Positions 1-64,000 of a stretch of DNA of 64,000 nt are shown here, in pieces. This stretch comes from a virus. Lineage: Duplodnaviria; Heunggongvirae; Uroviricota; Caudoviricetes. Position numbers and translations under genes: made by a program. Within the stretch, counting starts at the first letter, position 1; the number at the start of each line of letters is the position of its first letter. The notes beneath the pieces were generated by a model. The model did not search any database, had not been told where the DNA came from, and worked only from the letters and a program-made list of their open reading frames with translations. The stretch is taken from IMG/VR virus record IMGVR_UViG_3300021387_001477; one strand, 5' to 3'.

Positions 1-937
1 TCCTAGCTATCTTTTCAATGTCATCTATGGTTATTCCTTTAGCTCCTGGTATTCTTCCTACAAAAAGCTTAGGACCAGACTCATCCGTAATATCTTCTAT
101 ATAAACCTTTCCGTCCTCCACCAATTTTTTAAACTGTTTCAGCTTTGGAGTAAATATTGCTGTATCTCCCTCGAAAAGTATGCCTTCAGATTTTCCATCA
201 TCTGACATTTTTCTTGAGATCTTATACGAATATATAACCCTGCCTTTACCGGTAGTCCAAAGTCGTTGAAGTTCAGAATTAGCTTTATCAATGAAGATAT
301 CAATATTTGGTTCAAGTAGAGAGGGGTCATTCTTTTTATAAGCAGCAAACATAGATTTTGGTGAGAAGTTCGGGTATTCACTCATAACACCAACACCCAA
401 ACCACTTACCAAACCTCCTTTAAGATACATACATAAAGGAAGTGGAAGAGGTATGTGTATTGGTTCTATTCCACCCTGAGGAGATTCAATCATAGGAACC
501 TCTTTTACAATATCTCCTATGATTCCCCAATATAAGTCACTAAGTCTGTTTTTTGTATACCTAGTTGCTGCATGGGGATTTTCTACTCCATCAATCTGTT
601 TATTTCCAAAGAATCCATGGCCACTAAATATTCCAGAATTAACCAGATTTGCATTAAGTCCCTCACATCCAGTGGTACCATGAGGATGCCACTTAGACAA
701 AGATGCAATCAGATTCATAGTTGGAATATCCTGACCTTTCGGATATTGGAGAGCTGCCCATATTAAGCGTTTATAGGATATTTTCATTCCATCAGCTATA
801 TTTGCAATGGCCCTGAAATTATTTACATATGCTCCAAAATAAGTATAACATTCCTCTGCTATTTGTCCAATTGGTTTTGTTAATTGTTCTGGAGTAGCTT
901 GAGGTAATTCTATTTGTTTTTTCTTCCTAGGCATTAT
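1..937 (-). CDS. DNA topoisomerase II DNA-cleavage subunit (GyrA/ParC/T4 gp52-like), N-terminal part; ORF runs off window start
   Basis: Hand translation of minus strand from ATG at 937-935 gives MPRKKKQIELPQ...RAIANIADGMKISYKRLIWAALQYP...WHPHGTTGCEG (GyrA active-site region and HPHG motif); no stop before position 1, so absent from the complete-ORF track. Confidence 0.8.
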   Translation of the reverse strand, partial: MMPRKKKQIELPQATPEQLTKPIGQIAEECYTYFGAYVNNFRAIANIADGMKISYKRLIWAALQYPKGQDIPTMNLIASLSKWHPHGTTGCEGLNANLVNSGIFSGHGFFGNKQIDGVENPHAATRYTKNRLSDLYWGIIGDIVKEVPMIESPQGGIEPIHIPLPLPLCMYLKGGLVSGLGVGVMSEYPNFSPKSMFAAYKKNDPSLLEPNIDIFIDKANSELQRLWTTGKGRVIYSYKISRKMSDDGKSEGILFEGDTAIFTPKLKQFKKLVEDGKVYIEDITDESGPKLFVGRIPGAKGITIDDIEKIAR

Positions 938-939
938 TA

Positions 940-1187
940 TAAATCTTTAAAATTATATGGATTGCTAAGAATTCCTTTGTCATATAATAGTTTCTTTCTG
1001 GCGTCGATATCTTCTACTAAGTTCATAGCGAAATCAATACCGTCTGTTGTAACTTGAAATAGTCTACGTTTTGATTTATCGTAGAATGCATTATAGACGT
1101 CCTCCCTATCAAGGGAGCCTACCTTGTTGTTTATCTTAGGTCGCCTAATCCTAAGACGAGTTTCCTCCTCATAGTTTCCCATGAGAG
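940..1187 (-). CDS. topoisomerase II large subunit (GyrB/T4 gp39+gp60-like), putative exon 3 (C-terminal tail); 5' boundary approximate
   Basis: ORF 937..1182 (...RRLFQVTTDGIDFAMNLVEDIDARKK) resembles GyrB C-terminal region; preceded by group I intron 3' S-element GAAAATATAGTCT. Confidence 0.45.
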
Positions 1188-1425
1188 CAGACTATATTTT
1201 CATCTTCAGCATTACCTGGTCAGATGTCCTACCTTTCGAACAGTCATTAAGACTTACTGTCCTACTCTCTTTCGAGATAGTCGTTGTAGTTATTTCTAAC
1301 TGCGGATTGTCCCTACTACTTTGCTTGTTACTATTGACTTTATAGTACAAAGTATTTAACAGGAGTTTCCCGCTTTCAATAGGATTATACGGTATATATT
1401 TCTATATACTAGGACTCGCTATGAA
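1188..1425 (-). mobile_element. group I intron 2 of topoisomerase II large-subunit gene (ORF-less); boundaries approximate
   Basis: 5' part GTCCTAGTATATAGAAATATATACCGTATAATCCTATTGAAAGCGGGAAACTCCTG shared with intron 1; 3' part CAACGACTATCTCGAAAGAGAGTAGG ... GAAGATGAAAATATAGTCT (R/S-like P7). Confidence 0.55.
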
Positions 1426-1638
1426 TCCTTTAAATCGTCTAAAATGCTTAGCCGGATTCAGACCTACCGGGAATTGAGTTCCTGGCTGTCTTGGATCGGA
1501 AGGGTAGAAGTATTGTCCACCTTGCTCAAAAATTGGTGATTCGGCTATATAAATTAACCCGAAATCAAGCATAAATCTGGCAAACTTACTGATAGCATAT
1601 AACAACCCGTTTTGGATTGCAAGACCATCTTCATCAGC
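1426..1638 (-). CDS. topoisomerase II large subunit exon 2 (ADEDGLAI...YIAESPIF = GyrB DADVDGSHI...YIAQPPLY block); 3' end approximate
   Basis: Exon1 ends ...IIATD and this exon starts ADEDG, reconstituting the IMTDADxDG motif; exon1 last nt is U and intron last nt is G. Confidence 0.7.
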
Positions 1639-3134
1639 CAATTATGTTTACTTTAGGCCGTCTACTCCTAAAGCGAGAGTATCTCTCCACCTAGTTTCCT
1701 AGCGTGTTCAGACTATATTTTCATCTTCAGCATTACCTGGTCAGATGTCCTATCTTTCGAGTGGCCATAAGACTTGCCGCCCTACTCTCTTTCGAGATAG
1801 TCGTTGAAAGCGCAGTATTATATAAATCTAAATTCTGGTTGAAATTTACTTTTTATTCTGTAGTTTATTGCCTGTCTTTTTAGTCCATAGAATTTTGCAC
1901 ATTCTGTTATAGATCCAAAAATTTTCCCTTCAGCATATACTTGTTTTCTTAGTTTTTTCCTAGTACTTGGGTTATTCATGTTATCAACTCTAGTACATAT
2001 TCTAAGATTTGTTACGCGATTGTTTAATGGGTCAGTGTCTATGTGGTCTACCTGAAGATCGCTGCTCAGAGGCTGATTGTTATTTAGGAATACTTCAGCC
2101 ACTAGTCTATGAACTGGTAGCTTAGAGAGATATTGTCTATATCCGTTTTTCTTGCTTCCAAGAGTTATTCCTCGTTTTCCATTAATTATTCCTAATGGAT
2201 GAACTGAGAAGTTTCCGGAATAGTGTTGTACCCACAGAGAGCTGTCAATAGTCTCACCATCTAGCAGGTAATTTTCTAGTTCAACATCTACTATTTTCCA
2301 ATATCTTCCTCTATACCTCTTCCCGGCCTTAGCTTGATCACATAATGGATGTTTCATTAAATCGCTATTATATAATTCTTCTTCCGTATACGAAACATCA
2401 AACTTTGTAAGTTCTTTATCAAAATATGCTTCATATCTGTGATTTTTTACATATTTTGGTATTGATTTGTTTGAATTGTTTTCCTTAACGGTTACCCACC
2501 TTAGATTACTTAAAGAATAATCTAAAATGTTTCTATTTATATGATCGATTGACGTTTTTGTTTCTGGACAGTCCACTGGGATAAATAACTTTGCTAACAT
2601 TCTATGAATCATCACTTTTTTATCCTTAGTATAAGATCCAGTCGGAATTGAATACATAGGATAACCAGATTTATTAAATAATATGGTTTTGTATTGTGTT
2701 CCTTGTTTCCCCTGCTTTATAAATTCTCCTTTTCGATTAATTAGAAAAGCATTTACAACATTCATCTCAGGGTACAGGTACTTTTTTATATCGAACCACT
2801 CTTGATTAATATCATCATAGAAATAGTCCATCACTTCTCCACTTGTGGTGTTCCAACATAAAACTTCGTTTTTTATTTTTATAACTTGATATCCTACTTG
2901 ATCAACTCCTTCTCTGAATGGGATTGAGTTTTCAATAAGGAATTCTCTAGTTATTGTTTTCATTATGTCATGTCTTATCATAAGTATACTTATTTTAAAT
3001 ACTGCGCTTGCGGATTGTCCTTACTATATGAGTTTTTACTGTCAACCCAGTATCATATATTTAACAGGAGTTCCCCGCTTTTAATAGGATTATACGGTAT
3101 ATATTTCTATATACTAGGACAACTGTTACATTTT
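1639..3134 (-). mobile_element. group I intron 1 of topoisomerase II large-subunit gene, carrying an HNH homing-endonuclease ORF
   Basis: Interrupts IMTDADVDG motif; conserved intron 5' module repeated at 3055-3120 and 1350-1420; 3' R/S-like elements at 1700-1810; splice junction gaU|...G|gct. Confidence 0.7.
1818..2981 (-). CDS. HNH homing endonuclease (intron-encoded), paralog of 10386..11894
   Basis: HNH motif (HRLVAEVF...; DHIDTD...N) plus second HNH-like block HINRNILDYSLSNLRWVTVKEN; lies inside intron. Confidence 0.7.
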   Translation of the reverse strand: MIRHDIMKTITREFLIENSIPFREGVDQVGYQVIKIKNEVLCWNTTSGEVMDYFYDDINQEWFDIKKYLYPEMNVVNAFLINRKGEFIKQGKQGTQYKTILFNKSGYPMYSIPTGSYTKDKKVMIHRMLAKLFIPVDCPETKTSIDHINRNILDYSLSNLRWVTVKENNSNKSIPKYVKNHRYEAYFDKELTKFDVSYTEEELYNSDLMKHPLCDQAKAGKRYRGRYWKIVDVELENYLLDGETIDSSLWVQHYSGNFSVHPLGIINGKRGITLGSKKNGYRQYLSKLPVHRLVAEVFLNNNQPLSSDLQVDHIDTDPLNNRVTNLRICTRVDNMNNPSTRKKLRKQVYAEGKIFGSITECAKFYGLKRQAINYRIKSKFQPEFRFI

Positions 3135-4799
3135 ATCCGTTGCTATAATCACTTTGCCAAATCTTGAATATCGTTTAATTTTTTCATATGCCTCTTCAGG
3201 ACTACTACACCCAGTGGTTACGTTGTTTACGTCAATTCCAAGTCCGATGACTCTGAATATAGTAAACAATTCTCTATTATCCATCATAGAATCAGCTGTA
3301 TCAGAAACTACATTCTTGACACGGCCTCTTAAAGGAATGACAGCCGTATACTTCGTACTCTTTCGTGCAGCCTTTAGAGAACCACCAGGAGATAGACCTT
3401 CAACTATAAATGCCTCACAGTCCCATCTTTCTCCAGGTCCGGCAGTTGCATCACTAAGTCCCTCAATCATCTCGGTCTTAGCTTTGTATACTCCACGACC
3501 AGCCGCTTCATCCATAATCCTCTGAGCTTTATCTGCAGCTCCTAAATTTTTCATAGAGTCCGCTAGATAGTTAAGTCTATCTACATGTGCATCCCAATAA
3601 TCTGGATTCTTCTTAAATATCTTCTGGAATTCTTTTACAATTGGATCAAAGTCTGACTGTTTAACTTTGGCGAAATTCTTTAGCTTCTCTTTTGTTTGGC
3701 TATTGAATACTGTTTCTGCCGCTAAAGCTACAACACACATCTTTAGTCCATTGGTTACGTACCTGTGTTTAATTCCATAGGTTTCACGAAGAGCCCTAAT
3801 GAAACAGTCCTCTACATAATTGATATGAACACCAGAGTCTACTACGAGCGAATTTACAGATCCACAATATTCCTTCGGGCTTAACTCTTCATCGACTCCA
3901 AAAGATACAAACAAGTCAATATATTCATTCATGCTAGTATCTTCTGGAATGATTCTCTTCATAAATTCAAACCCATAGCCAACAAACCCAGACCCCAAGA
4001 GCTCCTTTCCCTCAACTTCAATTCTTGCCTTTCTCTTATAAAATTTTTCTAAGATAAGTAAGAAATATTGAAGATTTTGAATAGGAACTGCCATCTTTTT
4101 GATAACAGCTGGTTCATAGATTTCGGGATCTGGTTTAAAAAGAATTATGGTTGACATACCACTAGGAAGCTGTTTTTCAAACTTTTTACCAAATGCTGCT
4201 TTTTCAAGATCAGCTTTCTTCATGGCTCCCTCATAGTATTTATATCCTTTCTTATACCAAACTATATAAAACAGATCTTTCTTACTCCTAGGTCCTGCAT
4301 TATTCCAGAGGTCATATACTGCTTTTGTAGATTTATCCCAGTTAAGAGGAGTAATTCTAGACATTAGTATATAATCTTCAGAAACTGCATTAACAGCACT
4401 AGAGCCAACACCATTCATTCCAACGGTTGCTACTTTACTGTCTGAAAATTTGGAACCAGAGTGAAGGGTACTTATAGATAGGTCCGCTTGAATAATTGGA
4501 GCTCCATCTTCCCCAATCTCTGATGAAGGGTATATTGGAATACCGCGCCCATCATCTGCAACCATAGCATAACCGTTCATATATCTATCAATGATTATAT
4601 TTTGGGCAGAATGATAGCACTCATCAACAGAGTTATCAATTATTTCTCTCAAAAGTGTATCACAGCTGTCAGTTCCCGAAAGATACATTCCGATACGCTG
4701 ACGTATAGCCTGTGGAAACTTTAAGAGTTTAATCTCATCTGGATTTTCTAAATTATTAAATTCATCATTCATATTATTATAAATTAAATTAATATTCAA
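3135..4799 (-). CDS. topoisomerase II large subunit exon 1: GHKL ATPase + TOPRIM (GyrB/T4 gp39-like)
   Basis: MNGVGSSAVNAVS (GyrB GLHGVG region), EGLSPGGS (TOPRIM EGDSAGGS), ends ...IIATD at splice site; in-frame stop 2 codons into intron. Confidence 0.85.
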
Positions 4800-4879
4800 A
4801 AATCTGAGAGAACACTTTTAATATTCCCTCAGATATAAGAAAATAACCTTCTTGGAAGAGCAAAAAAAAAGAATAGGGA

Positions 4880-5473
4880 TTATACTCCCCATTCTTCTGA
4901 TAATTCATATAAATCTACGACACTATCCCAACTCCCTCCGATTAGGCTTGGAGAGTGTGTTGCTATAATAACTTGGCCTGGATATTTACCTTCTGCCAAT
5001 ATCTTTTGAATGATATTTTGTACTCCTATATGTACATGAGTTTCTGGAAGATCAAAAAGCAATACTCCAGGAAAACAAGATAGATAATGAAGTACAAGAA
5101 GGGCATTATATTCACCAGGAGATGGAGGAAATCCCGTCTTCTTCTCAAGTGCTCCATTCTTTTCTATCCACTTATGCTCTAGGTAATCGTCATCAAAAGC
5201 CTCAGGAAATTTATTTAAAATATCTGAGGAAATTGGAACATTTTTATATGGATCTAAGAAATCACAGTAAAAGAATTTCTCTGGCTTATTATTTTTCCAT
5301 GTAAGCTCTAATTCCATTCCCTCGTCTGGACCATATGCTAAGGACCGAAGTAGGTGAGTTTTTCCATATCCATTCGGCCCAGTTACGAATGTCACTTTTC
5401 CTGGGAGCTTTATGTTTAGCTCTTTATCACCATAAATTAATGATTTCTTTATCTTTATCTTTTCTAGTTTCAT
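4880..5473 (-). CDS. small P-loop ATPase (ABC/RecF-like, AAA_21-type)
   Basis: Walker A GPNGYGKTHLL, Walker B LLFDLPE, ATHSP. Confidence 0.55.
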   Translation of the reverse strand: MKLEKIKIKKSLIYGDKELNIKLPGKVTFVTGPNGYGKTHLLRSLAYGPDEGMELELTWKNNKPEKFFYCDFLDPYKNVPISSDILNKFPEAFDDDYLEHKWIEKNGALEKKTGFPPSPGEYNALLVLHYLSCFPGVLLFDLPETHVHIGVQNIIQKILAEGKYPGQVIIATHSPSLIGGSWDSVVDLYELSEEWGV

Positions 5474-5480
5474 ATCTCGA

Positions 5481-5650
5481 AAAATAAAGGGAGGAACTTA
5501 ATCCTCCCTAAGGGTGCGGCAAATCCACTGGCGTACATCTGGGCCTGAATAGTACCGGCGTGGCTGCGGGCGGTGGTGTATAACCAGGGCCAAGCGTCTT
5601 CGGGTGCCGGTTTTGCGCAAAGGTTGGGGTAGGGCCACAACGCCATGTCG
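5481..5650 (-). ncRNA. candidate small RNA or structured attenuator leader: GC-rich ~170-nt promoter-to-terminator unit
   Basis: Promoter core CATATATAAGG (5657-5667, minus orientation) then atypically GC-rich segment, ending in hairpin GGGAGGAACTTAATCCTCCC + T-run immediately before ATG of 4880..5473; only R/P-rich spurious ORFs. Confidence 0.4.
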
Positions 5651-5670
5651 CATCCTCATATATAAGGATT

Positions 5671-6171
5671 TCAGGGGTTTTGAATTTCCTGGCACTCTTT
5701 ATATCCATATCCTTTTCTTAGAATATTGAGTGGGATTTGCTTTAAATATCCCACAAAATATATTATAGAAAATATTTCAAATATCTGAGGAATTTCTACT
5801 AGCGGTTTCCATTTTGAACCCTCCCCAAGCTTTGCAGAAAAATCTAAAAGGCTTCGTTCTATTCGTTCACAGTTGGTCCGAGTATTGTATATATACTTAC
5901 TATCGGTTGTTATATGTGGCACACTTTCCATTTCATATTCGAGTTTTATACACCGCTCTTCTACTAGTTCTGTAACTAAATAGAATTCTCCGGCTCCATT
6001 TTTAAAGTCTTCTAAAATATCTGGGCATATTTGGAGAATAGAGGGTAAGTACAGTAGATCAATTTCTATAAGATATCCCTCAGTATACTCTACTATCCCT
6101 AGAGAGATTTTAAATGCCCACATATCTACTTTGTTAGAGATTATTCTTAATGATCTTATTTTAATCATCAC
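5671..6171 (-). CDS. hypothetical protein
   Basis: 166-aa ORF, typical AT-rich codon usage. Confidence 0.5.
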   Translation of the reverse strand: MMIKIRSLRIISNKVDMWAFKISLGIVEYTEGYLIEIDLLYLPSILQICPDILEDFKNGAGEFYLVTELVEERCIKLEYEMESVPHITTDSKYIYNTRTNCERIERSLLDFSAKLGEGSKWKPLVEIPQIFEIFSIIYFVGYLKQIPLNILRKGYGYKECQEIQNP

Positions 6172-6192
6172 TTATAAGAAAAGAAAGGGGAC

Positions 6193-6402
6193 CTATAGTC
6201 CCCTGGTTATGTCATAGGTATTCCATGGAGTTCGAATTATTCTCCATGAGTCCCTATAACTATTAATAACACCGATAACAACACTTGATCTTTCTTTTCT
6301 TGGAATTAATAATACTCCAAGAAGCCCTATTGTATATTCCAGTAAAAAACATACCGGCCACATAATTATACAATAGGCAAGTTTAAAAATATTTTTTATC
6401 AT
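6193..6402 (-). CDS. small membrane protein (start corrected to internal Met; tracked ORF start overlaps promoter motif)
   Basis: ORF 6193..6432 begins ATGCCTTATATATG which is the promoter core; hydrophobic 69-aa product from MIKNIF. Confidence 0.45.
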   Translation of the reverse strand: MIKNIFKLAYCIIMWPVCFLLEYTIGLLGVLLIPRKERSSVVIGVINSYRDSWRIIRTPWNTYDITRGL

Positions 6403-6418
6403 AGCTTTGTTGTTTATA

Positions 6419-6429
6419 CATATATAAGG
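6419..6429 (-). promoter_or_regulatory. conserved phage promoter core CCTTATATATG (minus orientation)
   Basis: Motif plus upstream TTTTTTTTCCGTCTCATA element; preceded by hairpin terminator of upstream gene. Confidence 0.55.
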
Positions 6430-6638
6430 CAATGAAAAGATATGAGACGGAAAAAAAAATAAGAGGGCTTATATAATACCCTCCTCAAACATAAATAAAG
6501 CCTTTCATAGATAAAAAAAAAGACTTCTCGCTGGATCACTCGTTTATCACAGGCACTTCTCTCTTCATCATAATCTCTCTCCTCTGTCCTGCTTCGGTTC
6601 CATTCCACACGAAGTCTTATAATATTTATATTTCTTTA

Positions 6639-6649
6639 CATATATAAGG
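6639..6649 (-). promoter_or_regulatory. conserved promoter core (minus orientation)
   Basis: ACATATATAAGGG + GACGGAAAAAAAAA + hairpin AGGGCTAACGTAGCCCT (terminator-promoter cassette). Confidence 0.5.
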
Positions 6650-6692
6650 GTTTGAAGGAATTATAGACGGAAAAAAAAAGAAAGGGCTAACG

Positions 6693-6863
6693 TAGCCCTA
6701 ATCTTTTAAGCTCTAAATATAAATTCAAGCCCACTTCTAAATCTATCACTTGATCATAGTCAGGACAGGTACAACAACCGACCATTCCTTTATAGTCTGG
6801 CATCCCATCCTCAAAAATTTTTTCTGTAGGGTTTATTCTGCTTTTGTAATATCCACAGTCCAT
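6693..6863 (-). CDS. small Cys-rich protein (56 aa, below ORF-track cutoff)
   Basis: Hand translation MDCGYYKSRINPTEKIFEDGMPDYKGMVGCCTCPDYDQVIDLEV...; follows promoter at ~6945. Confidence 0.35.
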
Positions 6864-7249
6864 ACTATTTTGGTTTTAGTGTGTGTTAAACAAAAAACGT
6901 AAGAGTCTTAACCAAATTTTTCTCTCTAGGTATTCTCTTACAATAATAAGGGTTTGGGGGATTATGAGCGGTAAAAAATCTAGCACCATATAAATAATAA
7001 AAAATAGAAAAGATCGTAGTTGTCTTCTCTATTTCTTTCTTCGTAAAAAATAACCACCGCCTATACTTTTGGCAGTGGTTTAAGTTTCTACTCCTTATGG
7101 TACACTCACTTTTTCTTACGTATAAGATATTCCAGCATGTTAACTGGGATAAGCTGCTTGGCCAATAATACAGCTTTCTTATTATAAGGTGGTTCCATCT
7201 CTCAGGAAGTAGAGTTAGTTTTGTTAAATTTTCGAAAGATTTTTTATTA

Positions 7250-7260
7250 CATATATAAGG
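7250..7260 (-). promoter_or_regulatory. conserved promoter core (minus orientation) for 6886-7240 small gene(s)
   Basis: ACATATATAAGGG + GACGGAATAAAAAAA + hairpin. Confidence 0.45.
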
Positions 7261-7298
7261 GTTTAAAGGAATTATAGACGGAATAAAAAAAGAGGACA

Positions 7299-7850
7299 TC
7301 AATCCTCTTTCCTCTCAATTTTAAGACCCCAAGGAGATTCTTTACTTGGAACTAACAGAGACGTCTTCTTTTCAGAAAATTTAAGTCCCTTACTTGCAAG
7401 CTGATTCTTAAGGAATTCGAAGGTCTTCTTTCCAATTAAATAATAACCGCAGTTAGACCAGTTATCAACGAACATTTTATATTGTTCCTCTGTTAAGCTT
7501 AATAGGTCAGATACAGTACGAATCCCAGTATCCCCTCCTCTAAGAAAGTTTAACAATCTCGCTCTGGTATTCTTATCTCCTCTAGTTACTAGAGGCAAGT
7601 TGAGAAGAAAAACATCAACTCCCCTAGTCTTCCAATACTCTTGTTCTGCTTCAGATATATTTTCCGGATTCAAGATATCATTAAACTTATCACTTTGTTT
7701 CACTCTCTCCTCTATCTCAGATATCATTACAAGTTTGGTTTGTAGTTTTCTTAAGAACTCTTCGTCCAGCTTTTTTCTCTTATCCAAGAACCTATCTTCT
7801 AGCTCTTGTCTCTTTTTTAAATAGTCTTCTAAAATCTCTTTTTCGTTCAT
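7299..7850 (-). CDS. hypothetical coiled-coil protein
   Basis: 183-aa ORF with promoter CTATATATAAGG at 7872-7882. Confidence 0.5.
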   Translation of the reverse strand: MNEKEILEDYLKKRQELEDRFLDKRKKLDEEFLRKLQTKLVMISEIEERVKQSDKFNDILNPENISEAEQEYWKTRGVDVFLLNLPLVTRGDKNTRARLLNFLRGGDTGIRTVSDLLSLTEEQYKMFVDNWSNCGYYLIGKKTFEFLKNQLASKGLKFSEKKTSLLVPSKESPWGLKIERKED

Positions 7851-8028
7851 ATCATTTTGTTTTAATTGTTTCTATATATAAGGCAATAGGTAGATCTGGG
7901 ACGGTAAAGAGAGAGAGCCCACCAATTGACTCCCCCCTAGGCGAGGAGTCTATTCCACTGCCTAATCAAATCGGTAATGTGACTCTTTAGTAAAGACTCC
8001 CGGGCTTTGTTTTTTTTTTCTTAAAATT

Positions 8029-8039
8029 CTTATATATAG
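8029..8039 (+). promoter_or_regulatory. conserved promoter core (plus orientation)
   Basis: CTTATATATAG 21 nt upstream of ATG 8060, no SD. Confidence 0.5.
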
Positions 8040-8059
8040 AAACTAAAGTTAAAATAACA

Positions 8060-8674
8060 ATGATGACGCAGAAAGAAGCTATAGATGAATTGATCCTAAA
8101 GGTTGATTATCTCTTAGACGAAATCGAACAACATGAAAAATTTGAAGACGAAGAACAAGGAGAGTTTCAAATCATGGCCTACGAAGAAAACAAAAAGAGG
8201 GTTGAAGCTTATCTTGTAACTCTAGGTGCACTGGATCCATCCTTATCTACTATTGAAGGATTGCGAGCTAGATGTAGTCAGGTTAAAGAGGAGAGATATG
8301 GTTCTTCTGATGCCTTTAAACAACCGGAACCCAATGATATAGAGAAGGAGCTGGCTGAAATTCTAACTCCATGGTATAAGGAGGAGGTTAAGAATAATGG
8401 CGGCTACGGAACACAGTTGGATTTAGAGACTGATGAAAACGCAATCCTCGCCAAAATTTATATGGAGAAAGGAGAAAAGCAGGTGGTTATTGGTAATGAA
8501 CCGGATGACGTAGACGAGCCGTGCGATTCTGATACTTTTGCATTCTATCCGTATCGAGGGAGAGTCCAGGTGATCTATAATGAATATGCTGACGGAGACT
8601 TTTATAGCTATCCGATAGAGTTCCAAGAAAAGGCGCTTGAAATTATTAAGAAAAAATTAAAAGAGGGGAAATAA
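8060..8674 (+). CDS. hypothetical acidic protein
   Basis: 204-aa ORF. Confidence 0.5.
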   Translation: MMTQKEAIDELILKVDYLLDEIEQHEKFEDEEQGEFQIMAYEENKKRVEAYLVTLGALDPSLSTIEGLRARCSQVKEERYGSSDAFKQPEPNDIEKELAEILTPWYKEEVKNNGGYGTQLDLETDENAILAKIYMEKGEKQVVIGNEPDDVDEPCDSDTFAFYPYRGRVQVIYNEYADGDFYSYPIEFQEKALEIIKKKLKEGK

Positions 8675-8742
8675 TCCTCTCTTTCTTTTGTCTTCTGGTA
8701 AAAAAAAGAAGACTGTATGATTCAATCTTCTTTGTTTCTAAT

Positions 8743-9363
8743 TTACATCCAAGAGTAAGTTCCCGTTTCTCTACGTTTATAATTGTAGAAAGTCTGAGCA
8801 CATCTATCCATATCACCAGTTCTGTAATTATTTAATCTATTCCAATCCCATGCATTAGATTGAATAAAGTACATGATGGCGGCATTTCGTTTTATACCAA
8901 TATCATTGATGTCAGTGAATCTGTCGTCATACCATCTCCTTTCTAAGTAATGATATAAAAGACCTGATACACGATGTATTCCATGACCATATAGTGCTCC
9001 CTTTATAGACATATCAAATTCAGAGATATCCCATATACTTACTTCAGGATCTACCCGAAGTGGCCAATTATGCCTCAGCATGTTGAAATATTGATTATAA
9101 TGATAATTATATAAGTTCTCAAGACGCTGCTCTTCTTTTCTCTGCTCCTCTTGAATTGCTCTTTGTCGTTCGGCTTCTATTCTTTCAGCCTCTCTTCTCT
9201 TTCTCCTTTCTTCGCGCTCTTTTTCCTTCTTTTCCATCCATGCGCAAAGTTTTGGATTCTTTTTTAGTATTGATCTTCCTGATTTTGTTGCTCCAAGAAA
9301 AACCAAAGTCCCAGATACTAAAATAGTAGTACCAAGACTAATTATTTTTGTTGACGTTTTCAT
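8743..9363 (-). CDS. hypothetical membrane-anchored/secreted coiled-coil protein
   Basis: N-terminal hydrophobic segment, EKEREERRKRREAERIEAERQR coiled coil; promoter 9381-9391. Confidence 0.5.
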   Translation of the reverse strand: MKTSTKIISLGTTILVSGTLVFLGATKSGRSILKKNPKLCAWMEKKEKEREERRKRREAERIEAERQRAIQEEQRKEEQRLENLYNYHYNQYFNMLRHNWPLRVDPEVSIWDISEFDMSIKGALYGHGIHRVSGLLYHYLERRWYDDRFTDINDIGIKRNAAIMYFIQSNAWDWNRLNNYRTGDMDRCAQTFYNYKRRETGTYSWM

Positions 9364-9428
9364 AACTTTTTTTCTTTAATCATATATAAGGCAATGGAAA
9401 GATATAAGACGGAAAAAAGAGGTGGATT

Positions 9429-10055
9429 CTAAAGTTCCACCCCATCAAAGAATTTACGAATCTTTTTAGTCTCTAAAGTTCTAGTATCGATGTAGTACAT
9501 CTCTTTAAGTACACTACCAAAATCAATAGGACAATCATAATCATAGTTATTCTTCTCTACTAATAGAATAACCTCATGAGCTGAAACATCAATGTAAACT
9601 TTATGTCCACGATAACTCTTTCCAGTAAAAGAGATTGGATATATTGCAACTGGACAATAGGAGTTATCTGATGCCCTAGTTACTATGAGATTATCAACGA
9701 TCGTAAAGTTCGCATAAATGAGACGACTAACTTTGAGGTTGCCTCTTTCGTTTTTACATATATAAAAATGATACCCGAATACTGAGTCGTGTTCAAACAC
9801 AAATACGGATTCTGGAAATCTCTTTCTCAGAATCTTAAGGTTTTCCTGAGTAATCTTACCTTCAATTTTTAGATAAACTTCCTCTCTGGCATTAAAACTA
9901 ATAAGAGTTGATGCACTAAAGATTATTGATCTTTTATTAAACGACACTCCGCAACTTCTTTCTGATTTCTTTCCTTCTCTTGTCAAGGGAACTAGTTTTA
10001 CACCACCACAGTTATCCCTCTCTTCGACAAGTTTTTCTTTTTTATAAATTTCCAT
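9429..10055 (-). CDS. hypothetical protein
   Basis: 208-aa ORF; promoter CATATATAAGG at 10125-10135. Confidence 0.5.
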   Translation of the reverse strand: MEIYKKEKLVEERDNCGGVKLVPLTREGKKSERSCGVSFNKRSIIFSASTLISFNAREEVYLKIEGKITQENLKILRKRFPESVFVFEHDSVFGYHFYICKNERGNLKVSRLIYANFTIVDNLIVTRASDNSYCPVAIYPISFTGKSYRGHKVYIDVSAHEVILLVEKNNYDYDCPIDFGSVLKEMYYIDTRTLETKKIRKFFDGVEL

Positions 10056-10385
10056 ATTTTCTAAATTTTAATTAAATAAAAATGTAAGAGTCTTAACCAA
10101 ATTTTCTCTTTAGGTATTCTCTTACATATATAAGGCAATAAAGTCTTCTGAAACGGGTAATTTGCGCTTTTGAAGGAGGGAAAGTCTTATAGGTGAAGGA
10201 GAACAACGTAGGTGAGAGTTTATTGTTGTTTCTTCTTAAATCATTTCAAATCATATTCTTGGGAGGTGGAAAGGAAGTAGCTAGCCTCGAAACCTCCCCT
10301 TAAAAGAATATTGATATGGCGAGACAATAACAACTTAGATCCGGTTTGTGTGTTCCGGGATTAAAATGAAAAACACTAAGAAAAT

Positions 10386-11894
10386 ATGGTTTGTAATGAA
10401 CTAAAAGACAAATTACCTGAAGGATGGAGAGAAAAATTTGTACATAGAGACTGTGACCAAGCTAACTATGAATTCGCTATGTTTGAGATTGATGGGAAGA
10501 ATAAGATACTAGTCCGAAACCCAGATACCGACGACATAATGGAATACTACTATGATGATTTTGATGAATGGATTGAGATAGATAAAAAAGTTATGAGATC
10601 TCTAATAAATAAAGACACAGAGTCCAAAGTTTATATTAGTCCTGATGGAAAGTATATAAAACATATTGGAAGAAAGAAAAGAGAACTATCTTCAAAATTA
10701 GTAGATAGGTGCCCGTACCCAATAATATCCATATGTAGTTGTCAAGTAAAAACCCACAGACTTATAGCTTTTATATTTATTCCAAACCCATATCCAGAAA
10801 AATATAATATAGTTAATCATAAAGATCTAAGCAGAACAAACTTTAGCAAAGAGAACTTAGAATGGTGTGATGCTAAATGGAATGCAAAAAGAGAGAATCA
10901 AAAGAAATATATTCCTGGAACAGTTTATGAAAGACTATCAGATGGGAGAAGATTTTCTTCTGCTGATTTGGCCGAAGAGTATAAGAATAAGCAATCAAGC
11001 TCGGCAGTTTTGGGAGCAATTAGCCGCGGAAAAACTTATCATGGGAGTACATGGAGAGTAATAGACCTTTCATTAGAAGATTATTTATCACGACACCCGC
11101 TGACAGATAGTTGGATCCAACACCCTACACTAAAAGATGTTTATGTAAATAGCTGTGGAGTACTTAGGATAAAAGATAAAATAGTTGTTGGAAATAAACA
11201 CGAGTGTTTATATTATTCAATAAGTATTGAAGGGAAACTATATAAGACCCACAGAATAATAATGGAAGCCATTCTTAATAGAGAGCTCCTAAACACAGAG
11301 GTAGTTGATCATATTATTCCTGTTTCTAAAGATGACATAAACAATGAAATATCTAATCTTAGAGTAGGAACGCAAAAAGATAACCTAAATAATGAACATA
11401 CACGTATTAAGTGGATTAAGAAGGGATCGCTTAAAAAATTTTCATTATTTGGTGACTTTGTAGAAGAATATAAAACTATAGATGATGCGCTTAAGGCGAA
11501 TAGTGAGATAAAAAGTAAAGTCTTGCTTATTAGGGCAACTGAGCTAGGCGCTGGAGCACTTATTTCTGCTGGAAACTTTCTCTGGTGTTTTGAAGGAGAG
11601 GAGGATAGAGTAAAAGATAGACTAGATTTTATATACTACAAAACGCCAGTAAACTCCTTAACAATAAAACCAGAATCCGCCTCAATAAATCTCAAAGATC
11701 TATCCAAAGAAATCCCAATTAATAAACTCAACAAAGTACTGAACACAGGATTTCCCTTAAATGGATACGTTTACCAGCGGGGAAAACCTAATGATATCCT
11801 CATTGATAAATCTAATACAGCATTGGAGAAGAAACGAGATAATATATCATGGAGAGAGTTTACAGGAAGAAATAAAAATAGAGAAGACAACTAA
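10386..11894 (+). CDS. free-standing HNH homing-type endonuclease (paralog of 1818..2981)
   Basis: Shared N-terminal region (YYYDDFDEW vs YFYDDINQEW) and HNH blocks (THRLIAFIF...N; THRIIMEAIL...DHIIP...N). Confidence 0.65.
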   Translation: MVCNELKDKLPEGWREKFVHRDCDQANYEFAMFEIDGKNKILVRNPDTDDIMEYYYDDFDEWIEIDKKVMRSLINKDTESKVYISPDGKYIKHIGRKKRELSSKLVDRCPYPIISICSCQVKTHRLIAFIFIPNPYPEKYNIVNHKDLSRTNFSKENLEWCDAKWNAKRENQKKYIPGTVYERLSDGRRFSSADLAEEYKNKQSSSAVLGAISRGKTYHGSTWRVIDLSLEDYLSRHPLTDSWIQHPTLKDVYVNSCGVLRIKDKIVVGNKHECLYYSISIEGKLYKTHRIIMEAILNRELLNTEVVDHIIPVSKDDINNEISNLRVGTQKDNLNNEHTRIKWIKKGSLKKFSLFGDFVEEYKTIDDALKANSEIKSKVLLIRATELGAGALISAGNFLWCFEGEEDRVKDRLDFIYYKTPVNSLTIKPESASINLKDLSKEIPINKLNKVLNTGFPLNGYVYQRGKPNDILIDKSNTALEKKRDNISWREFTGRNKNREDN

Positions 11895-11912
11895 ATCTTC
11901 TCTATTTCTTTT

Positions 11913-12323
11913 TTATCTAATTCTTCTAAACCTAACTACGTACTTGCTTTCATCTCTCCTAACTTGGGCCCCTTTTTCTCGAATGAATCTAAGAATTGGA
12001 TGGGTAATCCAGTTAGGAACTAAATCCTCTCGTTTAGTATCACACTCTACTTTAAGATCTTTGCAATTCATAATCTTATCATACATTCTTGTCATTGCAT
12101 ATGCACTCCCCTCAAATTCGATTGTATTTTCATCAATCATTTTCATAGGCATAGCACATTCATATGCATCCCCAGCTAATAGATCAAATAATAACTTAAT
12201 CTTTGGCCCATAACTCGCACAATATGACGTGTAATACTGATCATAGAACTTTCTAATCTCAAATATCTTAGAAGTTGGTACATAGTTTGTATTTGAATCC
12301 GTTATTACTTTATGTTTCCACAA
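11913..12323 (-). CDS. DNA polymerase A, terminal exon (motif C region and C-terminus)
   Basis: CASYGPKIKLLFDLLAGDAYECAMPMKMIDE ~ T7 gp5 LQSAGALICKLW...AYMAWVHDE; ECDTKREDLVPNWITHP ~ T7 DTEGKMGPNWAICH; preceded by intron S-element and G. Confidence 0.65.
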   Translation of the reverse strand: MWKHKVITDSNTNYVPTSKIFEIRKFYDQYYTSYCASYGPKIKLLFDLLAGDAYECAMPMKMIDENTIEFEGSAYAMTRMYDKIMNCKDLKVECDTKREDLVPNWITHPILRFIREKGAQVRRDESKYVVRFRRIR

Positions 12324-12640
12324 AGACTAGACTATATCATTATCCATATTTCAGGATAGATCGCGCTTCGAGAGCAGGACTTTCACCTGATCTCTACTTC
12401 CTTTCAGAATAGTCGTTACACCTTCCATTTCTGGCTTGGCTCGGGATTAGCATGCATTTCTGTTTAGCTTTCCCCGATAGCAAGATTTCTCTCACACCCT
12501 ATATTTCTAGGTTCACGATCTTTTGCACTCTAGAATTACCCCTAGAGGCCACAATTTTACTTATGGACTACAATAATTGGTTGGAGTGGTTGTTTCCAGC
12601 CCTCTTGTATTGATTCACGTATATTATTAAAGAATCCTGA
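12324..12640 (-). mobile_element. group I intron in polA (canonical core); 5' boundary approximate
   Basis: CGGGGAAAGCTAAACAGAAATGCATGCTAATCCCGAGCCAAGCC ... GTGTAACGACTATTCTGAAAGG ... AATGATATAGTCTAGTC ... G| then exon. Confidence 0.55.
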
Positions 12641-12669
12641 GGCCATGATTGAGGCAGTGCCACCTTGTC

Positions 12670-12700
12670 GTTATTACTTTATGTTTCCACAAAGACTAGA
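12670..12700 (-). repeat. duplicate of the 31-nt intron-3'-tail/exon-start sequence CTAGTCTTTGTGGAAACATAAAGTAATAACG (other copy 12298-12328)
   Basis: Exact-looking repeat directly after a second intron S-element but not followed by coding sequence. Confidence 0.5.
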
Positions 12701-12925
12701 TCATATCATTATCCACATTCATGGATAGGCTGCGCTTCGGAATACAGAATTTCACTGTAAACCTACTCCTTTCGGATGATCGTTACACTTTCTCTATCTC
12801 TAGAGCTTAGCACGGGATTGGCATATTATTACTAACTTAGCTTTCCCCGTTAGCAAGATCTCTCACACCTAAGATTTCTTAGTTCACAGCCTGTTTCATA
12901 TAGGATTACTCCTATAAGCTACAAT
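12700..12925 (-). mobile_element. group I intron in polA (canonical core); boundaries approximate
   Basis: CGGGGAAAGCTAAGTTAGTAATAATATGCCAATCCCGTGCTAAGC ... GTGTAACGATCATCCGAAAGG ... AATGATATGATCTAGTC. Confidence 0.5.
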
Positions 12926-13209
12926 TTTATTTATAGGAAGATTCACGCCTAATCTTTCACACCTCGCCTTTAGATTATTCTTCTCTCTGGAATTTGCTTT
13001 TAGCCACAGATCATATTCTTTAATTTTTAATTTATCGCCCATTATTGAATTAATATATCCATCATGGCTAAATGGATACTGTTGTTGAGAGGCCACATAC
13101 TCTCTCAATTTAGGGAAACTTGTATAAAGTCCCTGTATAATATCATCAGCTTCCTCTTCTGAGCAAAATAGTCTTTCAGCCAATGATTTCTTTCCTAGAC
13201 CATAAAGAA
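12896..13209 (-). CDS. DNA polymerase A internal exon (palm: end of motif B to QG region); true 3' splice end near 12926
   Basis: SLAERLFCSEEEADDIIQGLYTSFPKLREYV ~ Klenow [31 protein letters not shown]; ...ARCERLGVNLPIN ~ AAERAAINAPMQG; naive join to micro-exon is out of frame by one nt (see findings). Confidence 0.6.
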
Positions 13210-13464
13210 CCGTTTTGTTATCCTAGAAGTTTTTTTATCTCCTAGCTCTAGTAATTCATTTCTTACTAGTCCAGCATATATTTTCAACTCATATTTTCGA
13301 GTTGGTGGGCTCTCTTGGAAGGATTATATTTATTCACCTTCTATGCGTTACACTAGATTAAAGCCTCTCGCAATCTTTAACCTTAGCACGGGGTTTGGAT
13401 TCTCACCATTCACCGTTTTAGTCCACTTATCATCTATAATATCACTACTATAGACGGCATTTCT
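13210..13464 (-). mobile_element. family-B small group I intron (copy 2), 255 nt
   Basis: GTCTATAGTAGTGATATTATAGATGATAA...ACGGTGAATGGTGAG...GTAACGCATAGAAGGTGAATAAATATAATCCTTCC...GGATAACAAAACG; >80% identical to copies at 13485, 14242, 26113, 29352, 55218. Confidence 0.65.
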
Positions 13465-13484
13465 ACCTAAGAAGACAGTTTTGA
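13465..13484 (-). CDS. polA micro-exon (~20 nt, TCAAAACTGTCTTCTTAGGT) encoding core of polymerase motif B (KTVFLG ~ T7 AKTFIYG)
   Basis: Sits between two tandem family-B introns; with upstream exon gives RKRSF|KTVFLG; exact splice points uncertain. Confidence 0.45.
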
Positions 13485-13739
13485 CGTCTGTTATCCTATA
13501 GGCTTTTTATCCTATAGCTCTATTAGTTCATTTCCTAATAGTCCAGCATATATTTTCATCATTTCTTTTATGATGTCGAGCTCTCGTGGAAGGATTATAT
13601 TCTATTTATAGTTTCACCTTCTATGCGTTACGCTGCTATAGACTCTTTATTTCTATAGTTAGCACGGTATTAGGAATCTCACCCTTCACCGTTTTAGCTC
13701 GATTATCATCTATAGTATCACTACTATAGACGGCCCAAA
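13485..13739 (-). mobile_element. family-B small group I intron (copy 1), 255 nt
   Basis: Same conserved 5' GTCTATAGT..TATAG module, core and 3' GGATAACAGACG. Confidence 0.65.
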
Positions 13740-13740
13740 A

Positions 13741-13830
13741 TGACCTTTTTCTCCACATCTTCTTGTCTTTCTTGTCTAGTTTATCAAATTTATCGCCTAG
13801 ATAGAGCTTGGCGGTATATATATAACAATG
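13741..13830 (-). CDS. polA exon fragment (...TAKLYLGDKFDKLDKKDKKMWRKRS); 5' boundary unknown
   Basis: Open frame upstream of intron B1 ending in R-x-x-x-(F)K that completes motif B with the micro-exon. Confidence 0.35.
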
Positions 13831-13849
13831 TGTTCAGAGAGTGTCGTTA

Positions 13850-14143
13850 CTTCTCTCTGGTTCTCTTATGAACTCCTGTATATTTCTATACAGATCAGAC
13901 TATATCTTCACCTCAATACCGAGGGCTTACCGTTTCCACTACACGAACTTTGTAGTGTACTCTCTTTCGAGATAGTCGTTGGGGTTTTGATACAGAGCTA
14001 GTTAGTCATACTAGCCTTAATTTTATAAATATTTATCAAAACCTGCTGATTGGCCTTATTCTTTGATTTCTTACGGAAGTGACTAAATCTTCTCGTACCA
14101 AAGACTTAACGGGCGTTTCCAGCATTTAGTAAGTTTATTTTTC
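13850..14143 (-). mobile_element. group I intron (family C-like) in polA; boundaries approximate
   Basis: CAACGACTATCTCGAAAGAGAGTACAC ... GAAGATATAGTCTGATCTGTATAGAAATATACAGGAGTTCATAAGAGAACC tail (tail duplicated at 14530-14570). Confidence 0.45.
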
Positions 14144-14144
14144 T

Positions 14145-14241
14145 TGGGATCACTCCCAAGCGATACTTAAATCTAATATCTTCGCCTTTATTAAACTTAT
14201 CAATCAAGTCGGGATCTCCGCTTGCGAAACCTGCAGCTTTT
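14145..14241 (-). CDS. polA exon fragment between motifs A and B (KAAGFASGDPDLIDKFNKGEDIRFKYRLGV...)
   Basis: Follows G of intron B3; resembles Klenow LLTAFAEGKDIH region; ends at 20-nt hairpin repeat CTTGGGAGTGATCCCAAG. Confidence 0.4.
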
Positions 14242-14498
14242 CAGTTATGTTATCCTAAGAGCTTTTTATCTCTTAGTTCTATAGATTCTTATTTATATTC
14301 TCTATAGCTCGGCGTACATTTTTAACTATCGCTAGTTATCGGACACTCTTGGAGATACTATATTTATTCAATCTCTACGCTCTACATTACTAGAGTGCCT
14401 TTCGAAATCACTCTAGTTAACTCGGTATTTAGATTCACACTATTTACCGATTTTGCCCGATTATACTCTATAGTGTTTCCACTATAGACGGCATTTCT
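14242..14498 (-). mobile_element. family-B small group I intron (copy 3)
   Basis: GTCTATAGTGGAAACACTATAGAGTATAATCG...CGGTAAATAGTGTGAATC...GTAGAGCGTAGAGATTGAATAAATATAGTATCTCC...GGATAACATAACTG. Confidence 0.6.
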
Positions 14499-14509
14499 AC
14501 CTCTGCACT

Positions 14510-14741
<232 letters not shown>

Positions 14742-17423
14742 TTAGTTTTTCTTGGGATCACTCCCAAGTGACACCAATAATTTATTTTCAATGTCAAAAT
14801 AAGTTTCAATAAAGTCTTCATCTACTATATTCCCATTCTCGTCAATATGATATGGCGTTCGAACACAATCTTTAAAATCTGCATGACTAACCAAGACATG
14901 GAACGCACTAGACCACCTCTTTGAACTCTTTGTGTTGACCTCATAATGACAAAAGCATTTATGTACTGCTCCTGGCTCATTAGGGTCAGCTTCACGAATA
15001 GGAATATGTTTTTCGTCCTCAATTACCCACTTTCCCTCTTTCAGCATTCCATCAATATAGGTCGATAGAACCTTTGAATATTTTTTGAAGAGCAGATAAT
15101 TGATGACCATTTTTCTCATAAAATAGAATCTGTTATCAAAGTCAGATTCATTGAAGATCTTTCCATAATCTTCATATTGATCAGAAACATACTTAAAGAA
15201 CTGTTCCTGAGCGATATATCCATTAAAGTTACTCCACACCTCTTTTACCTGATCACATCCTAAGTCATTATAGAATTGATCAAACAGGACATATACTTTT
15301 TCTGGATAACTGGTTTGCCCTACTGGAGTTCCTTGATAAAGTTTTGTATAGTTCTCTCCAAAATGAGCAAATCCATCTTCAACTGTTTTTATACCGAGTT
15401 GTTCATAATATTTTTCTGCGCCTGGAAGTTGCTGCGCACTTTCAAACATTGCAGCGAGATATGCAGACTCGGTAGGATACAGTTGAGCAAATTCCAAACA
15501 GATCTCATCATTTTCAATGGGGGACTTACACTTAAAGAAGTTATCCGATACATAATCTGAATAACTAATTAAATCCCATTTTTGTCCAAATGCATAGATC
15601 TCTTGAGGAATGTTTTGTATGTCATTAAGTTGATTCTTTGAGACTTTCATTAACTCATTGAACGCTCTTTCATAATATAGATACTTCTCAAGCTCTATGT
15701 GTTTGTCATTTATCTTTATTTTATCTAGTCCGATTATAGGAATTAGTTTATCTCCCAAGACCTGTTGGATCTTCTTCTTTCCGCCAATTCCTGAATCAAT
15801 CTTAGACTTCAATACTTTCTGACCTGTTTTCTTATAGAGTTTTATCATTCCTACCTCTTCCATTGCTTCTCTTAGGACTTTCATAAAATTGGTAGCAAAG
15901 TCTGGACCATACTTCATTAATAATTGGCCCTCGTTTATACCAAGTTCATAAGCATCCATAGTATCAACATTAGAAGTCAGAAGATACTTAGCTATTTCAG
16001 CCGGATTTCCATTAAAGAAGGTATTATCATGCAGCAGTTTCTTGGCAATATCAGAATAATTATCTATATTTGCCATCTTTTTCTTGTGCTTATCCATCTT
16101 TATTTTACACCTAGCTTCACTACAAAACGTAATGCTCCACGCAATCATCTCTTTCGACTTCTTTTCATACTCCAATCTAAATGGCTCGTCAATATATAGG
16201 CCACAATTATGAAGTCTGGCGCCCAATCTTGCATTATCCATAAAGGTTCTAATACAATCTTCAGAGAATTTATCTTTCTCTACCAGATGTATCATAAGAG
16301 TATAGAAAGCGTCAAGATTACAATAATACCCTAATATTTCTGATGGAACACACATAAATGAACTCTTGTCCCAGTATTCAAGTATTAAAGCTTCAAATTC
16401 ATTTATATAACTTGGGTATCTTGCGCATATCTCAGCCCATTCCGGAGTTGTTTTAAAATCAGAGGGAGTAATTTTTAGAACTTTCTTCTTATCTTTCTTA
16501 AGTTTCCCTACTTCTTCATAAAACATGCTTTCAACAAGATCTGAGATTCTGTCAAACTCGGTATCCCAGACAGTAGCCTGAAGTATCATTTGGGCTGACC
16601 ACTTTAAGGAATATTTCTTTAAGTGATTTCCCTCAATGACATTATAAACAGACGCATCTATAAGATTATATAGGTCTACTCCAAACATTCTATGAGATAC
16701 GGCCTGTTCATATTGCATATTATAAGTTACAAGATGACTCTGCCTATGATTCAAAAAATCTCCAAATCTTTTACATATCATTCCGTATTGTTCAGGACTA
16801 CATGTATGTCTAAGATCTGTAAAACTTATAAATCCTCCGAAGTTTTTTGTACACAGTGATGCCCCAGATATATCAAACCATACATCCAAAGCCATACCAG
16901 ATGCCTCGAAGTCAAAGCCTAGGTCCTCAGTCTCTGGAAGATTACAAAGCCAGTCTAAAAATTTCATTGCTCCAGTAAAATCATGAATAACTTTACTTTG
17001 GAACCAGGAAAAATCAACGGGCTGTGTAAATCCTGGAGACATAAAATCTCTAATTATGTCTGGAGAAGGAGGATCTAGAACTACCTTAACAAAAGCTCCG
17101 CCCTCTATACTTAACCTTCGAAGTTTGGACACATCGAAGTAATTCTCTGACCTAACCCCAAAGTGATAGAACTGGTTTAGATATCGATAAGGTTCTGCCC
17201 CCACCAACATAACAGCATCACTTGGGCCTAATGTCAGAAACTCTCTTTTTGCATCATCGGACATAGATTCAATATTCTCAACCGTAAAGATCTGAGATGA
17301 ATCCAGCCCTATTCCATAATAATCCACCACGTAATTTGGTGTTTCTTTAGCTGAAATTAATACAAATCGTTTGTTCATAAATCTAAATATTAATATACCT
17401 TTGAGCCGATATCTTACATACAC
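14742..17423 (-). CDS. DNA polymerase A exon 1 (N-terminal region incl. 3'-5' exonuclease-like domain, no polymerase motifs A/B/C)
   Basis: 893-aa ORF; GFDFEASGMALDVWFD exo-like block; last codons overlap the 20-nt hairpin repeat so true 5' splice site may lie slightly upstream of the stop. Confidence 0.65.
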   Translation of the reverse strand: MYVRYRLKGILIFRFMNKRFVLISAKETPNYVVDYYGIGLDSSQIFTVENIESMSDDAKREFLTLGPSDAVMLVGAEPYRYLNQFYHFGVRSENYFDVSKLRRLSIEGGAFVKVVLDPPSPDIIRDFMSPGFTQPVDFSWFQSKVIHDFTGAMKFLDWLCNLPETEDLGFDFEASGMALDVWFDISGASLCTKNFGGFISFTDLRHTCSPEQYGMICKRFGDFLNHRQSHLVTYNMQYEQAVSHRMFGVDLYNLIDASVYNVIEGNHLKKYSLKWSAQMILQATVWDTEFDRISDLVESMFYEEVGKLKKDKKKVLKITPSDFKTTPEWAEICARYPSYINEFEALILEYWDKSSFMCVPSEILGYYCNLDAFYTLMIHLVEKDKFSEDCIRTFMDNARLGARLHNCGLYIDEPFRLEYEKKSKEMIAWSITFCSEARCKIKMDKHKKKMANIDNYSDIAKKLLHDNTFFNGNPAEIAKYLLTSNVDTMDAYELGINEGQLLMKYGPDFATNFMKVLREAMEEVGMIKLYKKTGQKVLKSKIDSGIGGKKKIQQVLGDKLIPIIGLDKIKINDKHIELEKYLYYERAFNELMKVSKNQLNDIQNIPQEIYAFGQKWDLISYSDYVSDNFFKCKSPIENDEICLEFAQLYPTESAYLAAMFESAQQLPGAEKYYEQLGIKTVEDGFAHFGENYTKLYQGTPVGQTSYPEKVYVLFDQFYNDLGCDQVKEVWSNFNGYIAQEQFFKYVSDQYEDYGKIFNESDFDNRFYFMRKMVINYLLFKKYSKVLSTYIDGMLKEGKWVIEDEKHIPIREADPNEPGAVHKCFCHYEVNTKSSKRWSSAFHVLVSHADFKDCVRTPYHIDENGNIVDEDFIETYFDIENKLLVSLGSDPKKN

Positions 17424-17472
17424 GGCTCAGATATAAGGAAAAGAGAATATTGGGGAAGCAAAATTCTTATAA

Positions 17473-17937
17473 TTGAATGATATGAAAATCAAAAGTGTAG
17501 TAGACGTAATTACAAACTCAAGTACAGAGGTTTTTATAATGAAACTTTCTGACTATAATGAAATGAAGGCTGAAATTGGAGAACTTGAGCCGAAGATTTC
17601 TAAATTTAATATATTTGAAACCATAAATGATGTTCTTGATTATTCCGAAAGATATAGCAGGCCAGATTTTGGTTTAATACCAGGGAAGTATGAATTATCG
17701 GACAGAACGAGAAAAATTTTAAAGGATTTTGGCCATTCTGAAGAAGAAATCGATAATTATATAAACAAGAAGCAGAAGGAAAAAAGAGAACTCCTAAAGG
17801 GTAATGAAAAATATAAAAATCTGGTTGGTACTGCAGCATTGGCATCTGATCATTGTGGAGGCTTAGGAAGAAACAGTCTCGTCGATAAATGGATGGAAGA
17901 ACACGGGAAAACTTATATAAGACGAGAATATGACTAA
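17473..17937 (+). CDS. hypothetical protein
   Basis: 154-aa ORF. Confidence 0.5.
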   Translation: MNDMKIKSVVDVITNSSTEVFIMKLSDYNEMKAEIGELEPKISKFNIFETINDVLDYSERYSRPDFGLIPGKYELSDRTRKILKDFGHSEEEIDNYINKKQKEKRELLKGNEKYKNLVGTAALASDHCGGLGRNSLVDKWMEEHGKTYIRREYD

Positions 17938-18355
17938 CGAAGAGCTTAAACGATATCCTAAAACTCATCAGGAAGGAGATATTGTCTATTTCGTAATTCT
18001 ACTCTATGACTCTTTCCGCCCGTACAAAAAGCCTGGAGGAATATTAGAGCTACATTATAAATCATCCGGTGATAGTGGAATGATAGTTTCTGAGGATGTA
18101 GGTTCATTGATAAAAGAAACTATCTCAGGAAATTTTATATGGTATGGCAGTAAGAACAAAATATCAAATATATCAAGTTTATTTGGGACTAAAGAAGAGG
18201 CACAGAAATATTTCGATAAACTTAAAAGACGATATAAAGGAGAAATTAAGAGGTACCGAACTAGAGCCTTAAATAAAATCAAAATGTTGGAGAAAGAAAT
18301 AGAATCATTAAAAAAGGAGATTAAAATTTGTGATGATATATTGAAATGTATATAG
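17930..18355 (+). CDS. hypothetical protein
   Basis: 141-aa ORF, overlapping start/stop with neighbours. Confidence 0.5.
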   Translation: MTNEELKRYPKTHQEGDIVYFVILLYDSFRPYKKPGGILELHYKSSGDSGMIVSEDVGSLIKETISGNFIWYGSKNKISNISSLFGTKEEAQKYFDKLKRRYKGEIKRYRTRALNKIKMLEKEIESLKKEIKICDDILKCI

Positions 18356-18834
18356 TTATTAATAATATTCCAATCAAGGACAGTAGTATTAAGGAAATTT
18401 CTAAGATACAGAAGCTTGACTCAAAACTATATAAGAATTTGGTACATAATCTTTTCAAGTATCCGAAATTTGATGTAGACAGATGGCGAGAGGGTCAAAA
18501 TTATGACTGTTATCAAAATGATGTTCTTAGGTATCTGGATAATTTGATAAAAGCTAATCCAGATTATGTTTATGGAAGCTGTACTGATGGGATACTTACA
18601 GTTCGGGGTATAGATATGACGTTACCAAATTTATACAATAGGCCAGAAACAGCATTCATAGATTCGATTCGGATTAATTGGAAAAATATGCCAGAATTAT
18701 ATTTTTATACTCTACAAACTGAATCAACCACTTTCTTATCTCAAATATATTTTTCAAAGGAAGAGGCAGAAAATAGTCAGGATAAATTATTAAATATATT
18801 AAATGATGGTGTCTTATTTAAAATTTTGCTCTAA
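18346..18834 (+). CDS. hypothetical protein
   Basis: 162-aa ORF. Confidence 0.5.
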   Translation: MYIVINNIPIKDSSIKEISKIQKLDSKLYKNLVHNLFKYPKFDVDRWREGQNYDCYQNDVLRYLDNLIKANPDYVYGSCTDGILTVRGIDMTLPNLYNRPETAFIDSIRINWKNMPELYFYTLQTESTTFLSQIYFSKEEAENSQDKLLNILNDGVLFKILL

Positions 18835-18848
18835 TTTTGACATCATTT

Positions 18849-18859
18849 CCTTATATATG
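18849..18859 (+). promoter_or_regulatory. conserved promoter core CCTTATATATG, 2 nt before ATG (leaderless-type)
   Basis: TTCCTTATATATGTTATGAAA. Confidence 0.5.
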
Positions 18860-18861
18860 TT

Positions 18862-19194
18862 ATGAAAGAAAAATATAAACCAAAAAAGCCTTGGGAGAGA
18901 TTACAGGATGGTGAAACATTCGTAAACTCTGAACCAGGGAATTCAATGACACCTATTCTAAAGAGTAGGCAGAGAGTAGTATTAGCCCCGACAACATGGG
19001 AAGACGTTGAAATAGGGGATATTGTTTATGCTAAAGTTGCTGGTAGACATTATACTCACAAAGTAACTGGCAAAAATGAGAAAAGAGGTGTCCAGATATC
19101 AAATAATCATGGACACGTAAATGGGTGGACTAAAAATGTCTACGGAAAAGTTATTAAAATCCTAGATGATGATGAAGTCTGGGAAGGGGAATAG
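18862..19194 (+). CDS. hypothetical protein
   Basis: 110-aa ORF. Confidence 0.5.
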   Translation: MKEKYKPKKPWERLQDGETFVNSEPGNSMTPILKSRQRVVLAPTTWEDVEIGDIVYAKVAGRHYTHKVTGKNEKRGVQISNNHGHVNGWTKNVYGKVIKILDDDEVWEGE

Positions 19195-19224
19195 AAACCC
19201 CATTATTTTTTAGCCCTTGAAATT

Positions 19225-19388
19225 CTTATATATGAAAAGGAAGAATTAAAATGCGCTTCGAAACATCTATTTTGGGCTAGTTGTGCTAAGACATGGCTCG
19301 AGCCCGTCCGCGCTGGCATTCTCGGGGTCCAGCAAAAATGTCGAAGTTTCTTCCTGGGAGAGGTCTATAAAGTGGCCTCTCCTTTTTT
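19225..19388 (+). ncRNA. candidate small RNA: promoter-to-terminator unit without ORF
   Basis: Promoter CTTATATATG at 19225-19234; GC-rich body GGCTCGAGCCCGTCCGCGCTGG...; terminator hairpin GGGAGAGGTCTATAAAGTGGCCTCTCC + TTTTTT; longest ORF 9 codons. Confidence 0.4.
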
Positions 19389-19409
19389 CCGTCTATAATA
19401 ATTTAAATG

Positions 19410-19420
19410 CCTTATATATA
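19410..19420 (+). promoter_or_regulatory. conserved promoter with full upstream element
   Basis: TTTTTTCCGTCTATAATAATTTAAATGCCTTATATATAG, 20 nt before ATG 19441. Confidence 0.55.
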
Positions 19421-19440
19421 GAACAATAAAACACTATTAT

Positions 19441-19740
19441 ATGAAAGTAAAAATTAATAAAAAGGACACAGAAGATGAGCTGCTTGTCATTGATAATGTA
19501 GACAATATTTATCAATCAGACAACATGCTTCACATTGAGGTCCTAAAAGAGGGAACTAATGCTGAAGTACTGAAATTTCTGGAAATGCTTCAGAGCTTCG
19601 AATGCTTAGATGATGATGCTAAAGAAGACACGCCGTGGGAATTTGTATTATCTCCGGCCAAAGAAAAGTATAATCTTAGCATTATCGAGCTCAAACTTAA
19701 CCAAGAAATTTTTGAGCTCTTCAGTGTTAAAGAAAATTAA
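19441..19740 (+). CDS. hypothetical acidic protein
   Basis: 99-aa ORF. Confidence 0.5.
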   Translation: MKVKINKKDTEDELLVIDNVDNIYQSDNMLHIEVLKEGTNAEVLKFLEMLQSFECLDDDAKEDTPWEFVLSPAKEKYNLSIIELKLNQEIFELFSVKEN

Positions 19741-19767
19741 GAGAGGTTTAATCCTCTCTTTTTTTTA
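19741..19767 (+). terminator. intrinsic terminator (hairpin GAGAGGTTTAATCCTCTC + T8)
   Basis: Perfect stem with AATT-type loop followed by T-run. Confidence 0.6.
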
Positions 19768-19805
19768 TCATAAAAAAAGAAAGTTCTGATATTTCTCAGA
19801 ACTTA

Positions 19806-19879
19806 GTAGCGGGGATCAGGATCGAACTGATGACCTCAACGGGTTATGAGCCCGGAATGCTACCACTGCACTACCCCGC
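19806..19879 (-). tRNA. tRNA-Met (CAU); some non-canonical pairs (acceptor/anticodon stem), possibly initiator-like GGG/CCC anticodon stem
   Basis: Cloverleaf on minus strand: anticodon loop CUCAUAA, T-arm ATCAG/TTCGATC/CTGAT. Confidence 0.55.
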
Positions 19880-19883
19880 GATA

Positions 19884-19958
19884 TTGGTACTCGGAAGGGG
19901 AATTGAACCCCTATTGTGGGAATGAAAATCCCAAGTACTAGCCGTTATACGATCCGAG
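19884..19958 (-). tRNA. tRNA-Glu (UUC), CCA encoded
   Basis: Acceptor GCTCGGA/TCCGAGT, anticodon stem TGGGA/TCCCA loop UUUUCAU, T-arm AGGGG/TTCAATT/CCCCT. Confidence 0.75.
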
Positions 19959-19962
19959 CATT

Positions 19963-19972
19963 ACATATATAA
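19963..19972 (-). promoter_or_regulatory. promoter core (minus orientation) upstream of minus-strand tRNA-Glu/Met pair
   Basis: TTACATATATAAGAAT. Confidence 0.45.
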
Positions 19973-20027
19973 GAATTTGGTCCTTTCTAAGTCGCAAAAA
20001 AAGAAAACCTAGATTATATTTCTAGGT

Positions 20028-20771
20028 TTAATTTTCTCTGCCAATGAAAATTTTAGCTATTTTCCAGGCCTTGTCAGAGAGTTTAAATAGATACTTGTCA
20101 TCGTTATAATTAGGATCCATGATGTCTTTTATAATCTTGGTTCCTAGGATCTCTCTCACTTCTTCACATGCGTCGTGATAAGCTTGGAGATATAAACTCG
20201 ACTCTATTACTTCTCTTGGCGCGTTCTTATAGCATTCAAGATATTTCAATTCTTTTGGTTCGTTTATATCTTCTTCACTCTCCTCCAATACTCCTTCAAT
20301 TCGCCGGTAAAGAAATCCGAGTTTACCAGAATAATCATAAGGGCTGTAGTTATCTGGCACATATTCTAATGGACTAGAAAAAGTAGGTCTTGATACTTTC
20401 CATTGATTTCCACACCCCTTACACTCATTCACTCTAAAGGATTCTAGGTCTGGTTCTTCATCGGCCGAATATGAAAAGCTATTCTTAGAGAGTTTCTGGC
20501 CAAAGACGTATTTATTTATCACATCTTCGCAACCACACTTAGGACATTTAGAGTTTTTGGCTTCACACTCTTTTATATCTTTCCCCATACTCTCTTTCCC
20601 AAGCTTTTCTCTTTCGGCCGTATGTTTTTCCAGCCAAGAGTTAATTAAATTCTTTCTATACTCTTTTCTCTTTTCAACCTCCCACTTTGCTTTTTTCAAC
20701 TCAGCCTTTTTCTTCTCTTCCTTCTTAGCTTTTCTTCTTTTAATTCCAAACCAATCTATCATAACGAACAA
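20028..20771 (-). CDS. hypothetical zinc-ribbon protein
   Basis: CPKCGCED...CKGCGNQW; Lys/Glu-rich N-terminus. Confidence 0.5.
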   Translation of the reverse strand: MFVMIDWFGIKRRKAKKEEKKKAELKKAKWEVEKRKEYRKNLINSWLEKHTAEREKLGKESMGKDIKECEAKNSKCPKCGCEDVINKYVFGQKLSKNSFSYSADEEPDLESFRVNECKGCGNQWKVSRPTFSSPLEYVPDNYSPYDYSGKLGFLYRRIEGVLEESEEDINEPKELKYLECYKNAPREVIESSLYLQAYHDACEEVREILGTKIIKDIMDPNYNDDKYLFKLSDKAWKIAKIFIGREN

Positions 20772-21451
20772 TATTTTTGAAGATCTGAATATAATTGGTT
20801 GACAATCTGAAATAGATTGTAATCAAATACCCCAATATTAAAATCCAACAGCTCTCTTAGTGCTTTCATCTGTTCCTTGCTGGGCTTCCAATGAGACTGA
20901 AGATTAAACCTTTTAGGAAGATAATCAATCCATTCTAGGCATTCTTCTACGCATCCTACTCTATTTGGATCAATTATGTTTTCATTAACAAAATCACGAA
21001 TATTCTTAAGTATGAATTCATCTTTCTCACTCCACTCTGCTGACTTAGGATTCTCTTTTGCAAGTCTTTTAAGAATTACTTTAGCCTCATTGACATTATT
21101 ATAGGCATCCTCTACACCTTTTACATATCCGCGATTGTGAATATCCTCTAGAGACTCTGTGAGTTTTTGCTCTTTCTGCTTTTCGAGGTAGTCCGACATT
21201 TCTCTATATGACGTTTCAGAAATACGTTCAGAAATGGCAGCATCTCGTAAAGTGTTCTTAATCATTTGCCTTATCCTTTCATCTTCATTCTCCTTTAGTT
21301 CGGGGAAGAGAGATTCTAGGGCACGTTTTGTTTCATCACTAGCGGTTTCGTATATAACCCTAGCTTCTTCTAATTTTTCTTTCATATCATTTATAAGAAT
21401 TTGAAAGAAAAAAAACGGTCGGAGCATCATCACCCGGACCGTTCCAAACAT
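20759..21451 (-). CDS. hypothetical protein
   Basis: 230-aa ORF; promoter CCATATATAAGG at 21479-21490. Confidence 0.5.
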   Translation of the reverse strand: MFGTVRVMMLRPFFFFQILINDMKEKLEEARVIYETASDETKRALESLFPELKENEDERIRQMIKNTLRDAAISERISETSYREMSDYLEKQKEQKLTESLEDIHNRGYVKGVEDAYNNVNEAKVILKRLAKENPKSAEWSEKDEFILKNIRDFVNENIIDPNRVGCVEECLEWIDYLPKRFNLQSHWKPSKEQMKALRELLDFNIGVFDYNLFQIVNQLYSDLQKYCSL

Positions 21452-21492
21452 AGAAAGGCAGCTCTATGCTTATTAAGACCATATATAAGGAT

Positions 21493-21870
21493 TTAAGGTT
21501 CTTCAGGAAATATTGTCTTGTAATATCGTATGATCTCCTCCAACTCAATTTTTCTTCTCCTTACAAGATCTTTATATAAATTCTCTGCATCTTCCTTAGA
21601 GGTCCTACAGATTATAAGATCACCAAACTTAAATTCATCATATCCTTCACTATTGAGACAAGAGCAAGAATAATACCTACTATATATTATCATGTTTATC
21701 CTGTGTCTCTTATTAGTTTCGAGAACTGTATATTTGAATCGTAGATAGGTGGTTTCTTGAGAGGATTTTATATTAATAACTCTCTCCTCCTGAATGGCAT
21801 ATCCTATAGCATCACCTTTCTCGTTAAATTTAGGAACGAGCACCCAAATCTTTTCTATATTATTCCACAT
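21493..21870 (-). CDS. hypothetical protein
   Basis: 125-aa ORF. Confidence 0.5.
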   Translation of the reverse strand: MWNNIEKIWVLVPKFNEKGDAIGYAIQEERVINIKSSQETTYLRFKYTVLETNKRHRINMIIYSRYYSCSCLNSEGYDEFKFGDLIICRTSKEDAENLYKDLVRRRKIELEEIIRYYKTIFPEEP

Positions 21871-21927
21871 AGCATTTATAAGGGAAATAAATCCACCTGA
21901 AATCCTTATAGTTGACAGTAAATGTCT

Positions 21928-22225
21928 GGTCCATTAATTCAGTGGTTAGAATGGCTGACTCATGATTATTACGATTGTGTGCTTAGGAAGGAAACGCCTA
22001 AGTAGATTCCCCCAAATTCGGTGAAAGCTAAGGAGAAATCTATGCTAATACCGAGCCAAGCAGGTATATATAATAAATACTGGGCGTGTGTAGAGACTAG
22101 ATGGAGGAGGCCTAAGTAGAAATATATGGTCGTGGTATAGTCCAGTTCAGCAAACATGAAATTATGGCACGAAAGTGTAGTTGAAACGAATCAGTAAGTC
22201 GCAGGTTCAAATCCTGCATGGACCA
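21928..22225 (+). tRNA. tRNA-Met/Ile (CAU) interrupted by a 225-nt group I intron (21964..22188) between positions 36 and 37
   Basis: Exon1 GGTCCAT..GCTGA-CUCAU (ends in U); exon2 AA-TCAGT-AAGTC-GCAGGTTCAAATCCTGC-ATGGACC-A; intron ends in G. Confidence 0.7.
21964..22188 (+). mobile_element. group I intron (ORF-less) in tRNA-Met
   Basis: TTCGGTGAAAGCTAAGG...GCTAATACCGAGCCAAG...TGTAGAGACTAGATGGAGG (R element)...GGTATAGTCC (S element). Confidence 0.75.
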
Positions 22226-22296
22226 CAAATAAAAAATCTAATAGTCCGATAGCTAGAGATATCGTCTCTCGGACTATTTTCGAAACAATAACAGAC

Positions 22297-22596
22297 GGCC
22301 CGATAGTTCAGAGGATAGAACGACAGCCTTGAAGCGCTAAAAATGATATTAGCATTAGGAGTGCACTGAGGGAAACTTCAGATGTAGAACTCTTCAAATT
22401 CGGGGAAAGCGTAATAGCCAATCCCGAGCCAAGCCTAGAAAATCGTTCTAGGAAGGTGTAGAGACTAGACGGAGAGGGCCTAAAAGATTATTTGATAATC
22501 TCATGGTCAAGGGATAGTCCGAGATGAGAATTATTATTAATTATTCTCATTGAGCTAAGCTGTAAGTCCTGCGTTCGAATCGCAGTCGGGCCGCCA
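22297..22596 (+). tRNA. tRNA-Arg (UCU, inferred from splice rules) interrupted by a 224-nt group I intron (22331..22554); CCA encoded
   Basis: GGCCCGA-TA-GTTC-AGAGGATA-GAAC-G-ACAGC-CUU|intron|CUAA-GCTGT-AAGTC-CTGCG-TTCGAAT-CGCAG-TCGGGCC-G-CCA; anticodon assignment depends on exact junction. Confidence 0.6.
22331..22554 (+). mobile_element. group I intron (ORF-less) in tRNA-Arg
   Basis: GAGTGCACTGAGGGAAACTTCAGATGTAGAAC...TTCGGGGAAAGCG...CCCGAGCCAAGCC...GGTGTAGAGACTAGACGGAGAGGGCCTAA...GGGATAGTCCGAG. Confidence 0.75.
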
Positions 22597-22737
22597 ATAA
22601 AAACCATTTGGAGTTAACATTCAATAAGATTCGTAAAGAGTGAGAATGTGAATAGCAGAAAACGCTAGCTCCTCAACATAAAATTAACAAATCCAGATAT
22701 AGATCTTCTGCTTATACAGAATTCTAATCTGGACAGA

Positions 22738-22808
22738 AGCAGGATTGGTGTAATGGTAGCATTTGACACCTCCAATGTCACGGTAGGATTTCGAATATCC
22801 TATCCTGC
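22738..22808 (+). tRNA. tRNA-Gly (UCC)
   Basis: Acceptor GCAGGAT/ATCCTGC perfectly paired, anticodon stem TGACA/TGTCA loop CCUCCAA, T-arm AGGAT/TTCGAAT/ATCCT. Confidence 0.75.
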
Positions 22809-22894
22809 TCGAATCCGACAAAGGATAACTTAGTCATATCTCCTTAAAGGAGATGTTTCTTTTTTATTTATCCGGGAAGCGGTAAAGTTAAGTT

Positions 22895-24136
22895 ATGACA
22901 TTAGACGAGTTTAAAAATCTAAGCGATGAAGAACTAATTGGTCTATTTAAAGATTTTGGGTATAGTGCTAAGAATATAAACAACGCTTTTGGTTTTTCCA
23001 GAAATACAACGGAAAGGCTATTCAACAAAAGAGGAATTGATCGTAATAAACTAATAGAAGGCCACGATAATGAAGCAAAAGAAGAATATGAAAAGAATCC
23101 AAAGATTTGTAAATACTGTGGTAACCCAATGCCTTGGGAAAAGCGAAGAAATATGTATTGTAATAGTTCCTGCGCTGCTTCTGAAAACAATAAAGGAGTG
23201 GTCAGAAATGTGGAAGGAAATATTGTTAATCTTAAGAAAGCAAATCCTAATATAGGAAATGCAAAATATCCTGGGGAGCTAAGCGAAGCAAGAAGAAGAC
23301 AAGTCGAGCACAATAATATTATAAAGAATCATGAAGATTTAGATATTCCTGAAATAGGCTTGGGGTGTTGCTTTATTTGTGGACAAAAAGAGTGTTCTAG
23401 TGAATTTTGTAAAGAACATAACTTTAGCCAGCTTATTGGTTTATCGTATCGTTATGGACTAGATTCAAAATTAATAGGAACTGTTAATATATTTAATGAG
23501 TTTACAAGAATCAGAGAGTTAGTATATGACCTATATTGGAATCAGGGACTCTCAGGACGAGACTTGTCAGAACGATTTGGGGTTCCAGAATCTACTATAA
23601 TATCACAAGATTTTGATGTTTTAGATATTCCAAGACGATCAGCAGAAGAGTCAGTAAGAAACTCGCTACTTCAAGGAAAACGGCTTCCACCTCTAAACTC
23701 AAAGATTGGAATACAGGAATGGCATACTACTTGGACAGGAGAACGCGTATTCCTTAGAAGCTCTTATGAGACAGACTATGCAAATTGGCTTGATGAAAAC
23801 CAAATATCATATTCAGTTGAAGAGCTTAGAATAGAATATTATGATACTCAACAAAATAAAACTAGAATAGCTATACCAGACTTTTACTTATCCAGCACTA
23901 ATGAGATAGTTGAAATCAAATCAGATTTTACACTAGACATACAAGAAATGCTAGATAAGTTTAATGCATATAAAGAGAATGGCTATATTCCAAAATTAGT
24001 TCTTGAAGGAAAAGAGGTAGATATCTATAGAATTGAGGAAGAGATTGATGAAAAAAGAATTAATAAGATAAAAACAAAAAATATTAATTCATTCAGAAAC
24101 AATGGAAACTCAGATATAGATCGAGATAAGACTTAA
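22895..24136 (+). CDS. hypothetical nuclease-like protein: N-terminal HTH-like, Cys4 zinc ribbon, C-terminal putative PD-(D/E)xK motif
   Basis: CKYCGNPMPW...CNSSC; IPDFYL...EIVEIKSD pattern. Confidence 0.4.
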   Translation: MTLDEFKNLSDEELIGLFKDFGYSAKNINNAFGFSRNTTERLFNKRGIDRNKLIEGHDNEAKEEYEKNPKICKYCGNPMPWEKRRNMYCNSSCAASENNKGVVRNVEGNIVNLKKANPNIGNAKYPGELSEARRRQVEHNNIIKNHEDLDIPEIGLGCCFICGQKECSSEFCKEHNFSQLIGLSYRYGLDSKLIGTVNIFNEFTRIRELVYDLYWNQGLSGRDLSERFGVPESTIISQDFDVLDIPRRSAEESVRNSLLQGKRLPPLNSKIGIQEWHTTWTGERVFLRSSYETDYANWLDENQISYSVEELRIEYYDTQQNKTRIAIPDFYLSSTNEIVEIKSDFTLDIQEMLDKFNAYKENGYIPKLVLEGKEVDIYRIEEEIDEKRINKIKTKNINSFRNNGNSDIDRDKT

Positions 24137-24232
24137 ACTGCTTATCTCCCTCTTTTCTTTTTTTTTGCGGAAATAAACCTCCCAAATTCTTATATTTGTT
24201 AATGAGACTAATTCTCGTTAACAAGGAATAAT

Positions 24233-24469
24233 ATGAATGAAAACAATAAGAAAACATTAATGCAATTCTTAAAGGTCCTGAGTGTATTTCTCTTAGGATT
24301 TATAGCATTGATTCCTAACGTGGAAATTTTCAATATGGCTGCAAAGCACTATACTGACGGTTTTCACGTGGTAGTCGCTATCTTAAATCTTATTGCTGAA
24401 GGTTTTGGTATTTACTTCTACCAGAAAGCAATTGGAGCATTTAGCGAGTTTAAGGGAGGCAGTAAATAA
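24233..24469 (+). CDS. small membrane protein
   Basis: 78-aa ORF with two hydrophobic helices; followed by hairpin GGCCTGG...CCAGGCC. Confidence 0.45.
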   Translation: MNENNKKTLMQFLKVLSVFLLGFIALIPNVEIFNMAAKHYTDGFHVVVAILNLIAEGFGIYFYQKAIGAFSEFKGGSK

Positions 24470-24544
24470 GACTTCCTCCCCATAAACCAAAAGGCCTGGT
24501 AATTGTTTGAACTCTCCCAGGCCGCGACACATATTATAACAAAA

Positions 24545-24617
24545 GTCCCAGTAGGCAAGTGATTAAGCCAAGAATCTGCAAAATTCTTAATCGTTGGTTT
24601 GAATCCAGCCTGGGACT
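24545..24617 (+). tRNA. tRNA-Cys (GCA)
   Basis: Acceptor GTCCCAG/CTGGGAC, anticodon stem AGAAT/ATTCT loop CUGCAAA, T-arm GTTGG/TTTGAAT/CCAGC. Confidence 0.7.
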
Positions 24618-24762
24618 CTTTCAAAATAAATGACAACAAACACATTATCGACAACATATGAAAAGAATTTATTTTTTCGGCTAGGTACTAGGTATCGAAG
24701 CCGTGTGTGTCGAGATTAGTTTTACGCCTCCATAATTTTAGATTTAGTAAACTTTCAAAATC

Positions 24763-25278
24763 ATGGAACTAATTAAATCGAAAAATAACTTTAAAATATT
24801 TGTAATTATGGAAACTAGAATAAATCTTGACTCAGCTATCAATCTCAGCATTATCAACACCAAAGATTTCGTACTTTGGTTAAAACAAGAAATCAAAAGT
24901 CTCGTAGAGGATCAAAAAATATCCAAACGAGATAGAAAAGATGTCAATCATCCTTGTCCAGAAAAGAGAAAGTATCGTTGCTACGAAGCTATGTTCAGAG
25001 TAATTAATAATAGAAGCACTTTGAGATACTACTACGCTCTATACTATGCTCTTAGACACTGCAAGGACATCGATTGGAGTAGCTTTTCTTATACAAACAA
25101 TAAGTGGAGCAGTTGGGAGGGTGGATTTGTTGCTGCTATAATGAATGCAACTAAATCCATTGATGAAAACCTTAACAACTACTACTATTCGTTTGCTAAA
25201 GAAATTGGAGATCTTGTTTATAGATATGCAGAGAAAATCGTTAGAGAAGGGACAGAGAAGGCTTTATGTAATTGTTGA
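24763..25278 (+). CDS. hypothetical protein
   Basis: 171-aa ORF; 3' end overlaps next gene in another frame. Confidence 0.45.
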   Translation: MELIKSKNNFKIFVIMETRINLDSAINLSIINTKDFVLWLKQEIKSLVEDQKISKRDRKDVNHPCPEKRKYRCYEAMFRVINNRSTLRYYYALYYALRHCKDIDWSSFSYTNNKWSSWEGGFVAAIMNATKSIDENLNNYYYSFAKEIGDLVYRYAEKIVREGTEKALCNC

Positions 25279-25537
25279 CGAAAGCCTTGACCCAATTTAT
25301 GGCTGTGTTCAAGGAGGTCATGCTTTAGCGCAATATCTACTTGACTATGGCTATGAAAATTGGGAAAACGAATATCTGATCTACTTATACGGAAATACAG
25401 AATACTGGAAAGACGTATTAACTATGAGAGGAATGAAGTTTGCAGAATTTCATGAACCTGATCTTAACGATAAACTCACGGCTCTAGCAGTCGTTAATGA
25501 TGGGGGCATGTTTAGGAAATTGAAAATAGTCTCCTAA
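25226..25537 (+). CDS. putative peptidyl-tRNA hydrolase PTH2-like protein (start inferred at internal Met)
   Basis: YVIVDESLDPIYGCVQGGHALAQYLL resembles PTH2 signature (VxVVRxDLxMGxGKxxAQxxHA); adjacent to tRNA cluster. Confidence 0.35.
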   Translation: MQRKSLEKGQRRLYVIVDESLDPIYGCVQGGHALAQYLLDYGYENWENEYLIYLYGNTEYWKDVLTMRGMKFAEFHEPDLNDKLTALAVVNDGGMFRKLKIVS

Positions 25538-25593
25538 CGCCCTGAACACCCTTTCCTTGGTTGTGGGGACCTAGAGTCAAACAACCAGGCTAT

Positions 25594-25665
25594 GATCCAT
25601 TAGTTCAACGATAGAACAACTGTCCCTAAAACAGCACGTTGTCGGTTTGAATCCGACATGGATCA
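25594..25665 (+). tRNA. tRNA with anticodon CUA (amber-suppressor-like; anticodon loop CCCUAAA with C33 and a 27-43 mismatch)
   Basis: GATCCAT-TA-GTTC-AACGATA-GAAC-A-ACTGT-CCCUAAA-ACAGC-ACGTT-GTCGG-TTTGAAT-CCGAC-ATGGATC-A; otherwise canonical 72-nt cloverleaf. Confidence 0.5.
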
Positions 25666-25702
25666 CAAAGGACCTAAAATCCTTATAAAAGAAAATAAAT
25701 AA

Positions 25703-25775
25703 GCCTCAGTAGATCAATTGGTAGATCAAATCACTTGTAATGATTAGGTTGCGGGATCATACCCTGCCTGAGGCT
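25703..25775 (+). tRNA. tRNA-Thr (UGU)
   Basis: Acceptor GCCTCAG/CTGAGGC, anticodon stem AATCA/TGATT loop CUUGUAA, T-arm GCGGG/ATCATAC/CCTGC. Confidence 0.75.
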
Positions 25776-25783
25776 CAGAAAAT

Positions 25784-25857
25784 GGGCTCGTAGTTCAATT
25801 GGTAGAATTCCTGATTTGCATTCAGGGGGTTTGGGGAATCGTGCTCCCCCGGGTCCA
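25784..25857 (+). tRNA. tRNA-Ala (UGC) with G3:U70
   Basis: Acceptor GGGCTCG/CGGGTCC (G3-U70 wobble), anticodon stem CCTGA/TCAGG loop UUUGCAU. Confidence 0.65.
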
Positions 25858-25878
25858 CAATCGAAACAAAATAACAAC

Positions 25879-25938
25879 GGAAAGTAGTGCTAACGGCGAC
25901 TTTTAATAGGGTATGTAGTTCGATGCCACTGCTTTCCG
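25879..25938 (+). pseudogene. 60-nt truncated tRNA-like element (acceptor GGAAAGT/GCTTTCC paired, too short for a cloverleaf)
   Basis: Acceptor-like pairing and TTCGATG T-loop-like block but missing arm(s); same acceptor design as following tRNA-Ser. Confidence 0.3.
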
Positions 25939-25950
25939 CAAAAACTATAT

Positions 25951-26038
25951 GGAAGGTTATTTCACCCGGCGGTGGACCTAGTCTTGAAAATTAGTGGTAC
26001 GTAAGCATTCGTATGGGGATCGACACCTCAGCCTTCCG
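25951..26038 (+). tRNA. tRNA-Ser (UGA), type II with long variable arm
   Basis: Acceptor GGAAGGT/GCCTTCC, anticodon stem CTAGT/ATTAG loop CUUGAAA, variable stem TACG/CGTA, 88 nt. Confidence 0.5.
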
Positions 26039-26057
26039 CTCAAAACAAAATAACAAT

Positions 26058-26390
26058 CGGGATGTAGCGCAGTTGGTAGCGCATGTGGTTTGGGACCACA
26101 GGGTCGCAGGTTTATTTTTACAATGGACGTCTATAGTGGAAACATTATAGAGAATAATTGGGCAAAAACGGTGAAGGCTGAGATTGCTAACGCCGTGCTA
26201 ACTAGATATATTGCGAAAGGATATCTAGCAGCGTAACGCATAGGAAGTGAATAAATATAATCTTCCCACGAGTGTCCAACAGCCACAGTAGATGTGGTTG
26301 AAAACGTATGCTGGACTAATACAAAATGAAGTATTAGAACATAGAGATAAAAAGCTTTATGGTTAACATTCGCGAGTCCTGTCATCCCGA
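26058..26390 (+). tRNA. tRNA-Pro (UGG) interrupted in the T-loop by a 260-nt family-B group I intron (26113..26372)
   Basis: Exon1 CGGGATG-TA-GCGC-AGTTGGTA-GCGC-A-TGTGG-UUUGGGA-CCACA-GGGTC-GCAGG-TT (ends U); exon2 CGAGT-CCTGT-CATCCCG-A restores T-loop TTCGAGT and acceptor; intron ends ...AACATTCG. Confidence 0.7.
26113..26372 (+). mobile_element. family-B small group I intron in tRNA-Pro T-loop
   Basis: GACGTCTATAGTGGAAACATTATAGAG...ACGGTGAAGGCTGAGATTGCTAACGCCGTGCTAACTAG...GCGTAACGCATAGGAAGTGAATAAATATAATCTTCC. Confidence 0.65.
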
Positions 26391-26411
26391 CTAAAAGAAA
26401 ATAGGTAGAAA

Positions 26412-26990
26412 TTGAATCTACCTATTATTTTCCTTATTTATGTTATGAAGAGTATAATTGAAAAACTAGAATTACCTAATCTTAATAAGAAGAGAGATTG
26501 GAAAGCTGAAGAAATCAAAGAACTTCATGAGAAAGTCGAGACCTATGTGAGAGAACTGGAGAACTATACTGACAAACTGCACGGTTTAGTAGTTAAAGTA
26601 GTTAACATTCCAAAGATGAAGGAACTCTTGGGTGAATTTTTTAACAGTCATCCAGAAATCAAGTTTATAGGGTTTGTTAATCGTGTTTGTGGAGATGACG
26701 ACTCTGGAAATTGTTCTTGGGAAGACTCTGAATGGGATCAAATCTTCATAGACAATAACGATGAAGTAGTTGAGATATCCAAAGAGCAACTTTCAGAACA
26801 TATCAGAGAGCAGGCAAGTGATCTGTTTACTGAATCTTTCCCAGGGCTTTCTTTTGATGGTGGAGACAATGCATCTTGGGATTCGAGAGCTGATCAATGG
26901 TATGGCATAACTCGTGATATGAAGCCAGCATTTTGGGCAGATTATGACGAAGATGAAGATAATGATACTCCAGTTTTTGAAATTATTTGA
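26412..26990 (+). CDS. hypothetical acidic protein
   Basis: 192-aa ORF. Confidence 0.5.
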   Translation: MNLPIIFLIYVMKSIIEKLELPNLNKKRDWKAEEIKELHEKVETYVRELENYTDKLHGLVVKVVNIPKMKELLGEFFNSHPEIKFIGFVNRVCGDDDSGNCSWEDSEWDQIFIDNNDEVVEISKEQLSEHIREQASDLFTESFPGLSFDGGDNASWDSRADQWYGITRDMKPAFWADYDEDEDNDTPVFEII

Positions 26991-27387
26991 TATGTTTTAT
27001 AAAGTAAGAGGATATCATAATAATCTTACTCCAAGTGAATTAGATTTTGATGAGGACGAGTATGGTGATGTTATTCCTAAGACTGTACTTGCAAATAGTA
27101 TAGAAGAAGCAAGAGAGAAGATACTACTAAGCGTAATTCAAAATATACAGCTTGAGTTCCCGGAATTAAACACATCACACCTTAAAAGATATGTAGACTC
27201 GGCCGGTAAGAAGGAGTGGATGCTTAATGGATATAGGTACATTTGTTTTGAAATTGTAGTGGGCCCAGATGATATAGACCCAGACGGCTTAATAGATGAA
27301 GATGTTGATAGTTATGAGGATTTCTTAGACGGGAAGTATATTCATATCCTAGTTGATGAAAACCCGATAAAACTCGACGTAAATTAA
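26944..27387 (+). CDS. hypothetical acidic protein
   Basis: 147-aa ORF (true start may be internal). Confidence 0.45.
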   Translation: MTKMKIMILQFLKLFDMFYKVRGYHNNLTPSELDFDEDEYGDVIPKTVLANSIEEAREKILLSVIQNIQLEFPELNTSHLKRYVDSAGKKEWMLNGYRYICFEIVVGPDDIDPDGLIDEDVDSYEDFLDGKYIHILVDENPIKLDVN

Positions 27388-27394
27388 AATAAAA

Positions 27395-27428
27395 AGAGTA
27401 GATTTTAATTTCTACTCTTTCTTTTTAT
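27395..27428 (+). terminator. bidirectional intrinsic terminator (AGAGTAGATTTTAATTTCTACTCT + T-run) between convergent genes
   Basis: Perfect hairpin flanked by A-run and T-run. Confidence 0.55.
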
Positions 27429-27762
27429 TCTTTCTTATATCCTTTCTTAACTCTTCCCATTCCGCTTCTCCTCCAGGCATATCCCATAATCCCATCTTTC
27501 GTCCAGCATAAGCAATAAACATAAGGTGAGGTGCATATTGTGGGTCAGCTTTCCAGAGATAATAATGAAGAGTGCAATGATCTATAAAATTTACATACAG
27601 CCAATTATTACGATCATTCTTTAGGCTCGGATCTATTTTCTTAGGTATTATATGATGAACACCTATCGACTGAGGAGACCACGAGCCAGGATCTTGATCG
27701 TTTCTTTTTGGCTGTGTTTTCATAAAAATTTTATTTTCTTGTTCGTGTTTTTCTACCTCCAA
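27412..27762 (-). CDS. small HNH nuclease domain protein
   Basis: GVHHIIPKKIDPSLKNDRNNWLYVNFIDHCTLH (H-N-H). Confidence 0.5.
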   Translation of the reverse strand: MEVEKHEQENKIFMKTQPKRNDQDPGSWSPQSIGVHHIIPKKIDPSLKNDRNNWLYVNFIDHCTLHYYLWKADPQYAPHLMFIAYAGRKMGLWDMPGGEAEWEELRKDIRKNKKKE

Positions 27763-27863
27763 AACAAGATTATTATATTTGTCTATCCAAGAATTATTTT
27801 GTGGATTTGGAAATAAATATCTATAAGAAAGTAAAACTCTTATACATGTAAAGAAAAAAAATT

Positions 27864-28784
27864 ATGTGTTTATATACTGGAAATAAAGAAGGTTTTATAG
27901 CAACCGTAGATATTAAATGCTATAAGAGATTAATTAAAGTTGAGGATAATAACTGGCGAACTCCTTGTCAAAATTGGCCAGTTAAATTGGGGACTACTCT
28001 AATTCCAGATAGCCCTCAGCCCGATATTAGTGAGTTAGGATATAAATGGAAAATAGACGGTGGGGTAATACATTGTTATTCTGGCCTGATTCTAAAAGAA
28101 GATTCTGATCTATTTGAAGCAACAATTCCGGCAGGGACTAGACTTTGGATACAGGACGATCTTAGAGAGTTTGCGGCAGAAAAACTAGTTCTCTCTGATA
28201 AAGTTGCGAAGAATATTGATATAGACATAAAATCTCTCTTCTATCTTGGGGCTGATGTTCTATTAAAGGACGGAAGTAGAAAAAGTGTATTAGATTCCTA
28301 TGACAAAAATGACGTTATCGGAATATATGCATACGACGATCAGGCTATATCAGTAGATGTAAATCTATCTGGAATTAAATTTTCCGAAGATCCTCTCACT
28401 GGATTAGAGAAAAGTAAGAAACTTTGCTATGAGGAAGAAGCTGAGAAGGATAAAGATGGAGAGAAAAATACAGAATACTTAGAGAAGAATTCTTCTAAGG
28501 CTCAATTGAATGCTATAGACTGGTGTAGACAACGAGGAGGATTTTTGCCTTCCGTTGATCAGTTAGTAAGGGCATTTAAGAACTTGATATCAATAAATCT
28601 AACACGAAGATATCTTGGCCTCGAAAAAATTCCATTTTCCTGGTTCTGGTCCTCTACTGTGAAAGATGAGAGTTCAGTGTGGTACGTTGACTCTGGCAAT
28701 TATTACAACTACTGGGGTTGGTACTCGTCTGATATTTGCTGGGATGATCTCTACGTTATTGCGTTTCTCAGTTCTCACAAATAA
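27864..28784 (+). CDS. hypothetical protein with DUF1566-like C-terminal domain
   Basis: GGFLPSVDQLVRAF...FSWFWSSTVKDESSVWYVD pattern. Confidence 0.35.
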   Translation: MCLYTGNKEGFIATVDIKCYKRLIKVEDNNWRTPCQNWPVKLGTTLIPDSPQPDISELGYKWKIDGGVIHCYSGLILKEDSDLFEATIPAGTRLWIQDDLREFAAEKLVLSDKVAKNIDIDIKSLFYLGADVLLKDGSRKSVLDSYDKNDVIGIYAYDDQAISVDVNLSGIKFSEDPLTGLEKSKKLCYEEEAEKDKDGEKNTEYLEKNSSKAQLNAIDWCRQRGGFLPSVDQLVRAFKNLISINLTRRYLGLEKIPFSWFWSSTVKDESSVWYVDSGNYYNYWGWYSSDICWDDLYVIAFLSSHK

Positions 28785-28840
28785 TAAAAGGGTAAATTTA
28801 CCCTTTTATTTTTTTTATCCGTAATTTAGGGAGACCGAAA

Positions 28841-28852
28841 TCCTTATACATG
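28841..28852 (+). promoter_or_regulatory. promoter variant TCCTTATACATG with TTTTTTTTATCCGTAAT upstream element, driving tRNA-Leu(UAA)
   Basis: 9 nt upstream of tRNA 5' end. Confidence 0.45.
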
Positions 28853-28900
28853 AAAATTGTAGACTCGGCTTGGTGGTGGAATGGTAGACACGAGGGACTT

Positions 28901-29319
28901 TAACGTTACTTAAAGGGAAATTATTTCCAACTTATTAAGTATAATTTGAGTGCACTGAAGGAAACTTTAGATGTAGAACCTCCCTAATTCGGTGAAAGCT
29001 AAGCGCAACGCTGCAAAACGCTCCCTGAAATACGGTTAGCGCCTATAGGATAAAGATGCGTATAAATTGCGTATGCTAATACCGAGCCAATGTTTAAAGA
29101 CAGTGTGTAGAGACGAGATACGGGAGGGACCTAAGTTGAAATTTATAAACGTAGTGGGTGGGAATTACCACGTTAAATCCAAAACCTGAGATAAAAGGCA
29201 TTTATAATCTTGCAAGATTTCAATATGGTTAAGATACAGTCCAGACCACAAACAGATTAAGAGCAGAACCAACCTGTATATCAAAGATTTAATCTGGTAG
29301 CGAAAGCTATAGTGGTAAG
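28901..29319 (+). mobile_element. group I intron at the classical tRNA-Leu(UAA) U34/A35 site
   Basis: GAGTGCACTGAAGGAAACTTTAGATGTAGAAC...TTCGGTGAAAGCTAAGC...ACCGAGCCAATG...GTGTAGAGACGAGATACGGGAGGGACCTAA...GATACAGTCC. Confidence 0.65.
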
Positions 29320-29351
29320 AAAATCCCTTGGGCAGAAGTGCCCGTGTGGGT

Positions 29352-29605
29352 TCTCAATCGAGCCGTCTATAGTGGAAACATTATAGATTATAACTGAGCA
29401 AAATCGGTGAAAGCTGAGATGCCAATACCGAGGTAACTATGGGAATATCGAAAGGTCCTATAGCACCGTAGAGCATAGAAGGTGAATAAATATAATCCTT
29501 CCAAGAGTGTTCAGCATCATGGAAGAAGTGATGAAGATATATGCCGAACTATTAGGAAATGAACTAATAGAGCACAGAGATAAAAAACTCTGTGGATAAC
29601 AAATT
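29352..29605 (+). mobile_element. family-B small group I intron in tRNA-Leu T-loop
   Basis: Near-identical to 26113..26372 and 55218..55455 copies; ends GGATAACAAATTG. Confidence 0.6.
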
Positions 29606-29697
29606 GTCGAATCCCATCCGAGCTACAATATAGCCCTGAAATAGTAAAAACGCTATTTTCAGGGTTTCTTTTCCTTATTAATGAAAGGATATCAATT

Positions 29698-29708
29698 CCT
29701 TATATATG
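29698..29708 (+). promoter_or_regulatory. promoter core TTCCTTATATATG for tRNA-Leu(UAG)
   Basis: 4 nt upstream of tRNA start. Confidence 0.45.
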
Positions 29709-29711
29709 TGA

Positions 29712-29795
29712 TCCCCCATTGGAGAAATCGGTATACTCGTATCATTTAGAATGATATCTGGAAACAGTTCCGCGTTCGAGCCGCGGATGGGGGAC
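29712..29795 (+). tRNA. tRNA-Leu (UAG), type II
   Basis: Acceptor TCCCCCA/TGGGGGA, anticodon stem TATCA/TGATA loop UUUAGAA, variable stem CTG/CAG, T-arm CCGCG/TTCGAGC/CGCGG. Confidence 0.55.
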
Positions 29796-29944
29796 TTTTT
29801 AAATTTAACAAAAAAACTATTCAAAAACAACTAGCGCCAGGCCGAGTACGTACAACACTAACCTGGAAGTGCGGTTGTTTTTTTTTTCTTTACCCCTTTA
29901 AGGCCTTATTAATGTAATGAAAACAATAAATAATTTTAGACAAT

Positions 29945-30466
29945 ATGGATATTAATACTTTTTGGGGTTGGTTGTTTATAATCACTGCAGCATTGGTGTT
30001 GATTCAGTTGATTATGAGTATTATTAACGGGACGGACTTGGACATTGATCTAGACGGCGATGGTTTTGGAGACTTTGATCTTGGTACTATTGTCTCTCCG
30101 AAGGGTATTTTACATTTTATCTTCGGTGGGTCTGGATATCTTACTCTAATTGGTCCTGAAAAATGGAATGTCTGGGGTTATCTGATCGCAGTCTTGGTTG
30201 GTATCTTGGTGGCTGGTATCTTATTCTTAGTATATTGGGGGATGAGCAAGCTGGCGGACGAGAAGAAACAAGAGCCAGTGGAAAGTTTGGTTGGTAGATC
30301 TGGAAGCGTCTATCTTCCTATTTCCGGTGATAAGTATGAAATAACTATCACTAGGAATGGAAGACAGCAAAACATCACGGCGGTATCTAAATCAGGGAAG
30401 ACATATTCTACTGGCGATATTGTTACGGTGATTGAGGTTTCTGGAACAATTATTTATATTGACTAA
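29945..30466 (+). CDS. NfeD-like membrane protein (YqiJ-like): TM helices + C-terminal OB-fold
   Basis: Hydrophobic N-terminal half; C-terminal VGRSGSVYLPISGDKYEITITRNGRQQNITAVS; immediately upstream of SPFH gene. Confidence 0.5.
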   Translation: MDINTFWGWLFIITAALVLIQLIMSIINGTDLDIDLDGDGFGDFDLGTIVSPKGILHFIFGGSGYLTLIGPEKWNVWGYLIAVLVGILVAGILFLVYWGMSKLADEKKQEPVESLVGRSGSVYLPISGDKYEITITRNGRQQNITAVSKSGKTYSTGDIVTVIEVSGTIIYID

Positions 30467-30468
30467 AG

Positions 30469-31020
30469 ATGAAACAGTCACAATTTATAGGTTGGGTTAA
30501 AAAAGCATACCCAGATATAACAATTCAGAGACGAGATAATGGTGATTTCTGGCTTTCGGATTCTAGATATCTTCAGGTAATTGCAAGAACTGATAATATA
30601 ATTGAGTTCAGGAAGAATAAAAATAATAAACTTCCTGAACCTATGCTTGTTGAAGATGATGTCGAGATAGTAAATAATATTAGAGGTTTGTGGGGAGATC
30701 CTGGCGTTGCTTTCTCTCTTCCTCAACCACATAAAGCAGAAGTTGAGAAGAGAGAAGAGAGTAAATCAGAGCCGAGACATAAACAGCCTGAAAATAAAGA
30801 GGCACAAGATAGAGATTCGATTATACAGCTTCTTAAGGATACATTTCCAGGGCCGATCGAAGTAATTAAAGTGCCAGGAGGAAAGGCTGTGAAAGTTGGC
30901 GGCTCTAAATTAACTCTTTATGATTATGGCATTTCTTCAAAACCTAGTGAGTTTATTCCTTGGGCCAGAACAGAAGAGGTGAAACAATGTGTAACCAAAT
31001 TTATCTCCTTAAATAAATAA
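30469..31020 (+). CDS. hypothetical protein in NfeD-SPFH operon
   Basis: 183-aa ORF, 2-nt gaps to both neighbours. Confidence 0.45.
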   Translation: MKQSQFIGWVKKAYPDITIQRRDNGDFWLSDSRYLQVIARTDNIIEFRKNKNNKLPEPMLVEDDVEIVNNIRGLWGDPGVAFSLPQPHKAEVEKREESKSEPRHKQPENKEAQDRDSIIQLLKDTFPGPIEVIKVPGGKAVKVGGSKLTLYDYGISSKPSEFIPWARTEEVKQCVTKFISLNK

Positions 31021-31024
31021 CATT

Positions 31025-32992
31025 ATGAACAGTTTAACTACTATGCTGATCATTATTGCAGCAATTGTTGTAATGGTGATTCTGACTGTCTGGGGAATTC
31101 TCAGTCGGTACAAAAAGGTGAAGTCTGATGAGATCCTTGTGGTCTACGGTAAGACGAAAGGCAATTCTTCGGCAAAGTGCCTGCACGGAGGTAGTTCCTT
31201 CATATGGCCTATTATCCAGGGGGCTACCGTGATGTCAACTAAGCCAGTGACGATTCAGTGCAATCTTCAGGGAGCAATTTCTAGCCAAAAGATTAAGGTA
31301 AATGTTAACACAACAATTACCGCGGCGATATCTACTGTTCCTGAGATTATGCAGAATGCGGCTGTTCGTCTTTTAACGATGTCGCCGTCTGAGATTGAAG
31401 GACAAATTAAGGATGTTGCGTATGGACAGCTTCGTCTTATCATCGCTACACTAACTATTGAAGAGTTAGTGAATGACAGGGAAAAGTTCCTTCAGGCATG
31501 TAAGACTGGTATTGACGAAGAGCTGAAGAAATTTGGTCTGACTGTGCTCAATGTAAACTTGTCTGAGGTTTCCGACGAAGGGAACTATCTGGAGAATCTC
31601 TCTAGAGACGAGATCGCAAAAGCTGCCGCAGTAGCTGAGGCAAGTATTGCTGCCCGCGAAAAAGAGGGCGCCACAAGGACGGCAGATCAGAAAAAGCAGA
31701 AGGAGGTACAGCTCGCTCAGATTGAGAAGGACAAGCAGATTCAGGTTGCTGAAAACCAGTCTGAGCAGGCTACGCGCACTGCTGAGATCTCCAAAGAGAA
31801 GAATACTAAGGTCTCTGAGCAAAAGAAAGAGGAGACCGTAAGAATCCGTGAGATCCAGAAGGAGCAGAGCGTTGAGACTGCTAATCAGGAGCAGGAAGAG
31901 GCAATTAAGCTGGCCGAAATCGAGAAGATCAGAGAGGTTGAGATCGCAACCAAAGAGTCTGAACAAAAACAGGCAGTTGCAGAGCAGAACCGTCTTCGCG
32001 ATACTGTTATTGCTGAAAAGAAGGCTGCTACTGTATCTAGCGTAGCAAAAGCAGAAAATGATGCAGAAGCTACGAAGGCAGAAGCTGAAAAGGCTAAAGA
32101 GGCTCGTATTGTCGCTGCCGGACACCTGGCTGAACAGAATAAGAAGAAGGCAGAACAGGAGAGAGAAGCCGCTGAGTCTGAGTTTGAAAGTTCTCGTCGT
32201 CAAAGAGCGGCTGATGCTGAAAAGCAGGCAAAGATCAGCGAGAATAAAGCAGGTATTGAAGTAGCTAAGTCTGATGCTGTTCTTGGTAAGGAGAAAGCTG
32301 AGGCAGAGAAGGTCATTGGTGAATCTGAAGCCGCTGCTGAGAAGGCTATTGGTATCGCCAAGGCTCAGAAAGACAAAGAAGTTGCTCTTGCCCGCGCTGA
32401 AGCTAAGAGAGCAGAACTCGAAGCTGATCTGATCTCTGGCGCTGAGAAGGAAGCCGAGAGAAAGAAAGTGGAGGCTGAGGGTATCAAGAACAAGATCACG
32501 ATCGAGGCTGAGGCTGAGGCTGAGAAGATCCTGGCCATCGCAAAAGCAGAAGCAGAGAAGATTCGTCTCACTAAACTTGCTGAGGCTGAGGGTGAACTGA
32601 GAATGGCCGAAGTTAAGAAGGCTCTCGGTCAGGCAGAAACTGAGAATATCGCCAACATGGTCCGCGCCGGGCTTGGCGAAGCTGCTGCCATCTCCTTCAT
32701 TCTCAGAGATAAGTATGAGGGAATCATCGGTGCAGAGCAGGCCAAGTTCGAGCACATCAATCTCGGCGAAGTTAAGGTTGTCGGTGATGCTTCACAAGCC
32801 TCCAGTTTCCTTACCAAGATCGTCGACGGTGTTCAGAAGTCTAGTGTTCTTGGAGACCTGATTCCCGGACTTACTGGTCTTCTTGCTGCTGGTACAAAAT
32901 TCGACCAAAAGCAGTTGAACGGCACAAAGCCCGAAGATCCAAAACCGGACGATAAAGGCCCGAAAAACAACCCTAATTCTGAAGAAGAATAA
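31025..32992 (+). CDS. SPFH/band-7 flotillin-like protein (YqiK-like) with long Ala/Glu/Lys coiled coil
   Basis: N-terminal TM, SPFH block VVYGKTKGNS...IWPIIQGATVM...IKVNVNTTIT, then ~400 aa AEAEAEKI-type coiled coil. Confidence 0.7.
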   Translation: MNSLTTMLIIIAAIVVMVILTVWGILSRYKKVKSDEILVVYGKTKGNSSAKCLHGGSSFIWPIIQGATVMSTKPVTIQCNLQGAISSQKIKVNVNTTITAAISTVPEIMQNAAVRLLTMSPSEIEGQIKDVAYGQLRLIIATLTIEELVNDREKFLQACKTGIDEELKKFGLTVLNVNLSEVSDEGNYLENLSRDEIAKAAAVAEASIAAREKEGATRTADQKKQKEVQLAQIEKDKQIQVAENQSEQATRTAEISKEKNTKVSEQKKEETVRIREIQKEQSVETANQEQEEAIKLAEIEKIREVEIATKESEQKQAVAEQNRLRDTVIAEKKAATVSSVAKAENDAEATKAEAEKAKEARIVAAGHLAEQNKKKAEQEREAAESEFESSRRQRAADAEKQAKISENKAGIEVAKSDAVLGKEKAEAEKVIGESEAAAEKAIGIAKAQKDKEVALARAEAKRAELEADLISGAEKEAERKKVEAEGIKNKITIEAEAEAEKILAIAKAEAEKIRLTKLAEAEGELRMAEVKKALGQAETENIANMVRAGLGEAAAISFILRDKYEGIIGAEQAKFEHINLGEVKVVGDASQASSFLTKIVDGVQKSSVLGDLIPGLTGLLAAGTKFDQKQLNGTKPEDPKPDDKGPKNNPNSEEE

Positions 32993-33004
32993 AAAAAACA
33001 CGAT

Positions 33005-33035
33005 AAACAGAGGAGATTTACCTCTGTTTATTTTT
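33005..33035 (+). terminator. intrinsic terminator (AAACAGAGGAGATTTACCTCTGTTT + T-run)
   Basis: Hairpin plus TTTTT immediately after SPFH stop; next promoter follows. Confidence 0.6.
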
Positions 33036-33053
33036 CCGCCTATAAAGATTTTA

Positions 33054-33239
33054 TTGCCTTATATATGTAATAAAATAAACGAAACAATGAAAGAGAAATT
33101 TAAATTTATTGGTAGTATTATTAGTGATACTGCTGCCCTTGCTCTTATTGTAGCTGGGATTACCTTAGGAGTTCGACTTGGTGTTAAGCTCGGGAATACA
33201 ATTTCGGATACAATTGATAAGATCGGGAAGAAGCAGTAA
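33054..33239 (+). CDS. small membrane protein
   Basis: 61-aa ORF with one TM segment; promoter GCCTTATATATG 6 nt upstream region. Confidence 0.4.
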   Translation: MPYICNKINETMKEKFKFIGSIISDTAALALIVAGITLGVRLGVKLGNTISDTIDKIGKKQ

Positions 33240-33322
33240 ATCTATCTACCAGAACTAGAGAGAATATTCACTTTACGTGTGGGTATTCTCTTATTTTTCG
33301 AAACTATTAAAATAACAAAATC

Positions 33323-33841
33323 ATGGAAGAAAACAAAACAGCAACAATCATTATACTATCTATGGTGGTAATAATGATGATTTTGGGTATTAGAAATGAG
33401 CCCAAAGCGGAAATAGACCCAGATGCAAAATTCTGGATGGAAAACGAAATAGCGCTAAGAGATATGCGCACCTATATGGAAGAACATCCTGAAGAATTTA
33501 TGGATGAAGAAAACGTTACTTCCTATACGGTTACGGCAACAGTATACAATCCGGTGTCTAAACAGTGTGACTCTACTCCTCTTATTACGGCAGACTCAAG
33601 TAAAATTGACCTTACCAAATTAGAAAATGGTGAGATTAGGTGGATTGCAGTATCAAGAGACCTACTTGAGCACTTTAGTTATGGGGAGAAAGTCATGATA
33701 TCCGGACATGATGATATTTCAGGAATATATGAAATACACGACACAATGAATAGGCGGTACAGCAAATGTATAGATATTCTTATGCCTAGTTCAAAAACAA
33801 CCGGAAAATGGAAAAATGTAACGATTGAAAAAATAAATTAA
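33323..33841 (+). CDS. 3D-domain protein (MltA/RlpA-like cell-wall binding/hydrolase fold) with N-terminal TM anchor
   Basis: TATVYNPVSKQCDSTPLITADSS...IAVSRDLL...SGIYEIHDTMNRRYSKCIDILM (three conserved Asp pattern). Confidence 0.55.
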   Translation: MEENKTATIIILSMVVIMMILGIRNEPKAEIDPDAKFWMENEIALRDMRTYMEEHPEEFMDEENVTSYTVTATVYNPVSKQCDSTPLITADSSKIDLTKLENGEIRWIAVSRDLLEHFSYGEKVMISGHDDISGIYEIHDTMNRRYSKCIDILMPSSKTTGKWKNVTIEKIN

Positions 33842-33858
33842 AGGGGAGATTATCCTCT

Positions 33859-34320
33859 TTAATTTTTCTTCCATTCCTCTATATCTATTCCGTTTTCTCT
33901 AAAATATCTAAGAAGCTCTATTCTTTCACTACATGGATTGTCAGGAACCTCATACACCATCAATATTATCTCTGGCTCCTCTTGAAATCCCTCCGTCTGT
34001 TGTATAAAATCTGCCACCTTCTGTAAATAATCCATTATGTCAGAAAATTTCCAAGACCTAAGTCCCTTTGCATATGATCTCAGAAACCAACATTCTTCAG
34101 GATTTTTTACTTTACATGGACATCCTCCGGCATTACATCCTTCTGGGTTAAGTGCCTCAAACCTTATTCCATTCCATACATTATTTTGATCTTTCCACAC
34201 ATGATCTTTCCCTTTTCCGTCGTGAAACCACTTAGGATCCCACACGGCAGTTGATACAGGAATTTGCCAAGGCTTAAAGAAACGTATATTATAAAAATAG
34301 GAAGTATATATTTTCATCAA
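33859..34320 (-). CDS. hypothetical Cys/Trp-rich protein
   Basis: 153-aa ORF. Confidence 0.45.
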   Translation of the reverse strand: MMKIYTSYFYNIRFFKPWQIPVSTAVWDPKWFHDGKGKDHVWKDQNNVWNGIRFEALNPEGCNAGGCPCKVKNPEECWFLRSYAKGLRSWKFSDIMDYLQKVADFIQQTEGFQEEPEIILMVYEVPDNPCSERIELLRYFRENGIDIEEWKKN

Positions 34321-34349
34321 TTATTAGAGTCTTAGGCCCTTATTTATGT

Positions 34350-34769
34350 ATGATAGAACTATATTGTCTTAGTATAGAAAATTGGATAAAGTATAAAGAA
34401 GAAATTATAAAAGTAAACTCCATTTCTGGTCCAGGAGTAATAAATGGAGATATAAAACCTGAAGATGTAGAGGGAATTCCAATATCAATCGGGTTTGTAA
34501 ATACTCTTCTTAACCTTGGATTTGAGAAAGACATGGATATTGAGTCCTATTATGATGAAGAGCATTATAGAGATAAGAGCCACAGGATTACTCTAACGAA
34601 AACAGAGTATATGGTAAATCGTGGTGGTAGTCTTCCGGCCTGGAGAATTCACGTAGACAATAACTGTTTTGATACCATTGGCTCTGGTGATGTAGTTTTT
34701 ATACATGAGATTCAAAACTTTATACATTCAGTAGGAGTATGCTTGAAAGAATTATTAGTGAAGGAATAG
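34350..34769 (+). CDS. hypothetical protein
   Basis: 139-aa ORF. Confidence 0.45.
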   Translation: MIELYCLSIENWIKYKEEIIKVNSISGPGVINGDIKPEDVEGIPISIGFVNTLLNLGFEKDMDIESYYDEEHYRDKSHRITLTKTEYMVNRGGSLPAWRIHVDNNCFDTIGSGDVVFIHEIQNFIHSVGVCLKELLVKE

Positions 34770-34948
34770 AAACCATACGAGAAGATCAACCGGGAGTATA
34801 TACAGTAATAACAAAGAAATCTTGGGAAAAGCTTAAAGAAAATAGTTATTATTTTGGTTGGCCTGAGTGGATAAAAGAAATTAATCGAAAGCACGTAGAT
34901 GAAATTAGGAAATATAATCCAAACATCGACAAAATGATAAAAGAGTAG
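34739..34948 (+). CDS. hypothetical protein
   Basis: 69-aa ORF. Confidence 0.35.
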   Translation: MLERIISEGIETIREDQPGVYTVITKKSWEKLKENSYYFGWPEWIKEINRKHVDEIRKYNPNIDKMIKE

Positions 34949-34965
34949 AAATTTAATCTACTCTT

Positions 34966-35316
34966 TTAATTTTTCTCAAATAGAAGAAAATCATTGTCAT
35001 AATCATACCCCACCAAATAACAACCAGACTTACATATTCTCCTAACCATACTATAAAGCCCGGTTGTTCTAAAGTTCACGGCTAATTTTGAATATCCCTT
35101 ATCTAGCATAAAAGCCAGAGTATTTTTTACAAACTTTTCTTCTAAGAAATATTTTGGAACATATAAGACATCATCTGGCAATTCTCTATTGTCTTTATCC
35201 CAAGGGTGGTAGAAGCACAGATAATAACATATATACTCTTCGATATTTGATGTTCCCGGCTCTTTTTCTGGTCTACCATCCGGATAATACTCTTTTCTTA
35301 ATTTATTGTTTAGCAT
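34966..35316 (-). CDS. hypothetical protein
   Basis: 116-aa ORF. Confidence 0.45.
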   Translation of the reverse strand: MLNNKLRKEYYPDGRPEKEPGTSNIEEYICYYLCFYHPWDKDNRELPDDVLYVPKYFLEEKFVKNTLAFMLDKGYSKLAVNFRTTGLYSMVRRICKSGCYLVGYDYDNDFLLFEKN

Positions 35317-36268
35317 CTTCGTCTAATTTGCCTATAGCTCCTTCTCCCAGGATCTCTACAATCTTATCAAGGGTCATGTCACAGTATTCATCAACCCAGG
35401 AGTCAATATAGTATAATTTATCTGAACCACATATTACACCAAAAAGAATCGGATCTCTTCTTCTCTCTTCCTCCTTCTTTTTCTGCGTCTCTGTCTTTTC
35501 TGTGGCTTTATTTTCTGGATCATAATGAAGAATAACGTAATTATCAAATACTCCTAATTGATCTGCCCTATCTTTTTTATCGGCAACAGAATCAGGAATT
35601 ATATGCACATAATTTTCTATATAATCCAAACTAAGGTCTCTAGAACATTTAGATTGAAGAGACTTTAAAGTACCAAGTGCTATATATCTGTTATAACCAC
35701 TAACACTAAGAATACTTTCGTATATATGAACTACAAGCCTCTTAAGTAACGACTCCTCATTGGCCTTCTGATGTAATCTTTGACTCTTTCTGATAAGGGA
35801 TAGGTATTCTTTTACCCTATTAATAAATTCTTGTTCTTTTCCAACCAGAACCTTTATCGTAGAGAAGACATCAGTGACATCAAGAATATAATTTTTTCTA
35901 AGCTTTCTTTCAGAAAAATATGATTTTATTTTTGAAATTACAGTCTTTATTCTTGACCTTTCTCTTCTTCCTCCTGAGTCAGAAATTAAAGGCTCTTCTC
36001 CCCACCAGTTATTATCTTTAGATAGTTTCCTTAGATAGTTGGAAATCACAACGTTAAATGTCCCAGCATCCTCACTTCTTACATAACTGTCGAAATCAAT
36101 TGTAGTAAGGTCTGGGAAATCAACTTTACCTACTGTATTTTCATATACAAGATCATCAGGATAACTATTTTCAGCAGGGGCACTTTTCTTTAAACTAAGT
36201 CTTTTGTATTTAAGCAGTTCTTTATCAGTCACCCACCTAAGCTCTTCATTTATATTTCTTACTTTCAT
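35303..36268 (-). CDS. hypothetical protein
   Basis: 321-aa ORF; promoter CATATATAAG at 36271-36280. Confidence 0.5.
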   Translation of the reverse strand: MKVRNINEELRWVTDKELLKYKRLSLKKSAPAENSYPDDLVYENTVGKVDFPDLTTIDFDSYVRSEDAGTFNVVISNYLRKLSKDNNWWGEEPLISDSGGRRERSRIKTVISKIKSYFSERKLRKNYILDVTDVFSTIKVLVGKEQEFINRVKEYLSLIRKSQRLHQKANEESLLKRLVVHIYESILSVSGYNRYIALGTLKSLQSKCSRDLSLDYIENYVHIIPDSVADKKDRADQLGVFDNYVILHYDPENKATEKTETQKKKEEERRRDPILFGVICGSDKLYYIDSWVDEYCDMTLDKIVEILGEGAIGKLDEDAKQ

Positions 36269-36336
36269 AACATATATAAGAAATTGCGCTTCAGGAGTTT
36301 CTATTTCTTTATTTATGAATTAAATTAAAACAAACA

Positions 36337-37887
36337 ATGCTAAAAGAAAAAGTATTATATTCATTGCGGGATATTTCTATAATTCCCGCAGTATCGACTA
36401 GTATTAGATCAAGAAAAGAATGTGACCCCTATAGAAAAAGTATAGAGGGAGAACCCGGATGGTACCCTTTGATTGCCTCTCCTATGGACTCTGTTATGGA
36501 TGATACGAATTGGAAATATTACTGGGATAATAAAATATCCTGTGTTATTCCAAGATCTATCCCACAGAGTTACCAAGAAAAAGGGTATGAGGATGGAGGA
36601 TATGAGGCTTGGTTTGAAGAAAGGAGAAAATTATGCTCTAAGGTATTTTGTGCATTTAGTTTGAAGGAAGCTAAGTGGTTCCTGGATAACTCTTATGACT
36701 ATAGTGATAAAAGCTTTAGTGATGGCCTGAGGATTTATGTCTTAATTGATATAGCCAATGGTAGTATGCAAGAGGAGATAGACCTTGGAAAAGAACTAAA
36801 GAGGAAGTATGGAGAAGGAATAATATTAATGGGAGGAAATATTGGAAATCCCCAGACGTACCTTCTTTATGATCAAGCCGGGTTTGATTTTCTTAGAGTG
36901 GGAATCGGAAGCGGACAGGGGTGTTTAGCCGGAAATACTAAAATTCCCATGTCTGATGGAACTACAAAGAATATAAAGGACTTAGTTGTTGGCGATCATA
37001 TTAAGACTATTACAGGAGACCAAAGAGTCAATGAGATTATACAAAATACCTCTGATCAGTTAGTAACAATAAATAAAGAACTGACATGTACACCAAATCA
37101 TAAATTATTTGTAATTGACAAAGACAACGGGGATCTAGTGACTAAAGAAAATATAATTTCCTTAGGACATTATGTAGAGGCTGGAGACCTAGATAAGGGG
37201 AAACATTTATTAGTCAAATTAAAGACGGAAAATTTAAAGGAAAAACTTAATAACAATATAGGATTTAATAACCCCTATAAAGCAATGGATTTTAGGCTTG
37301 AAGAAATAACCTCAATAGAAAAGATTGAAAAAGCCGTATCTACGTTTGATATAGTAGTTTCCGGAGAAGAGCACTCATTTATTACAGAGGATGGATATAT
37401 CGTTCACAACTGCCTAACTTCCACCTCAACGGCAATCCACTATCCTTACGCATCTCTGATAAGTGAAATATCTGAAATGAAGGATAGATATCATAGTCAC
37501 TGTAAAATTATAGCCGATGGAGGAATGGCATGGTATAGCGATATAATTAAGTCTCTTGCCCTTGGTGCTGATTATGTTATGTGTGGAAAAATATTCTCAC
37601 AGGCAGCAAAGACACCAGAAGAAGTAGGCCAGACATTGGTATATCGAGGAATGTCTACTAAAGCTGCTCAGGCTGGGATGGGGAATACAGGAACTCTTAA
37701 GACCGCCGAAGGAAAGAGTATGGAAGTCGTGAAGGAATATACTCTCTCGGGGTGGACGGAAAACTTTGATTCTTATCTCAGAAGTGCTATGTCCTATTGT
37801 GACTCTAGATCATTGAAAGAATTTAGGGAAAAGGCCATATGTCAGGTTATCTCTCCGAACGCCTCTTCACAAATAAATAATAAATAA
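36337..37887 (+). CDS. GMP reductase/IMP dehydrogenase-family (GuaC-like) protein interrupted by a mini-intein
   Basis: VGIGSGQG-C[intein]-LTSTSTAIHYPYASLISEI and IIADGGMAWYSDIIKSLALGADYVMCG match IMPDH/GuaC active-site loop and ADGG/ALGA motifs; extein ~353 aa. Confidence 0.6.
   Translation: MLKEKVLYSLRDISIIPAVSTSIRSRKECDPYRKSIEGEPGWYPLIASPMDSVMDDTNWKYYWDNKISCVIPRSIPQSYQEKGYEDGGYEAWFEERRKLCSKVFCAFSLKEAKWFLDNSYDYSDKSFSDGLRIYVLIDIANGSMQEEIDLGKELKRKYGEGIILMGGNIGNPQTYLLYDQAGFDFLRVGIGSGQGCLAGNTKIPMSDGTTKNIKDLVVGDHIKTITGDQRVNEIIQNTSDQLVTINKELTCTPNHKLFVIDKDNGDLVTKENIISLGHYVEAGDLDKGKHLLVKLKTENLKEKLNNNIGFNNPYKAMDFRLEEITSIEKIEKAVSTFDIVVSGEEHSFITEDGYIVHNCLTSTSTAIHYPYASLISEISEMKDRYHSHCKIIADGGMAWYSDIIKSLALGADYVMCGKIFSQAAKTPEEVGQTLVYRGMSTKAAQAGMGNTGTLKTAEGKSMEVVKEYTLSGWTENFDSYLRSAMSYCDSRSLKEFREKAICQVISPNASSQINNK
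36922..37410 (+). mobile_element. mini-intein (163 aa, no homing-endonuclease domain) in the catalytic Cys loop of GuaC-like protein
   Basis: Begins CLAGNTKIPMSDGTTKNIKDLVVGDHI (Hint block A), ends ...FITEDGYIVHN followed by extein Cys. Confidence 0.6.
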
Positions 37888-38177
37888 TGGAAATAACGCC
37901 AGAATTACTAAAACTCTTTCCAAAATATATGAGATGGAAAGATGAGATCACACTAAAAGAATCTGGATTTCATTTCTTTGATCCAGAGACATTAGTTATA
38001 CTTAGAATTAATGTAGAGAAAGATGGCAGAATAAGAGTATGCCTTGTTCCTGGGAGCGATAACACAATACGATATGCTACTCCTGAAGAAAAAGAAAAAT
38101 TTTATAGCCAGTCTAATGTTGTATATCTAGATAAAGACGAAATATCTGATTTTTATAGACATGAACACGCTAACTGA
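37887..38177 (+). CDS. hypothetical protein
   Basis: 96-aa ORF. Confidence 0.45.
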   Translation: MEITPELLKLFPKYMRWKDEITLKESGFHFFDPETLVILRINVEKDGRIRVCLVPGSDNTIRYATPEEKEKFYSQSNVVYLDKDEISDFYRHEHAN

Positions 38178-38646
38178 TTTACTTAGAGAATTATCAAAAA
38201 TATCAAAAGTAGAGGGATTACGACTAAGGTCTTGGGCACATGGTGAAGTTTTTCTATCTTCGTACACCAAAGATAAAATTGTATGTAAGAATTTGGGAGG
38301 GGAAGTTTTTGAATATGATGAAAATGGAAAAATACACCCCGCCGGAATGACAGTACTATATCCTTGGGAAGGAGATTGGCAGAAATTCCTTAAGAAAGCC
38401 TATGAAGACTGGGACATGCAAAATCTAAAAGATGGAGAAATATGTTTGGTTAAGAGAGAATATTTAGCTCCGTGGATTTTGGCAGTCTATTCATATCGAC
38501 TTGATGGAAAGATTTATGCCAAGACGGGAAAAGAAAATGAAACTTTTGAGTGGTGTATATCTTGGTTAGGAAATAAAGACTACCTTGGAAGAGAAAGTTT
38601 CCCGGATTGGATAGATCCTGGAGTTGAAGAAATGAAGGAGAGTTAA
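38161..38646 (+). CDS. hypothetical protein
   Basis: 161-aa ORF. Confidence 0.45.
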   Translation: MNTLTDLLRELSKISKVEGLRLRSWAHGEVFLSSYTKDKIVCKNLGGEVFEYDENGKIHPAGMTVLYPWEGDWQKFLKKAYEDWDMQNLKDGEICLVKREYLAPWILAVYSYRLDGKIYAKTGKENETFEWCISWLGNKDYLGRESFPDWIDPGVEEMKES

Positions 38647-38736
38647 TTTCTCCTTCTTTTTTTTATCGTCGAAAAAAAAAATAAAGAGCCTGAGACTTTT
38701 AAAATCCCAGACTCAAACACATAATAATAAACAACG

Positions 38737-39468
38737 TTATTCTACAACTCTAGCACCGTGATACTCGACAGCCTCCTTGAAAATCTTAAGACTTTCTGCA
38801 GATTCGTCTATAGTAGCCATGCAAGAATCGAGGAAAACAAGTTTATTTTCATACATCGAAGAGAATACCATATCTCTTACGGTTCTAGCCACGCAAACAT
38901 CCTTAGCTACCCCAGCCACATAGATTTCATCATACTCATTGAAGAGATTTACAGGATAATCGTTTGTGAACATTGAGAAGCATTCAACATATGGATTCAA
39001 ACCTTTCTGGAGAATTCCATAAGATTTCTGAAGTCCATAATCAATCTGACGGTCATTCAGTGCTTTAATCAAGGAGTCGGGGAATGCCCAACCCCAAGAA
39101 CCGAGGATACAGTGTTCTGGCCAAATTGTAATTCCACCATTAGATTTTGCCTGATTGATGAGAAGCTCAGTGCGGCCTGAATCGGAATTGTTTCCAAAAC
39201 AGGGAACACAACGTCCTTTTTCAATGTCCTCAGCCATAATCTTCTGGAACTCCTGTAGTTTGTCTTCGGTTTTCCAAAAACAGGCATGGCCAAGGTTATA
39301 TCTATAGTGAGAATCCTGTGTGAGAATAATATCAATATCTTCTTTTATATTCTTAACGAAGCTAATGATATTCTCAACAGCCTTATCCCCTCCGTTTACA
39401 TAGAGACTTCCTTTAGGGTCTACGAAATCGTTTTGGGGATCTACGATGAGAAGCAGTTTCTTAGGCAT
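38737..39468 (-). CDS. pncA: isochorismatase-family hydrolase, nicotinamidase (PncA)-like
   Basis: LLLIVDPQNDF...; catalytic Cys context VAGVAKDVCVARTVRD; adjacent to pncB-like gene. Confidence 0.5.
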   Translation of the reverse strand: MPKKLLLIVDPQNDFVDPKGSLYVNGGDKAVENIISFVKNIKEDIDIILTQDSHYRYNLGHACFWKTEDKLQEFQKIMAEDIEKGRCVPCFGNNSDSGRTELLINQAKSNGGITIWPEHCILGSWGWAFPDSLIKALNDRQIDYGLQKSYGILQKGLNPYVECFSMFTNDYPVNLFNEYDEIYVAGVAKDVCVARTVRDMVFSSMYENKLVFLDSCMATIDESAESLKIFKEAVEYHGARVVE

Positions 39469-39859
39469 TCTTAAGAACCTTCTTGCGATATTCGCTGTTT
39501 CTCTTTCTCACCCCGGCTGTCTTATCCTCCATAAATTTGGAGAGATTTTCGAGGATCTCGCTGAAGTGTTCAGCCTTCTCCTTTACCGTGTTGTAGAAAC
39601 AGGTATAGGCTGCGTCCTTGGCCCGGGATCTTGCCAGCTTTTTACCAACCTTAACGTCGTAGGTATCATTGGGGTCACACACAGCAACTCCAACTGCCCG
39701 GCGATACTTCGAGGACAGACCGATTCCCTTTACGAAATCAACTCCACCGGCGCATTCAATTCCTTTCGGTCGGTAAACTAGAATACACGTAACTTTTTTC
39801 AGACCATCTTCGGTCGTTTCTTCCTGATAAACAGGCTCTCTAAATGATAATTTGAACAT
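39461..39859 (-). CDS. hypothetical protein in NAD-salvage operon
   Basis: 132-aa ORF between pncA- and pncB-like genes. Confidence 0.4.
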   Translation of the reverse strand: MFKLSFREPVYQEETTEDGLKKVTCILVYRPKGIECAGGVDFVKGIGLSSKYRRAVGVAVCDPNDTYDVKVGKKLARSRAKDAAYTCFYNTVKEKAEHFSEILENLSKFMEDKTAGVRKRNSEYRKKVLKNA

Positions 39860-39881
39860 AATTTATAAACGTTTATAAAGG

Positions 39882-41111
39882 TTATAGAGATATTCCAAGT
39901 TCAGTAGCTGCTCTCTGGAGTTCCGCTTCGTCTCCCATATGTTTCCCCAGATCGTCGGAGAGCTTTATACATTTTCTCCAATCCTCTCTTTCGCTAATTC
40001 TAACACTATCAAGTTTCATGACAATATTAGACGGCTTGAATTGTTCAATATTTCCGCAAAGATTTGTTCCAATACCAAACGAACACCTAATTCCCTTTCC
40101 GTCACAATATTGTTTTACTGTAACTGCTTTAGGAAAATCTAGTGCATTAGAGAATACTATAGTCTTTGTTCTGGGATCTATTCCAAGCTCACGATATCTT
40201 GCTATAGCTTTATCTACGAACTCAAATTCGTCTCCACTATCCTGTCGTATGGAATTGAAGAGGTTTGCATGTTTCTTTGAGAAATTCTTGAAGAATATAT
40301 CACTTCCAAATGTATCAGTGAGCATACACCCTAAATCACCATGATATACATCTGACCAACCCTCCATAACGATATAATTGGCCATTCGATATCCAAAGAA
40401 AGATGCAACTGCCATAACGACCTCATGTGCTAATGTTCCGATGGGCTTGAGACCATATTTCATAGCAAGATAGCAATTACTAGTTCCAGTACAATTATTT
40501 TTCCCTGAACCAGTTGCTAAAGTCTTCATAACATAATCCTGAACCTTAAAGCTTGATCTTCTCCTAGTTGAGAAATCTGCAACCTTAAGCTCATTGTCAT
40601 TCATTATAGTAATCTTCCGATCTAAGTTTTTCTTTACAATATCTAAATCATCAGACTCCCCTTGAACTTCATGATAAAGCTCTGAGACTAAAGCTAGGAT
40701 TGGTACCTCATAGAATGTCACCTTATATAGAAGATCACATACTGTAATATTAAGGTGTCCAGAATCATCCAGTTTTGCGCTAACCTTCTTTGGATCAAAT
40801 CTAAATCCTTTAAGCCACTCCCAATAGAATTGAGGAATATACTTAATAGTTTTCTTAGCCCACTCAAATTCTTCATCCTTCAGGGCCAGTTTTTCTAGAT
40901 TCTGTATCTCTTCGTTTAAACGCTCGATAAACTCTTCACTGTATACTCTATTATCTCTATCTTTAAATTTGAAAACACCTTCCGCCTCCGGATAGGTCTT
41001 CATATAAAAATAGCTCATAGAGAACTTATATAAATCATTATCTAAAATAGATACTATAAATTTATATTCTTTCATCTTATTTATAAGGATTTTAGTATGC
41101 TTCAAACTCAA
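39882..41111 (-). CDS. pncB: nicotinate phosphoribosyltransferase (PncB)-like
   Basis: N-terminal LDNDLYKFSMSYFYMKTYPEA ~ NAPRTase TDLYKxTM motif; ~400 aa as expected. Confidence 0.55.
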   Translation of the reverse strand: MSLKHTKILINKMKEYKFIVSILDNDLYKFSMSYFYMKTYPEAEGVFKFKDRDNRVYSEEFIERLNEEIQNLEKLALKDEEFEWAKKTIKYIPQFYWEWLKGFRFDPKKVSAKLDDSGHLNITVCDLLYKVTFYEVPILALVSELYHEVQGESDDLDIVKKNLDRKITIMNDNELKVADFSTRRRSSFKVQDYVMKTLATGSGKNNCTGTSNCYLAMKYGLKPIGTLAHEVVMAVASFFGYRMANYIVMEGWSDVYHGDLGCMLTDTFGSDIFFKNFSKKHANLFNSIRQDSGDEFEFVDKAIARYRELGIDPRTKTIVFSNALDFPKAVTVKQYCDGKGIRCSFGIGTNLCGNIEQFKPSNIVMKLDSVRISEREDWRKCIKLSDDLGKHMGDEAELQRAATELGISL

Positions 41112-41583
41112 GTCCGATTTCCCTCATCCGCTTTTCTATAAGATTGCACAAAACCGAATCTTTTCCTATATCCTGAAAGAAATAAACTACAGAGATCCCG
41201 TCTATAATTTTATCTTTGTCCAAGATAGGATAAATTTCCATAGTTCCAATATGATTTTCCCCATATATATTACTTGCTTGAGCCCTATGACTAACCACTG
41301 TTGTTTCACGCTTAATTGTTGGGGTATCGAAGGCATTTCCATCCATTTTTCTTGGCTCCTTAAAAGAGATTTTTCTTCGTTTATAGTAACTATTCTGTGT
41401 AGAGAGATAATAAAATGGAAGGCTAGAGTCATCAGGAACAATAATTCCAAACTTATATTTTTCAACCCCAGAAGGATATCCATGAATAAAGTAAAACCTC
41501 ATATTCTTCTCCTTAGCCATATCTACAAATTCATTTTTCATGGCCTTATCGACCTTCATCCAATCTGTTTCTATTAATTTCAT
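41092..41583 (-). CDS. hypothetical protein, first gene of NAD-salvage operon
   Basis: 163-aa ORF overlapping pncB start. Confidence 0.4.
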   Translation of the reverse strand: MKLIETDWMKVDKAMKNEFVDMAKEKNMRFYFIHGYPSGVEKYKFGIIVPDDSSLPFYYLSTQNSYYKRRKISFKEPRKMDGNAFDTPTIKRETTVVSHRAQASNIYGENHIGTMEIYPILDKDKIIDGISVVYFFQDIGKDSVLCNLIEKRMREIGLEFEAY

Positions 41584-41792
41584 TACATAAATAAGAAAAA
41601 GGCGGCGTGGATAGAGAAAATTCCTTATATCTGTGAAAAAGAAAAAGAAGAAAAAGTATGATCCTGTAAAATTAGCAGCAGGAGTACGACGAGAATTAGA
41701 AATAAAGGAACACGGAAAACAAATATCCTTTAGATCTGGTTCCGTATTTAAGTCAAAGAAAAATTATAAAAGATTAAAGAAGGTTGACCTAA

Positions 41793-42440
41793 ATGAAGCT
41801 GAAGAATAAGATCATAGATTCTGGGAATGTATACTTTATGTCTGATCTTCACTATAACCATGAAAATGTTTTAAAGATGAATAATAGAAATTTTAGTGGG
41901 ATTAGTGAGATGAATGAATATATTGTAGATACTCTCAAGAATACGATAAAGCCTGGAGATGTTATATTTGAACTTGGGGATCTCTTCTGGAGAACAGATA
42001 CAAAAGAATGTCAAAGCGTTCTTGAGTCTATTCCAACAAAAGAAATATATAAAATCATTGGCAATCACGATAAAATAAAGCTCTATGATAATGGAGAAAA
42101 TGAAGCTCCATTAAAGAAATATTTTAAAGTGATAACCGATATGCTTGATATTACCATTGAAAGCGGCGGGAAAAGTTATATGGTAACCCTAATGCATTAT
42201 CCGAGTATAGATTGGAATGGAATGTATCATGGCTCTCTTCATATTCACGGACATACTCACGGGCACTTGGATGAATTTGAAAAGAATCAGCCAAGACTTA
42301 TGGTTGATGTTGGTTTTGACGCTCAGATATGTAAGAATTATGGAAATTTTTTAATTCCATTTTCTGAAATCCTACGATATATGAACGAAAAGACCGGCGG
42401 AAAGGACTTTTATAAATGGGCAAAAGAAAATTATGGTTAA
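41793..42440 (+). CDS. calcineurin-like metallophosphoesterase
   Basis: DLHYNHEN, GDLFWR, GNHD, GHTHGH motifs. Confidence 0.6.
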   Translation: MKLKNKIIDSGNVYFMSDLHYNHENVLKMNNRNFSGISEMNEYIVDTLKNTIKPGDVIFELGDLFWRTDTKECQSVLESIPTKEIYKIIGNHDKIKLYDNGENEAPLKKYFKVITDMLDITIESGGKSYMVTLMHYPSIDWNGMYHGSLHIHGHTHGHLDEFEKNQPRLMVDVGFDAQICKNYGNFLIPFSEILRYMNEKTGGKDFYKWAKENYG

Positions 42441-42783
42441 CAAGAAAGAAGACTTAGTTCCAGGTAAAACATATTACTACTACTTAATTGTGCTTAATGA
42501 ACCCTATGTAAACCTGGAATACCCAAATCGAAATGCTAAAATTACTAACGTAATGGATATTTTTAGTAGTTTTGTACCTCCATGTCCAGTTGTATATAGT
42601 AGATCATACTATTTTACAAAAGAGGATGGTAATGATGTCTGGTGTAGCAATCTTTCCAGGATATATGAAAATTTGGAAGACTGCATAAAAGACTATAATG
42701 ACAGAATAGACCTTGTATTAGATTACGTTAGGGGATTTAAAGAAGAGATCGTTAAAATATCAAAAGCTGAAGTATTATTATGA
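42433..42783 (+). CDS. hypothetical protein
   Basis: 116-aa ORF. Confidence 0.45.
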   Translation: MVNKKEDLVPGKTYYYYLIVLNEPYVNLEYPNRNAKITNVMDIFSSFVPPCPVVYSRSYYFTKEDGNDVWCSNLSRIYENLEDCIKDYNDRIDLVLDYVRGFKEEIVKISKAEVLL

Positions 42784-43115
42784 TAGATAGTTCACAATTA
42801 CGTAAACTTTTAGAGTCTGGCGAAGCAAAGAATAAAGTTCTTTACTATGCTAAGGTAACTTTCTCATGGTCTCGGTCGGAATTTAAATCAATATCCATTA
42901 GAAAAGTGAGTATTAATGAAACATCACTTTGGTGGGGAAAGCCGAGAATGAAAAATCTAGACACCGGCACAATATTTAAGGCCAACTACAGTGAATTGTT
43001 CTTTACGATAGAAGAAGCCATAGAAAAAATAAAAGAACATCTTGGGCTTTTAAGGAATATGCTATCTGAATATTCTAATCTGTTGCCAGAGATAGAGGCC
43101 CTTAAGATAAAATAA
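42780..43115 (+). CDS. hypothetical protein
   Basis: 111-aa ORF. Confidence 0.45.
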   Translation: MIDSSQLRKLLESGEAKNKVLYYAKVTFSWSRSEFKSISIRKVSINETSLWWGKPRMKNLDTGTIFKANYSELFFTIEEAIEKIKEHLGLLRNMLSEYSNLLPEIEALKIK

Positions 43116-43150
43116 AGAGAGGATTAAATTTCCTCTCTTATCTTTTTTAT
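43116..43150 (+). terminator. bidirectional intrinsic terminator (AGAGAGGATTAAATTTCCTCTCT + T-run)
   Basis: Hairpin between convergent genes. Confidence 0.55.
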
Positions 43151-43873
43151 TGTAGTTTCTTTATCTAATTTCTCTCCATCTTTATTATATTCCATTGAGA
43201 ATACAATAGAGTCACCAATTTTTATAAATTGATTATATGTCCACTCATCTGTAGACAAGGCTAGGAGTAAAAATCCTTTTAAACTATCACAAACAATTCC
43301 TTTTTCTTCTTTGGAAAACTCTATGGCATTAGCTTCTCTAGACAATACAATATATCCACTATTATCCTTTGAATTATACCACGGCCTTACATCTAGTTCT
43401 CCAAATATATTCCGTATCTCATGAACTATGGCTATTCCTTTCTCTCTATTATCAAATTTTATAGATACTTGATTAAATAGGTAGTTATGTGGCACTTTAA
43501 ATCTCTCTTTAATTTCATAAAGCGTAATGACATGATCAGACCCGTCCTGAACCTGCCCAAAAGGAACGCTAACATATTTTCCTTCTCTAAGATCTCTGTT
43601 CTTAACTTTTGTCTGAAAAGAACTGCCAATCTTAGCTAATTCCAAGAAGTACTCTATATTCTTTACCGATAGAATGTAATTATCCAATTCTCCACCTAAT
43701 CTAAGAATATTATATTCTCGATCGGTGTAACATGAATAAGTTCCACTCTCTCCATTTGTTATTATAAAATTTCCAGTCGTATCTCCAACTTTCTGATATC
43801 CAATACATTCAAGGGTATTTCTAACCTCTTCTGTATTAATACCTGCCAAAATACAATTATAATTAAATTTCAT
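43124..43873 (-). CDS. hypothetical protein
   Basis: 249-aa ORF. Confidence 0.5.
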   Translation of the reverse strand: MKFNYNCILAGINTEEVRNTLECIGYQKVGDTTGNFIITNGESGTYSCYTDREYNILRLGGELDNYILSVKNIEYFLELAKIGSSFQTKVKNRDLREGKYVSVPFGQVQDGSDHVITLYEIKERFKVPHNYLFNQVSIKFDNREKGIAIVHEIRNIFGELDVRPWYNSKDNSGYIVLSREANAIEFSKEEKGIVCDSLKGFLLLALSTDEWTYNQFIKIGDSIVFSMEYNKDGEKLDKETTIKKIREEI

Positions 43874-44234
43874 ATCGTCTAAGAATGTTTTGTGCTGTTC
43901 CTGATGTCCACTTTCCTTTAGTTATAAATGCAATATCGAAATCACTATTCATGGTCATGGCCGAATCCCTCTCTATATCACTTTTATATCCTCCTGAGAG
44001 ATTAAAGTCCTGGCTGTATAAATGTCTAGGAGAATCAAACATATGATATACAGTTACTTTGGAATGATCATAGTTATTTCCGAGATATTCCTGTGCCATA
44101 TAATCGACGCCCTCGTAATCTCCTATAACAAAAGATGCGCCCTCAGACATAGCCTCATTTATTTTCGGAACATAATATTTGTCAAAGTCCTCTTTACTTA
44201 GATTTCTATGACCTGATATAAAATAAACTTTCAT
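43863..44234 (-). CDS. hypothetical Rossmann-like (SLOG/DprA-like?) protein
   Basis: MKVYFISGHRNL...SFVIGDYEGVDYMAQEYL. Confidence 0.35.
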   Translation of the reverse strand: MKVYFISGHRNLSKEDFDKYYVPKINEAMSEGASFVIGDYEGVDYMAQEYLGNNYDHSKVTVYHMFDSPRHLYSQDFNLSGGYKSDIERDSAMTMNSDFDIAFITKGKWTSGTAQNILRRYEI

Positions 44235-44236
44235 TC

Positions 44237-44270
44237 TATATATAAGAAAATCGAATTCCTTATATATAGA
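44237..44270 (+). promoter_or_regulatory. divergent back-to-back promoter pair (CTATATATAAG minus-oriented, TTCCTTATATATAG plus-oriented)
   Basis: Two opposed copies of the promoter core 10 nt apart. Confidence 0.5.
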
Positions 44271-44290
44271 TAAAACAAACTAATAACAAA

Positions 44291-44410
44291 ATGAACAACA
44301 GCAGTGATTATGTACGGTTTGATGCCGTAGAAGACGAACTTAAAGTAGAAAAAGAGGAGAAAAAGGCGGATACTTCCCTTATTAATGAGGAGGTTATCCA
44401 CTTTGGTTAA
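44291..44410 (+). CDS. small acidic ORF (39 aa) downstream of plus promoter
   Basis: Hand translation MNNSSDYVRFDAVEDELKVEKEEKKADTSLINEEVIHFG. Confidence 0.3.
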   Translation: MNNSSDYVRFDAVEDELKVEKEEKKADTSLINEEVIHFG

Positions 44411-44461
44411 ATTAAGAGTGGAGACTAATTCCACTCTTTTAATTTTTTAAAATATATTATT

Positions 44462-45031
44462 ATGGAGATTAAACCGTATATAGATTACTTACTTAATTCT
44501 AAAATTCAAAAGGATAAAGGTTTGGAGTTACTGAGAGGGGACGATAAACTTTCGGCTGATGAGAAAAACCTAATCTATGCATATTGTTATCCCCGTCAAT
44601 TATTGGATCGAGAGCTGCCGCAAAGATTTAAAGACTATAGATCTAAACATGATACAGCTCTTTCTATAATTGACTCCGGAGAAACAACCTTAATTGTAGA
44701 GGCTGGAAGAACACAACAGTATGGAAGATTCATTAAACACCTTATGCATGCTTTCGGAGATCCTAGAAAGATATTTCCAATCGAAGGAGTAGAAACTGAT
44801 GAATGCTCTATCTGTGGAAATATTCTTATGGAAAAAGACTTATGGACTGACAGAAAAGGGAGCGAATTAGAATTAGCCTATGGAAGTACAGAGTCTGGGA
44901 TTATACTATGTAAAAAATGTCTGCTAAATCTAATGAAGGCTAAGGAAATATTTGACTCCATAGATCCAGGATTCTTAGATTGGACAAAACGAGGGGCATG
45001 GGATAAATTAAACCCATTAAAACGCGCTTAA
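44462..45031 (+). CDS. hypothetical protein with CxxC...CxxC
   Basis: 189-aa ORF, CSICGN...CKKC. Confidence 0.45.
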   Translation: MEIKPYIDYLLNSKIQKDKGLELLRGDDKLSADEKNLIYAYCYPRQLLDRELPQRFKDYRSKHDTALSIIDSGETTLIVEAGRTQQYGRFIKHLMHAFGDPRKIFPIEGVETDECSICGNILMEKDLWTDRKGSELELAYGSTESGIILCKKCLLNLMKAKEIFDSIDPGFLDWTKRGAWDKLNPLKRA

Positions 45032-45135
45032 GAGGGGCTAAAAACATTATATGTAGAGAGGAGAGAAGATGAGAAATTAAATTTTACCATTTTCTCTCTT
45101 GATTTTAATTTTAACTAAATTTTACGTAAAGTTTT

Positions 45136-45798
45136 ATGCCTAATGATGTTATTTTAAATTCCAACGGTGTTGTAGTTGAAAACATCGGTTGGAACAAAAG
45201 ATCTGCAGATTTCTTAATTCAGAAGTTTATTAATGTGATCGATCAAGATCCTGAGTATAAACTTTCTGACGAGGAAATTGCATCAAATCCTGCTACCGCT
45301 ATTAGCAATGCAACTCCCGAGGTACTTTTTGTCGGAGAGTGGGGTAAACTGGCTGTTAAAGTTGTGCCATTTATCGCTGGAACTCCGAACCTTGTCTGGG
45401 AAAGTTCTAACCCTGCCGTCTTAGTTATTACTTCTGATGGTCATTTCAGAGCTCTTGCTACCGGAACTGCTACCATCACTGCCACGGATATTAATAATCC
45501 TGAAGTAACTATGGAAGCCAGTATCGAAGTTATTGCTGCTCTGACTAAGGCCACCGTAACTCTCGACAAAGAAGAGGCTAGTGTTGTAGTTGAAGCAACT
45601 GCACAACTTACCGCCGAGACTAACTCTACCGCCACTATTATTTTTGAATCTAGTGATGAAGAGGTAGCTACTGTAAGTGAGGAGGGTCTGATTACTGGTG
45701 TTGCTGCTGGTACTGCTGTTATCACTGCCAAGGTAGAGGCTGAAGGTAAATATACTTCTGCCGAAGCAACTTGTGCTGTGACCGTAACTGCAGAGTAG
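45136..45798 (+). CDS. Big_2 (bacterial Ig-like) domain protein, probable virion surface/structural protein
   Basis: Two repeats of ...VITSDGHFRALATGTATITATD / ...EGLITGVAAGTAVITAKV type. Confidence 0.55.
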   Translation: MPNDVILNSNGVVVENIGWNKRSADFLIQKFINVIDQDPEYKLSDEEIASNPATAISNATPEVLFVGEWGKLAVKVVPFIAGTPNLVWESSNPAVLVITSDGHFRALATGTATITATDINNPEVTMEASIEVIAALTKATVTLDKEEASVVVEATAQLTAETNSTATIIFESSDEEVATVSEEGLITGVAAGTAVITAKVEAEGKYTSAEATCAVTVTAE

Positions 45799-45849
45799 TT
45801 TTAAGTGGAGGAGGAAACCTAAACCTTCTTCCTCCACATCTATTTTATT

Positions 45850-46410
45850 ATGGAAGAAGAAAAATACTTAGAAACATTTACATTTCCAGATATACCTTGG
45901 CAGAAATATCCAGTCTTTAGCGTTTCTGATAAAGGGAATACATATAATCTTAAAAGTATCATATTCCCCTCTCCAAAATCAGCTAAAAAATTCACACGAA
46001 GGAAACAACTTGTATATAGATCACTACAAGCTAAAATATTTGATTCAATAATAAATATTGGATATTTTGATCCACTTCTTGTTGTACCAGAATTTCCAAT
46101 TATAATCCAGAATCACCTTCGTCTACCTGGTCTTAAGGGAGGATATTTCTTAATTGACTATTATTTTCCAACTCTTCGATTGGCGGTAGAACTTGATTCA
46201 GACCTTCATTCTGAGATAAAGGATGAGATCAGAGACGACTATTTGAAACAATTGGGAATAAATGTCTTTAGAATAAAGGATTTACAAAAACCGACTGTAC
46301 AAAAAACAAAATTTAAAGATTTAACAAAACTTATGAGGTCAATTAATCCTATTGAAAATCCGACGCCATTTTCTTTTACGGATAACGTACGATTGAAATA
46401 TAAGATATAG
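45850..46410 (+). CDS. DUF559-like PD-(D/E)xK endonuclease domain protein
   Basis: YFLIDYYFPTLRLAVELDSDLHSE...RDDYLKQLGINVFRI. Confidence 0.45.
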   Translation: MEEEKYLETFTFPDIPWQKYPVFSVSDKGNTYNLKSIIFPSPKSAKKFTRRKQLVYRSLQAKIFDSIINIGYFDPLLVVPEFPIIIQNHLRLPGLKGGYFLIDYYFPTLRLAVELDSDLHSEIKDEIRDDYLKQLGINVFRIKDLQKPTVQKTKFKDLTKLMRSINPIENPTPFSFTDNVRLKYKI

Positions 46411-46453
46411 GATAGACCTACAATTCCTTATACTTGAAAATACTAAATAAACG

Positions 46454-47038
46454 ATGAATATAACACCTAATTATAATCCGGTAGAAAGTAGAATGGAGTT
46501 TACTTTTACATGTAATCTCCTAAAAAAATATTTTTCTAATTTCTATGGCCTAGTAACAAAATATCCAGGTGTCCCAGAAGGCACTAATGTTACTCCCGGT
46601 CAAAATTCATCGCAAGCTGTTATAAGCTTCCCCGTAGATCAATCAATGGTAAAAGAAGACCCAAATAGAGATGGTGTTGGGGTATCTATAAGAAGAGATG
46701 AAATCGAGAAATTGAATGCAGCCATTAATGTATTTATAAATGGCGCACTAAAGAAAGAACTTAAAACAACAGAGTTCATTCCGCTCAAAGGATACGACAT
46801 TTCACTCTTGCAGGTTGATATAAAAGCAGCCATTGAAAACAAACGATCATACTGTATTATAAAGGATTTTGATGAATATCTCGAGTCCGGAAAAACTAGA
46901 ACCTATAACTTTAATCAGGTAATGGTTGAATATGGTACTCCGGAATGGGCAGATATATCAATTCTTATAGAAGAGGGAAATCTGGCAGCTTTAAAGAAAA
47001 AATATACTCCAAAACTTCAGTTTGTGGAGTGGGTTTAA
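46454..47038 (+). CDS. hypothetical protein
   Basis: 194-aa ORF. Confidence 0.5.
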   Translation: MNITPNYNPVESRMEFTFTCNLLKKYFSNFYGLVTKYPGVPEGTNVTPGQNSSQAVISFPVDQSMVKEDPNRDGVGVSIRRDEIEKLNAAINVFINGALKKELKTTEFIPLKGYDISLLQVDIKAAIENKRSYCIIKDFDEYLESGKTRTYNFNQVMVEYGTPEWADISILIEEGNLAALKKKYTPKLQFVEWV

Positions 47039-47091
47039 TGAGTAAAGATAGGAATTAAGTTTCCTGTCTTTTTTAATTTTAATATTTATTT

Positions 47092-47661
47092 ATGCTACAA
47101 ATAAATGAAAGAATTCTAGTATTATCCCCAGGTGATCAAATTCCCCAAGTTTCTGGAGATTCTATTAAATTATACTTAGCCGGAACTACAGATTTTGGCT
47201 CTGCCGAGAATGATTGGCAAGGTAAGTTTATAGACGGTCTTGTAAAACTGTCTGATCCACTGAAAGGATTACTTCTCATAAAGAACGTAAATTGGATTAT
47301 CTTCAACCCTAAGGCTCTTCCTACTAATGATATGGGTCCTTCTCTTGAAAATCCAGAGTTTGTAAATAATATCAGGTGGAGATTAATGGCACAAGATCAG
47401 GCAGATATGATTTTCTTGAATATCTTGAAAAAGTCTGTATCACCAATTCCAGTCTTAGAGTTTGGTTCTATGGTAACTTCCGGAAAGCTAGTTGTTCGGT
47501 GCAGTGAAGAGTATCAAATCTATCCACAAATTAGACTATATTGTGAAAAATTCCAGGTACCTCTTCTCACAGGAAAGACTAGTGTAAAGGATGTTATCTT
47601 AAGTGGAGGAAACTATATACAAAAATTCAGAGATCTTCAACAATATAATCTTCCTGAGTAA
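47092..47661 (+). CDS. hypothetical protein
   Basis: 189-aa ORF. Confidence 0.5.
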   Translation: MLQINERILVLSPGDQIPQVSGDSIKLYLAGTTDFGSAENDWQGKFIDGLVKLSDPLKGLLLIKNVNWIIFNPKALPTNDMGPSLENPEFVNNIRWRLMAQDQADMIFLNILKKSVSPIPVLEFGSMVTSGKLVVRCSEEYQIYPQIRLYCEKFQVPLLTGKTSVKDVILSGGNYIQKFRDLQQYNLPE

Positions 47662-48878
47662 TGAGGTCGATTATAATTCTGAAAGGTCTCGTGAAGGAAG
47701 ATAAAAAGAGGTGGGTCAGAGAAGAAAGACTAGAGAATTATTTTCTTGATATGGAAGTAGTTCGAAAGCTTTACTCCATGCCAGATCTTGTATCGCCGGA
47801 ACGTGGAGAAATATTATCAAGAGCTTTCGGAGATACTGTATATTCTAGGTTCATGGAAATCATAGTCTATAAGATGTCAAAGGGCTGTCTCTTGGTGGTA
47901 GATATGGATACAGAGCCAACAGAGGTCATAGAAAACTTGGCCATAATATTTGGATATACAGTGTTCTATGTGGTTCAAACAATTCCACAGGACTATCTCT
48001 CCTCCCCCAAAAAATATACCTTAAGCTATCAACTAACGAAGAAGAGGTCAGAACTGGAGAAAAATGTACAATGGTTTCTAAATATTCAATTTCAAGATAA
48101 GAAAAAGATATCAACTTTTCAGGATATTCTTGATTATTGGAAGAAAGAAGTTAAGCCATTATATATCGACGAAGATACAAAGATTCTTAATGTATCAGAT
48201 CTTCATTCAAACTGTGATCTCTATAAAAAACTTCCTAAAGATGGGTTTGATTATACCATATTTTACGGAGATTACATAGATGGGCCGGTACAAGGAGGAT
48301 CAAGAAGACTTACAGATCTTATTCTTAAAAATAAAGATCAAAATACAATCTTCTTAGAGGGAAATCATGAGATAAGATTAAGAAAATATCTTGGTTGGTT
48401 ATGGCTTAGTGGTGTAGGAAAGAAAGAATTACCAGACATCCTATATTCAACACTCCCCGATGATTTCTTAGCTACAACCTCTAAGGAATATAAAAATCTA
48501 AGTCCACAGGAGGCTAGAGATTATCTTCTAGGCCTTAATGAAAAGCTAAGGATGTTTCAAAGGATAGAGGATAAGGATGGAAATATTTTTATATCTACAC
48601 ATGCCGGATTTAAATATCTGGAACAACTAGACCCAAGATATATAGGTGGAGTTGTGTATGGAAATAGAGATATGAATAGATATGATAGAGAATTTTCAGA
48701 ATCCGGGAAAAAGCTTGGATTATGGTCTGTTCATGCTCATTGTAAATATCCTGATTCATGGGAAGTATTAAGATATGAAAACGTTGTAAATCTAGATCCT
48801 CCTTCCGAATCTTCTATCGTATATGGAATAATGAAAAATAAAAATTGGGATATATGTCTATTAGAAAAGCAACAATAA
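47661..48878 (+). CDS. two-domain protein with C-terminal calcineurin-like metallophosphoesterase
   Basis: LNVSDLHSN, FYGDYIDGP, LEGNHE, HAGF motifs in C-terminal half. Confidence 0.5.
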   Translation: MRSIIILKGLVKEDKKRWVREERLENYFLDMEVVRKLYSMPDLVSPERGEILSRAFGDTVYSRFMEIIVYKMSKGCLLVVDMDTEPTEVIENLAIIFGYTVFYVVQTIPQDYLSSPKKYTLSYQLTKKRSELEKNVQWFLNIQFQDKKKISTFQDILDYWKKEVKPLYIDEDTKILNVSDLHSNCDLYKKLPKDGFDYTIFYGDYIDGPVQGGSRRLTDLILKNKDQNTIFLEGNHEIRLRKYLGWLWLSGVGKKELPDILYSTLPDDFLATTSKEYKNLSPQEARDYLLGLNEKLRMFQRIEDKDGNIFISTHAGFKYLEQLDPRYIGGVVYGNRDMNRYDREFSESGKKLGLWSVHAHCKYPDSWEVLRYENVVNLDPPSESSIVYGIMKNKNWDICLLEKQQ

Positions 48879-49330
48879 AAAACGTAAATTCAATACTTGA
48901 GGCTGGAAAGATCATTGACTCTCTGAAATCTGCCGAATTTGAGTCTTTGGTGGGGAATGAATTATCTTTATCCTTTGAAGACACTGAGGATAATATGAAG
49001 TTCCTAGAGAATTATGACGTAACCATGGAAGACTCAGATCCATTTCGCATCTTATCTTTTGACAATTTATCTACTTATATTTATGTTATGTGGCAAGGAT
49101 CTAGGAATAACTTAGATATCCCCGATCTTATTTCAATGTATGTAGAAAAATCAGAAGAAACTCCAGATATAAACAAGACATTACTTAGAATGATTCTTCG
49201 AGCCTATTATTCTGAAGATCTTGACGCTGCTATTGAAGATGTAAAAAGAAAAATAAAGAAATATCATGACGAAATAGGAAAGCTGGAAACCCTTACTAGT
49301 GTATCTGATTATTTATTTAGGAGGATATGA
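48845..49330 (+). CDS. hypothetical protein
   Basis: 161-aa ORF. Confidence 0.45.
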   Translation: MGYMSIRKATIKNVNSILEAGKIIDSLKSAEFESLVGNELSLSFEDTEDNMKFLENYDVTMEDSDPFRILSFDNLSTYIYVMWQGSRNNLDIPDLISMYVEKSEETPDINKTLLRMILRAYYSEDLDAAIEDVKRKIKKYHDEIGKLETLTSVSDYLFRRI

Positions 49331-49790
49331 TATGGATGATTTTAGTATACCAAAAGAAGCATCAAGATATGCAAGTGATGGAGGAGATGGCAGTGGTGGA
49401 AAACTTACAAAAGAGATTAGAAAGAAATTACATTCCGGAAGAAGAATCTTGAATAGTTCCCTTGGCCTATTTCAATCTGGCGACCTGGTTTATGTAAAGA
49501 ATAGAAAAGAACATGGAATTATTCTTGGTCAGATGCCAGGAAGTGATGAGGAAAAGTATTTAGTCCTTACAGTATGGAGAGAGGATCAAAAAGATGAAAA
49601 CCCTCTTGAATATAGGATTAGATATTGTTATCCAAAACAAATAGATCTCATTGAATCCTCCGGAGAAAATAGGGAACCGCTGTATAATGTATTGGAATAT
49701 TGTGAAAATCAATGTATATTCCATCCAAACTGTGATGAATCTTGCGTTTTAAAAAAGATATATGAAAAATTAAAGAGAGAAAAGGGGTAG
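49299..49790 (+). CDS. hypothetical protein
   Basis: 163-aa ORF. Confidence 0.45.
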   Translation: MYLIIYLGGYDMDDFSIPKEASRYASDGGDGSGGKLTKEIRKKLHSGRRILNSSLGLFQSGDLVYVKNRKEHGIILGQMPGSDEEKYLVLTVWREDQKDENPLEYRIRYCYPKQIDLIESSGENREPLYNVLEYCENQCIFHPNCDESCVLKKIYEKLKREKG

Positions 49791-49819
49791 AAATACTCCT
49801 TTCTTTTCTTATAGATGAT

Positions 49820-50473
49820 ATGAAAAGTACAGTATATGTAGAAAATCAGCCAAAGAAGTCGCTGATGTCTATAATAATAATTAATAAAAATATAATTTCA
49901 CAGGAAGAACACGACTCTATTTCAAAACTAGGAGAAATATCAGATCTATTCTTCATATTTGGGAAAAACTCTAAAGGCATTAATCCGGAAAAATTTACAT
50001 CTCTTTGTGAGGGTTGTGCATGGATTAAAGAAAATAATTTAGTGTCTGGATTCCTAACAGCCCACTCCTATTCCTCAAATATATTTCAATGTCATCTTGG
50101 GTATCTTCTTTCTGATATAAATGATCTGGGAAGAGATATAAATACTGATGAGATATTAAGAATTCACGCCTTAGGTAATACTCTTCCTATAGTGAGGATA
50201 GAAAGAAAAACGGCTGAAGAACTTAGGGAGATATATGAGGAGAAAAAGAGTCTGTGGAAAAGAGATACAAAAATTGGAAAATACTCAACCTATAAGACAG
50301 ATTCATGGACAATATTTTTCAGAAAACTCCCAGAATCTTGCTTAGATAAAGAGTGGGTTTCTACATTTTCTCCGGAAGACCCTAAATCATTCTATATCAA
50401 TTCCCTAAGAAGAAGCGGAATTGGAAATATAAACGAAACTTGTGATGAAAGCAAAGCAAAGGGGGAAGAATAA
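49820..50473 (+). CDS. hypothetical protein
   Basis: 217-aa ORF. Confidence 0.45.
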   Translation: MKSTVYVENQPKKSLMSIIIINKNIISQEEHDSISKLGEISDLFFIFGKNSKGINPEKFTSLCEGCAWIKENNLVSGFLTAHSYSSNIFQCHLGYLLSDINDLGRDINTDEILRIHALGNTLPIVRIERKTAEELREIYEEKKSLWKRDTKIGKYSTYKTDSWTIFFRKLPESCLDKEWVSTFSPEDPKSFYINSLRRSGIGNINETCDESKAKGEE

Positions 50474-50744
50474 TAAGTTCCCATATATAATCGAGGTTTG
50501 GAAAAAGGGAGATCCAGTTCCAGAATGGCTTTCCGACAGAGCAAAGGTAAGCAGTATAGATAATTCCGGGCAACCAAATATTCAAACCAATAATATCGTA
50601 GGCGGTAGTGGTTATGAAATTATTGGGTCTGATGGAAAAAGCCTCATAATAACCAAGAATATTGATGATTATGTATGTCTTGGAGATAAGGGAATATTTG
50701 CATTAACTAAAATTCAATTTGACTTAATGTATGATAGTATTTAA
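50442..50744 (+). CDS. hypothetical protein
   Basis: 100-aa ORF. Confidence 0.4.
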   Translation: MMKAKQRGKNNKFPYIIEVWKKGDPVPEWLSDRAKVSSIDNSGQPNIQTNNIVGGSGYEIIGSDGKSLIITKNIDDYVCLGDKGIFALTKIQFDLMYDSI

Positions 50745-50988
50745 GACAAAATTCATAATAGAAGAAATTTTACCACACCGGCCAAAAGTAGGAAAATGGA
50801 GTGAAATAAAGGAGGGAAGTCTGGTAAAATTACAGACAGTACTAGGAGATAGGGGATGGAACGGAATTAGGCCAGCAATGATTCTAGTGGAAATTACAGA
50901 CCCCGATGGAAATATTATGGGATTCGAAATATCTCAATCATTTCTTAGTAGATTTGAGAAATATTTTAAAATTAAGGGAGAGGATTAA
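50731..50988 (+). CDS. hypothetical protein
   Basis: 85-aa ORF. Confidence 0.4.
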   Translation: MIVFKTKFIIEEILPHRPKVGKWSEIKEGSLVKLQTVLGDRGWNGIRPAMILVEITDPDGNIMGFEISQSFLSRFEKYFKIKGED

Positions 50989-51750
50989 ATGTGCCTCTCC
51001 TTTTTTTTGCGGGCCCGATCTTACTAAAACCAAAGAGTAGAACAATAGAGAATTTATCTGGAACGAAACCGGGCTGAGCGTAAGCGAAGGCCTGGTTGAG
51101 TGGAGGAATAGAATAAAAGAAAATAGAAGAAAATAATAATCAATATTCTTTCTGGGAAAACGCGAAGCGTTTTTTAGTTGATGTGACCTGGAGTGAATTC
51201 AACGAACTGAATGAGGAGACGTAGTCGACGAATGAAGGAGTTGAAGAGAGGGAGGTTTGGGGTCACATCTTTATTTAATTAAAAGAAAAGAACTTCGCTT
51301 TCACTAACGTTCAAGCGAAGTCCCAAATAAAAAGAAAAAATTGAATAAAATATATTAAAGTAAATAAAGAAGAATTCTTTATTCGGAGCCGGCCGAAACG
51401 TTAGTGTAGGCCGGGTTCTGTTGTTTTTTTTTGTTTATGGTAAAATGTTTTATGAGGCTTTGTAGGATACAAAGCCTCCAGTTAAAATAATTATTTGGTA
51501 AAATTATTTTCTATAAATGTAGGATATTGACGAGCCCGGAAACGGAGCGATAGCGGAGTGGAGGGCGAGGAAATTTAACATTTTTTCCAGAATTATATAT
51601 ATTATAAGTCAGTCATTGATTTTCTTAATAAATGTTAACTTTTTGCGTTTATTTTAAACTGAAATTCTTATCTATGAACAAACGAGGGCTACGCTTTTCC
51701 AACTTATTTTTAGCCCTCGTGAAAATGTAAACTATAAAAAATATTATATT
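50989..51750. other. 760-bp noncoding, locally GC-richer region with long inverted repeats and repeated GAGCG..GAGTGGAGG blocks (candidate replication origin or structured ncRNA)
   Basis: No ORF on either strand; GATGTGACC...GGTCACATC long-range inverted repeat, hairpins GAGGCTTTGTAGGATACAAAGCCTC and GAGGGCTACGC..TAGCCCTCG. Confidence 0.4.
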
Positions 51751-53832
51751 ATGGAAGTTAATAAATTAGAGGAACTGATTGGGTTAAAAGATACCCAACA
51801 GAAAATGAATGTTATAGAAATTCCAGTTCCGAGAGATGTAAACTTTATCTCGGAGTGGAAGGACTATTCATATCCACAAGGCCATTGTATAGTAGATAAA
51901 ACTATATGTGGCTGTGGATATACAGAATTTTGCTTAAGAAATGACATACCTACGATTCTTCTCTCCCCTAGAAAAGCACTTCTTGAGAATAAAGAGAGAC
52001 AACATAATCGGCCTGATGAGAATGGCCAAATTCTTTATCCTGTCTATTATTTCAGGAATGAGAAAGAGGCCCTGGTAGATTTTGATAATTCTCTTGTTCC
52101 AGATAAAGGCGAAGAGAAAAACGTTACCTCTCTTAGTTTCACGGTTATAGATAAAAACGCTATGGCCATAAGTCAAGAAGAGAAGGCACAGTATCTCATG
52201 AATCTTAAGATGCAACTTTCAAACTATCTACAAACAACCCAAACAACACCAAAAATCCTAGTTACTTATGATTCTCTCCCACATGTCCTTGATGTAATTG
52301 GTGATAAGGTTGGAATGTTTTCTGTGGTTGTAGACGAGTTCCAGAGCCTGTTTTCAGATTCTGTATTTAAGCCTGATGTAGAAATGACAACCATAGATTA
52401 CCTTAAGGATCTTCCAAATGTTCTTTATCTCTCTGCTACTCCCATGATGGATAGATATCTTGGAATGATAGATTATTTCAAGTCTCTTCCAATGTATAAA
52501 TTGATCTGGGATAATTCTAGAACTGAGAATATACGAATTGATCGGAGGGTTGTTAAATCTATTATAACGGAATGCACAGATATAATTCAATCCTATAAAA
52601 ATGGTATATTTCCTGAGAAAGTAGTTAAGGGAAAGATATATAAATCTAAAGAGGCAGTATTCTTTGTCAATTCGGTAAAGACTATATGTGATCTTATTAG
52701 GAAAAATAAACTTAACCCTTCTGAGGTTAATATTCTTTGCTCTCACTCTCCGAAGAATTTACAACGAATAAAGAAGCTTGGAAAAGGATTCGATTATGGA
52801 ACAATACCGCTAAAGGGAGAATATCATAAAATGTTTACCTTTTGTACTAGGACAACTTATCTTGGTGCAGATTTTTATTCTACTAATGCTATAACAATTA
52901 TCTGTTCTGACATAAATATAGATACACTTAACCTTGATATTGCTTTAGATCTTCCTCAAATTGTAGGTAGACAAAGACTTCCTGAGAATGTGTTTAGAAA
53001 CGAGATCATTTATATCTTCAGAGGAGCTAATAAAGGAGCTCTTGTGATAACCAAAGATCAATTTTTAGACCATATGAAGGAGAAGATGGACAGAACCTCA
53101 GATCTATTATATATTTATGATACTTCAGAGGGTCGAGTTAGAGATAGTTATGTTTATACGATTCGAGAAAACACAGAAACACATAAATATAAAAGTAATT
53201 TCGTCGGAATTCAGGGAGGAAATGGGTTGACAGAGAATTACCTTGTTATCCTTTCTGAGTGTAGGGCATATGAAATATCTAGGCCGGAATATCAGGACAA
53301 AGTTATAATTAAGAAGGAGCTTGATGCTAATGATGGTTTTATATACTCCGATTCAAAGAGTGTTGCCCAGGAAATAAATGATCTTGAGGCAGAGTTTAGA
53401 AAGGATAATAATTTTGAGAGAAGAATGAGGCTACTATGTGATTTTATAGATCATCGGCCAGAAACATATAAACAATATTCTGGTTATATGTCTTCGTTTA
53501 TTCCAATTGAGTATCAGAATTATCTCGAACTTTTAAGTACTTCTGAAATCAGGGCTGTTTCTTACCGTGAAGTTAATCTTAAGGAAAAGGTGGAAACTTT
53601 AAAAACACAAGACAACAGAAAATTAATCATTGTAGATAAATTTCCTATTGGGTCTAGGTGGCTACTCTCAACTATAAAAAATATATTAAGAGACGTGTAC
53701 GCTAGTCTTAATATATCTAAGTCGCCAAAGGCTAGTGATATTACTGAGTATCTGGAGGTGAAGGATGTAATTATGAATGACCCTTCTACTAATAAGAAGG
53801 CTCGAGGTTATGAAATTTTAAAGGTAAAGTAA
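51751..53832 (+). CDS. SF2 helicase-like protein with C-terminal ~150-aa module duplicated in next gene
   Basis: VVDEFQSL (DExx), LYLSATPM (SAT); C-terminus NNFERRMRLLCDFID...SEIRAVSYREVNLK...GYEILKVK. Confidence 0.5.
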   Translation: MEVNKLEELIGLKDTQQKMNVIEIPVPRDVNFISEWKDYSYPQGHCIVDKTICGCGYTEFCLRNDIPTILLSPRKALLENKERQHNRPDENGQILYPVYYFRNEKEALVDFDNSLVPDKGEEKNVTSLSFTVIDKNAMAISQEEKAQYLMNLKMQLSNYLQTTQTTPKILVTYDSLPHVLDVIGDKVGMFSVVVDEFQSLFSDSVFKPDVEMTTIDYLKDLPNVLYLSATPMMDRYLGMIDYFKSLPMYKLIWDNSRTENIRIDRRVVKSIITECTDIIQSYKNGIFPEKVVKGKIYKSKEAVFFVNSVKTICDLIRKNKLNPSEVNILCSHSPKNLQRIKKLGKGFDYGTIPLKGEYHKMFTFCTRTTYLGADFYSTNAITIICSDINIDTLNLDIALDLPQIVGRQRLPENVFRNEIIYIFRGANKGALVITKDQFLDHMKEKMDRTSDLLYIYDTSEGRVRDSYVYTIRENTETHKYKSNFVGIQGGNGLTENYLVILSECRAYEISRPEYQDKVIIKKELDANDGFIYSDSKSVAQEINDLEAEFRKDNNFERRMRLLCDFIDHRPETYKQYSGYMSSFIPIEYQNYLELLSTSEIRAVSYREVNLKEKVETLKTQDNRKLIIVDKFPIGSRWLLSTIKNILRDVYASLNISKSPKASDITEYLEVKDVIMNDPSTNKKARGYEILKVK

Positions 53833-53835
53833 ATT

Positions 53836-54807
53836 ATGCTGTATCTATTAAGATCTTTTGGAAGGAAGAAATCTATATTAAAGGTCGGATATGCCAGTGA
53901 TATAGATAGGAGAGTGAATACTTATTTTACGTATGCTCCCTATACAGAACTTATTAATACAAAAGAAGGGGATTTTACGGATGAGACTATGCTACATATT
54001 TATCTTCATTATCTTGGTTTTGGAAAATTGGGTAATGAATGGTATGAAGATTGTCAAGAGGTTATAGACGTATTTAATTCAGACCTTAATGATGTTTTAA
54101 AGGAGGTCTGGGATAAAAGGGATTCTATATTTTCCTTGATAGATTTAGACCAAGTATGTAAAGCAGAGGTATATAGAAGAGCACTGGAAAGATATAAACC
54201 GGCGGATTTTATTCCGGTAGATAGATTTTCATACGATGCAGATTCAGACAAGATACTTCGAATAAATAAGACAGGAGAAGCTATTGATGAAGCCTATCAG
54301 TTGAGATTGGATCAAGAAACTCTATTAAATAACCAAAACTTAAATCAAGAGGTTTCGAGCCTATATTCAGAATATTCGATAGACAGTAATTTTGAGAGAA
54401 GGATGAGATTATTGTGTGATTTTATAGACAATAATTCTGAATTCTATAAAAGTAATATCGATACCATTTCTGTATTAATGTATAGGCAGGTTCAATTTGC
54501 TGAATCATTAAGTACTTCTGAAATTAGAGCAGTTTCTTATCGAGAGGTTAATCTTAAGAAGATAATAGAAGTGCAGAAGACACAGGATAACAGAAAATCA
54601 ATCATCGTAGGTAAATTTTCTGTTGGGTCTAGGTATTCTCTTTCGTCAATTAAAGATACCCTAAGGGAGTCATATGCGCAACTCGGAATACTTAAGTCGC
54701 CGAAGGCTAGTGATATCTTAGAATTTCTTGAAGTAAAGAAAGTAAAAATCATTGACCCTAGTACAAAGGAGAAGATAAATGGTTATGAAATTTTAAAAGT
54801 GAAGTAA
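53836..54807 (+). CDS. putative GIY-YIG/T5orf172-like N-terminal domain protein sharing C-terminal module with upstream helicase
   Basis: KSILKVGYASDIDRRVNTYF...; C-terminus SNFERRMRLLCDFID...SEIRAVSYREVNLK...GYEILKVK. Confidence 0.4.
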   Translation: MLYLLRSFGRKKSILKVGYASDIDRRVNTYFTYAPYTELINTKEGDFTDETMLHIYLHYLGFGKLGNEWYEDCQEVIDVFNSDLNDVLKEVWDKRDSIFSLIDLDQVCKAEVYRRALERYKPADFIPVDRFSYDADSDKILRINKTGEAIDEAYQLRLDQETLLNNQNLNQEVSSLYSEYSIDSNFERRMRLLCDFIDNNSEFYKSNIDTISVLMYRQVQFAESLSTSEIRAVSYREVNLKKIIEVQKTQDNRKSIIVGKFSVGSRYSLSSIKDTLRESYAQLGILKSPKASDILEFLEVKKVKIIDPSTKEKINGYEILKVK

Positions 54808-55217
54808 TGTTAAATATTTACGTAGATAAGAATATAGGGAAAATAGTTCTAAAGACAGATGATTCTTCTGCTAGGTACCTTCTTGAAAAAACAGAGAAGG
54901 AAACTAAATTTATACCAAGGCTTAGGAAGTATGGAACTATAACCAGAACAACTAAGATTTATGATAATACAAGAGTGAGGCCGGATAAGGATGGTGTATG
55001 GACGTTTTATCTTGGTCTTGGTTGGGCTGGATATCTTGCAAGTGTGTTTTTTAAGTTTATGACAAAGGCAGAATATGACCAACTTCTTCTTGATGCCGTC
55101 TATTCTGATAACGTAAGAACAGTACCATTTCCAAATTTGCGAGATTACCAAAATTCCGATGCTCTCCACCTTTTAAAATATAAAATTGGTCTATTCAGTT
55201 GTTATACAAGTTACGGT
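54807..55217 (+). CDS. SF2 DNA helicase exon 1 (Q-motif LRDYQ and first part of Walker A ...GLFSCYTSYG)
   Basis: Exon ends TACGGT (U); tracked ORF terminates 2 codons later at TGA inside intron. Confidence 0.65.
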
Positions 55218-55455
55218 AAATGATTTGCCGCATTATATAATGATACTTCGGGTAAAAACGGTGAAGGGTGAGATTCCTAATACCGTGCTAACTACTGTAA
55301 TTACGAAAGGTATAGTAGTAGTGTAGAGCATAGAGGTTGAATAAATATAATACCTCCAAGAGTATCCGACATAGAGATATGAAAATATATGCCGAACTAA
55401 TACGAAATGAAGTATTAGAACTATAGGATAAAAAGCTTATAGGATAACAAAATTG
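55218..55455 (+). mobile_element. family-B small group I intron splitting the helicase Walker A motif; begins AAATGA (in-frame stop)
   Basis: ACGGTGAAGGGTGAGATTCCTAATACCGTGCTAACTAC...GTGTAGAGCATAGAGGTTGAATAAATATAATACCTCC...GGATAACAAAATTG; join gives TSYG|KTELIA = GxxxxGKT. Confidence 0.65.
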
Positions 55456-56550
55456 AAAACTGAATTAATAGCAACATTAGCCAATTATTTTTATGGTATT
55501 GGTAAGAAGGTTTTAATTGTTACACCAGGCCAAAAACCGAGACAAGAGGTGGAGAAAAGAATAAAAGAAAGATTTGGTATAGACGTCAAAAATTCTGGTG
55601 GTAGGATTATGTCTATTATAACATCTGGTCTTTTAAAGAGAAATGATATAAAAGACCCTGATCAATTAAAGAAGTTTGAAAATGAGCTTGCTTCCGTTGA
55701 CTGTCTCTTGGTTGATGAGGTTGAGTATACTATAAATGATTCGGGGATGTTTATATATGATAGGGTTATTCATGCAGATCATTTCTATGGATTTTCAGGA
55801 ACTGCCGATAAGAAAAAAGGCGAAATGATATCCTTTGTTAATGGTCTGGATGATTCAATTATACGAAATAAAGACCTTATAAAATACTTCGGCCCGTCTC
55901 TCGTATATAGAATGCCACTTGATCTTAAGGTCGATTATATCCGGGTTAAGACAAGTACATTGAATAGAGTTAAATTTTTACCGGAAGATTTTGCAGATAA
56001 TACTAATGTTTATAATAATGTGATATGCAGAATTTTCACGGATCCAGATGTATGTCGACTTGTTGTGAAGATAGCAAAGAGATATCCAAAAATCTATCTT
56101 CCAATGTATAACTTAACCTCCGTGATTAGTGAGTGGCTTAGCTATTTCTCTGCCGCTAAATTAAGGGTACTTCTCATATGTGGTGAGGGATTTCTTTATT
56201 ATGACGAGAATGGAGTGAAGACTAAACTCAAAGATCTAGCCGAAGCCTGTGAATATGTTAAAAATAATAGGGTAGATGTAATTCCTTCAACGTCAGCCGG
56301 TTTTCGTGCCCTTGATCTCCCTGGACTTGAAACTACACTCCTAACTATTGGAAAGATGGCAGGTGTTGTACTTCAGAGTGTGGGAAGAACGGCAAGAGGA
56401 AGCCATATGAACTTGATTACTCTTGAGCCCTTCCCTAAAAAGAAAATTCCAGTATATACAAGTGGAATGAAGGAAAGGGATGAGATGATTTTGCAATATT
56501 ATAAGTATTGTGATATAGTAGAAAGTGAAATTTTTGATAAGAACTTATGA
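55456..56550 (+). CDS. SF2 DNA helicase exon 2 (motifs Ia, II DEVE, III, VI QSVGRTARG)
   Basis: LLVDEVEY, FSGTA, VLQSVGRTARG; no in-window ATG start, begins right after intron G. Confidence 0.65.
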   Translation, partial: KTELIATLANYFYGIGKKVLIVTPGQKPRQEVEKRIKERFGIDVKNSGGRIMSIITSGLLKRNDIKDPDQLKKFENELASVDCLLVDEVEYTINDSGMFIYDRVIHADHFYGFSGTADKKKGEMISFVNGLDDSIIRNKDLIKYFGPSLVYRMPLDLKVDYIRVKTSTLNRVKFLPEDFADNTNVYNNVICRIFTDPDVCRLVVKIAKRYPKIYLPMYNLTSVISEWLSYFSAAKLRVLLICGEGFLYYDENGVKTKLKDLAEACEYVKNNRVDVIPSTSAGFRALDLPGLETTLLTIGKMAGVVLQSVGRTARGSHMNLITLEPFPKKKIPVYTSGMKERDEMILQYYKYCDIVESEIFDKNL

Positions 56551-56870
56551 AATACAAGAAAGGAGATGTAGTTTATATAGCTCAATTAATACCTGGAAAA
56601 ACATTGAGCAGATTAAATACAAAGATTTTACCAAAGAAGGTAGTTGTACAAGGGCCTTATGATACTGACTGTTATATGCTTTCTTATATTCCAGAGGGAG
56701 AAAAATATACATCCCGTGCATATAATTATGAAGGAAGTCTAATTGTCTCTTCTTCTATAGAGGAATGTATAGAAAAATTTAATGATCAGGTAGATAAGAT
56801 CATTAAGGAAAAGGAAGAGGCATTGGAGAAATGGAAGGAGAAAATGAAAAAATTAAAAATATTACTATGA
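56547..56870 (+). CDS. hypothetical protein
   Basis: 107-aa ORF. Confidence 0.45.
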   Translation: MKYKKGDVVYIAQLIPGKTLSRLNTKILPKKVVVQGPYDTDCYMLSYIPEGEKYTSRAYNYEGSLIVSSSIEECIEKFNDQVDKIIKEKEEALEKWKEKMKKLKILL

Positions 56871-57172
56871 AAAAGAAAGTTTGGATCACGACTCTTGAAT
56901 TAAATAAGGCTGGGAATAGAGTTTTACATAATATTCCACCGACCCTGGCAGAATGCGAAGGGGATAGGTATTGTCGATATACTCCTCTTGAAGGAAAGTA
57001 TAAAGGAAAGACGCTGTCCGAATATTCTTATGTTATAGATAGTTTTGATACTGTCGAAGAGGCGATAGATAATTACAATAATCTTATAAATGATTGTCTG
57101 GAGGAAATTCAGGACAGGAAGGAGGCATTAGAAGAAGCATATAAAAAATTGGAGAGTTTACGAATAAAATAA
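56831..57172 (+). CDS. hypothetical protein
   Basis: 113-aa ORF. Confidence 0.45.
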   Translation: MEGENEKIKNITMKKKVWITTLELNKAGNRVLHNIPPTLAECEGDRYCRYTPLEGKYKGKTLSEYSYVIDSFDTVEEAIDNYNNLINDCLEEIQDRKEALEEAYKKLESLRIK

Positions 57173-57173
57173 A

Positions 57174-57206
57174 AGAGGGATTTAATTTCCCTCTTTCTTC
57201 TTTTTA
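57174..57206 (+). terminator. bidirectional intrinsic terminator (AGAGGGATTTAATTTCCCTCT + T-run)
   Basis: Hairpin between convergent genes. Confidence 0.55.
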
Positions 57207-58615
57207 GTCTCTATTACAAATTTTTTCCAGGTTTTTAAGAAATTATTTGTTTTTATGTCTGTTATTATTTGGTTTCCCTTAAGATATGCTTGTTGAATTC
57301 TTATATCATATGTGAGTTCTACTGTTACATAAGATTTTTCCGGATTAGATTTTCTCCTCATAAAGAATATCATAGTTTCCCCTCTTGATACTCTACTCCA
57401 GTATGAAGCTACACAATTATGTTGCTGCAATGCCTCATCCGTGATATCATTCCGGTTCTCTACAGATCTTATAAAGAACTCATCATCTTCAAAGTTATAT
57501 TTTTTACACTCACTTATGATCTTTAGTGCGTCCAGGTCTTCTCTTTTTCTCCTTTCTTCCTCTAACTTAATTTGATTTTCACGATATAATTCAGCCACCA
57601 TATCATGATTTTGAATAAGATATTCTGGAGACTTATCAAATTTTATACCAAGCTCATCACACATTCTTTTATAATCCATGATCGTGTGAATGCTTATAAA
57701 TATATTACTGCCAAAAGTCTTTTTTAGATATTCTATGCACTTAGTGAACCAGATATATGGAGTTTTTAAATCATTTCCAAAATGCATTATTAGATAATGA
57801 TCTTTACTAAATGCGTCTCCTTTAATATTGAAATATCCTAAGTCTTTTCTCGTAAGTCCAGATTCAGCATACCACTTATATTCCTTCTCTGATATATTGT
57901 GAAGTTGAGAGATAAGACGAAGAAAATGACACCGCTCCAAGTCTGCGTCTTTGAGGTCTGGGAGAGCATAATTGGGAACCTTTAGAATAGACCTTGGATT
58001 TGTTCCCTTCATATTGCACAACCCTCTGATAGTTTTTATATTAAAGTCTTTCCCAGAGTCAATTATATCTTTTGCTAGCTTATATCCAGCTTTATAGAGA
58101 ATTTCTATCTTAGGAAAGCATATTCCAAGGAGCATATTCTGTTTATGCTCTTTAAGAAATTTATAAAGATATGGTTCATGTTCCTTAACCAAGTCCTCCA
58201 AGTCCTTCTTATCTTGGATAAAATCACTTTTTAGTAAGAATTTTTTATAACTCCCAGAAAAACTCGTGGGGGATTTATAACACCATACCTCATAGTCCGA
58301 CCAGCCATCGGGATTGCGGTAATGTTTTGCTATATTAATGCACGTTTCGTTCAGACAAAAGCTTGATTTAGCCTTGTCCCATGATATAGAGAAGCCCCTT
58401 AGCCATAGATTAGTATTGCATTCAAAGTTCTCGGAATATGGATTAATATATAAATTATCGTCGCTGATATAAAACTCCCCCACTCTTGGGGTTTTCCCCT
58501 TTCCTCTTGTATACTTCTGGAGACTATAGTTGTCTTTAAAGACCCTAATTTTTGATAAATCTATGTCCTCAGATACACTTGCTGTAACATCAAGTTTATA
58601 TTTTCTCACGCTCAT
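57182..58615 (-). CDS. hypothetical protein, paralog A (C-terminal domain possibly PcfJ-like)
   Basis: C-terminus HNCVASYWSRVSRGETMIFFMRRKSNPEKSYVTVE shared with next gene. Confidence 0.45.
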   Translation of the reverse strand: MSVRKYKLDVTASVSEDIDLSKIRVFKDNYSLQKYTRGKGKTPRVGEFYISDDNLYINPYSENFECNTNLWLRGFSISWDKAKSSFCLNETCINIAKHYRNPDGWSDYEVWCYKSPTSFSGSYKKFLLKSDFIQDKKDLEDLVKEHEPYLYKFLKEHKQNMLLGICFPKIEILYKAGYKLAKDIIDSGKDFNIKTIRGLCNMKGTNPRSILKVPNYALPDLKDADLERCHFLRLISQLHNISEKEYKWYAESGLTRKDLGYFNIKGDAFSKDHYLIMHFGNDLKTPYIWFTKCIEYLKKTFGSNIFISIHTIMDYKRMCDELGIKFDKSPEYLIQNHDMVAELYRENQIKLEEERRKREDLDALKIISECKKYNFEDDEFFIRSVENRNDITDEALQQHNCVASYWSRVSRGETMIFFMRRKSNPEKSYVTVELTYDIRIQQAYLKGNQIITDIKTNNFLKTWKKFVIETKKKKEGN

Positions 58616-60038
58616 ATCTCTCTATCTTTCTTTCAATTTTATCCCGATAGTTTATATAGCATTTCCACTCTTTAAGGAAATCTTGCGCAGGTTTGTTGTC
58701 TATTGATCTATTCCCGTGCATTAAGGCCTGGCGGATAGAGCCGGACTGATATTCTATGGTTATATATGATTTCTCAGGGGCAGTTATTTTTCGCATAAAG
58801 AAAATCATAGTCTCTCCCCTTGATACTCTATTCCAATATGAAGCTACACAGTTACTTTGTTGCTGCCCTTCATCTATGATATCCGGCTGACTTCTTACAC
58901 AACGGATGAAGAAATCACAGCCATCATACTCATACCTCTTCATGGCATCAATCCTGGCCTTAGCCTTCCTGTCCTCTTCGATCTTCATGTTATTTCTCTT
59001 TATTTCTGACACTCTTGTATGCTCTTCCCAGAAATATTTCGGATTTTCACCAACTTTGACATTGAGGTTATCACAGTCCTTGAGATAGTCTGCCAGTTGT
59101 CTATGCATTGTTGAGAGGTTATCTATACCGTGTGATTTAAAATCAATCTTAGAGAAGTACTTAAAATACCATAGATAAGGAGTTTTAGTTACTCTTCTCA
59201 TAGCGGTATAGAAATTTTGAGATTCATTTTGGTTATCTCCTCCATCGGGATTCCAGAATTCCTGTATCACCGGAGTAACTTTTAGTCCCAAGTCCCATAT
59301 ATAATTTACCTCAGCCTCTTGGATTCGATAATATCTAGTTAATGTTCGATATTTATATACTTCCTCCAATGGTAAAGATTTTATTTTCTTTAGTGCATAG
59401 TATGGAAGATCTATTATGGTTCTGGGGCTAGTTCCTTTTCCTTTAGATCCACTACATAATCCCCTCACTTCTTTTATTCTGAAATCATCACCTTCCACTA
59501 TTCTTTCGGCAAATTTATATCCTGCCTTATAAAGAATCTCCACCTTAGAAAATAGAAGTGCTTTTCTGAGATCAAAATTATTATCTACACAGAATTGATA
59601 GAGATATGGACTAATACTCTTAACCATATCACCAAGGACCTCATTACTTTGAAGACACGTAAAAGGTTCAAGCTCAGACCATAAGAAATTTCCGTTTCCA
59701 AAGGATAAGTATGTCGGAGCTTTCATTATATCAACGGAGTAATAATATTCTGTTCCTTCCTTGTGTTTAGATATCTTATAGAATAGCCTATTAATACTTC
59801 CGTCTTTGGATATAAGATACTGTCTCGGCGCTTGTTCTAAATCTGACAACGAGTCGTAAAATTCCTTCTCATCCTTCACTGAAATACAGCCATCTTTTAT
59901 TTTTCCTGGCTTATATTTACCACCCGAATAGATCACTAAGATGTCTTCTAGAAGTAAGTCTAAGGAAATATCTTTAGCACCTGGAATTTTTTCTAGAGCT
60001 TTATTAGTAAAATTTAATTTTATTTTTGCATCTATCAT
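58596..60038 (-). CDS. hypothetical protein, paralog B (C-terminal domain possibly PcfJ-like)
   Basis: C-terminus SNCVASYWNRVSRGETMIFFMRKITAPEKSYITIE; also shared internal KAGYK.A..I blocks. Confidence 0.45.
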   Translation of the reverse strand: MIDAKIKLNFTNKALEKIPGAKDISLDLLLEDILVIYSGGKYKPGKIKDGCISVKDEKEFYDSLSDLEQAPRQYLISKDGSINRLFYKISKHKEGTEYYYSVDIMKAPTYLSFGNGNFLWSELEPFTCLQSNEVLGDMVKSISPYLYQFCVDNNFDLRKALLFSKVEILYKAGYKFAERIVEGDDFRIKEVRGLCSGSKGKGTSPRTIIDLPYYALKKIKSLPLEEVYKYRTLTRYYRIQEAEVNYIWDLGLKVTPVIQEFWNPDGGDNQNESQNFYTAMRRVTKTPYLWYFKYFSKIDFKSHGIDNLSTMHRQLADYLKDCDNLNVKVGENPKYFWEEHTRVSEIKRNNMKIEEDRKAKARIDAMKRYEYDGCDFFIRCVRSQPDIIDEGQQQSNCVASYWNRVSRGETMIFFMRKITAPEKSYITIEYQSGSIRQALMHGNRSIDNKPAQDFLKEWKCYINYRDKIERKIERYEREKI

Positions 60039-60058
60039 ATCAAGTATAAGGAAAATAA

Positions 60059-60090
60059 AGAGGGAAATTAAATCCCTCTTAATATTTTTT
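60059..60090 (+). terminator. intrinsic terminator hairpin AAGAGGGAAATTAAATCCCTCTT + T-run
   Basis: Perfect hairpin between 60038 and 60068 gene ends. Confidence 0.5.
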
Positions 60091-62212
60091 CAGAATTTTT
60101 GAGAACATCAAGCTCTCCTCTACGTTCTTCCAAGTACGAAGATTTGAAATCCCCAAACTTATCTAAGTAGTCTTTGAACATCTCTTTTTCCATTTCTCCA
60201 TGTTCTCCAATCCATAAAGCACACTCGGCAATGAGTTTTTTATTCTTTTCTAGAACTTTAACTACCTCTTTACCTAAGTCATCGAGTTCTTTCTTTATGA
60301 GATTCTGGAGTTCTTTGTCCTCTAGGCCATCAGGAACACCACGTCCTGCTTGGATTTGATAGTTACTGTAAAGGCTTGGTGCGAAATATCCCGAATAATA
60401 GGCTACATCACTAAAGCTGTACCATACTCCCTCTAAGTCAGACCCAGAACCAAGGAGATTTAATCTAGGTGTATCGCCGAACATAACTTTTTCAGCATAA
60501 TACCCACCAAGACCTATCATAATATCATTTCTAATGTCTTCCTTGGTGGGTATTTCTCCAGTCCGATCTGAATCATAAGTAATACAGAATCCACCACCCT
60601 CTGCAGCTACACCAACAATTTTATCTGGTAATTTTCCAGTACACCAGGCCATCATAATTGCGTGCCCAGTTTCATGAACCCCATTTATAAATCTCGTCTT
60701 TATCCGTTTTGGAGATCGTAATTCACCAAGTTCAAGATGTATATTCTTCTCAATACACTCCTCTTTCTCATCTCCCTTTATTAGAAGAGTCGCATCAGGA
60801 ACTTTATATGTACTCCCTTCTGGTGACTTTACATCAATTATAATATCTTTACTATTCTTAAAGTGAAGTAAGATATCTGAGAATATAGGAGATAAGATGG
60901 TACCTATTGTTGTAAAAACTGGTCTAACACCTTGAACTGGAAATACAGACTCAAAATAGAGAAGATCATACATTCTATCACTCAGACTTACCTTTTTCTC
61001 AGAAATAGTCTCAAAACTGGTGCATAATCTCTCTACCTCTTTCCTAATTATTTTCTGGAAATGTTCTTTCTTGAGAGTAGGATATTTTATGAGGGAATTT
61101 CCAAATCTAGCTATTTGTTCTGCTCTAAATCTCTTCTTTAGTGCATTTTTGATATCTGATATGGTAACCTTTGACGTCTCATCATAAAATATATCTGCAT
61201 CTACGTCAGGATTTAAATCTCCCTCAACCTTAAAGGCTTCATCAAGATTTCCGACGATGAATACTAAAGCCTTCGAGCAATCAAGATATCTCGGTGCCAT
61301 AATCATAGTCTCATATTCCTGGAGTTTGTCAGAAAATTCTCTGGTAGTTGTACAGGAGTTTAGTTCGGCTACAATTTGTGATGCCTTATGGTCGGGAGAT
61401 ATCATTCCTAGTCTTCTGATAATGAATCGAAGTACATAGTCCTCAAGAATACTCAGAGGGCTTAATCTCTCTTCCTCAGTCATTTCTGCCTCATCAGATA
61501 CTCCAATGTATTTATTTCTTGGTTTCATTACATCTGGAACACCGCGATTATAATAGAAATATCCTAGAACACTGAGAGTCTTCTTTACGTCTTCAGGATC
61601 TTCTATTACCATGTTGTTTATCTTGATCTCAGGATATGTCTTAGCTAGTCCTGCAAAATCTTCAATAAAGTTTGTAGTTGAGGAAAGCTCATAGGTATTG
61701 TCGTTTATATCAAGGATTCCATTATCTATCATACTCCAGATTGGGCGAAGATTTGGTTTATCTACTTCACACCCTCCCTCATCTAAAGTTCTGGCGTATT
61801 GGAATTCATCAAGAATAAAGACAAGATCCTGAGAAAATTTATCTACGTTCTTCTCCGCTTCTTCTGTGCTAAGAAGATCACAAATTTTTCTGGATATTCC
61901 ACTAGAGGCTGCCGAATTATTTTCTAATCCACAGTCATAAAATAGACTTTTCCCAGACAGTCCAAGTTGTTCTACCAGTTCCCTAATTACGCTGGATTTC
62001 CCTGTTCCTGTCATTCCCCATAAAGAGATAACAACAGGTCTTTCGATAATTTCGGGGGTTACATACCAAGGAGTTATAGAAGAAATGATTTGATCGATGA
62101 TATTATCAAGGCCGACAAATTTTTCCTTTAGCCCGGCCCTGATTGTCTCAAGTCTTTGTATTCTTTCCTCCCTGTTTTTAGGTTTGTTATATTTATCTAC
62201 CATATTAAACAA
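60068..62212 (-). CDS. FtsH-like ATP-dependent zinc metalloprotease homolog without membrane anchor (divergent P-loop NTPase + M41-like peptidase)
   Basis: Walker A GMTGTGKSS; Walker B-like FILDEFQ; VHETGHAIM zinc motif followed by GGYYAEKVMFG...GSGSDLEGV resembling FtsH HEAGHA...GGRAAEE...GASND. Confidence 0.55.
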   Translation of the reverse strand: MFNMVDKYNKPKNREERIQRLETIRAGLKEKFVGLDNIIDQIISSITPWYVTPEIIERPVVISLWGMTGTGKSSVIRELVEQLGLSGKSLFYDCGLENNSAASSGISRKICDLLSTEEAEKNVDKFSQDLVFILDEFQYARTLDEGGCEVDKPNLRPIWSMIDNGILDINDNTYELSSTTNFIEDFAGLAKTYPEIKINNMVIEDPEDVKKTLSVLGYFYYNRGVPDVMKPRNKYIGVSDEAEMTEEERLSPLSILEDYVLRFIIRRLGMISPDHKASQIVAELNSCTTTREFSDKLQEYETMIMAPRYLDCSKALVFIVGNLDEAFKVEGDLNPDVDADIFYDETSKVTISDIKNALKKRFRAEQIARFGNSLIKYPTLKKEHFQKIIRKEVERLCTSFETISEKKVSLSDRMYDLLYFESVFPVQGVRPVFTTIGTILSPIFSDILLHFKNSKDIIIDVKSPEGSTYKVPDATLLIKGDEKEECIEKNIHLELGELRSPKRIKTRFINGVHETGHAIMMAWCTGKLPDKIVGVAAEGGGFCITYDSDRTGEIPTKEDIRNDIMIGLGGYYAEKVMFGDTPRLNLLGSGSDLEGVWYSFSDVAYYSGYFAPSLYSNYQIQAGRGVPDGLEDKELQNLIKKELDDLGKEVVKVLEKNKKLIAECALWIGEHGEMEKEMFKDYLDKFGDFKSSYLEERRGELDVLKNSEKILRGI

Positions 62213-62625
62213 GTATTGATGTACTCAAATGTTAATTCTTTTGCTTTATCTGGTCCGAAAGTTCCTAAGAAAAATGTTGCAACTCTTAACAGTTCTTCTA
62301 TTACAGAGTTTTCAATTTTCTTTTGATAAGCCAGAATGAGTGTGGTATCTGAATATTTTATAGGTTTCATAATATCCTCCGCGGCTGATTTTACAACTTC
62401 GAAGATTTCCCATAATAGATTATATCCAAGAGCATTATCAGTTGTATACGAAATTATTGTAAATTCCTTATCACCATATACTCTTTTTGTAAATACCATC
62501 CCCTTTTCTGCTTCAAACTCTTCCGGACTTCCAATTAAATTTAATGGATCTAGTTTTCCAAGTATTTCCCCAGAAGAATATTTATCCATCTCGGGTTTAA
62601 CTTTTAATATTATTCCTTTAACCAT
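62197..62625 (-). CDS. hypothetical protein (start may be internal: tracked start overlaps promoter core)
   Basis: 142-aa ORF; CATATATAAG at 62623-62632. Confidence 0.45.
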   Translation of the reverse strand: MVKGIILKVKPEMDKYSSGEILGKLDPLNLIGSPEEFEAEKGMVFTKRVYGDKEFTIISYTTDNALGYNLLWEIFEVVKSAAEDIMKPIKYSDTTLILAYQKKIENSVIEELLRVATFFLGTFGPDKAKELTFEYINTCLIW

Positions 62626-62641
62626 AAATCATATATAAGAA

Positions 62642-62653
62642 CTTAAAACCTTT
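62642..62653 (+). promoter_or_regulatory. promoter variant CCTTTATATGTG (plus) paired divergently with minus promoter at 62623-62632
   Basis: 8 nt upstream of ATG 62661. Confidence 0.4.
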
Positions 62654-62660
62654 ATATGTG

Positions 62661-64000
62661 ATGAAAAATGTACAAAAAATAGCGATAAAGAGAGGAAAAG
62701 TGTTTGTATCATTAAAAATCCCAGAGAAATTATCCGGAAAGCGACTTGATCTATATAAAAGGCTTCCAAAGAATACATGGGATTTTTGTGAATACTTAAG
62801 TTTGGAAGACCTTGAGGACCTTTTGCAGAATCCCCCTAAAGGACCTATAGATGGAACTATCCGGGAGGAAGATCTTAAGTATATTTTTGAAGATCTTTTA
62901 CGATTCTCAAGGTGTAATATGTCTGATGAAGAGGATATTATCTGGTTTCTTGAGAATTATCCTGATATTGAGATTAGGGAAAATATAATATCCTCACATA
63001 GGGTAAGATCATTAATATTCAAATATAGACCATCCCTGAAGATAGAAAATATAACAGATCTTCTCAGGTTTGGGATATATATGATAGGAGGAAATCCTGA
63101 CTTGCCTCACATAGAAAAGACGGTAATGGTAACAAGTGCATATGGAGAGACTGAAGAAATAGACAACCCTGAATATAAGTCCTTTCATAGTATATCAAGA
63201 GATTCTAGAAGAGATGTACTTTCCAGGATTGAGTCTTGGGGCGATAAATTATTTAGTCAATCTGTTTTATCTGAGATTAAAGAGTATCATCCAGCATGGA
63301 GGATATTTGTTAATAGATATCATCCTCGGGACTTTAAATCTCAGTTTCCACATGTATATAAACTATCTACTATCATTCTCAAAAAGAAATTTGATTCCGT
63401 AGAGACTTGGAGTTCTACATTAAATAATATTCAACGGGCCTGCGGAAAAGGGATAGAGTATGCAAAATTTATGTCATCAAGGCCGAAGGAGTTTCTTAAA
63501 AATTTAAAAGATTTATTAAGGTCTGATCTTGATGTCTTTGTAAAAACTGATATCGTAGATCTTATTTGGAACCTCAGAGGGGTAGATAATGTCAGTCTAT
63601 TTGAGTGTATGAATGACTTTGATAGGCTCTCCGCTGATGTCTTCATGAAGAATAAGACAGTAATAGATCCGGAGATTCTACAAATGGTACGTGATGCTCT
63701 GGGAGTTAAATTAAGAAATAATATTCGAGAAACCGTGGCTGGAGATAGATTTAAGAATAAGAAGGTATTTATTCCAGAAATACTCAGGAAAATGCCCATT
63801 GAAAAGACAGTATATTCCCCACGACCGACTATTAGGGTTGATGGTATAGAGAAAAGTACAGCCTTTGAAATAACCGGGAGCGATAATATAATTATAGATG
63901 GGGTTATGGGTGAATTACATCCTCATCAAATACTTGGAAAACATTTTTATGGAAATTTTATTAATACTTCGAAAGAGCTTGATAAAATATTCATTAGGTC
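62661..64000 (+). CDS. hypothetical large protein, 5' part; ORF runs off window end
   Basis: Hand translation MKNVQKIAIKRGKVFVSLKIPEKLSGKRLDLYKRLPKNTWDFCEYLS... with no in-frame stop to position 64000. Confidence 0.5.
   Translation, partial: MKNVQKIAIKRGKVFVSLKIPEKLSGKRLDLYKRLPKNTWDFCEYLSLEDLEDLLQNPPKGPIDGTIREEDLKYIFEDLLRFSRCNMSDEEDIIWFLENYPDIEIRENIISSHRVRSLIFKYRPSLKIENITDLLRFGIYMIGGNPDLPHIEKTVMVTSAYGETEEIDNPEYKSFHSISRDSRRDVLSRIESWGDKLFSQSVLSEIKEYHPAWRIFVNRYHPRDFKSQFPHVYKLSTIILKKKFDSVETWSSTLNNIQRACGKGIEYAKFMSSRPKEFLKNLKDLLRSDLDVFVKTDIVDLIWNLRGVDNVSLFECMNDFDRLSADVFMKNKTVIDPEILQMVRDALGVKLRNNIRETVAGDRFKNKKVFIPEILRKMPIEKTVYSPRPTIRVDGIEKSTAFEITGSDNIIIDGVMGELHPHQILGKHFYGNFINTSKELDKIFIR

Follow-up and report, generated by a model that had tools for sequence, protein, structure and literature searches.

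A phage topoisomerase II large-subunit gene in three exons, with two predicted group I introns and a tandem-HNH endonuclease gene

Introduction

Within the 64,000-nucleotide stretch of viral DNA analysed here (the window), a minus-strand gene for a GyrB/gp39-like type II topoisomerase large subunit lies in three pieces with two insertions between them, the first in the middle of the TOPRIM motif. How could such a gene give rise to one subunit? Group I introns in essential phage genes are a classic arrangement, and a preliminary description, made from the sequence alone, had proposed three exons separated by two such introns, the first containing an HNH endonuclease gene. Intact alleles in related phages, the domains of the joined protein and a covarying RNA fold all support that proposal. 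We regard it as very probable that the gene consists of three exons and two self-splicing group I introns, that it is spliced to encode a 678-aa subunit, and that intron 1, with its HNH gene, is a homing element. Contigs assembled independently of one another (ENA ERZ12302816 NODE_16, 317 kb, and Logan SRR873601) contain the same sequence, and the split arrangement is therefore not an assembly artefact.

Results

Uninterrupted alleles from two related phages (L001 and L015; approximately 80% nucleotide and 92% amino-acid identity) are contiguous exactly at both window junctions, as established by blastn for L001 and by the same pattern for L015. Window positions 4846..3135, 1638..1426 and 1119..3 align with L001 positions 5926..7638, 7639..7851 and 7855..8974, respectively. 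Exon 1 (4772..3135, minus strand) encodes the GHKL ATPase, the transducer and the first part of TOPRIM, ending in ...IIATD with U as its last base (3135). Its mechanical open reading frame spans 4799..3126 on the minus strand, from a TTG at 4799 to ...GKVIIATD-K-M-stop, which agrees with the stop previously placed two codons past IIATD; the true start is likely the ATG at 4772, judging from homologues and from the public gene call (548 aa). Intron 1 (3134..1639, minus strand; 1496 nt) falls between the Asp and Ala codons of IIATD/ADEDG and ends in G (1639); these edges, and the resumption of the motif with ADEDGLAI at 1638, are exactly those previously proposed. Exon 2 (1638..1425, minus strand; 214 nt) supplies the rest of TOPRIM (ADEDGLAIQNG...RRFKG) together with the opening base of a Leu codon, and again ends in U (1425). 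Following intron 2 (1424..1122, minus strand; 303 nt), exon 3 (1121..937, minus strand) encodes the GyrB C-terminal tail, (L)GSLDREDVYNAFYD...NPYNFKDL, and closes with a TAA stop at 939..937. Exon 3 had been thought to begin at 1187, which the intact alleles show to be off by 66 nt: 1187..1122 is the P9/P9.x region of intron 2, and the ATG at 1182 is fortuitous. A GyrA/gp52-like partner gene follows (1..934, minus strand; ATG 934..932; Pfam DNA_topoisoIV, 1.2e-12) and runs off the window, as described earlier; its product is 448 aa in the full contig (L013 gene table). The DNA polymerase gene in the window is also split, by four introns.

Joining the exons yields a coding sequence of 2037 nt, exactly the length of the L001 and L015 alleles, and restores the TOPRIM DxDxDG motif (IIATD/ADEDG) at junction 1 and RFKG-L-GSLD at junction 2, where intron 2 divides the Leu codon as T/TA. 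The joined protein matches Pfam HATPase_c, DNA_gyraseB, Toprim (4.3e-7) and DNA_gyraseB_C, of which the Toprim and C-terminal matches are seen only once the exons are joined and not in the separate pieces. Its GHKL ATPase, transducer, TOPRIM (E...DxDxDG) and C-terminal tail (KGLG motif) are colinear, as in the T4 gp39+gp60 type, and against GyrB in the PDB (E 1e-35) a single HMMER domain (350-672) spans both junctions, the colinearity that the preliminary description had anticipated. Coverage of at least 80% of the joined protein is seen in 214 phage records; the exact spliced protein was not found in the public protein collection. Amino-acid identity to L001 exceeds nucleotide identity in both exon 2 (94% versus 80%) and exon 3 (87% versus approximately 79%). 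By this measure the exons are under purifying selection, which argues that the gene must be expressed whole.

To characterize the insertions as a class, we compared nine introns of the topoisomerase gene from six contigs, with edges taken from intact alleles and the reading frame. In every one of the nine, the 5′ exon ends in a U facing a G that never varies (alignment column 17) and the last intron base is G (omega-G), extending to the whole set the group I splice-site pattern first noticed in the window. The P1 guide covaries with its exon target (GGAU/GUCC, GGGU/GCCC and AGAU/GUCU), and the wobble pairs in the window are U3135.G3120 and U1425.G1415. RNAalifold recovered P2, P3, P4, P5, P5a, P7.1, P7.2, P8, P9 and P9.x, with compensatory changes in 43 of 65 pairs. 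Once P7 was included as a pseudoknot, the paired share of cells came to 96.2%, compared with 35-47% in slid controls, and double (compensatory) changes were present in 45 of 70 pairs, P7 and P1 included; none of 500 shuffles reached the observed values. P7 itself switches between GACUAU/AUAGUC and GAUCAU/AUGAUC among the introns, while P6 is present in each and too variable to align. The core helices occur in the order P3-P4-P5-P6 and P7-P3′-P8, including the P3/P7 pseudoknot. Between the 5′ strand of P7 and the 3′ strand of P3 lie two hairpins (columns 178-189 and 193-221), both with compensatory changes; we assigned the introns to subgroup IA on the basis of this P7.1/P7.2 pair, which we take to be the mark of that subgroup. 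Covariation among the aligned sequences thus lends overwhelming support to the predicted fold.

Both window introns can be laid out helix by helix. In intron 1, the 5′ half of the ribozyme (3134..3002, minus strand) contains the guide GUCC (3120..3117), P2 (3115..3096), the 5′ strand of P3 (3089..3083), P4 (3078..3074/3014..3010), P5 (3069..3066/3021..3018), P5a (3059..3025) and the 5′ strand of P6 (AGCGCAG, 3008..3002). The 3′ half (1815..1639, minus strand; nhmmer 139 bits) begins with the complementary P6 strand (CUGCGCU, 1815..1809) and continues through P7 (1802..1798/1715..1711), P7.1 (1797..1786), P7.2 (1782..1759), the 3′ strand of P3 (1754..1748), P8 (1747..1722), P9 (1706..1688) and P9.x (1674..1650) to the terminal G. 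Intron 2, likewise IA-type, carries the guide GUCCU (1415..1411), P2 (1410..1391), P3 (1384..1378/1233..1227), P4 (1373..1369/1306..1302), P5, P5a, P6 (approximately 1300..1286), P7 (1282..1278/1194..1190), P7.1, P7.2, P8 (1226..1201), P9 (1185..1168), P9.x (1157..1133) and a terminal G at 1122; its minimum free energy corresponds to z = -3.97. A convincing P10 (4 bp, read by hand) is found in intron 1 only. The two introns share a 5′ module with 93% identity over the segment from guide to P5, in line with the common module noted previously. Intron 2 of the window has no ORF, and the orthologous intron in other genomes bears a homologous HNH gene.

The generic Rfam model Intron_gpI (RF00028) scored intron 2 at 45.2 bits (E 2.1e-9) and intron 1 at 24.1 bits (E 0.0046), both below the 50-bit gathering score; the match to intron 1 is partial and limited to the 3′ half because a 1.2-kb ORF splits the intron. 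At the gathering threshold, the relatives' introns are missed entirely. Membership of the group I class does not depend on reaching that cutoff, and both window scores are statistically significant. Furthermore, a profile built from the 3′ halves of the topoisomerase introns also matches four DNA-polymerase introns in the window that pass the Rfam cutoff.

The ORF within intron 1 (2981..1818, minus strand) encodes a 387-aa protein and is contained in the loop that the 7-bp P6 stem (3008..3002/1815..1809) closes. As the preliminary description had suggested, the product is an HNH protein: Pfam HNH_3 matches in two stretches (2e-16), giving tandem domains at approximately residues 79-187 and 243-377, and both DH...N...N motifs can be read in the sequence. 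The C-terminus carries an I-TevI-like/HTH DNA-binding module. The protein matches PHROGs 59, 959 and 99 ('HNH endonuclease'; E down to 3.6e-38); there was no sequence-level match in the PDB and no detectable sequence similarity to T-even Mob proteins at E<=1e-5. An identical protein is present in public data from several samples, and homologous endonucleases occur in L002 and L009, in the same or the neighbouring intron.

Alleles with and without introns coexist in a single 90%-identity protein cluster, which holds intact 678-aa and interrupted 548-561-aa forms. Among the related contigs, L001 and L015 are intact, L003 has intron 2 only, and L009 has the HNH ORF in intron 2 instead. Presence/absence polymorphism within the one cluster indicates, on sequence comparison, that the introns are mobile. 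At the same time, the exon/intron architecture is kept across diverged genomes. The relative L002 contains a 16-nt micro-exon, and some relatives of the gene bear inteins at another site, before the TOPRIM Glu.

Discussion

A very unlikely alternative is that the gene is truly split, as are T4 genes 39 and 60, such that the insertions are retained in the transcript and exon 1, exon 2 (from TTG 1641) and exon 3 (from ATG 1182) yield separate polypeptides, three in all, that assemble non-covalently into a functional enzyme. A topoisomerase split in Toprim does function as separate polypeptides in T4 (10.1101/2022.08.31.505936), and here the fortuitous start codons, one ahead of exon 2 and one within intron 2, make separate translation of the fragments formally possible: both downstream pieces have ORFs with start codons, and gene callers call an 81-aa ORF there. 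However, separate translation would break the DxDxDG metal site between D and A and would leave the fragments with junk extensions (KM-stop, FIASPSI-stop and MGNYEEETRLRIRRPKINNKV-) that are not conserved in relatives, whereas the extensions of T4-type splits are conserved. It also gives no account of the strong covariation in the group I fold, of the U/G boundaries seen in nine of nine introns or of the covariation of guide and exon, and it is incompatible with the micro-exon of L002.

We give even less weight to the idea that the introns are decayed, non-splicing relics in a pseudogene copy of the topoisomerase. The Rfam scores under the gathering threshold and the loss of the intron 2 ORF are what decay might produce, but all three exons are in frame and free of indels relative to the intact alleles, with amino-acid identity far above nucleotide identity; every core helix is intact in both window introns; and the architecture persists across diverged genomes, with the HNH ORF at full length and identical in several samples. 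Lastly, ribosomes could bridge the gaps by translational bypassing, or the insertions could be excised from the protein as inteins, given that T4 hops 50 nt in the same motif and that relatives of this gene carry inteins. We assign this a negligible probability: the sequence itself effectively refutes it, as the gaps measure 303 and 1496 nt and contain numerous stops in every frame and neither insertion has a Hint/intein domain by Pfam, the relatives' inteins are located at the other site, and the RNA structure points to ribozymes.

Under the favored model of a spliced gene, one pre-mRNA would carry the three exons and both introns. Each intron would fold into a subgroup IA-type ribozyme with a P1 containing the U.G wobble at the 5′ splice site, helices P2 to P9, P7.1/P7.2 between P7 and P3′, and a P9.x hairpin on the 3′ side, and would excise itself by two-step guanosine-initiated transesterification. 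Ligation at ...ACGGAU/GCUGAU... and ...AAAGGAU/UAGGCU... would then create the 2037-nt ORF, whose 678-aa GyrB-like product would have its TOPRIM DxDxDG motif and C-terminal tail intact and, together with the downstream GyrA-like subunit, would form the phage topoisomerase II. We infer that, in co-infecting relatives, alleles lacking the intron are cut by the tandem-HNH enzyme close to the TOPRIM-coding sequence, and that recombinational repair then copies intron 1 into the cut allele, which would constitute homing. Intron 2 is an ORF-less relative.

Overall, this is a well-supported but fairly ordinary case of a known kind of selfish element. Like the IA2 introns of T-even phages (T4 td, nrdB and nrdD/sunY), the window introns place a self-splicing-type ribozyme in a DNA-metabolism gene that a virulent phage cannot do without, possess P7.1/P7.2, carry an endonuclease ORF in a peripheral loop (P6 here) and are patchily distributed among close relatives. 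They differ in host gene (topoisomerase II, not td or nrd), in enzyme (tandem HNH_3, not GIY-YIG) and in that a single gene holds two related introns separated by 214 nt; an extra 3′ P9.x hairpin and conserved tail are also present, and the generic Rfam match is weak (45 bits). The DNA polymerase introns of SPO1 and SP82 encode I-HmuI and I-HmuII, HNH nicking endonucleases with a single HNH domain. They likewise combine a group I intron and an HNH-family enzyme in a phage replication gene, while the window enzyme has two HNH_3 domains in tandem.

The preliminary description's view of the locus as a new way of breaking the same gene goes too far, given the classic phage introns and two further systems. 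In Vibrio phage 150E35-1 (OX241562.1), the topoisomerase IIA gene contains a group I intron that scores 81.4 bits with Rfam and is not annotated as such; the gene pieces appear in the record under the names 'DNA topoisomerase, type IIA' and 'toprim domain-containing protein, partial'. This GyrB-like gene, too, is split inside TOPRIM, but at a site after ...AILPL (PLRGK motif), by another intron lineage and without an HNH_3-type endonuclease ORF. For the 'Jug' jumbo gut phages, the main text reports about 18 group I introns per genome; of 76 group I introns predicted in related jumbo gut phages, metatranscriptomes confirmed that 37 are spliced (PMC12880540). As here, where the contigs are 317-416 kb, these are jumbo contigs from gut metagenomes whose essential genes are broken up by many group I introns, HNH endonucleases and inteins, and DNA polymerase is split in both (PMC12880540/PMC12363816). 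The intron hosts named in the main text are terL, nrdD and DNA polymerase; 'DNA topoisomerase IV' is listed there only as a core gene, and introns in the topoisomerase large subunit are not described in it.

A parallel in position is the T4 gene 39/60 MobA element with its 50-nt bypass cassette, located in the same gene and the same domain, the HNH element always being in Toprim. The preliminary description had put the T4 split at roughly this place; the domain is indeed the same, and the positions can now be refined. Relative to intron site 1, the 39/60 split is approximately 10-35 codons upstream, and the bypass insert, which follows the take-off codon Gly46 of TDADHDG, is 5 codons downstream. 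Insert and intron site 1 share the DxDxDG motif, and 1 nt separates the insert from the site of the second intron in L002. Besides the micro-exon, what goes beyond the known kind is how closely insertion sites crowd in the TOPRIM motif, a cluster that overlaps the T4 gene 60 bypass site. One could speculate, although we consider it unlikely, that the codons of the DxDxDG metal site act as a hot spot for homing across lineages, at which the T4 hop cassette and the jumbo-phage introns are interchangeable 'immunity inserts', disrupting an HNH target at essentially the same nucleotide; in its strongest form, the T4 cassette would descend from, or have replaced, an intron-type insert at the site. 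In the same unlikely vein, co-infecting jumbo phages might use the tandem-HNH enzyme as a weapon to interfere with one another. T4 restores function through separate polypeptides and ribosome hopping rather than RNA splicing, and the main point of the present locus is that its insertion falls in the same few codons as the ribosome-hopping insert of T4.

Two insertions interrupt the topoisomerase gene at exact boundaries

The topoisomerase large-subunit gene begins on the minus strand with an ORF (4799..3126) that encodes the GHKL ATPase, the transducer and the first part of TOPRIM, and that stops two codons past ...GKVIIATD. Its likely true start is the ATG at 4772, which matches public gene calls. 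The protein sequence picks up again as ADEDGLAIQNG... at 1638, and GyrB-tail-like sequence lies further downstream, adjoined by the partner GyrA/gp52-like gene, which starts at 934 on the same strand and exits the window. The preliminary description had read the stop, the resumption and the partner gene in this way, and all are present in the sequence. Searching with the joined protein recovered many relatives on large phage contigs (up to 432 kb), among them the uninterrupted proteins P0001 (678 aa, 92% identity) and P0002–P0007. In protein alignments these intact relatives are continuous through IIATD-ADEDG and RRFKG-L-GSLD, while other relatives end precisely at one of these junctions (stopping after IATDK or RFKGLTK) or a few codons off.

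Alignment of the DNA to an intact allele of about 80% nucleotide identity (L001) pairs window 4846..3135 with L001 5926..7638, 1638..1426 with 7639..7851, and 1119..3 with 7855..8974; L015, an intact allele from a contig of 416 kb, repeats this pattern of contiguity. Because both alleles are contiguous at the first junction, intron 1 is exactly 3134..1639 (1496 nt). At the second junction, AAAGGAT precedes the insertion, AACAAGG ends it and TAGGCTCC follows, so that the joined codons read AAA GGA TTA GGC TCC (KGLGS), as in the intact alleles; a one-nucleotide ambiguity over a T is settled by the terminal-G rule, which places intron 2 at 1424..1122 (303 nt) and exon 3 at 1121..937. Exon 3 had been proposed to start at 1187, 66 nt too far upstream, because a fortuitous ATG at 1182 inside the P9 region of intron 2 was followed. 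The ligated exons are predicted to read ...ATAGCAACGGAT joined to GCTGATGAAGAT... and ...GATTTAAAGGAT joined to TAGGCTCCCTTG..., and the spliced coding sequence of 2037 nt has the exact length of the L001 and L015 alleles. In the joined protein the Pfam Toprim and GyrB_C domains appear, neither of which is found in the separate pieces, and HMMER aligns joined residues 350–672 with Mycobacterium GyrB 355–666 as one domain spanning both junctions, bearing out the proposed colinearity with GyrB.

The window is 100% identical to ENA contig ERZ12302816 NODE_16 (317,399 bp), and the arrangement recurs in an independent Logan assembly, which together rule out an assembly artefact. An intein and translational bypass were each weighed as explanations of the two insertions and rejected. 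Compared with the intact allele L001, exon 2 has 94% amino acid versus 80% nucleotide identity and exon 3 has 87% versus about 79%, with zero indels; the exons are thus more conserved in protein than in DNA, indicating that the whole gene is under purifying selection, which requires removal of the insertions. Unspliced, the protein would be without DxDxDG and its tail. Current annotation presents this locus as a 548-aa fragment and stray ORFs, including an 81-aa "gene" that lies partly within intron 2, but properly read it encodes a topoisomerase subunit of 678 aa. An exact look-up found the spliced protein absent from the public protein collection, megablast against the INPHARED phages gave no match, and the best protein identity among cultured phages is 28.7%; there is no close cultured relative.

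Directly upstream of the gene is a 197-aa ORF (4880-5473, minus strand) that matches AAA_21/AAA_15 profiles (ABC/OLD-type ATPases) at its two ends only, the Walker A region and a C-terminal motif. It has the look of an ATPase in minimal or collapsed form, and it is kept in relatives (a cluster of 14 members).

Covariation identifies both insertions as IA-type group I introns

The proposal of group I introns was checked with the generic Rfam Intron covariance model, against which intron 2 scores 45.2 bits (E 2.1e-9) and intron 1 gives a 24.1-bit partial match in its 3' half only, since the HNH ORF splits the intron; both lie below the curated gathering cutoff of 50 bits. At the gathering threshold Rfam reports no intron in window 1..4799 and none in seven relatives' loci. 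Read at face value, this blank would mean that introns are absent, a reading overruled by the E-value scan, the intact alleles and covariation. The generic model detects this lineage and ORF-split introns poorly, and because screening at the gathering threshold misses the lineage entirely, the number of introns in jumbo gut phages has probably been underestimated.

Mapping of the exon pieces in six related contigs yielded nine ORF-less intron cores at five insertion sites. All nine introns come after a U, the last base of the 5' exon, and have G as their own final base, a rule that the preliminary description had invoked and that agrees with the intact-allele boundaries. The consensus fold of the nine aligned cores comprises P2, P3, P4, P5, P5a, P7.1/P7.2, P8, P9 and a 3' P9.x hairpin, with 43 of its 65 pairs maintained through changes on both sides. 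P7.1/P7.2 are two hairpins between P7 and P3', which we take to be the mark of subgroup IA. With the P7 pseudoknot included, pairing holds in 96.2% of cells versus 35–47% in controls with the partners slid by 1–3 columns, compensatory changes occur in 45 of 70 pairs, and 0 of 500 shuffles reach any observed measure. P7 itself, the guanosine-binding helix, covaries from GACUAU/AUAGUC to GAUCAU/AUGAUC.

The P1 guide follows the exon target from site to site (GGAU/GUCC, GGGU/GCCC, AGAU/GUCU); in the window, U3135 pairs with G3120 in intron 1 and U1425 with G1415 in intron 2. A 4-bp P10 is readable in intron 1 only, and inspection by hand gave no convincing P10 for intron 2. Folded alone, intron 2 adopts the same helices at minimum free energy (z = -3.97). 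With a profile of the 3' half, introns 1 and 2 are the only strong copies in the window, and weak matches fall on four introns at 12.3-14.8 kb that pass the Rfam cutoff. From these comparisons we conclude that both insertions are bona fide group I introns of the IA type, and we infer that they are spliced. The observation of a three-exon gene is confirmed with one boundary corrected, and its interpretation is supported.

The intron 1 endonuclease carries tandem HNH domains

As the preliminary description had noted, intron 1 contains an HNH ORF (2981..1818, minus strand; 387 aa), which matches Pfam HNH_3 (2e-16) in two stretches and carries a weak match to an I-TevI-type DNA-binding module. A 7-bp P6 stem (3008..3002/1815..1809) closes the loop that holds the ORF. 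In principle, tandem HNH_3 domains could cut both strands, unlike single-HNH nicking enzymes. In the cultured-phage collection no record covers at least 80% of the endonuclease, the matches being to one half or the other, and a PDB sequence search with the protein gave no match. The tblastn search against phages returned half-length matches to single-HNH endonucleases only; MobA, the HNH element of T4 gene 39/60, is not among them, so a direct link to that enzyme is unsupported. Elsewhere in the window, a 502-aa HNH_3 ORF (10386-11894, plus strand) shares 30% identity with the intron 1 endonuclease along almost its entire length. Located on the opposite strand, next to where the split DNA polymerase gene ends, it seems to be a free-standing representative of the tandem-HNH family.

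Intron content varies among relatives and the two introns are mosaic

Intact 678-aa and interrupted 548–561-aa alleles occur together in the 90%-identity cluster to which the window's exon 1 product belongs. Among related loci, L003 has intron 2 only, L002 has an HNH ORF (45% identity) at site 1, and L009 and L010 combine an ORF-less site 1 intron with an intron 2 that contains a homologous HNH ORF (full length, 36% identity). In L007 the intron (6645-7929) lies two codons from site 1, after CDAD, and instead of the HNH ORF encodes 101 aa plus a 198-aa TnsA-like product with a weak match to Tn7 TnsA (PD-(D/E)XK); different endonuclease families thus occupy this intron lineage. The topoisomerase gene of L002 (201-kb contig, ERZ1667847) has four exons, one of them a 16-nt micro-exon (9196-9211, GCAGATGAAGATGGGT, encoding ADEDG + 1 nt) that is flanked by an HNH-bearing intron at 7633-9195 and a group I intron of 308 nt at 9212-9519.

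Introns 1 and 2 of the window are mutually closest (74% identity overall), and each is only 57–67% identical to same-site introns elsewhere. The 5' module that they had been said to share is indeed nearly identical, with 93% identity from guide to P5 (3134-3060 vs 1424-1350); identity is 98% from P8 to P7' (1747-1711 vs 1226-1190) and 52–70% elsewhere, and the P9/3' end of intron 2 resembles site-2 orthologues instead. Such a mosaic suggests that the neighbouring introns have recently recombined or undergone gene conversion. Comparison with L001 and L015 gave no clear signal of a co-conversion footprint, in the form of raised exon identity beside the insertion sites, at about 80% nucleotide divergence. 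The mosaic and the 16-nt micro-exon offer small, testable cases of intron-intron interplay.

Insertions cluster on the TOPRIM metal-site codons

Across the clade, insertion sites are unusually dense in this gene: four intron sites fall within 16 nt of the DxDxDG-coding sequence, after ATD, DAD, ADED and ADEDG + 1 nt, another lies at RFKG/L, and an intein site directly precedes the catalytic Glu. Inteins (Pfam Intein_splicing) occur in P0008, P0014, P0023, P0034 and P0036 before the TOPRIM glutamate (...FL/C...N/CEGLS, joined residue 466), and some intein-bearing alleles stop at intron sites too. In L003/L004 the partner GyrA-like gene also has an intein, with an HNH_3 domain, which lengthens the product to 848 aa versus about 450 (L003 8353-10899).

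Aligned with the joined protein, T4 gp39 extends to residue 520 and gp60 begins at residue 547. These limits bear out the suggestion that T4 splits the gene near intron site 1 and place the 39/60 split, more exactly, about 10–35 codons upstream of it. The take-off codon of the 50-nt T4 bypass, Gly46 of MTDADHDG/L, lies in the same DxDxDG motif, 5 codons downstream of site 1, and the gene 60 bypass insert is positioned 1 nt from the second intron site of L002. The T-even MobA element always inserts in Toprim, where the bypass cassette protects the target (10.1101/2022.08.31.505936). The window HNH protein has no detectable similarity to Mob proteins, and convergence on a highly conserved stretch of DNA best accounts for the shared location. 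Its overlap with the T4 ribosome-hopping site makes the cluster a comparative handle on why this motif attracts homing endonucleases, and also on where the T4 bypass cassette came from, which is still a puzzle. We consider the clustering of elements on the TOPRIM metal-site codons, the T4 hop-site overlap, the tandem-HNH enzyme, the mosaic and the micro-exon to be of moderate interest.

Comparison with other intron-bearing phage genes

The family A DNA polymerase gene of the window is split by four group I introns (12308-12572, 12677-12942, 13876-14185 and 14564-14800, all minus strand) that pass Rfam gathering at 53.6–78.9 bits, bringing the window total to six introns in 64 kb. Its first piece (17423..14742) encodes 893 aa, and the piece at 13183..12896 matches Pfam DNA_pol_A; these introns are only distantly related to both topoisomerase introns. 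The window also has six tRNA genes in two clusters (19807-19959, minus strand; 24545-25857, plus strand), and relatives' loci carry tRNA arrays near their topoisomerase genes (e.g., L009 2353-3026).

Group I introns with homing endonucleases are textbook features of phage replication genes, as in T4 td/nrdB/nrdD and the SPO1 polymerase. The available text of PMC12880540, a recent study, describes jumbo gut (Jug) phages of 360–402 kb with about 18.5 group I introns per genome, HNH endonucleases and inteins, names terL, nrdD and DNA polymerase as intron hosts, reports 37 of 76 introns confirmed by metatranscriptomes, and makes no mention of topoisomerase introns. Our search of an incomplete literature turned up no report of phage type II topoisomerase or gyrase genes with group I introns. 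In GenBank, Vibrio phage 150E35-1 (L012, OX241562.1) has an unannotated group I intron (Rfam 81.4 bits; L012 2933-3277, about 145723-146067 of the record) that splits its topo IIA large-subunit gene after ...AILPL, the downstream piece being annotated "toprim domain-containing protein, partial"; the topoisomerase is therefore not unique to our phage as a host gene. In its contig of 317 kb, its six introns over 64 kb and its polymerase split by four of them, the window is like the Jug phages, to whose clade it may belong. The phage group is already known to be intron-rich, and with the present finding type II topoisomerase joins the phage genes that harbour group I introns.

Follow-up and report, generated by a model that had tools for sequence, protein, structure and literature searches.

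What is the function, if any, of a strikingly GC-rich stretch of ~170 nt that begins with a promoter motif, ends in a terminator and lies directly before the start codon of an ATPase gene in an AT-rich phage genome? The element is encoded on the minus strand of the window, the whole 64,000-nucleotide stretch of viral DNA analysed here. The GC content of a 100-nt segment inside 5470-5690 reaches 65%, compared with a mean of 35.6% (sd 5.9%) across the 64 kb. No other place in the 64 kb reaches this value, the tRNA clusters lying below it at 53-55%, and the peak bears out the GC-richness that a sequence-only reading had pointed out for these ~170 nt. Read on the minus strand, the order is the stop codon of orf165, 4 nt, the promoter motif CTTATATATG, ~145 nt of GC-rich sequence, a hairpin, a U-tail and the ATPase ATG. 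The GC-rich body (5510-5651, minus) is C-rich (C 36%, G 26%) and carries neither a coding signal nor a supported RNA fold, as detailed below. The upstream gene, orf165 (5671-6171, minus), encodes a protein of 165 aa of unknown function. As its stop codon is located 4 nt upstream of the promoter motif, orf165 transcripts would also enter the element and end at the same terminator. Since the promoter motif and the terminator directly precede the ATPase start with no promoter between, the stretch represents a potential ~170-nt transcript and, at the same time, the 5' leader of any ATPase mRNA. The positions of motif, terminator and start codon confirm the architecture proposed earlier, a promoter-to-terminator unit adjoining the ATPase gene.

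The promoter motif CTTATATATG (5657-5666, minus) is a perfect copy of a motif that recurs in this genome. Its longer form TCCTTATATATG was found at 20 sites with at most 1 mismatch, compared with 0.81 expected, a count of 20 being reached in 0 of 100 shuffles; the copy at 5657-5668 is a perfect match. The 10-mer core of the motif occurs 44 times at ≤1 mismatch, and by our reading of the list ~30 of these occurrences are intergenic and aimed at a gene. The motif ends 4 nt upstream of the 5' ends of tRNA-Glu (19959, minus) and tRNA-Leu (29713, plus). It also ends 2-5 nt ahead of ~10 start codons, so that these ~10 genes would be nearly leaderless. All seven variants of the element (see below) keep the motif, with a T>C change in two lineages. 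The earlier claim of a consensus promoter at 5657-5667 (minus) holds in part: the site is a genuine over-represented phage motif but not a sigma-70 consensus, as a sigma-70 consensus scan listed no site at the element promoter.

Within the motif, the octamer TATATATG (5657-5664) is similar to TAnnTTTG, the -7 box of Bacteroidota sigma-A promoters, matching 5 of the 6 specified positions of a consensus that may not be that of the host. In Flavobacterium this -7 box occupies -12 to -5 (PMC9723704), and with the same geometry the +1 position falls exactly on the 5' ends of the tRNAs. No -33 element TTTG was found around 5683-5688, where the sequence is AGGAAATTCAAAA. From the 4-nt spacing between motif and tRNA, combined with the -7 box geometry (PMC9723704), we infer that the element transcript would start at 5652-5654 (minus). 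The element promoter is at the centre of a near-perfect palindrome of 18 nt, ATCCTTATATATGAGGAT (5652-5669), whose arms are conserved in 7 of 7 variants. This palindrome could be an operator, or a mere extension of the nearly palindromic motif.

The 3' end of the element is formed by an intrinsic terminator. The hairpin AGGGAGGA-UUAAGU-UCCUCCCU (5488-5509, minus) has a stem of 8 bp (5 G-C) and a 6-nt loop, with a predicted dG of -14.2 kcal/mol and a formation probability of at least 0.84 in every variant. The U-tract that follows (5480-5487, minus) reads UUAUUUUU in the window and UCAUUUUU in the other variants. Note that the T-run is present on the transcribed (minus) strand only, the plus-strand reading being without one. 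The ATPase ATG (5473) is located 6-8 nt downstream of the terminator and 6 nt past the last U, in agreement with the perfect hairpin and T-run ~8 nt before the ATG that had been noted previously. None of the 22 terminator columns is changed across the 7 variants; by simple arithmetic, 22 unchanged columns have a probability of ~0.01 at the substitution rate of the body.

A second terminator (6186-6204, minus) precedes the start codon of orf165 (6171/6168), again with no promoter between, a layout like that of the ATPase. Terminator-like sites are in four-fold excess in the region, with 8 observed compared with 2.1 in shuffles. Recurring at orf165, the terminator-before-start layout is a general trait of this genome rather than a dedicated device, and leaky terminators within operons seem to be the normal way in which the phage grades expression. 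We also observed cassettes of ~45 nt, composed of a hairpin/T-run, CCGTCTATAAT... and (G)CCTTATATATG, that is, a terminator plus a promoter, at motif positions 6428, 6648, 7259, 7882, 9390, 19411 and 33058. These cassettes flank small genes of unknown function and are reminiscent of the PeSL (promoter-early stem-loop) cassettes of T4-type phages, reportedly described by Arbiol, Comeau and Krisch in 2010. As in phages with PeSL cassettes, units of terminator plus promoter recur along the genome in the window on either side of small accessory genes, and the variable region that houses the element is of this kind. However, the element itself has the order promoter, spacer, terminator and does not belong to the repeated cassettes.

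The gene downstream of the terminator (4880-5473, minus) encodes a minimal ABC-type ATPase of 197 aa with Walker A, signature motif, Walker B and H-loop. It matches AAA_21 (1.8e-11) and AAA_15 (4.8e-9) in Pfam, and PtuA (7e-13) and AriA (7e-12) in PADLOC; the two ends of the protein match the PtuA, AriA and GajA ATPase profiles. No homologue of the ATPase was found outside its own 90% cluster. No promoter motif is present between the terminator and the ATPase ATG, and hence the ATPase mRNA must come from read-through. A TAnnTTTG-like box within the U-tract (TATTTTTC) was considered as an ATPase promoter and rejected, being present only in the window variant and lost in 6 of 7. In one strain (L149:1425-1930), residues 5-32 of the ATPase are lost through an out-of-frame deletion of ~80 nt, and the upstream element is intact and identical to that of locus L136. 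The broken gene indicates that the ATPase is dispensable, unless the deletion is an assembly error.

A 317-kb contig from an ENA metagenome contains the ATPase sequence, as do three other, identical contigs, which identifies the window as part of an uncultured jumbo phage seen only in metagenomes. Variants of the element were gathered via the contigs of the members of the ATPase 90% cluster, with one more contig obtained via a phmmer match. This yielded seven distinct variants, 91-95% identical and visibly mosaic. Element and ATPase were found only in one species-level lineage. Relatives with a topoisomerase II subunit of 92% or ~70% identity have neither of the two at the syntenic site, and entirely different genes lie upstream of the topoisomerase gene there. 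Judged from these comparisons, the absence in relatives and the broken ATPase fit an accessory, dispensable cassette of a single species-level lineage.

Searches of wider collections gave a consistent picture. Comparison by blastn with INPHARED phages, using the element and the surrounding 6 kb, returned no match, nor did blastn of the element against PLSDB plasmids. Scans of IMG/VR with three neighbouring proteins and three DNA blocks revealed no relative; the 17-mer seeds that matched were chance hits to GC-rich contigs of unrelated origin. The GTDB genomes, scanned with one GC-simple 19-mer, contained 120 matches, all of them chance seeds, the best extending over 72 nt at 71% identity. Nothing beyond the identical AUXO contig was found in a JGI metagenome scan. 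An nhmmer profile of the 7 variants, run against the window and 150 loci (L001-L150), detected orthologous copies only and no paralogue.

Several other features of the window were recorded. The topoisomerase II (GyrB-like) gene at 1818-4799 (minus) ends after 548 aa and is followed by a gene for an HNH/I-TevI-type endonuclease. The topoisomerase II of the closest relative is an uninterrupted protein of 678 aa, indicating that the gene is split here by a homing-endonuclease insertion. Four group I introns above the Rfam gathering threshold are found on the minus strand within 2.5 kb (12308-12572, 12677-12942, 13876-14185 and 14564-14800), directly downstream of an 893-aa ORF (14742-17423, minus). 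The introns appear to divide a single gene into many exons. Within the phage tRNA cluster, a tRNA with anticodon CUA (25594-25666, plus), labelled 'Pyl' by ARAGORN, represents an amber suppressor, and TAG may be read through or recoded in part of the jumbo phage. The segment 28843-29566 (plus) comprises a promoter motif, a sequence resembling the 5' half of a tRNA (GACTCGGCTTGGTGGTGGAATGGTAGACACGAGGGACTTTAA...) and, further on, two group I intron matches that score below threshold, with 41.6 bits for 28933-29263 and 31.1 bits for 29342-29566. An intron-split tRNA gene overlooked by ARAGORN may be present here.

We compared the variants to determine how strongly the body is constrained. Among six variants, 15.6% of the body columns are variable, as are 17.1% of the third codon positions of the ATPase and 10.1% of all ATPase columns. 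Between the window and locus L005, the body differs at 8.5% of positions, and third codon positions differ at 10.7% in the topoisomerase and 7.6% in the ATPase. The body varies at the rate of synonymous sites and is weakly constrained. Singleton changes in the body comprise 5 from G/C to A/T and 1 from A/T to G/C, with corresponding counts of 10 and 16 in the ATPase. Though the numbers are small, the GC island appears to be decaying towards the composition of the genome. Two of the three lineages that bear indels have +1/-1 indel pairs that keep the length constant, which may be chance, and variant L150 has an uncompensated 2-nt deletion.

Three segments are unchanged in all 7 variants: the initial 18 nt of the predicted transcript, the 13 nt that lead up to the terminator, and the 22 terminator columns. 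The invariant 5' segment AGGAUGCGACA (5646-5656, minus) is predicted to pair with 5511-5521, forming a hypothetical helix, P1, of 9 bp and two A.C mismatches that RNAalifold returned for both 5 and 7 variants. The invariant segment UGCCGCACCCU (5511-5521, minus), directly upstream of the terminator, would be the 3' strand of P1. As both strands are invariant, covariation has no power to test P1. The invariance of two complementary strands is the only feature that hints at constraint on the RNA level, and a leader model does not need it.

Is the body translated? The sense frames are all open in every variant, at 51, 58 and 66 aa in the window. The probability of so few stops for a sequence of this composition is P = 0.065, and the three open frames are attributable to composition. 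Variable columns are distributed over the three codon positions as 7:7:6 in the 58-aa frame, the other frames being equally flat, and GC3 periodicity is absent (P = 0.37). A phmmer search against 1.84 billion representative proteins returned, apart from one low-complexity match, nothing but ORF calls from the phage itself, and the ORFs of the element had no match in Pfam or PHROGs. Maintenance of the frame by paired indels looked suggestive and was contradicted by the 2-nt deletion of L150. The element is not a conserved protein gene. The view of the sequence-only reading that only spurious ORFs are present has held up, given the flat codon positions, the lack of periodicity and the lack of homologues outside the lineage.

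We next consider RNA structure. Rfam 15 gave no match on the element, either at the gathering score (whole window) or at E ≤10 (5300-5900), the tRNA/tmRNA scan found none at the element, and TRF combined with a repeat search detected no tandem or direct repeats in 5481-5656. Without its terminator, the body folds no more stably than dinucleotide shuffles (z +0.32 for the window, +0.66 for L141). The whole region reaches z -2.7 and the transcript z -1.6; this apparent stability is due to the terminator and to the palindrome over the promoter. A control unit of the same genome (19239-19355) has a fold z of -2.06. RNAalifold on 2, 5 and 7 variants produced three differing consensus folds, indicating that the fold is only weakly defined by the data. 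In the 7-variant fold, 0 of 46 pairs are changed on both sides, four are changed on one side and three are broken in some variants, counts that are indistinguishable from column shuffles. Note that with 7 variants at 91-95% identity this comparison has low power for structure or weak selection. Variable sites do not avoid positions predicted as paired in any single sequence, and the 5' hairpin of the minimum-free-energy fold of the window alone is broken by substitutions in L005. An R-loop origin was also considered and discarded, the RNA strand being C-rich, not G-rich.

The sequence-only reading had proposed a riboswitch or terminator/antiterminator leader, suggesting an Rfam scan and a search for alternative terminator-antiterminator structures. 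Rfam assigns no family even at E ≤10. Constrained folding of the variants found no terminator/antiterminator design: forbidding the 3' arm of the terminator costs 11-14 kcal/mol without any alternative pairing, the 5' arm is free in the nascent-RNA fold apart from a 3-bp CCC/GGG mini-helix, and the terminator forms with a probability of at least 0.84. With no antiterminator, no covariation, a body z of ~0 and occurrence in a single lineage, the proposal of a switch is not upheld.

These data bear on several explanations of the element. If the element were a riboswitch or another regulated attenuator, its body would respond to a ligand, protein or tRNA by switching the terminator on or off and so control the ATPase. 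Riboswitch, T-box and other terminator/antiterminator leaders share with the element a long (here GC-rich) 5' leader, a terminator directly before the gene and possibly a P1-type closing helix, which would bring the 5' end together with the segment next to the terminator, as in many aptamers. In contrast to such leaders, the element is blank in Rfam, has no covariation and a fold z of ~0, lacks a competing antiterminator, with neither terminator arm having an alternative pairing, and is confined to one lineage. In addition, predicted sub-helices are broken in L136, L141, L144 and L150, and the suggestive terminator-before-start layout also occurs at orf165. We consider regulated attenuation very unlikely. 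Translation of a small ORF, either the 58-aa frame or a leaderless 51-aa frame, could supply a small protein, or a leader peptide of the pyrBI type permitting read-through and translational coupling. The pyrBI leader ORF of E. coli is translated through the attenuator; there, as in the element, one open frame runs through the whole leader with its terminator up to where the next gene begins. An ATG is present at, or 7 nt past, the predicted start, as in many near-leaderless genes of this phage, the 58-aa frame ends in an ATGA overlapping the ATPase ATG, gene callers predicted the ORF in L140 and L144, and two +1/-1 indel pairs keep the frame. However, unlike in pyrBI, the frame is lost in L150, where the 2-nt deletion shifts it and removes the ATGA overlap, which also weakens a role in coupling alone without amino-acid constraint. 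Moreover, every frame of the element is open through composition alone, codon-position counts are flat in all frames with no GC3 periodicity, and the only homologues are the phage's own copies, with no Pfam or PHROGs match. This makes a functional small ORF highly improbable.

Alternatively, the RNA itself could be the product. A separate gene of ~170 nt for a small RNA that acts in trans or binds a protein, with read-through into the ATPase being incidental, would explain a complete unit that has its own promoter and terminator but no conserved ORF. In AT-rich genomes, an island of high GC content is often a stable RNA, and the one here could be such a case. The promoter has the flavour 'AAAT(T/C)CTTATATATG' seen before tRNA genes and before two non-coding units (19225-19392 and 21489-21405), and the invariant 5' end can pair with the pre-terminator segment as a closing helix. 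Lambda OOP, T4 RNA C and D, and type I 3'UTR-derived small RNAs such as DapZ likewise have their own promoter after an upstream stop, a terminator shared with the upstream mRNA, a length of 100-200 nt and no ORF. The element differs from these RNAs in that no antisense target, conserved seed or conserved fold was found for it, and in having a protein gene 6 nt past its terminator. Its body evolves at the synonymous rate and is losing G/C, the fold z is +0.3 compared with -2.06 for unit 19239-19355, and covariation is absent. Apart from the promoter motif, no stretch of ≥12 nt in the rest of the 64 kb is antisense to it, and no paralogue or homologue was found in the collections searched. Unlike in the other two units, no promoter follows the terminator, and the element is physically the leader of the ATPase. 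We therefore regard an independent small RNA as unlikely, although deserving consideration. A type III toxin-antitoxin-like pair, in which the leader RNA neutralises the downstream protein and the terminator sets the RNA:protein ratio, would have the order promoter, non-coding RNA, terminator and immediately following protein gene known from toxIN, cptIN and tenpIN, and ATPases of the class encoded here are common in defence systems. In contrast to these systems, the RNA contains no array of tandem or direct repeats and is not conserved relative to synonymous sites, the protein is an AAA_21/AAA_15 ABC ATPase and not an endoribonuclease of the ToxN/AbiQ, CptN or TenpN type, and in L149 the ATPase is disrupted with the leader intact. 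Such a pair is scarcely credible. In a more speculative version, which we consider a long shot, the GC-rich RNA would be a dedicated antitoxin-like, scaffold or guide partner of the mini PtuA/AriA-like ATPase, with the 5' end and the pre-terminator segment forming a functional helix. RNA and ATPase would then constitute an undescribed accessory module of type III toxin-antitoxin-like layout for jumbo-phage defence or counter-defence.

The two other ORF-less promoter-to-terminator units in the window, 19225-19392 (plus) and 21489-21405 (minus), are each followed by a new promoter. The former has a 117-nt body closed by GGAAGAA/UUCUUCC with a fold z of -2.06, and the latter encodes a two-hairpin RNA of ~76 nt. 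Both are better small-RNA candidates than the element.

The explanation that we favour, with moderate confidence, is that the element is a constitutive attenuating leader of the accessory mini ABC ATPase. The phage promoter, with its -7 box of the host sigma-A type, would fire ~5 nt past the motif, near 5652-5654. RNA polymerase would then produce ~145 nt of GC-rich, C-rich non-coding RNA before reaching the strong terminator (5509-5480). Termination would be efficient but incomplete: most transcripts, including those from orf165, would stop there, giving rise to a ~170-nt RNA, and the minority that reads through would be the sole source of mRNA for the ATPase, with its AUG 6 nt further on. 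The role of the terminator would be that of a constant throttle and an insulator rather than a switch. A comparable arrangement, with a terminator between a promoter and a promoterless gene, is found in the promoter-proximal terminators and the early/delayed-early read-through of T4 and lambda. In contrast to these phages, the element has a 145-nt spacer that looks foreign in composition, and no antitermination factor or nut/put site was identified.

In this leader, the GC-rich body would serve as a weakly constrained spacer, possibly of foreign origin and recently acquired, now drifting towards A+T. A neutral spacer fails to explain the GC-richest spot of an AT-rich genome unless it is a recent arrival; the donor of the body was not found in searches that used exact seeds or limited collections. 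A role on the DNA level may be a further possibility for the element.

The wider meaning depends on the reading. Only if the RNA acts together with the PtuA/AriA-like ATPase would the element bear on the RNA components of defence and counter-defence systems. If the leader explanation is true, the element is ordinary phage gene-expression plumbing, in which a leaky terminator throttles a dispensable accessory ATPase. The main value of the analysis is in annotation, the element being best described as a non-coding leader, not as a gene and not as a riboswitch. For the uncultured jumbo-phage clade, the analysis has three by-products that help annotation: a clearly defined promoter motif whose resemblance to the Bacteroidota -7 box points to the host phylum, the many near-leaderless genes, and the other promoter-to-terminator non-coding units.

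Follow-up and report, generated by a model that had tools for sequence, protein, structure and literature searches.

The minus strand between positions 6190 and 7300 of the window (the whole 64,000-nt stretch of DNA analysed here, part of a 317 kb contig from a jumbo phage genome of at least 317 kb) is composed of four consecutive units, each running from a terminator through a putative promoter and a transcribed body to a further terminator. The features of these units, termed cassettes A to D, are listed below in the direction of transcription.

7288-7311 (-): terminator hairpin GAAAGAGGATTGATGTCCTCTTTT and T-run at the end of gene 7299-7850, opening cassette A
7276-7281 (-): cassette A box CCGTCT, 15 nt before the core
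7250-7260 (-): cassette A core CCTTATATATG, PWM score 22 bits
7106-7198 (-): 30-aa ORF, the sole ATG ORF of the ~200-nt cassette A transcript
7046-7081 (-): cassette A terminator, AACCACTGCC..GGCGGTGGTT, then ATTTTTT
6966-6971 (-): cassette B box variant CCGCTC, 14 nt before the core
6941-6951 (-): cassette B core variant CCTTATTATTG
6889-6941 (-): hairpin GTAAGAG..CTCTTAC and T-run, starting on the last core base of cassette B
6687-6863 (-): cassette B 58-aa ORF
6671-6699 (-): terminator hairpin AGGGCTACGTTAGCCCT and T-run, the T-run abutting the cassette C box
6665-6670 (-): cassette C box CCGTCT
6639-6649 (-): cassette C core CCTTATATATG, PWM score 23 bits
6486-6638 (-): cassette C transcribed body, longest ATG-initiated ORF 11 aa
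6451-6485 (-): terminator hairpin AGGAGGGTATTATATAAGCCCTCTT and T-run
6445-6450 (-): cassette D box CCGTCT
6419-6429 (-): cassette D core CCTTATATATG, ATG 16 nt downstream
6193-6402 (-): cassette D 69-aa hydrophobic ORF
6186-6204 (-): terminator hairpin AGGGGACTATAGGTCCCCT and T-run, end of cassette D

The initial annotation described each small gene of this region as bracketed by its own terminator and promoter. The bracketing stands, as the four units are self-contained, but two of the four are without a convincing ORF. A terminator scan of positions 5400-10400 found nine terminators, against 3.2 expected. The GTAAGAG..CTCTTAC hairpin of cassette B recurs after the core at 10125-10135; it is possible that it acts as a 5' stem-loop, an attenuator or a small RNA. 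The ORF-less units, including the cassette C body, gave no credible Rfam match, and the fold of the unit at 5480-5656 is not exceptional (z = -1.5).

Sequence, spacing and placement of the motif

The exact core CCTTATATATG occurs ten times in the window, against 0.08 expected, and 24 times when one mismatch is allowed; the "about 25 copies" first reported are thus found at this tolerance, and not as exact copies. The generalised core CTTATANNTG (CTTATAnnTG) is present 31 times versus 4.0 expected, a count reached in none of 100 shuffles. A T followed by a purine terminates all 31 of these cores, TATG being the ending in 14, and the extended consensus reads CCtTnAAAnYCTTATAnnTG, followed by an A-rich stretch. 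A PWM spanning positions -6 to +14 yields 54 matches of at least 9 bits, versus ~14 in shuffles. The strong matches (at least 14 bits) number 44, of which 40 are intergenic, while ~17% of the window is intergenic; a co-oriented gene or tRNA start lies within 100 nt downstream of 35 of them, with leaders varying from 0 to ~75 nt. Furthermore, the hairpin and T-run noted right before several copies is found within 45 nt upstream of 17 of the 44, versus 3.1 at random positions.

The second element, placed by the initial annotation about 15 nt further upstream, is confirmed with a more precise geometry: a CCGTCT box stands exactly 15 nt 5' of the core in about ten copies. The first base of the CCG(T/C)C(T) box falls 21 nt before the core, leaving a 15-nt gap, at 6445-6450, 6665-6670, 7276-7281, 7899-7904, 9407-9412, 10151-10156, 19389-19394 and 33036-33041, and one CCG-type box (6966-6971) is displaced by 1 nt. 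Among 203 cores chosen without regard to the box, the upstream CCGTC lies at exactly -21 in 6/7 cases. Looser forms, CCnTCT or TTTGC, are observed at the same spacing of 15 nt in a subset of cores, and the first base of the box, whether CCGTCT, CCnTCT or TTTGC, is 23 nt before the TA dinucleotide of the core. Ahead of the box runs a T-tract that is also the U-tract of the preceding intrinsic terminator; in CCGTCT-class copies, the terminator T-run abuts the box. Small orphan ORFs follow the CCGTCT-class promoters, and topoisomerase, polymerase and helicase-like genes and tRNAs follow those of the TTTGC class. A reading of CCGTCT as the "CGTC" -10 box of an ECF sigma factor was ruled out, no conserved -35 "AAC" being found upstream; it would also put the core inside the leader.

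The other cores are distributed across the window as follows.

4830-4840 (-): core TCTTATATCTG, TTTGC box at -21, terminator upstream; topoisomerase II B-like gene 3126-4772
5657-5667 (-): core ahead of a 177-nt GC-rich unit, 5480-5656, terminator-ended, no clear ORF
6169-6179 (-): core-like TCTTATAAGTG, with the ATG (6168) of gene 5671-6168 immediately after it, offset 0
7873-7883 (-): core, CCGTCC box (7899-7904) and terminator, upstream of gene 7299-7850
8028-8038 (+): core upstream of gene 8060-8674
9381-9391 (-): core, CCGTCT box (9407-9412) and terminator, upstream of gene 8743-9363
10125-10135 (-): core and CCGTTT box (10151-10156), then the repeated hairpin element, gene 9429-10055
17428-17438 (-): core and TTTGC box, upstream of a DNA-polymerase-like gene; paired with 17465-17475
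17465-17475 (+): core, ATG 6 nt downstream, gene 17482-17937
18849-18859 (+): core and TTTGC box, ATG exactly 2 nt after the G, gene 18862-19194
19224-19234 (+): core behind a terminator
19410-19420 (+): core, CCGTCT box (19389-19394) and terminator, upstream of gene 19441-19740
19964-19974 (-): core, TTTGCG box and terminator; tRNA-Glu 4 nt after the G, then tRNA-Met
21388-21398 (-): core behind a terminator, ATG 2 nt after the G, gene 20759-21385
21873-21883 (-): core, ATG 2 nt after the G, gene 21493-21870; paired with 21904-21914
24188-24198 (+): sole core with the canonical host-type box TATATTTG; TTTGCG box and terminator upstream
25681-25691 (+): core variant 11 nt before tRNA-Thr and tRNA-Ala
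26432-26442 (+): core 2 nt past a terminator, ATG 2 nt after the G, gene 26445-26990
27838-27848 (+): core upstream of gene 27864-28784
28842-28852 (+): core behind a terminator, then a tRNA-like segment and two group-I-intron-like elements
29698-29708 (+): core, tRNA-Leu 4 nt after the G
33057-33067 (+): core, CCGCCT box (33036-33041) and terminator
34338-34348 (+): core variant, ATG 1 nt after the G, gene 34350-34769
36271-36281 (-): core, ATG 2 nt after the G, gene 35303-36268; 68-nt divergent spacer with 36307-36317
41078-41088 (-): core variant, ATG 2 nt downstream, NAPRTase gene 39882-41075
41586-41596 (-): core, ATG 2 nt after the G, gene 41092-41583; paired with 41623-41633
44237-44247 (-): core, ATG 2 nt downstream, gene 43863-44234; 10 nt from its back-to-back partner 44258-44268
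44258-44268 (+): divergent partner of 44237-44247
46426-46436 (+): core upstream of gene 46454-47038
49807-49817 (+): core 1 nt past a terminator, ATG 2 nt after the G, gene 49820-50473
51666-51676 (+): core and TTTGCG box, upstream of a 693-aa helicase-like gene
60041-60051 (-): core 3 nt past a terminator, ATG 2 nt after the G, gene 58596-60038
62630-62640 (-): core, ATG 4 nt after the G, gene 62197-62625; weak divergent partner at 62650-62660

The divergent pairs 44237/44258 and 62630/62650 had been singled out at the outset and are borne out; four further pairs are found at 17428/17465, 21873/21904, 36271/36307 and 41586/41623. These six pairs stand in spacers of ~60-70 nt, too short to hold other promoters. 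The proposal that the motif also drives tRNAs fits tRNA-Glu (5' end 19959, -) and tRNA-Leu (29713, +), each starting 4 nt past the core G; the core at 28842 is followed by a tRNA-like segment with group-I-intron-like elements and no called tRNA; ARAGORN run with intron search over 28800-29720 called nothing. Elsewhere in the window, stop-codon recoding was ruled out behind the ORF-poor stretch at 12.3-14.7 kb, where four group I introns are found. Taken as a promoter, the motif fits its orientation, its intergenic sites, the narrow divergent spacers, the use at tRNAs and the conservation in diverged relatives, and it is very probably the core of a promoter-terminator cassette.

Related phage contigs

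Dozens of IMG/VR contigs of 200-400 kb carry the bipartite motif, in 113 stretches altogether, and their conserved genes show ~65-70% nucleotide identity to the window. These contigs represent a clade of uncultivated phages from human and ruminant guts, with no close annotated relative among GenBank phages. The ~20-nt contiguous core is strongly conserved across these diverged relatives, and in one locus (L001) seven cores point the same way within 4 kb. Three relatives match the 51-nt cassette at 7243-7291 with 88% identity; the ORFs of the 5.6-10 kb region have no tblastn homologue in the relatives' loci (1.9 Mb of DNA), while the cassette sequence is conserved. A scan of bacterial genome bins returned mostly chance matches and three real clade contigs, in Bacilli/Mycoplasmatota/Erysipelotrichaceae bins. 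This clue to the host was judged uninformative, since low-GC phage DNA may bin with low-GC bacteria.

Start codons and the putative transcription start

An ATG lies exactly 2 nt past the final G in 9 of 40 cores, the case at 18862 noted by the initial annotation being one of the nine, and every other offset is represented by at most two cores. Eight of these nine ATGs open ORFs of at least 40 aa. All starts at offsets +0 to +4 are ATG, and offsets 0 and +2 are also present in relatives. The start of the nicotinate phosphoribosyltransferase (NAPRTase) is backed by an N-terminal family motif, and its orthologues in relatives (49-52% amino-acid identity) keep the core-nn-ATG layout, with a terminator upstream. 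Some of the genes with a +2 start, including the NAPRTase of the window, could also be reached by read-through from an upstream gene. SD-like 4-mers occur at only 4 of the 70 gene starts in the window, in line with the lack of Shine-Dalgarno sequences reported initially.

Transcription usually starts at a purine preceded by a pyrimidine. The T9-R10 end of the core fits such a start and, together with the ATGs located 0 or 2 nt after the G and the two tRNAs located 4 nt after it, tips the balance towards initiation at the terminal G or within 3 nt after it. As a consequence, about one quarter of the window promoters would give leaderless mRNAs or mRNAs with leaders of 1-3 nt, versus 3.7-5.5% of leaderless mRNAs in Bacteroides and Flavobacterium (PMC7366714, PMC9723704). 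In Flavobacterium, the start site lies 4-5 nt past the G of the -7 box (PMC6847099; PMC9723704); a start at this distance would cut into the +0 and +2 start codons, making this geometry a poor fit to the host sigma factor. It does suit promoters that extend to +1, as does the TATG(+1) of the phiKZ nvRNAP.

Candidate readers of the motif and known promoter systems

We propose that the core and its upstream box form a bipartite phage promoter. The terminator U-tract doubles as the T-tract before the box, and terminator and promoter would therefore constitute one compact cassette, so that every small gene, tRNA cluster or short RNA would be transcribed as a unit of its own. Initiation at G10 or up to 3 nt later would yield leaderless mRNAs, whose translation would not involve Shine-Dalgarno pairing. 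Two elements at a fixed spacing point to a reader of the sigma type, probably acting on a multisubunit RNA polymerase, for which the host core enzyme is the likeliest candidate; the identity of the reader is the weakest step of the proposal. Specificity might be provided by a primary sigma factor of the Bacteroidota type that accepts a divergent -7 box, or by a phage-encoded sigma factor or appropriator. A phage-encoded sigma factor or RNA polymerase, one of the two options of the initial annotation, is retained because the motif departs systematically from the host consensus and because of the start-site geometry suggested above. The statement as a whole, i.e., a phage-specific promoter family in PeSL-style cassettes with a start at or near the G and a sigma-type reader, is given a probability of about 0.5.

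PeSL (promoter-early stem-loop) cassettes have been described in T4-type phages (Arbiol et al. 2010, PMC2839356; Comeau et al. 2014, PMC4122927). Both PeSLs and the present element combine a stem-loop terminator, an A/T tract and a strong conserved promoter in one composite, and both are repeated between the orphan ORFs of a variable region, the cassettes being conserved and the ORFs not. In contrast, the PeSL promoter is the host sigma-70 consensus, whereas the core described here agrees with none of the known host consensus sequences; the window shows no enrichment of sigma-70-type sites (21 versus 15.8 expected). Unlike PeSLs, the core would also drive tRNAs and enzyme genes, and the start codon is often fused to it. 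The likeness is one of cassette layout.

A Bacteroidetes-like host, as initially suggested, is plausible. It is in agreement with the few SD-like motifs (genes without Shine-Dalgarno sequences are a Bacteroidota trait, PMC6847099), with the presence of an amber-suppressor tRNA, a feature shared with other Bacteroidota phages, and with the 10/11 identity of the core to the CCTTATATTTG promoters of Bacteroides phage B40-8. A plain host-promoter reading sits less well with the canonical Bacteroidota -7 box TANNTTTG (TAnnTTTG), which is not enriched in the window (75 versus 67.7 expected), with the single canonical TATATTTG among the 31 CTTATANNTG cores, and with the Bacilli/Mycoplasmatota-type bins of clade contigs. 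In that reading, the cores would be ordinary strong promoters of the host's primary sigma factor (sigma-ABfr type, -33 TTTG / -7 TAnnTTTG), starting 3-5 nt after the G, the extra conserved bases resulting from common descent and cassette duplication. The two promoter types share a two-part layout with an AT-rich spacer, here with a T-tract and a G/C box near -33, and the core retains the TA..T.TG of the -7 box, TATATATG agreeing with five of the six defined positions of TAnnTTTG. B40-8, with 46 annotated genes and no RNA polymerase, has five YCTTA(T/A)nTTTG promoters with a TTG 19 nt upstream (TTG-N19-YCTTATATTTG); the YCT, considered as a general Bacteroides promoter extension, was rejected, being not enriched in B40-8 beyond these five repeated promoters. 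The absence of a Shine-Dalgarno signal and the amber-suppressor tRNA would also suit such an origin. However, TTTG is found in only 1 of the 31 cores; the near-invariant host T-7 is missing in 26 of them, with A preferred in its place, and the YCT and TATA positions are conserved instead. Moreover, these non-host positions are kept in relatives at 40-55% protein identity. The CCGTCT or TTTGC box stands 23 nt from the TA, 2-4 nt more than the host spacing of 19-21, and the start, placed here within 3 nt of the G versus 4-5 nt in the host, would clash with the +0 and +2 start codons. A Bacteroidota host is itself only a candidate. Ordinary host promoters appear improbable.

A promoter of a phage-encoded RNA polymerase unlike sigma-70 systems, either a split multisubunit enzyme of the phiKZ/AR9 type or a single-subunit one, would imply a contiguous ~20-nt element, a start at the G of TATG, and transcription that needs the host polymerase only in part or not at all. 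The jumbo genome, like the 200-400 kb of its relatives, is in favour of this possibility, as are the very strong conservation of the core and the lack of enrichment of the host-type box. The phiKZ nvRNAP late promoters, (-3)TATG(+1), likewise belong to a jumbo phage and extend up to the start site, with a TATG end and a likely purine at +1 (PMC7618050), which resembles the T-G/A end of the core with start codons 0-2 nt further on. The early promoters of phiKZ and AR9 are AT-rich and highly conserved across a phage clade, extended promoters of this kind being typical of jumbo-phage virion polymerases (PMC5312081). The phiKZ late consensus, however, is only 4-5 bp long and without upstream element, whereas the element described here is bipartite; phiKZ transcripts have leaders of at least 26 nt, and neither phiKZ nor AR9 transcripts are leaderless. 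Alternative upstream boxes at one fixed distance are typical of sigma-type or activator-assisted recognition, and not of the phiKZ nvRNAP promoters.

The enzyme itself was sought in partial samples. Within the phage's own genome, the search for sigma factors and RNA polymerases covered the window and its flanks (84 kb of 317 kb; ~10 kb of left flank and 4.6 kb of right flank), where Pfam or PHROGs analysis of ~100 proteins revealed neither a sigma factor nor an RNA polymerase domain. Using phmmer with regions 2-4 of E. coli RpoD (an approximate query) against 3,895 ORFs, the best matches were spurious. A scan for DFDGD in ORFs of at least 200 aa over ~1.9 Mb (window and relatives' loci) returned none, one for the T7 motif C was likewise negative, Pfam analysis of 51 clusters of relatives' proteins of at least 300 aa identified no RNA polymerase, and no clade contig figures among the first 120 matches listed in an IMG/VR scan for NADFDGD. 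Neither the 84 kb covered of this genome nor the sampled relatives thus showed split beta/beta' genes as in phiKZ. A phage polymerase is considered a less probable reader than a sigma-type one.

T4 middle promoters consist of a MotA box at -30 and a sigma-70 -10 element. These and the SPO1 gp28/gp34 promoters resemble the present element in having a shared downstream element and a phage-specific box at fixed spacing, although no MotA, AsiA or sigma homologue is identified here. By analogy, the CCGTCT and TTTGC boxes could define temporal classes.

The motif might instead act in RNA, as a processing site or a translation signal replacing the Shine-Dalgarno sequence on longer transcripts. The tight spacing of 0 or 2 nt to the start codon, the missing Shine-Dalgarno sequences and the location just 5' of tRNA ends, a possible processing site, would be explained in this manner. 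Leaders of up to ~75 nt would not, nor would the position of the motif directly behind terminators, the back-to-back copies in divergent spacers devoid of an upstream sense transcript, or the second DNA box at a fixed distance, needless for an RNA signal behind a terminator. A function in RNA is hence very improbable.

A broader conjecture, to which we give limited credence, is that phage machinery escaping recognition (an RNA polymerase unlike sigma-70 systems, or else a sigma factor that has diverged strongly) operates across a widespread clade of gut and rumen phages, starting at the G of TATG and producing leaderless mRNAs. If so, tRNAs would be made with near-mature 5' ends, the CCGTCT, TTTGC and box-less promoters would correspond to temporal classes, and expression would be largely free of host promoter and ribosome-binding rules.

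The terminator-promoter layout around orphan ORFs is a known phage design of the T4 type; its sequence here is new. The ~35-nt element provides a precise and portable signature of transcription units in a large clade of uncultivated jumbo phages. It improves the calling of gene starts, many of which are annotated too long or spuriously in the window, draws attention to short non-coding units, and can recruit related contigs, including those mislabelled as bacterial genome bins. If the leaderless reading holds, leaderless initiation is far commoner in this phage of an SD-poor host than in the phylum presumed to host it. Finally, by deviating systematically from the host consensus, the motif indicates where a phage-encoded specificity factor is to be sought.

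The core motif, its boxes and its occurrence in related phages

The phenomenon of the repeated core motif is real and more extensive than first described. In the window, the 11-mer CCTTATATATG occurs 10 times exactly (0.08 expected) and 24 times with at most one mismatch, so that the "about 25" copies of the initial annotation are right only if one mismatch is allowed. Alignment of the copies delimits a conserved part, YCTTATAnnTG, with AAA(T/G) just before it; the final two positions are always a T and a purine (G 21, A 3). CTTATANNTG alone is found 31 times (4.0 expected; none of 100 shuffles as high), and an iterated position weight matrix yields 54 sites of at least 9 bits vs ~14 in shuffled sequence. 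Forty of the 44 sites reaching 14 bits are intergenic, although intergenic DNA, computed after light ORF curation, makes up only ~17% of the window; for 35 of the 44, a gene or tRNA in the same orientation starts no more than 100 nt downstream.

The second conserved element reported ~15 nt upstream of the core is a box, CCG(T/C)C(T), which begins exactly 21 nt before the core (15-nt gap) in about ten copies. Among 203 cores not chosen for a box, six of the seven upstream CCGTC occurrences lie exactly at -21. A second group of boxes, TTTGC(G/T), has its G at the same position as the CCGTCT type and precedes the topoisomerase B-like, DNA-polymerase-like and helicase-like genes and the tRNA-Glu/Met pair. 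The hairpins with T-runs said to precede the promoters are found at 17 of the 44 cores, no more than 45 nt upstream, compared with 3.1 at random positions, and a terminator scan of 5400-10400 gives 9 vs 3.2 expected. In the CCGTCT class, the box directly joins the terminator T-run.

The window lies within ENA contig ERZ12302816 NODE_16 (317,399 bp). Encoded products include topoisomerase II-like subunits, a family-A-like DNA polymerase, nicotinate phosphoribosyltransferase (NAPRTase) with an isochorismatase, ClpP, eight tRNAs and many HNH endonucleases. No close relative was found among GenBank phages. In IMG/VR, the bipartite pattern CCGTC-N16-CCTTATATATG is present in 113 stretches from dozens of contigs of 200-400 kb, which share with the window only ~65-70% nucleotide identity in conserved genes and 40-55% protein identity; the pattern core-nn-ATGAAA returns the same contigs. 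One related locus (L001) carries seven co-oriented cores within 4 kb. The logo from 54 box-bearing and 218 other unique contexts reads CCtTnAAAnYCTTATAnnTG(A/T)AA.AAA, to which the box class adds A-CCGTCT and AAA at -12..-10; in relatives the box is looser (CCnTCT). Dozens of related contigs also harbor a tandem pair of full box-plus-core promoters exactly 68 nt apart, absent from the window (e.g., loci L008 9902-10001, L010 403-502 and L015 9793-9892), which represents a conserved double promoter or a very short unit.

Short transcription units and other elements of the window

Each small gene in 6190-7300 had been described as bracketed by its own terminator and promoter, and four complete units are indeed present on the minus strand, from 7311 to 6186. 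Each is composed, in order, of a terminator hairpin, a T-run, a box, 15 nt, a core and a transcript of 150-250 nt, followed by the next terminator.

Transcribed bodies of the four units
7106-7198, minus strand, 30-aa ORF
6687-6863, minus strand, 58-aa ORF
6486-6638, minus strand, neither a convincing ORF nor an Rfam match
6193-6402, minus strand, 69-aa hydrophobic ORF

The long called ORFs 6886-7302 and 6414-6608 both cross promoters and terminators and are probably spurious. Two near-identical copies of a core followed by a 46-nt hairpin (GTAAGAGAATACCT..GGTTAAGACTCTTAC) and a T-run are found at 6889-6951 and 10075-10135 (both minus strand). The hairpin begins at the last base of the core; a stabilising 5' stem-loop, an attenuator and a ~50-nt RNA before genes 6687-6863 and 9429-10055 are all conceivable. 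Another promoter-to-terminator unit, 5480-5667 (minus strand, ~177 nt), has a GC content that is unusually high for this genome; its ORFs overlap in three frames, no Rfam match was found and its fold z-score is only -1.5.

Several other elements were observed. An 893-aa ORF weakly matches family-A DNA polymerase (PDB 9qhs_A, E = 2.5e-5), and four group I introns come after it on the same strand, all within 2.5 kb; the stretch 11913-17423 (minus strand) looks like a DNA polymerase gene divided into at least five exons.

Group I introns and intron-like elements
14564-14800, minus strand, group I intron, Rfam-significant
13876-14185, minus strand, group I intron, Rfam-significant
12677-12942, minus strand, group I intron, Rfam-significant
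12308-12572, minus strand, group I intron, Rfam-significant
28933-29263, plus strand, group-I-intron-like, E = 7e-9, below the Rfam gathering score
29342-29566, plus strand, group-I-intron-like, E = 9e-6, below the Rfam gathering score

The last two lie in 28853-29630 (plus strand), after the promoter at 28842, between a tRNA-like 5' segment, GACTCGGCTTGGTGGTGGAATGGTAGACACG, and a T-arm/acceptor-like 3' segment, GTCGAATCCCATCCGAGCTACA; ARAGORN finds no tRNA there, intron search included. A tRNA with anticodon CTA (25594-25666, plus strand), an amber suppressor called "Pyl" by ARAGORN, clusters with tRNA-Thr and tRNA-Ala. This is a hint that TAG may be recoded in other parts of the genome; in the window itself, treating TAG as a sense codon gives no clear ORF improvement. 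In 1-4772 (minus strand) and locus L436 (12048-13394), two small ORFs and an HNH/I-TevI-type endonuclease gene (1818-2981) lie between the topoisomerase II B-like gene (3126-4772) and the A-like gene (1-934, running off the left edge). The NAPRTase gene, kept in at least 33 related loci, adjoins an isochorismatase-family (PncA-like) gene (38737-41075, minus strand), suggesting a phage-encoded NAD salvage module. Finally, 9249-9281 is a 33-nt exact match to crAss-like phage cr128_1 (MT774392, 76982-77014), unannotated there.

Start codons and the predicted transcription start

The reported lack of Shine-Dalgarno (SD) sequences holds, with SD-like 4-mers at only 4 of 70 starts in the window; upstream of starts, G is depleted and a purine at -3 is common. 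The very short distances between core and start codon are borne out as well: ATG lies exactly 2 nt after the terminal G in 9 of 40 window cores, eight of these nine opening ORFs of at least 40 aa, and any other offset occurs at most twice. Relatives add an offset-0 class, TG-ATG. These ATGs are genuine start codons, as argued by four observations. In most of the genes, no further in-frame Met occurs until far downstream. The N-terminus of the NAPRTase is MKEYKFIVSILDNDLYKF; its Pfam N-terminal domain match begins at about residue 11, and the conserved N-terminal motif of the family starts at residue 10. Several of the genes are placed in divergent spacers of 60-70 nt or follow a terminator directly, which requires the transcript to start within a few bases of the core. 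The same promoter also precedes tRNAs, as first noted: the 5' ends of tRNA-Glu and tRNA-Leu each lie 4 nt beyond the core G, and that of a relative's tRNA-Glu lies 7 nt beyond it. NAPRTase orthologues (49-52% identity) keep the layout terminator, AAATTCTTATATATG, at, ATG, with a selection bias, as their loci were retrieved by the core-nn-ATG pattern itself; the window NAPRTase, not picked by the pattern, has the same layout.

Transcription usually starts at a purine (+1) preceded by a pyrimidine (-1), and the T-purine end of the core fits this rule. From this end, the start-codon offsets and the tRNA 5' ends, we infer initiation at the terminal G or at most 3 nt later. About a quarter of the window promoters would produce leaderless mRNAs or mRNAs with 1-3-nt leaders.

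The polymerase, the host and the likeness to PeSL cassettes

On sequence grounds, we read the element as a phage promoter family residing in terminator-promoter cassettes, from which transcription is predicted to begin at the terminal G or just beyond it. Its most probable reader (roughly 0.65, host- and phage-encoded factors combined) is a multisubunit enzyme with a sigma-type factor. The two parts of the element keep a fixed spacing, and the box-to-TATAnn distance of 18 nt is within the sigma-70 family range. The core fits five of the six defined positions of the Bacteroidota -7 box, TAnnTTTG, and Bacteroides phage B40-8, with no annotated polymerase gene, has five promoters TTG-N19-(C/T)CTTA(T/A)nTTTG, identical to the core at 10 of 11 positions. 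One and two helical turns upstream lie AT-rich patches reminiscent of the F. johnsoniae logo (PMC6847099). A reading by the host's own sigma factor, however, fits less well: TAnnTTTG is not enriched, its canonical form is found in one core only, A is favoured where the host T is near-invariant, and the TTTGC boxes lie 2-4 nt farther upstream than in host promoters. Moreover, Flavobacterium transcripts start 4-5 nt after the G of the -7 box (PMC6847099, PMC9723704), whereby the +0 and +2 start codons would be lost; this conflict may be smaller in Bacteroides, since there the box is described only as "centred at -7".

A phage-encoded non-sigma RNA polymerase ranks below the sigma-type reader and seems rather unlikely. 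The predicted geometry resembles promoters reaching +1, such as (-3)TATG(+1) of the non-virion RNA polymerase of jumbo phage phiKZ (PMC7618050), but these promoters are devoid of upstream elements and do not give leaderless transcripts. Neither a sigma factor nor an RNA polymerase was found in the window and its flanks (~84 kb of the 317,399-bp contig) or in sampled relatives, and no clade contig is among the matches listed for the beta' motif NADFDGD in IMG/VR.

The Bacteroidetes-like host initially proposed is plausible. Three features fit a Bacteroidota host: the lack of SD, the amber-suppressor tRNA and the likeness to B40-8. Such suppressor tRNAs typify recoded gut phages, among them the crAss-like and Lak phages that infect Bacteroidota. 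The bacterial genome collection has only three clade contigs, all assigned to other groups.

Clade contigs in the bacterial genome collection
JAGAYY010000025.1, 376 kb, "Bacilli bacterium" bin (loci L250, L265, L282, L288, L298)
CASEGV010000001.1, 371 kb, labelled Mycoplasmatota bacterium (locus L256)
Erysipelotrichaceae contig, 2.2 kb

The first two are of jumbo-phage size, carry the core in multiple copies and probably represent phage genomes that were put into bacterial bins or taken for bacteria. All three assignments may reflect only low-GC binning.

The closest known arrangement is that of the promoter-early-stem-loop cassettes (PeSLs), in which a stem-loop, an A/T tract and an early promoter surround orphan ORFs where the genomes of T4-type phages are variable (PMC2839356, PMC4122927). 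PeSLs also have a role in recombination. The window cassettes share this composite anatomy and, likewise, conserved cassettes surround non-conserved ORFs. In contrast to PeSLs, the window element is not identical to the host sigma-70 consensus. By analogy, it would work like a PeSL, but both its sequence family and its phage clade are new. Beyond the known PeSL pattern are the start codon often fused to the promoter and, possibly, the classes of upstream box. The element can serve annotation and the search for the transcription factor of the clade; it would represent a new principle only if the polymerase proves unusual.
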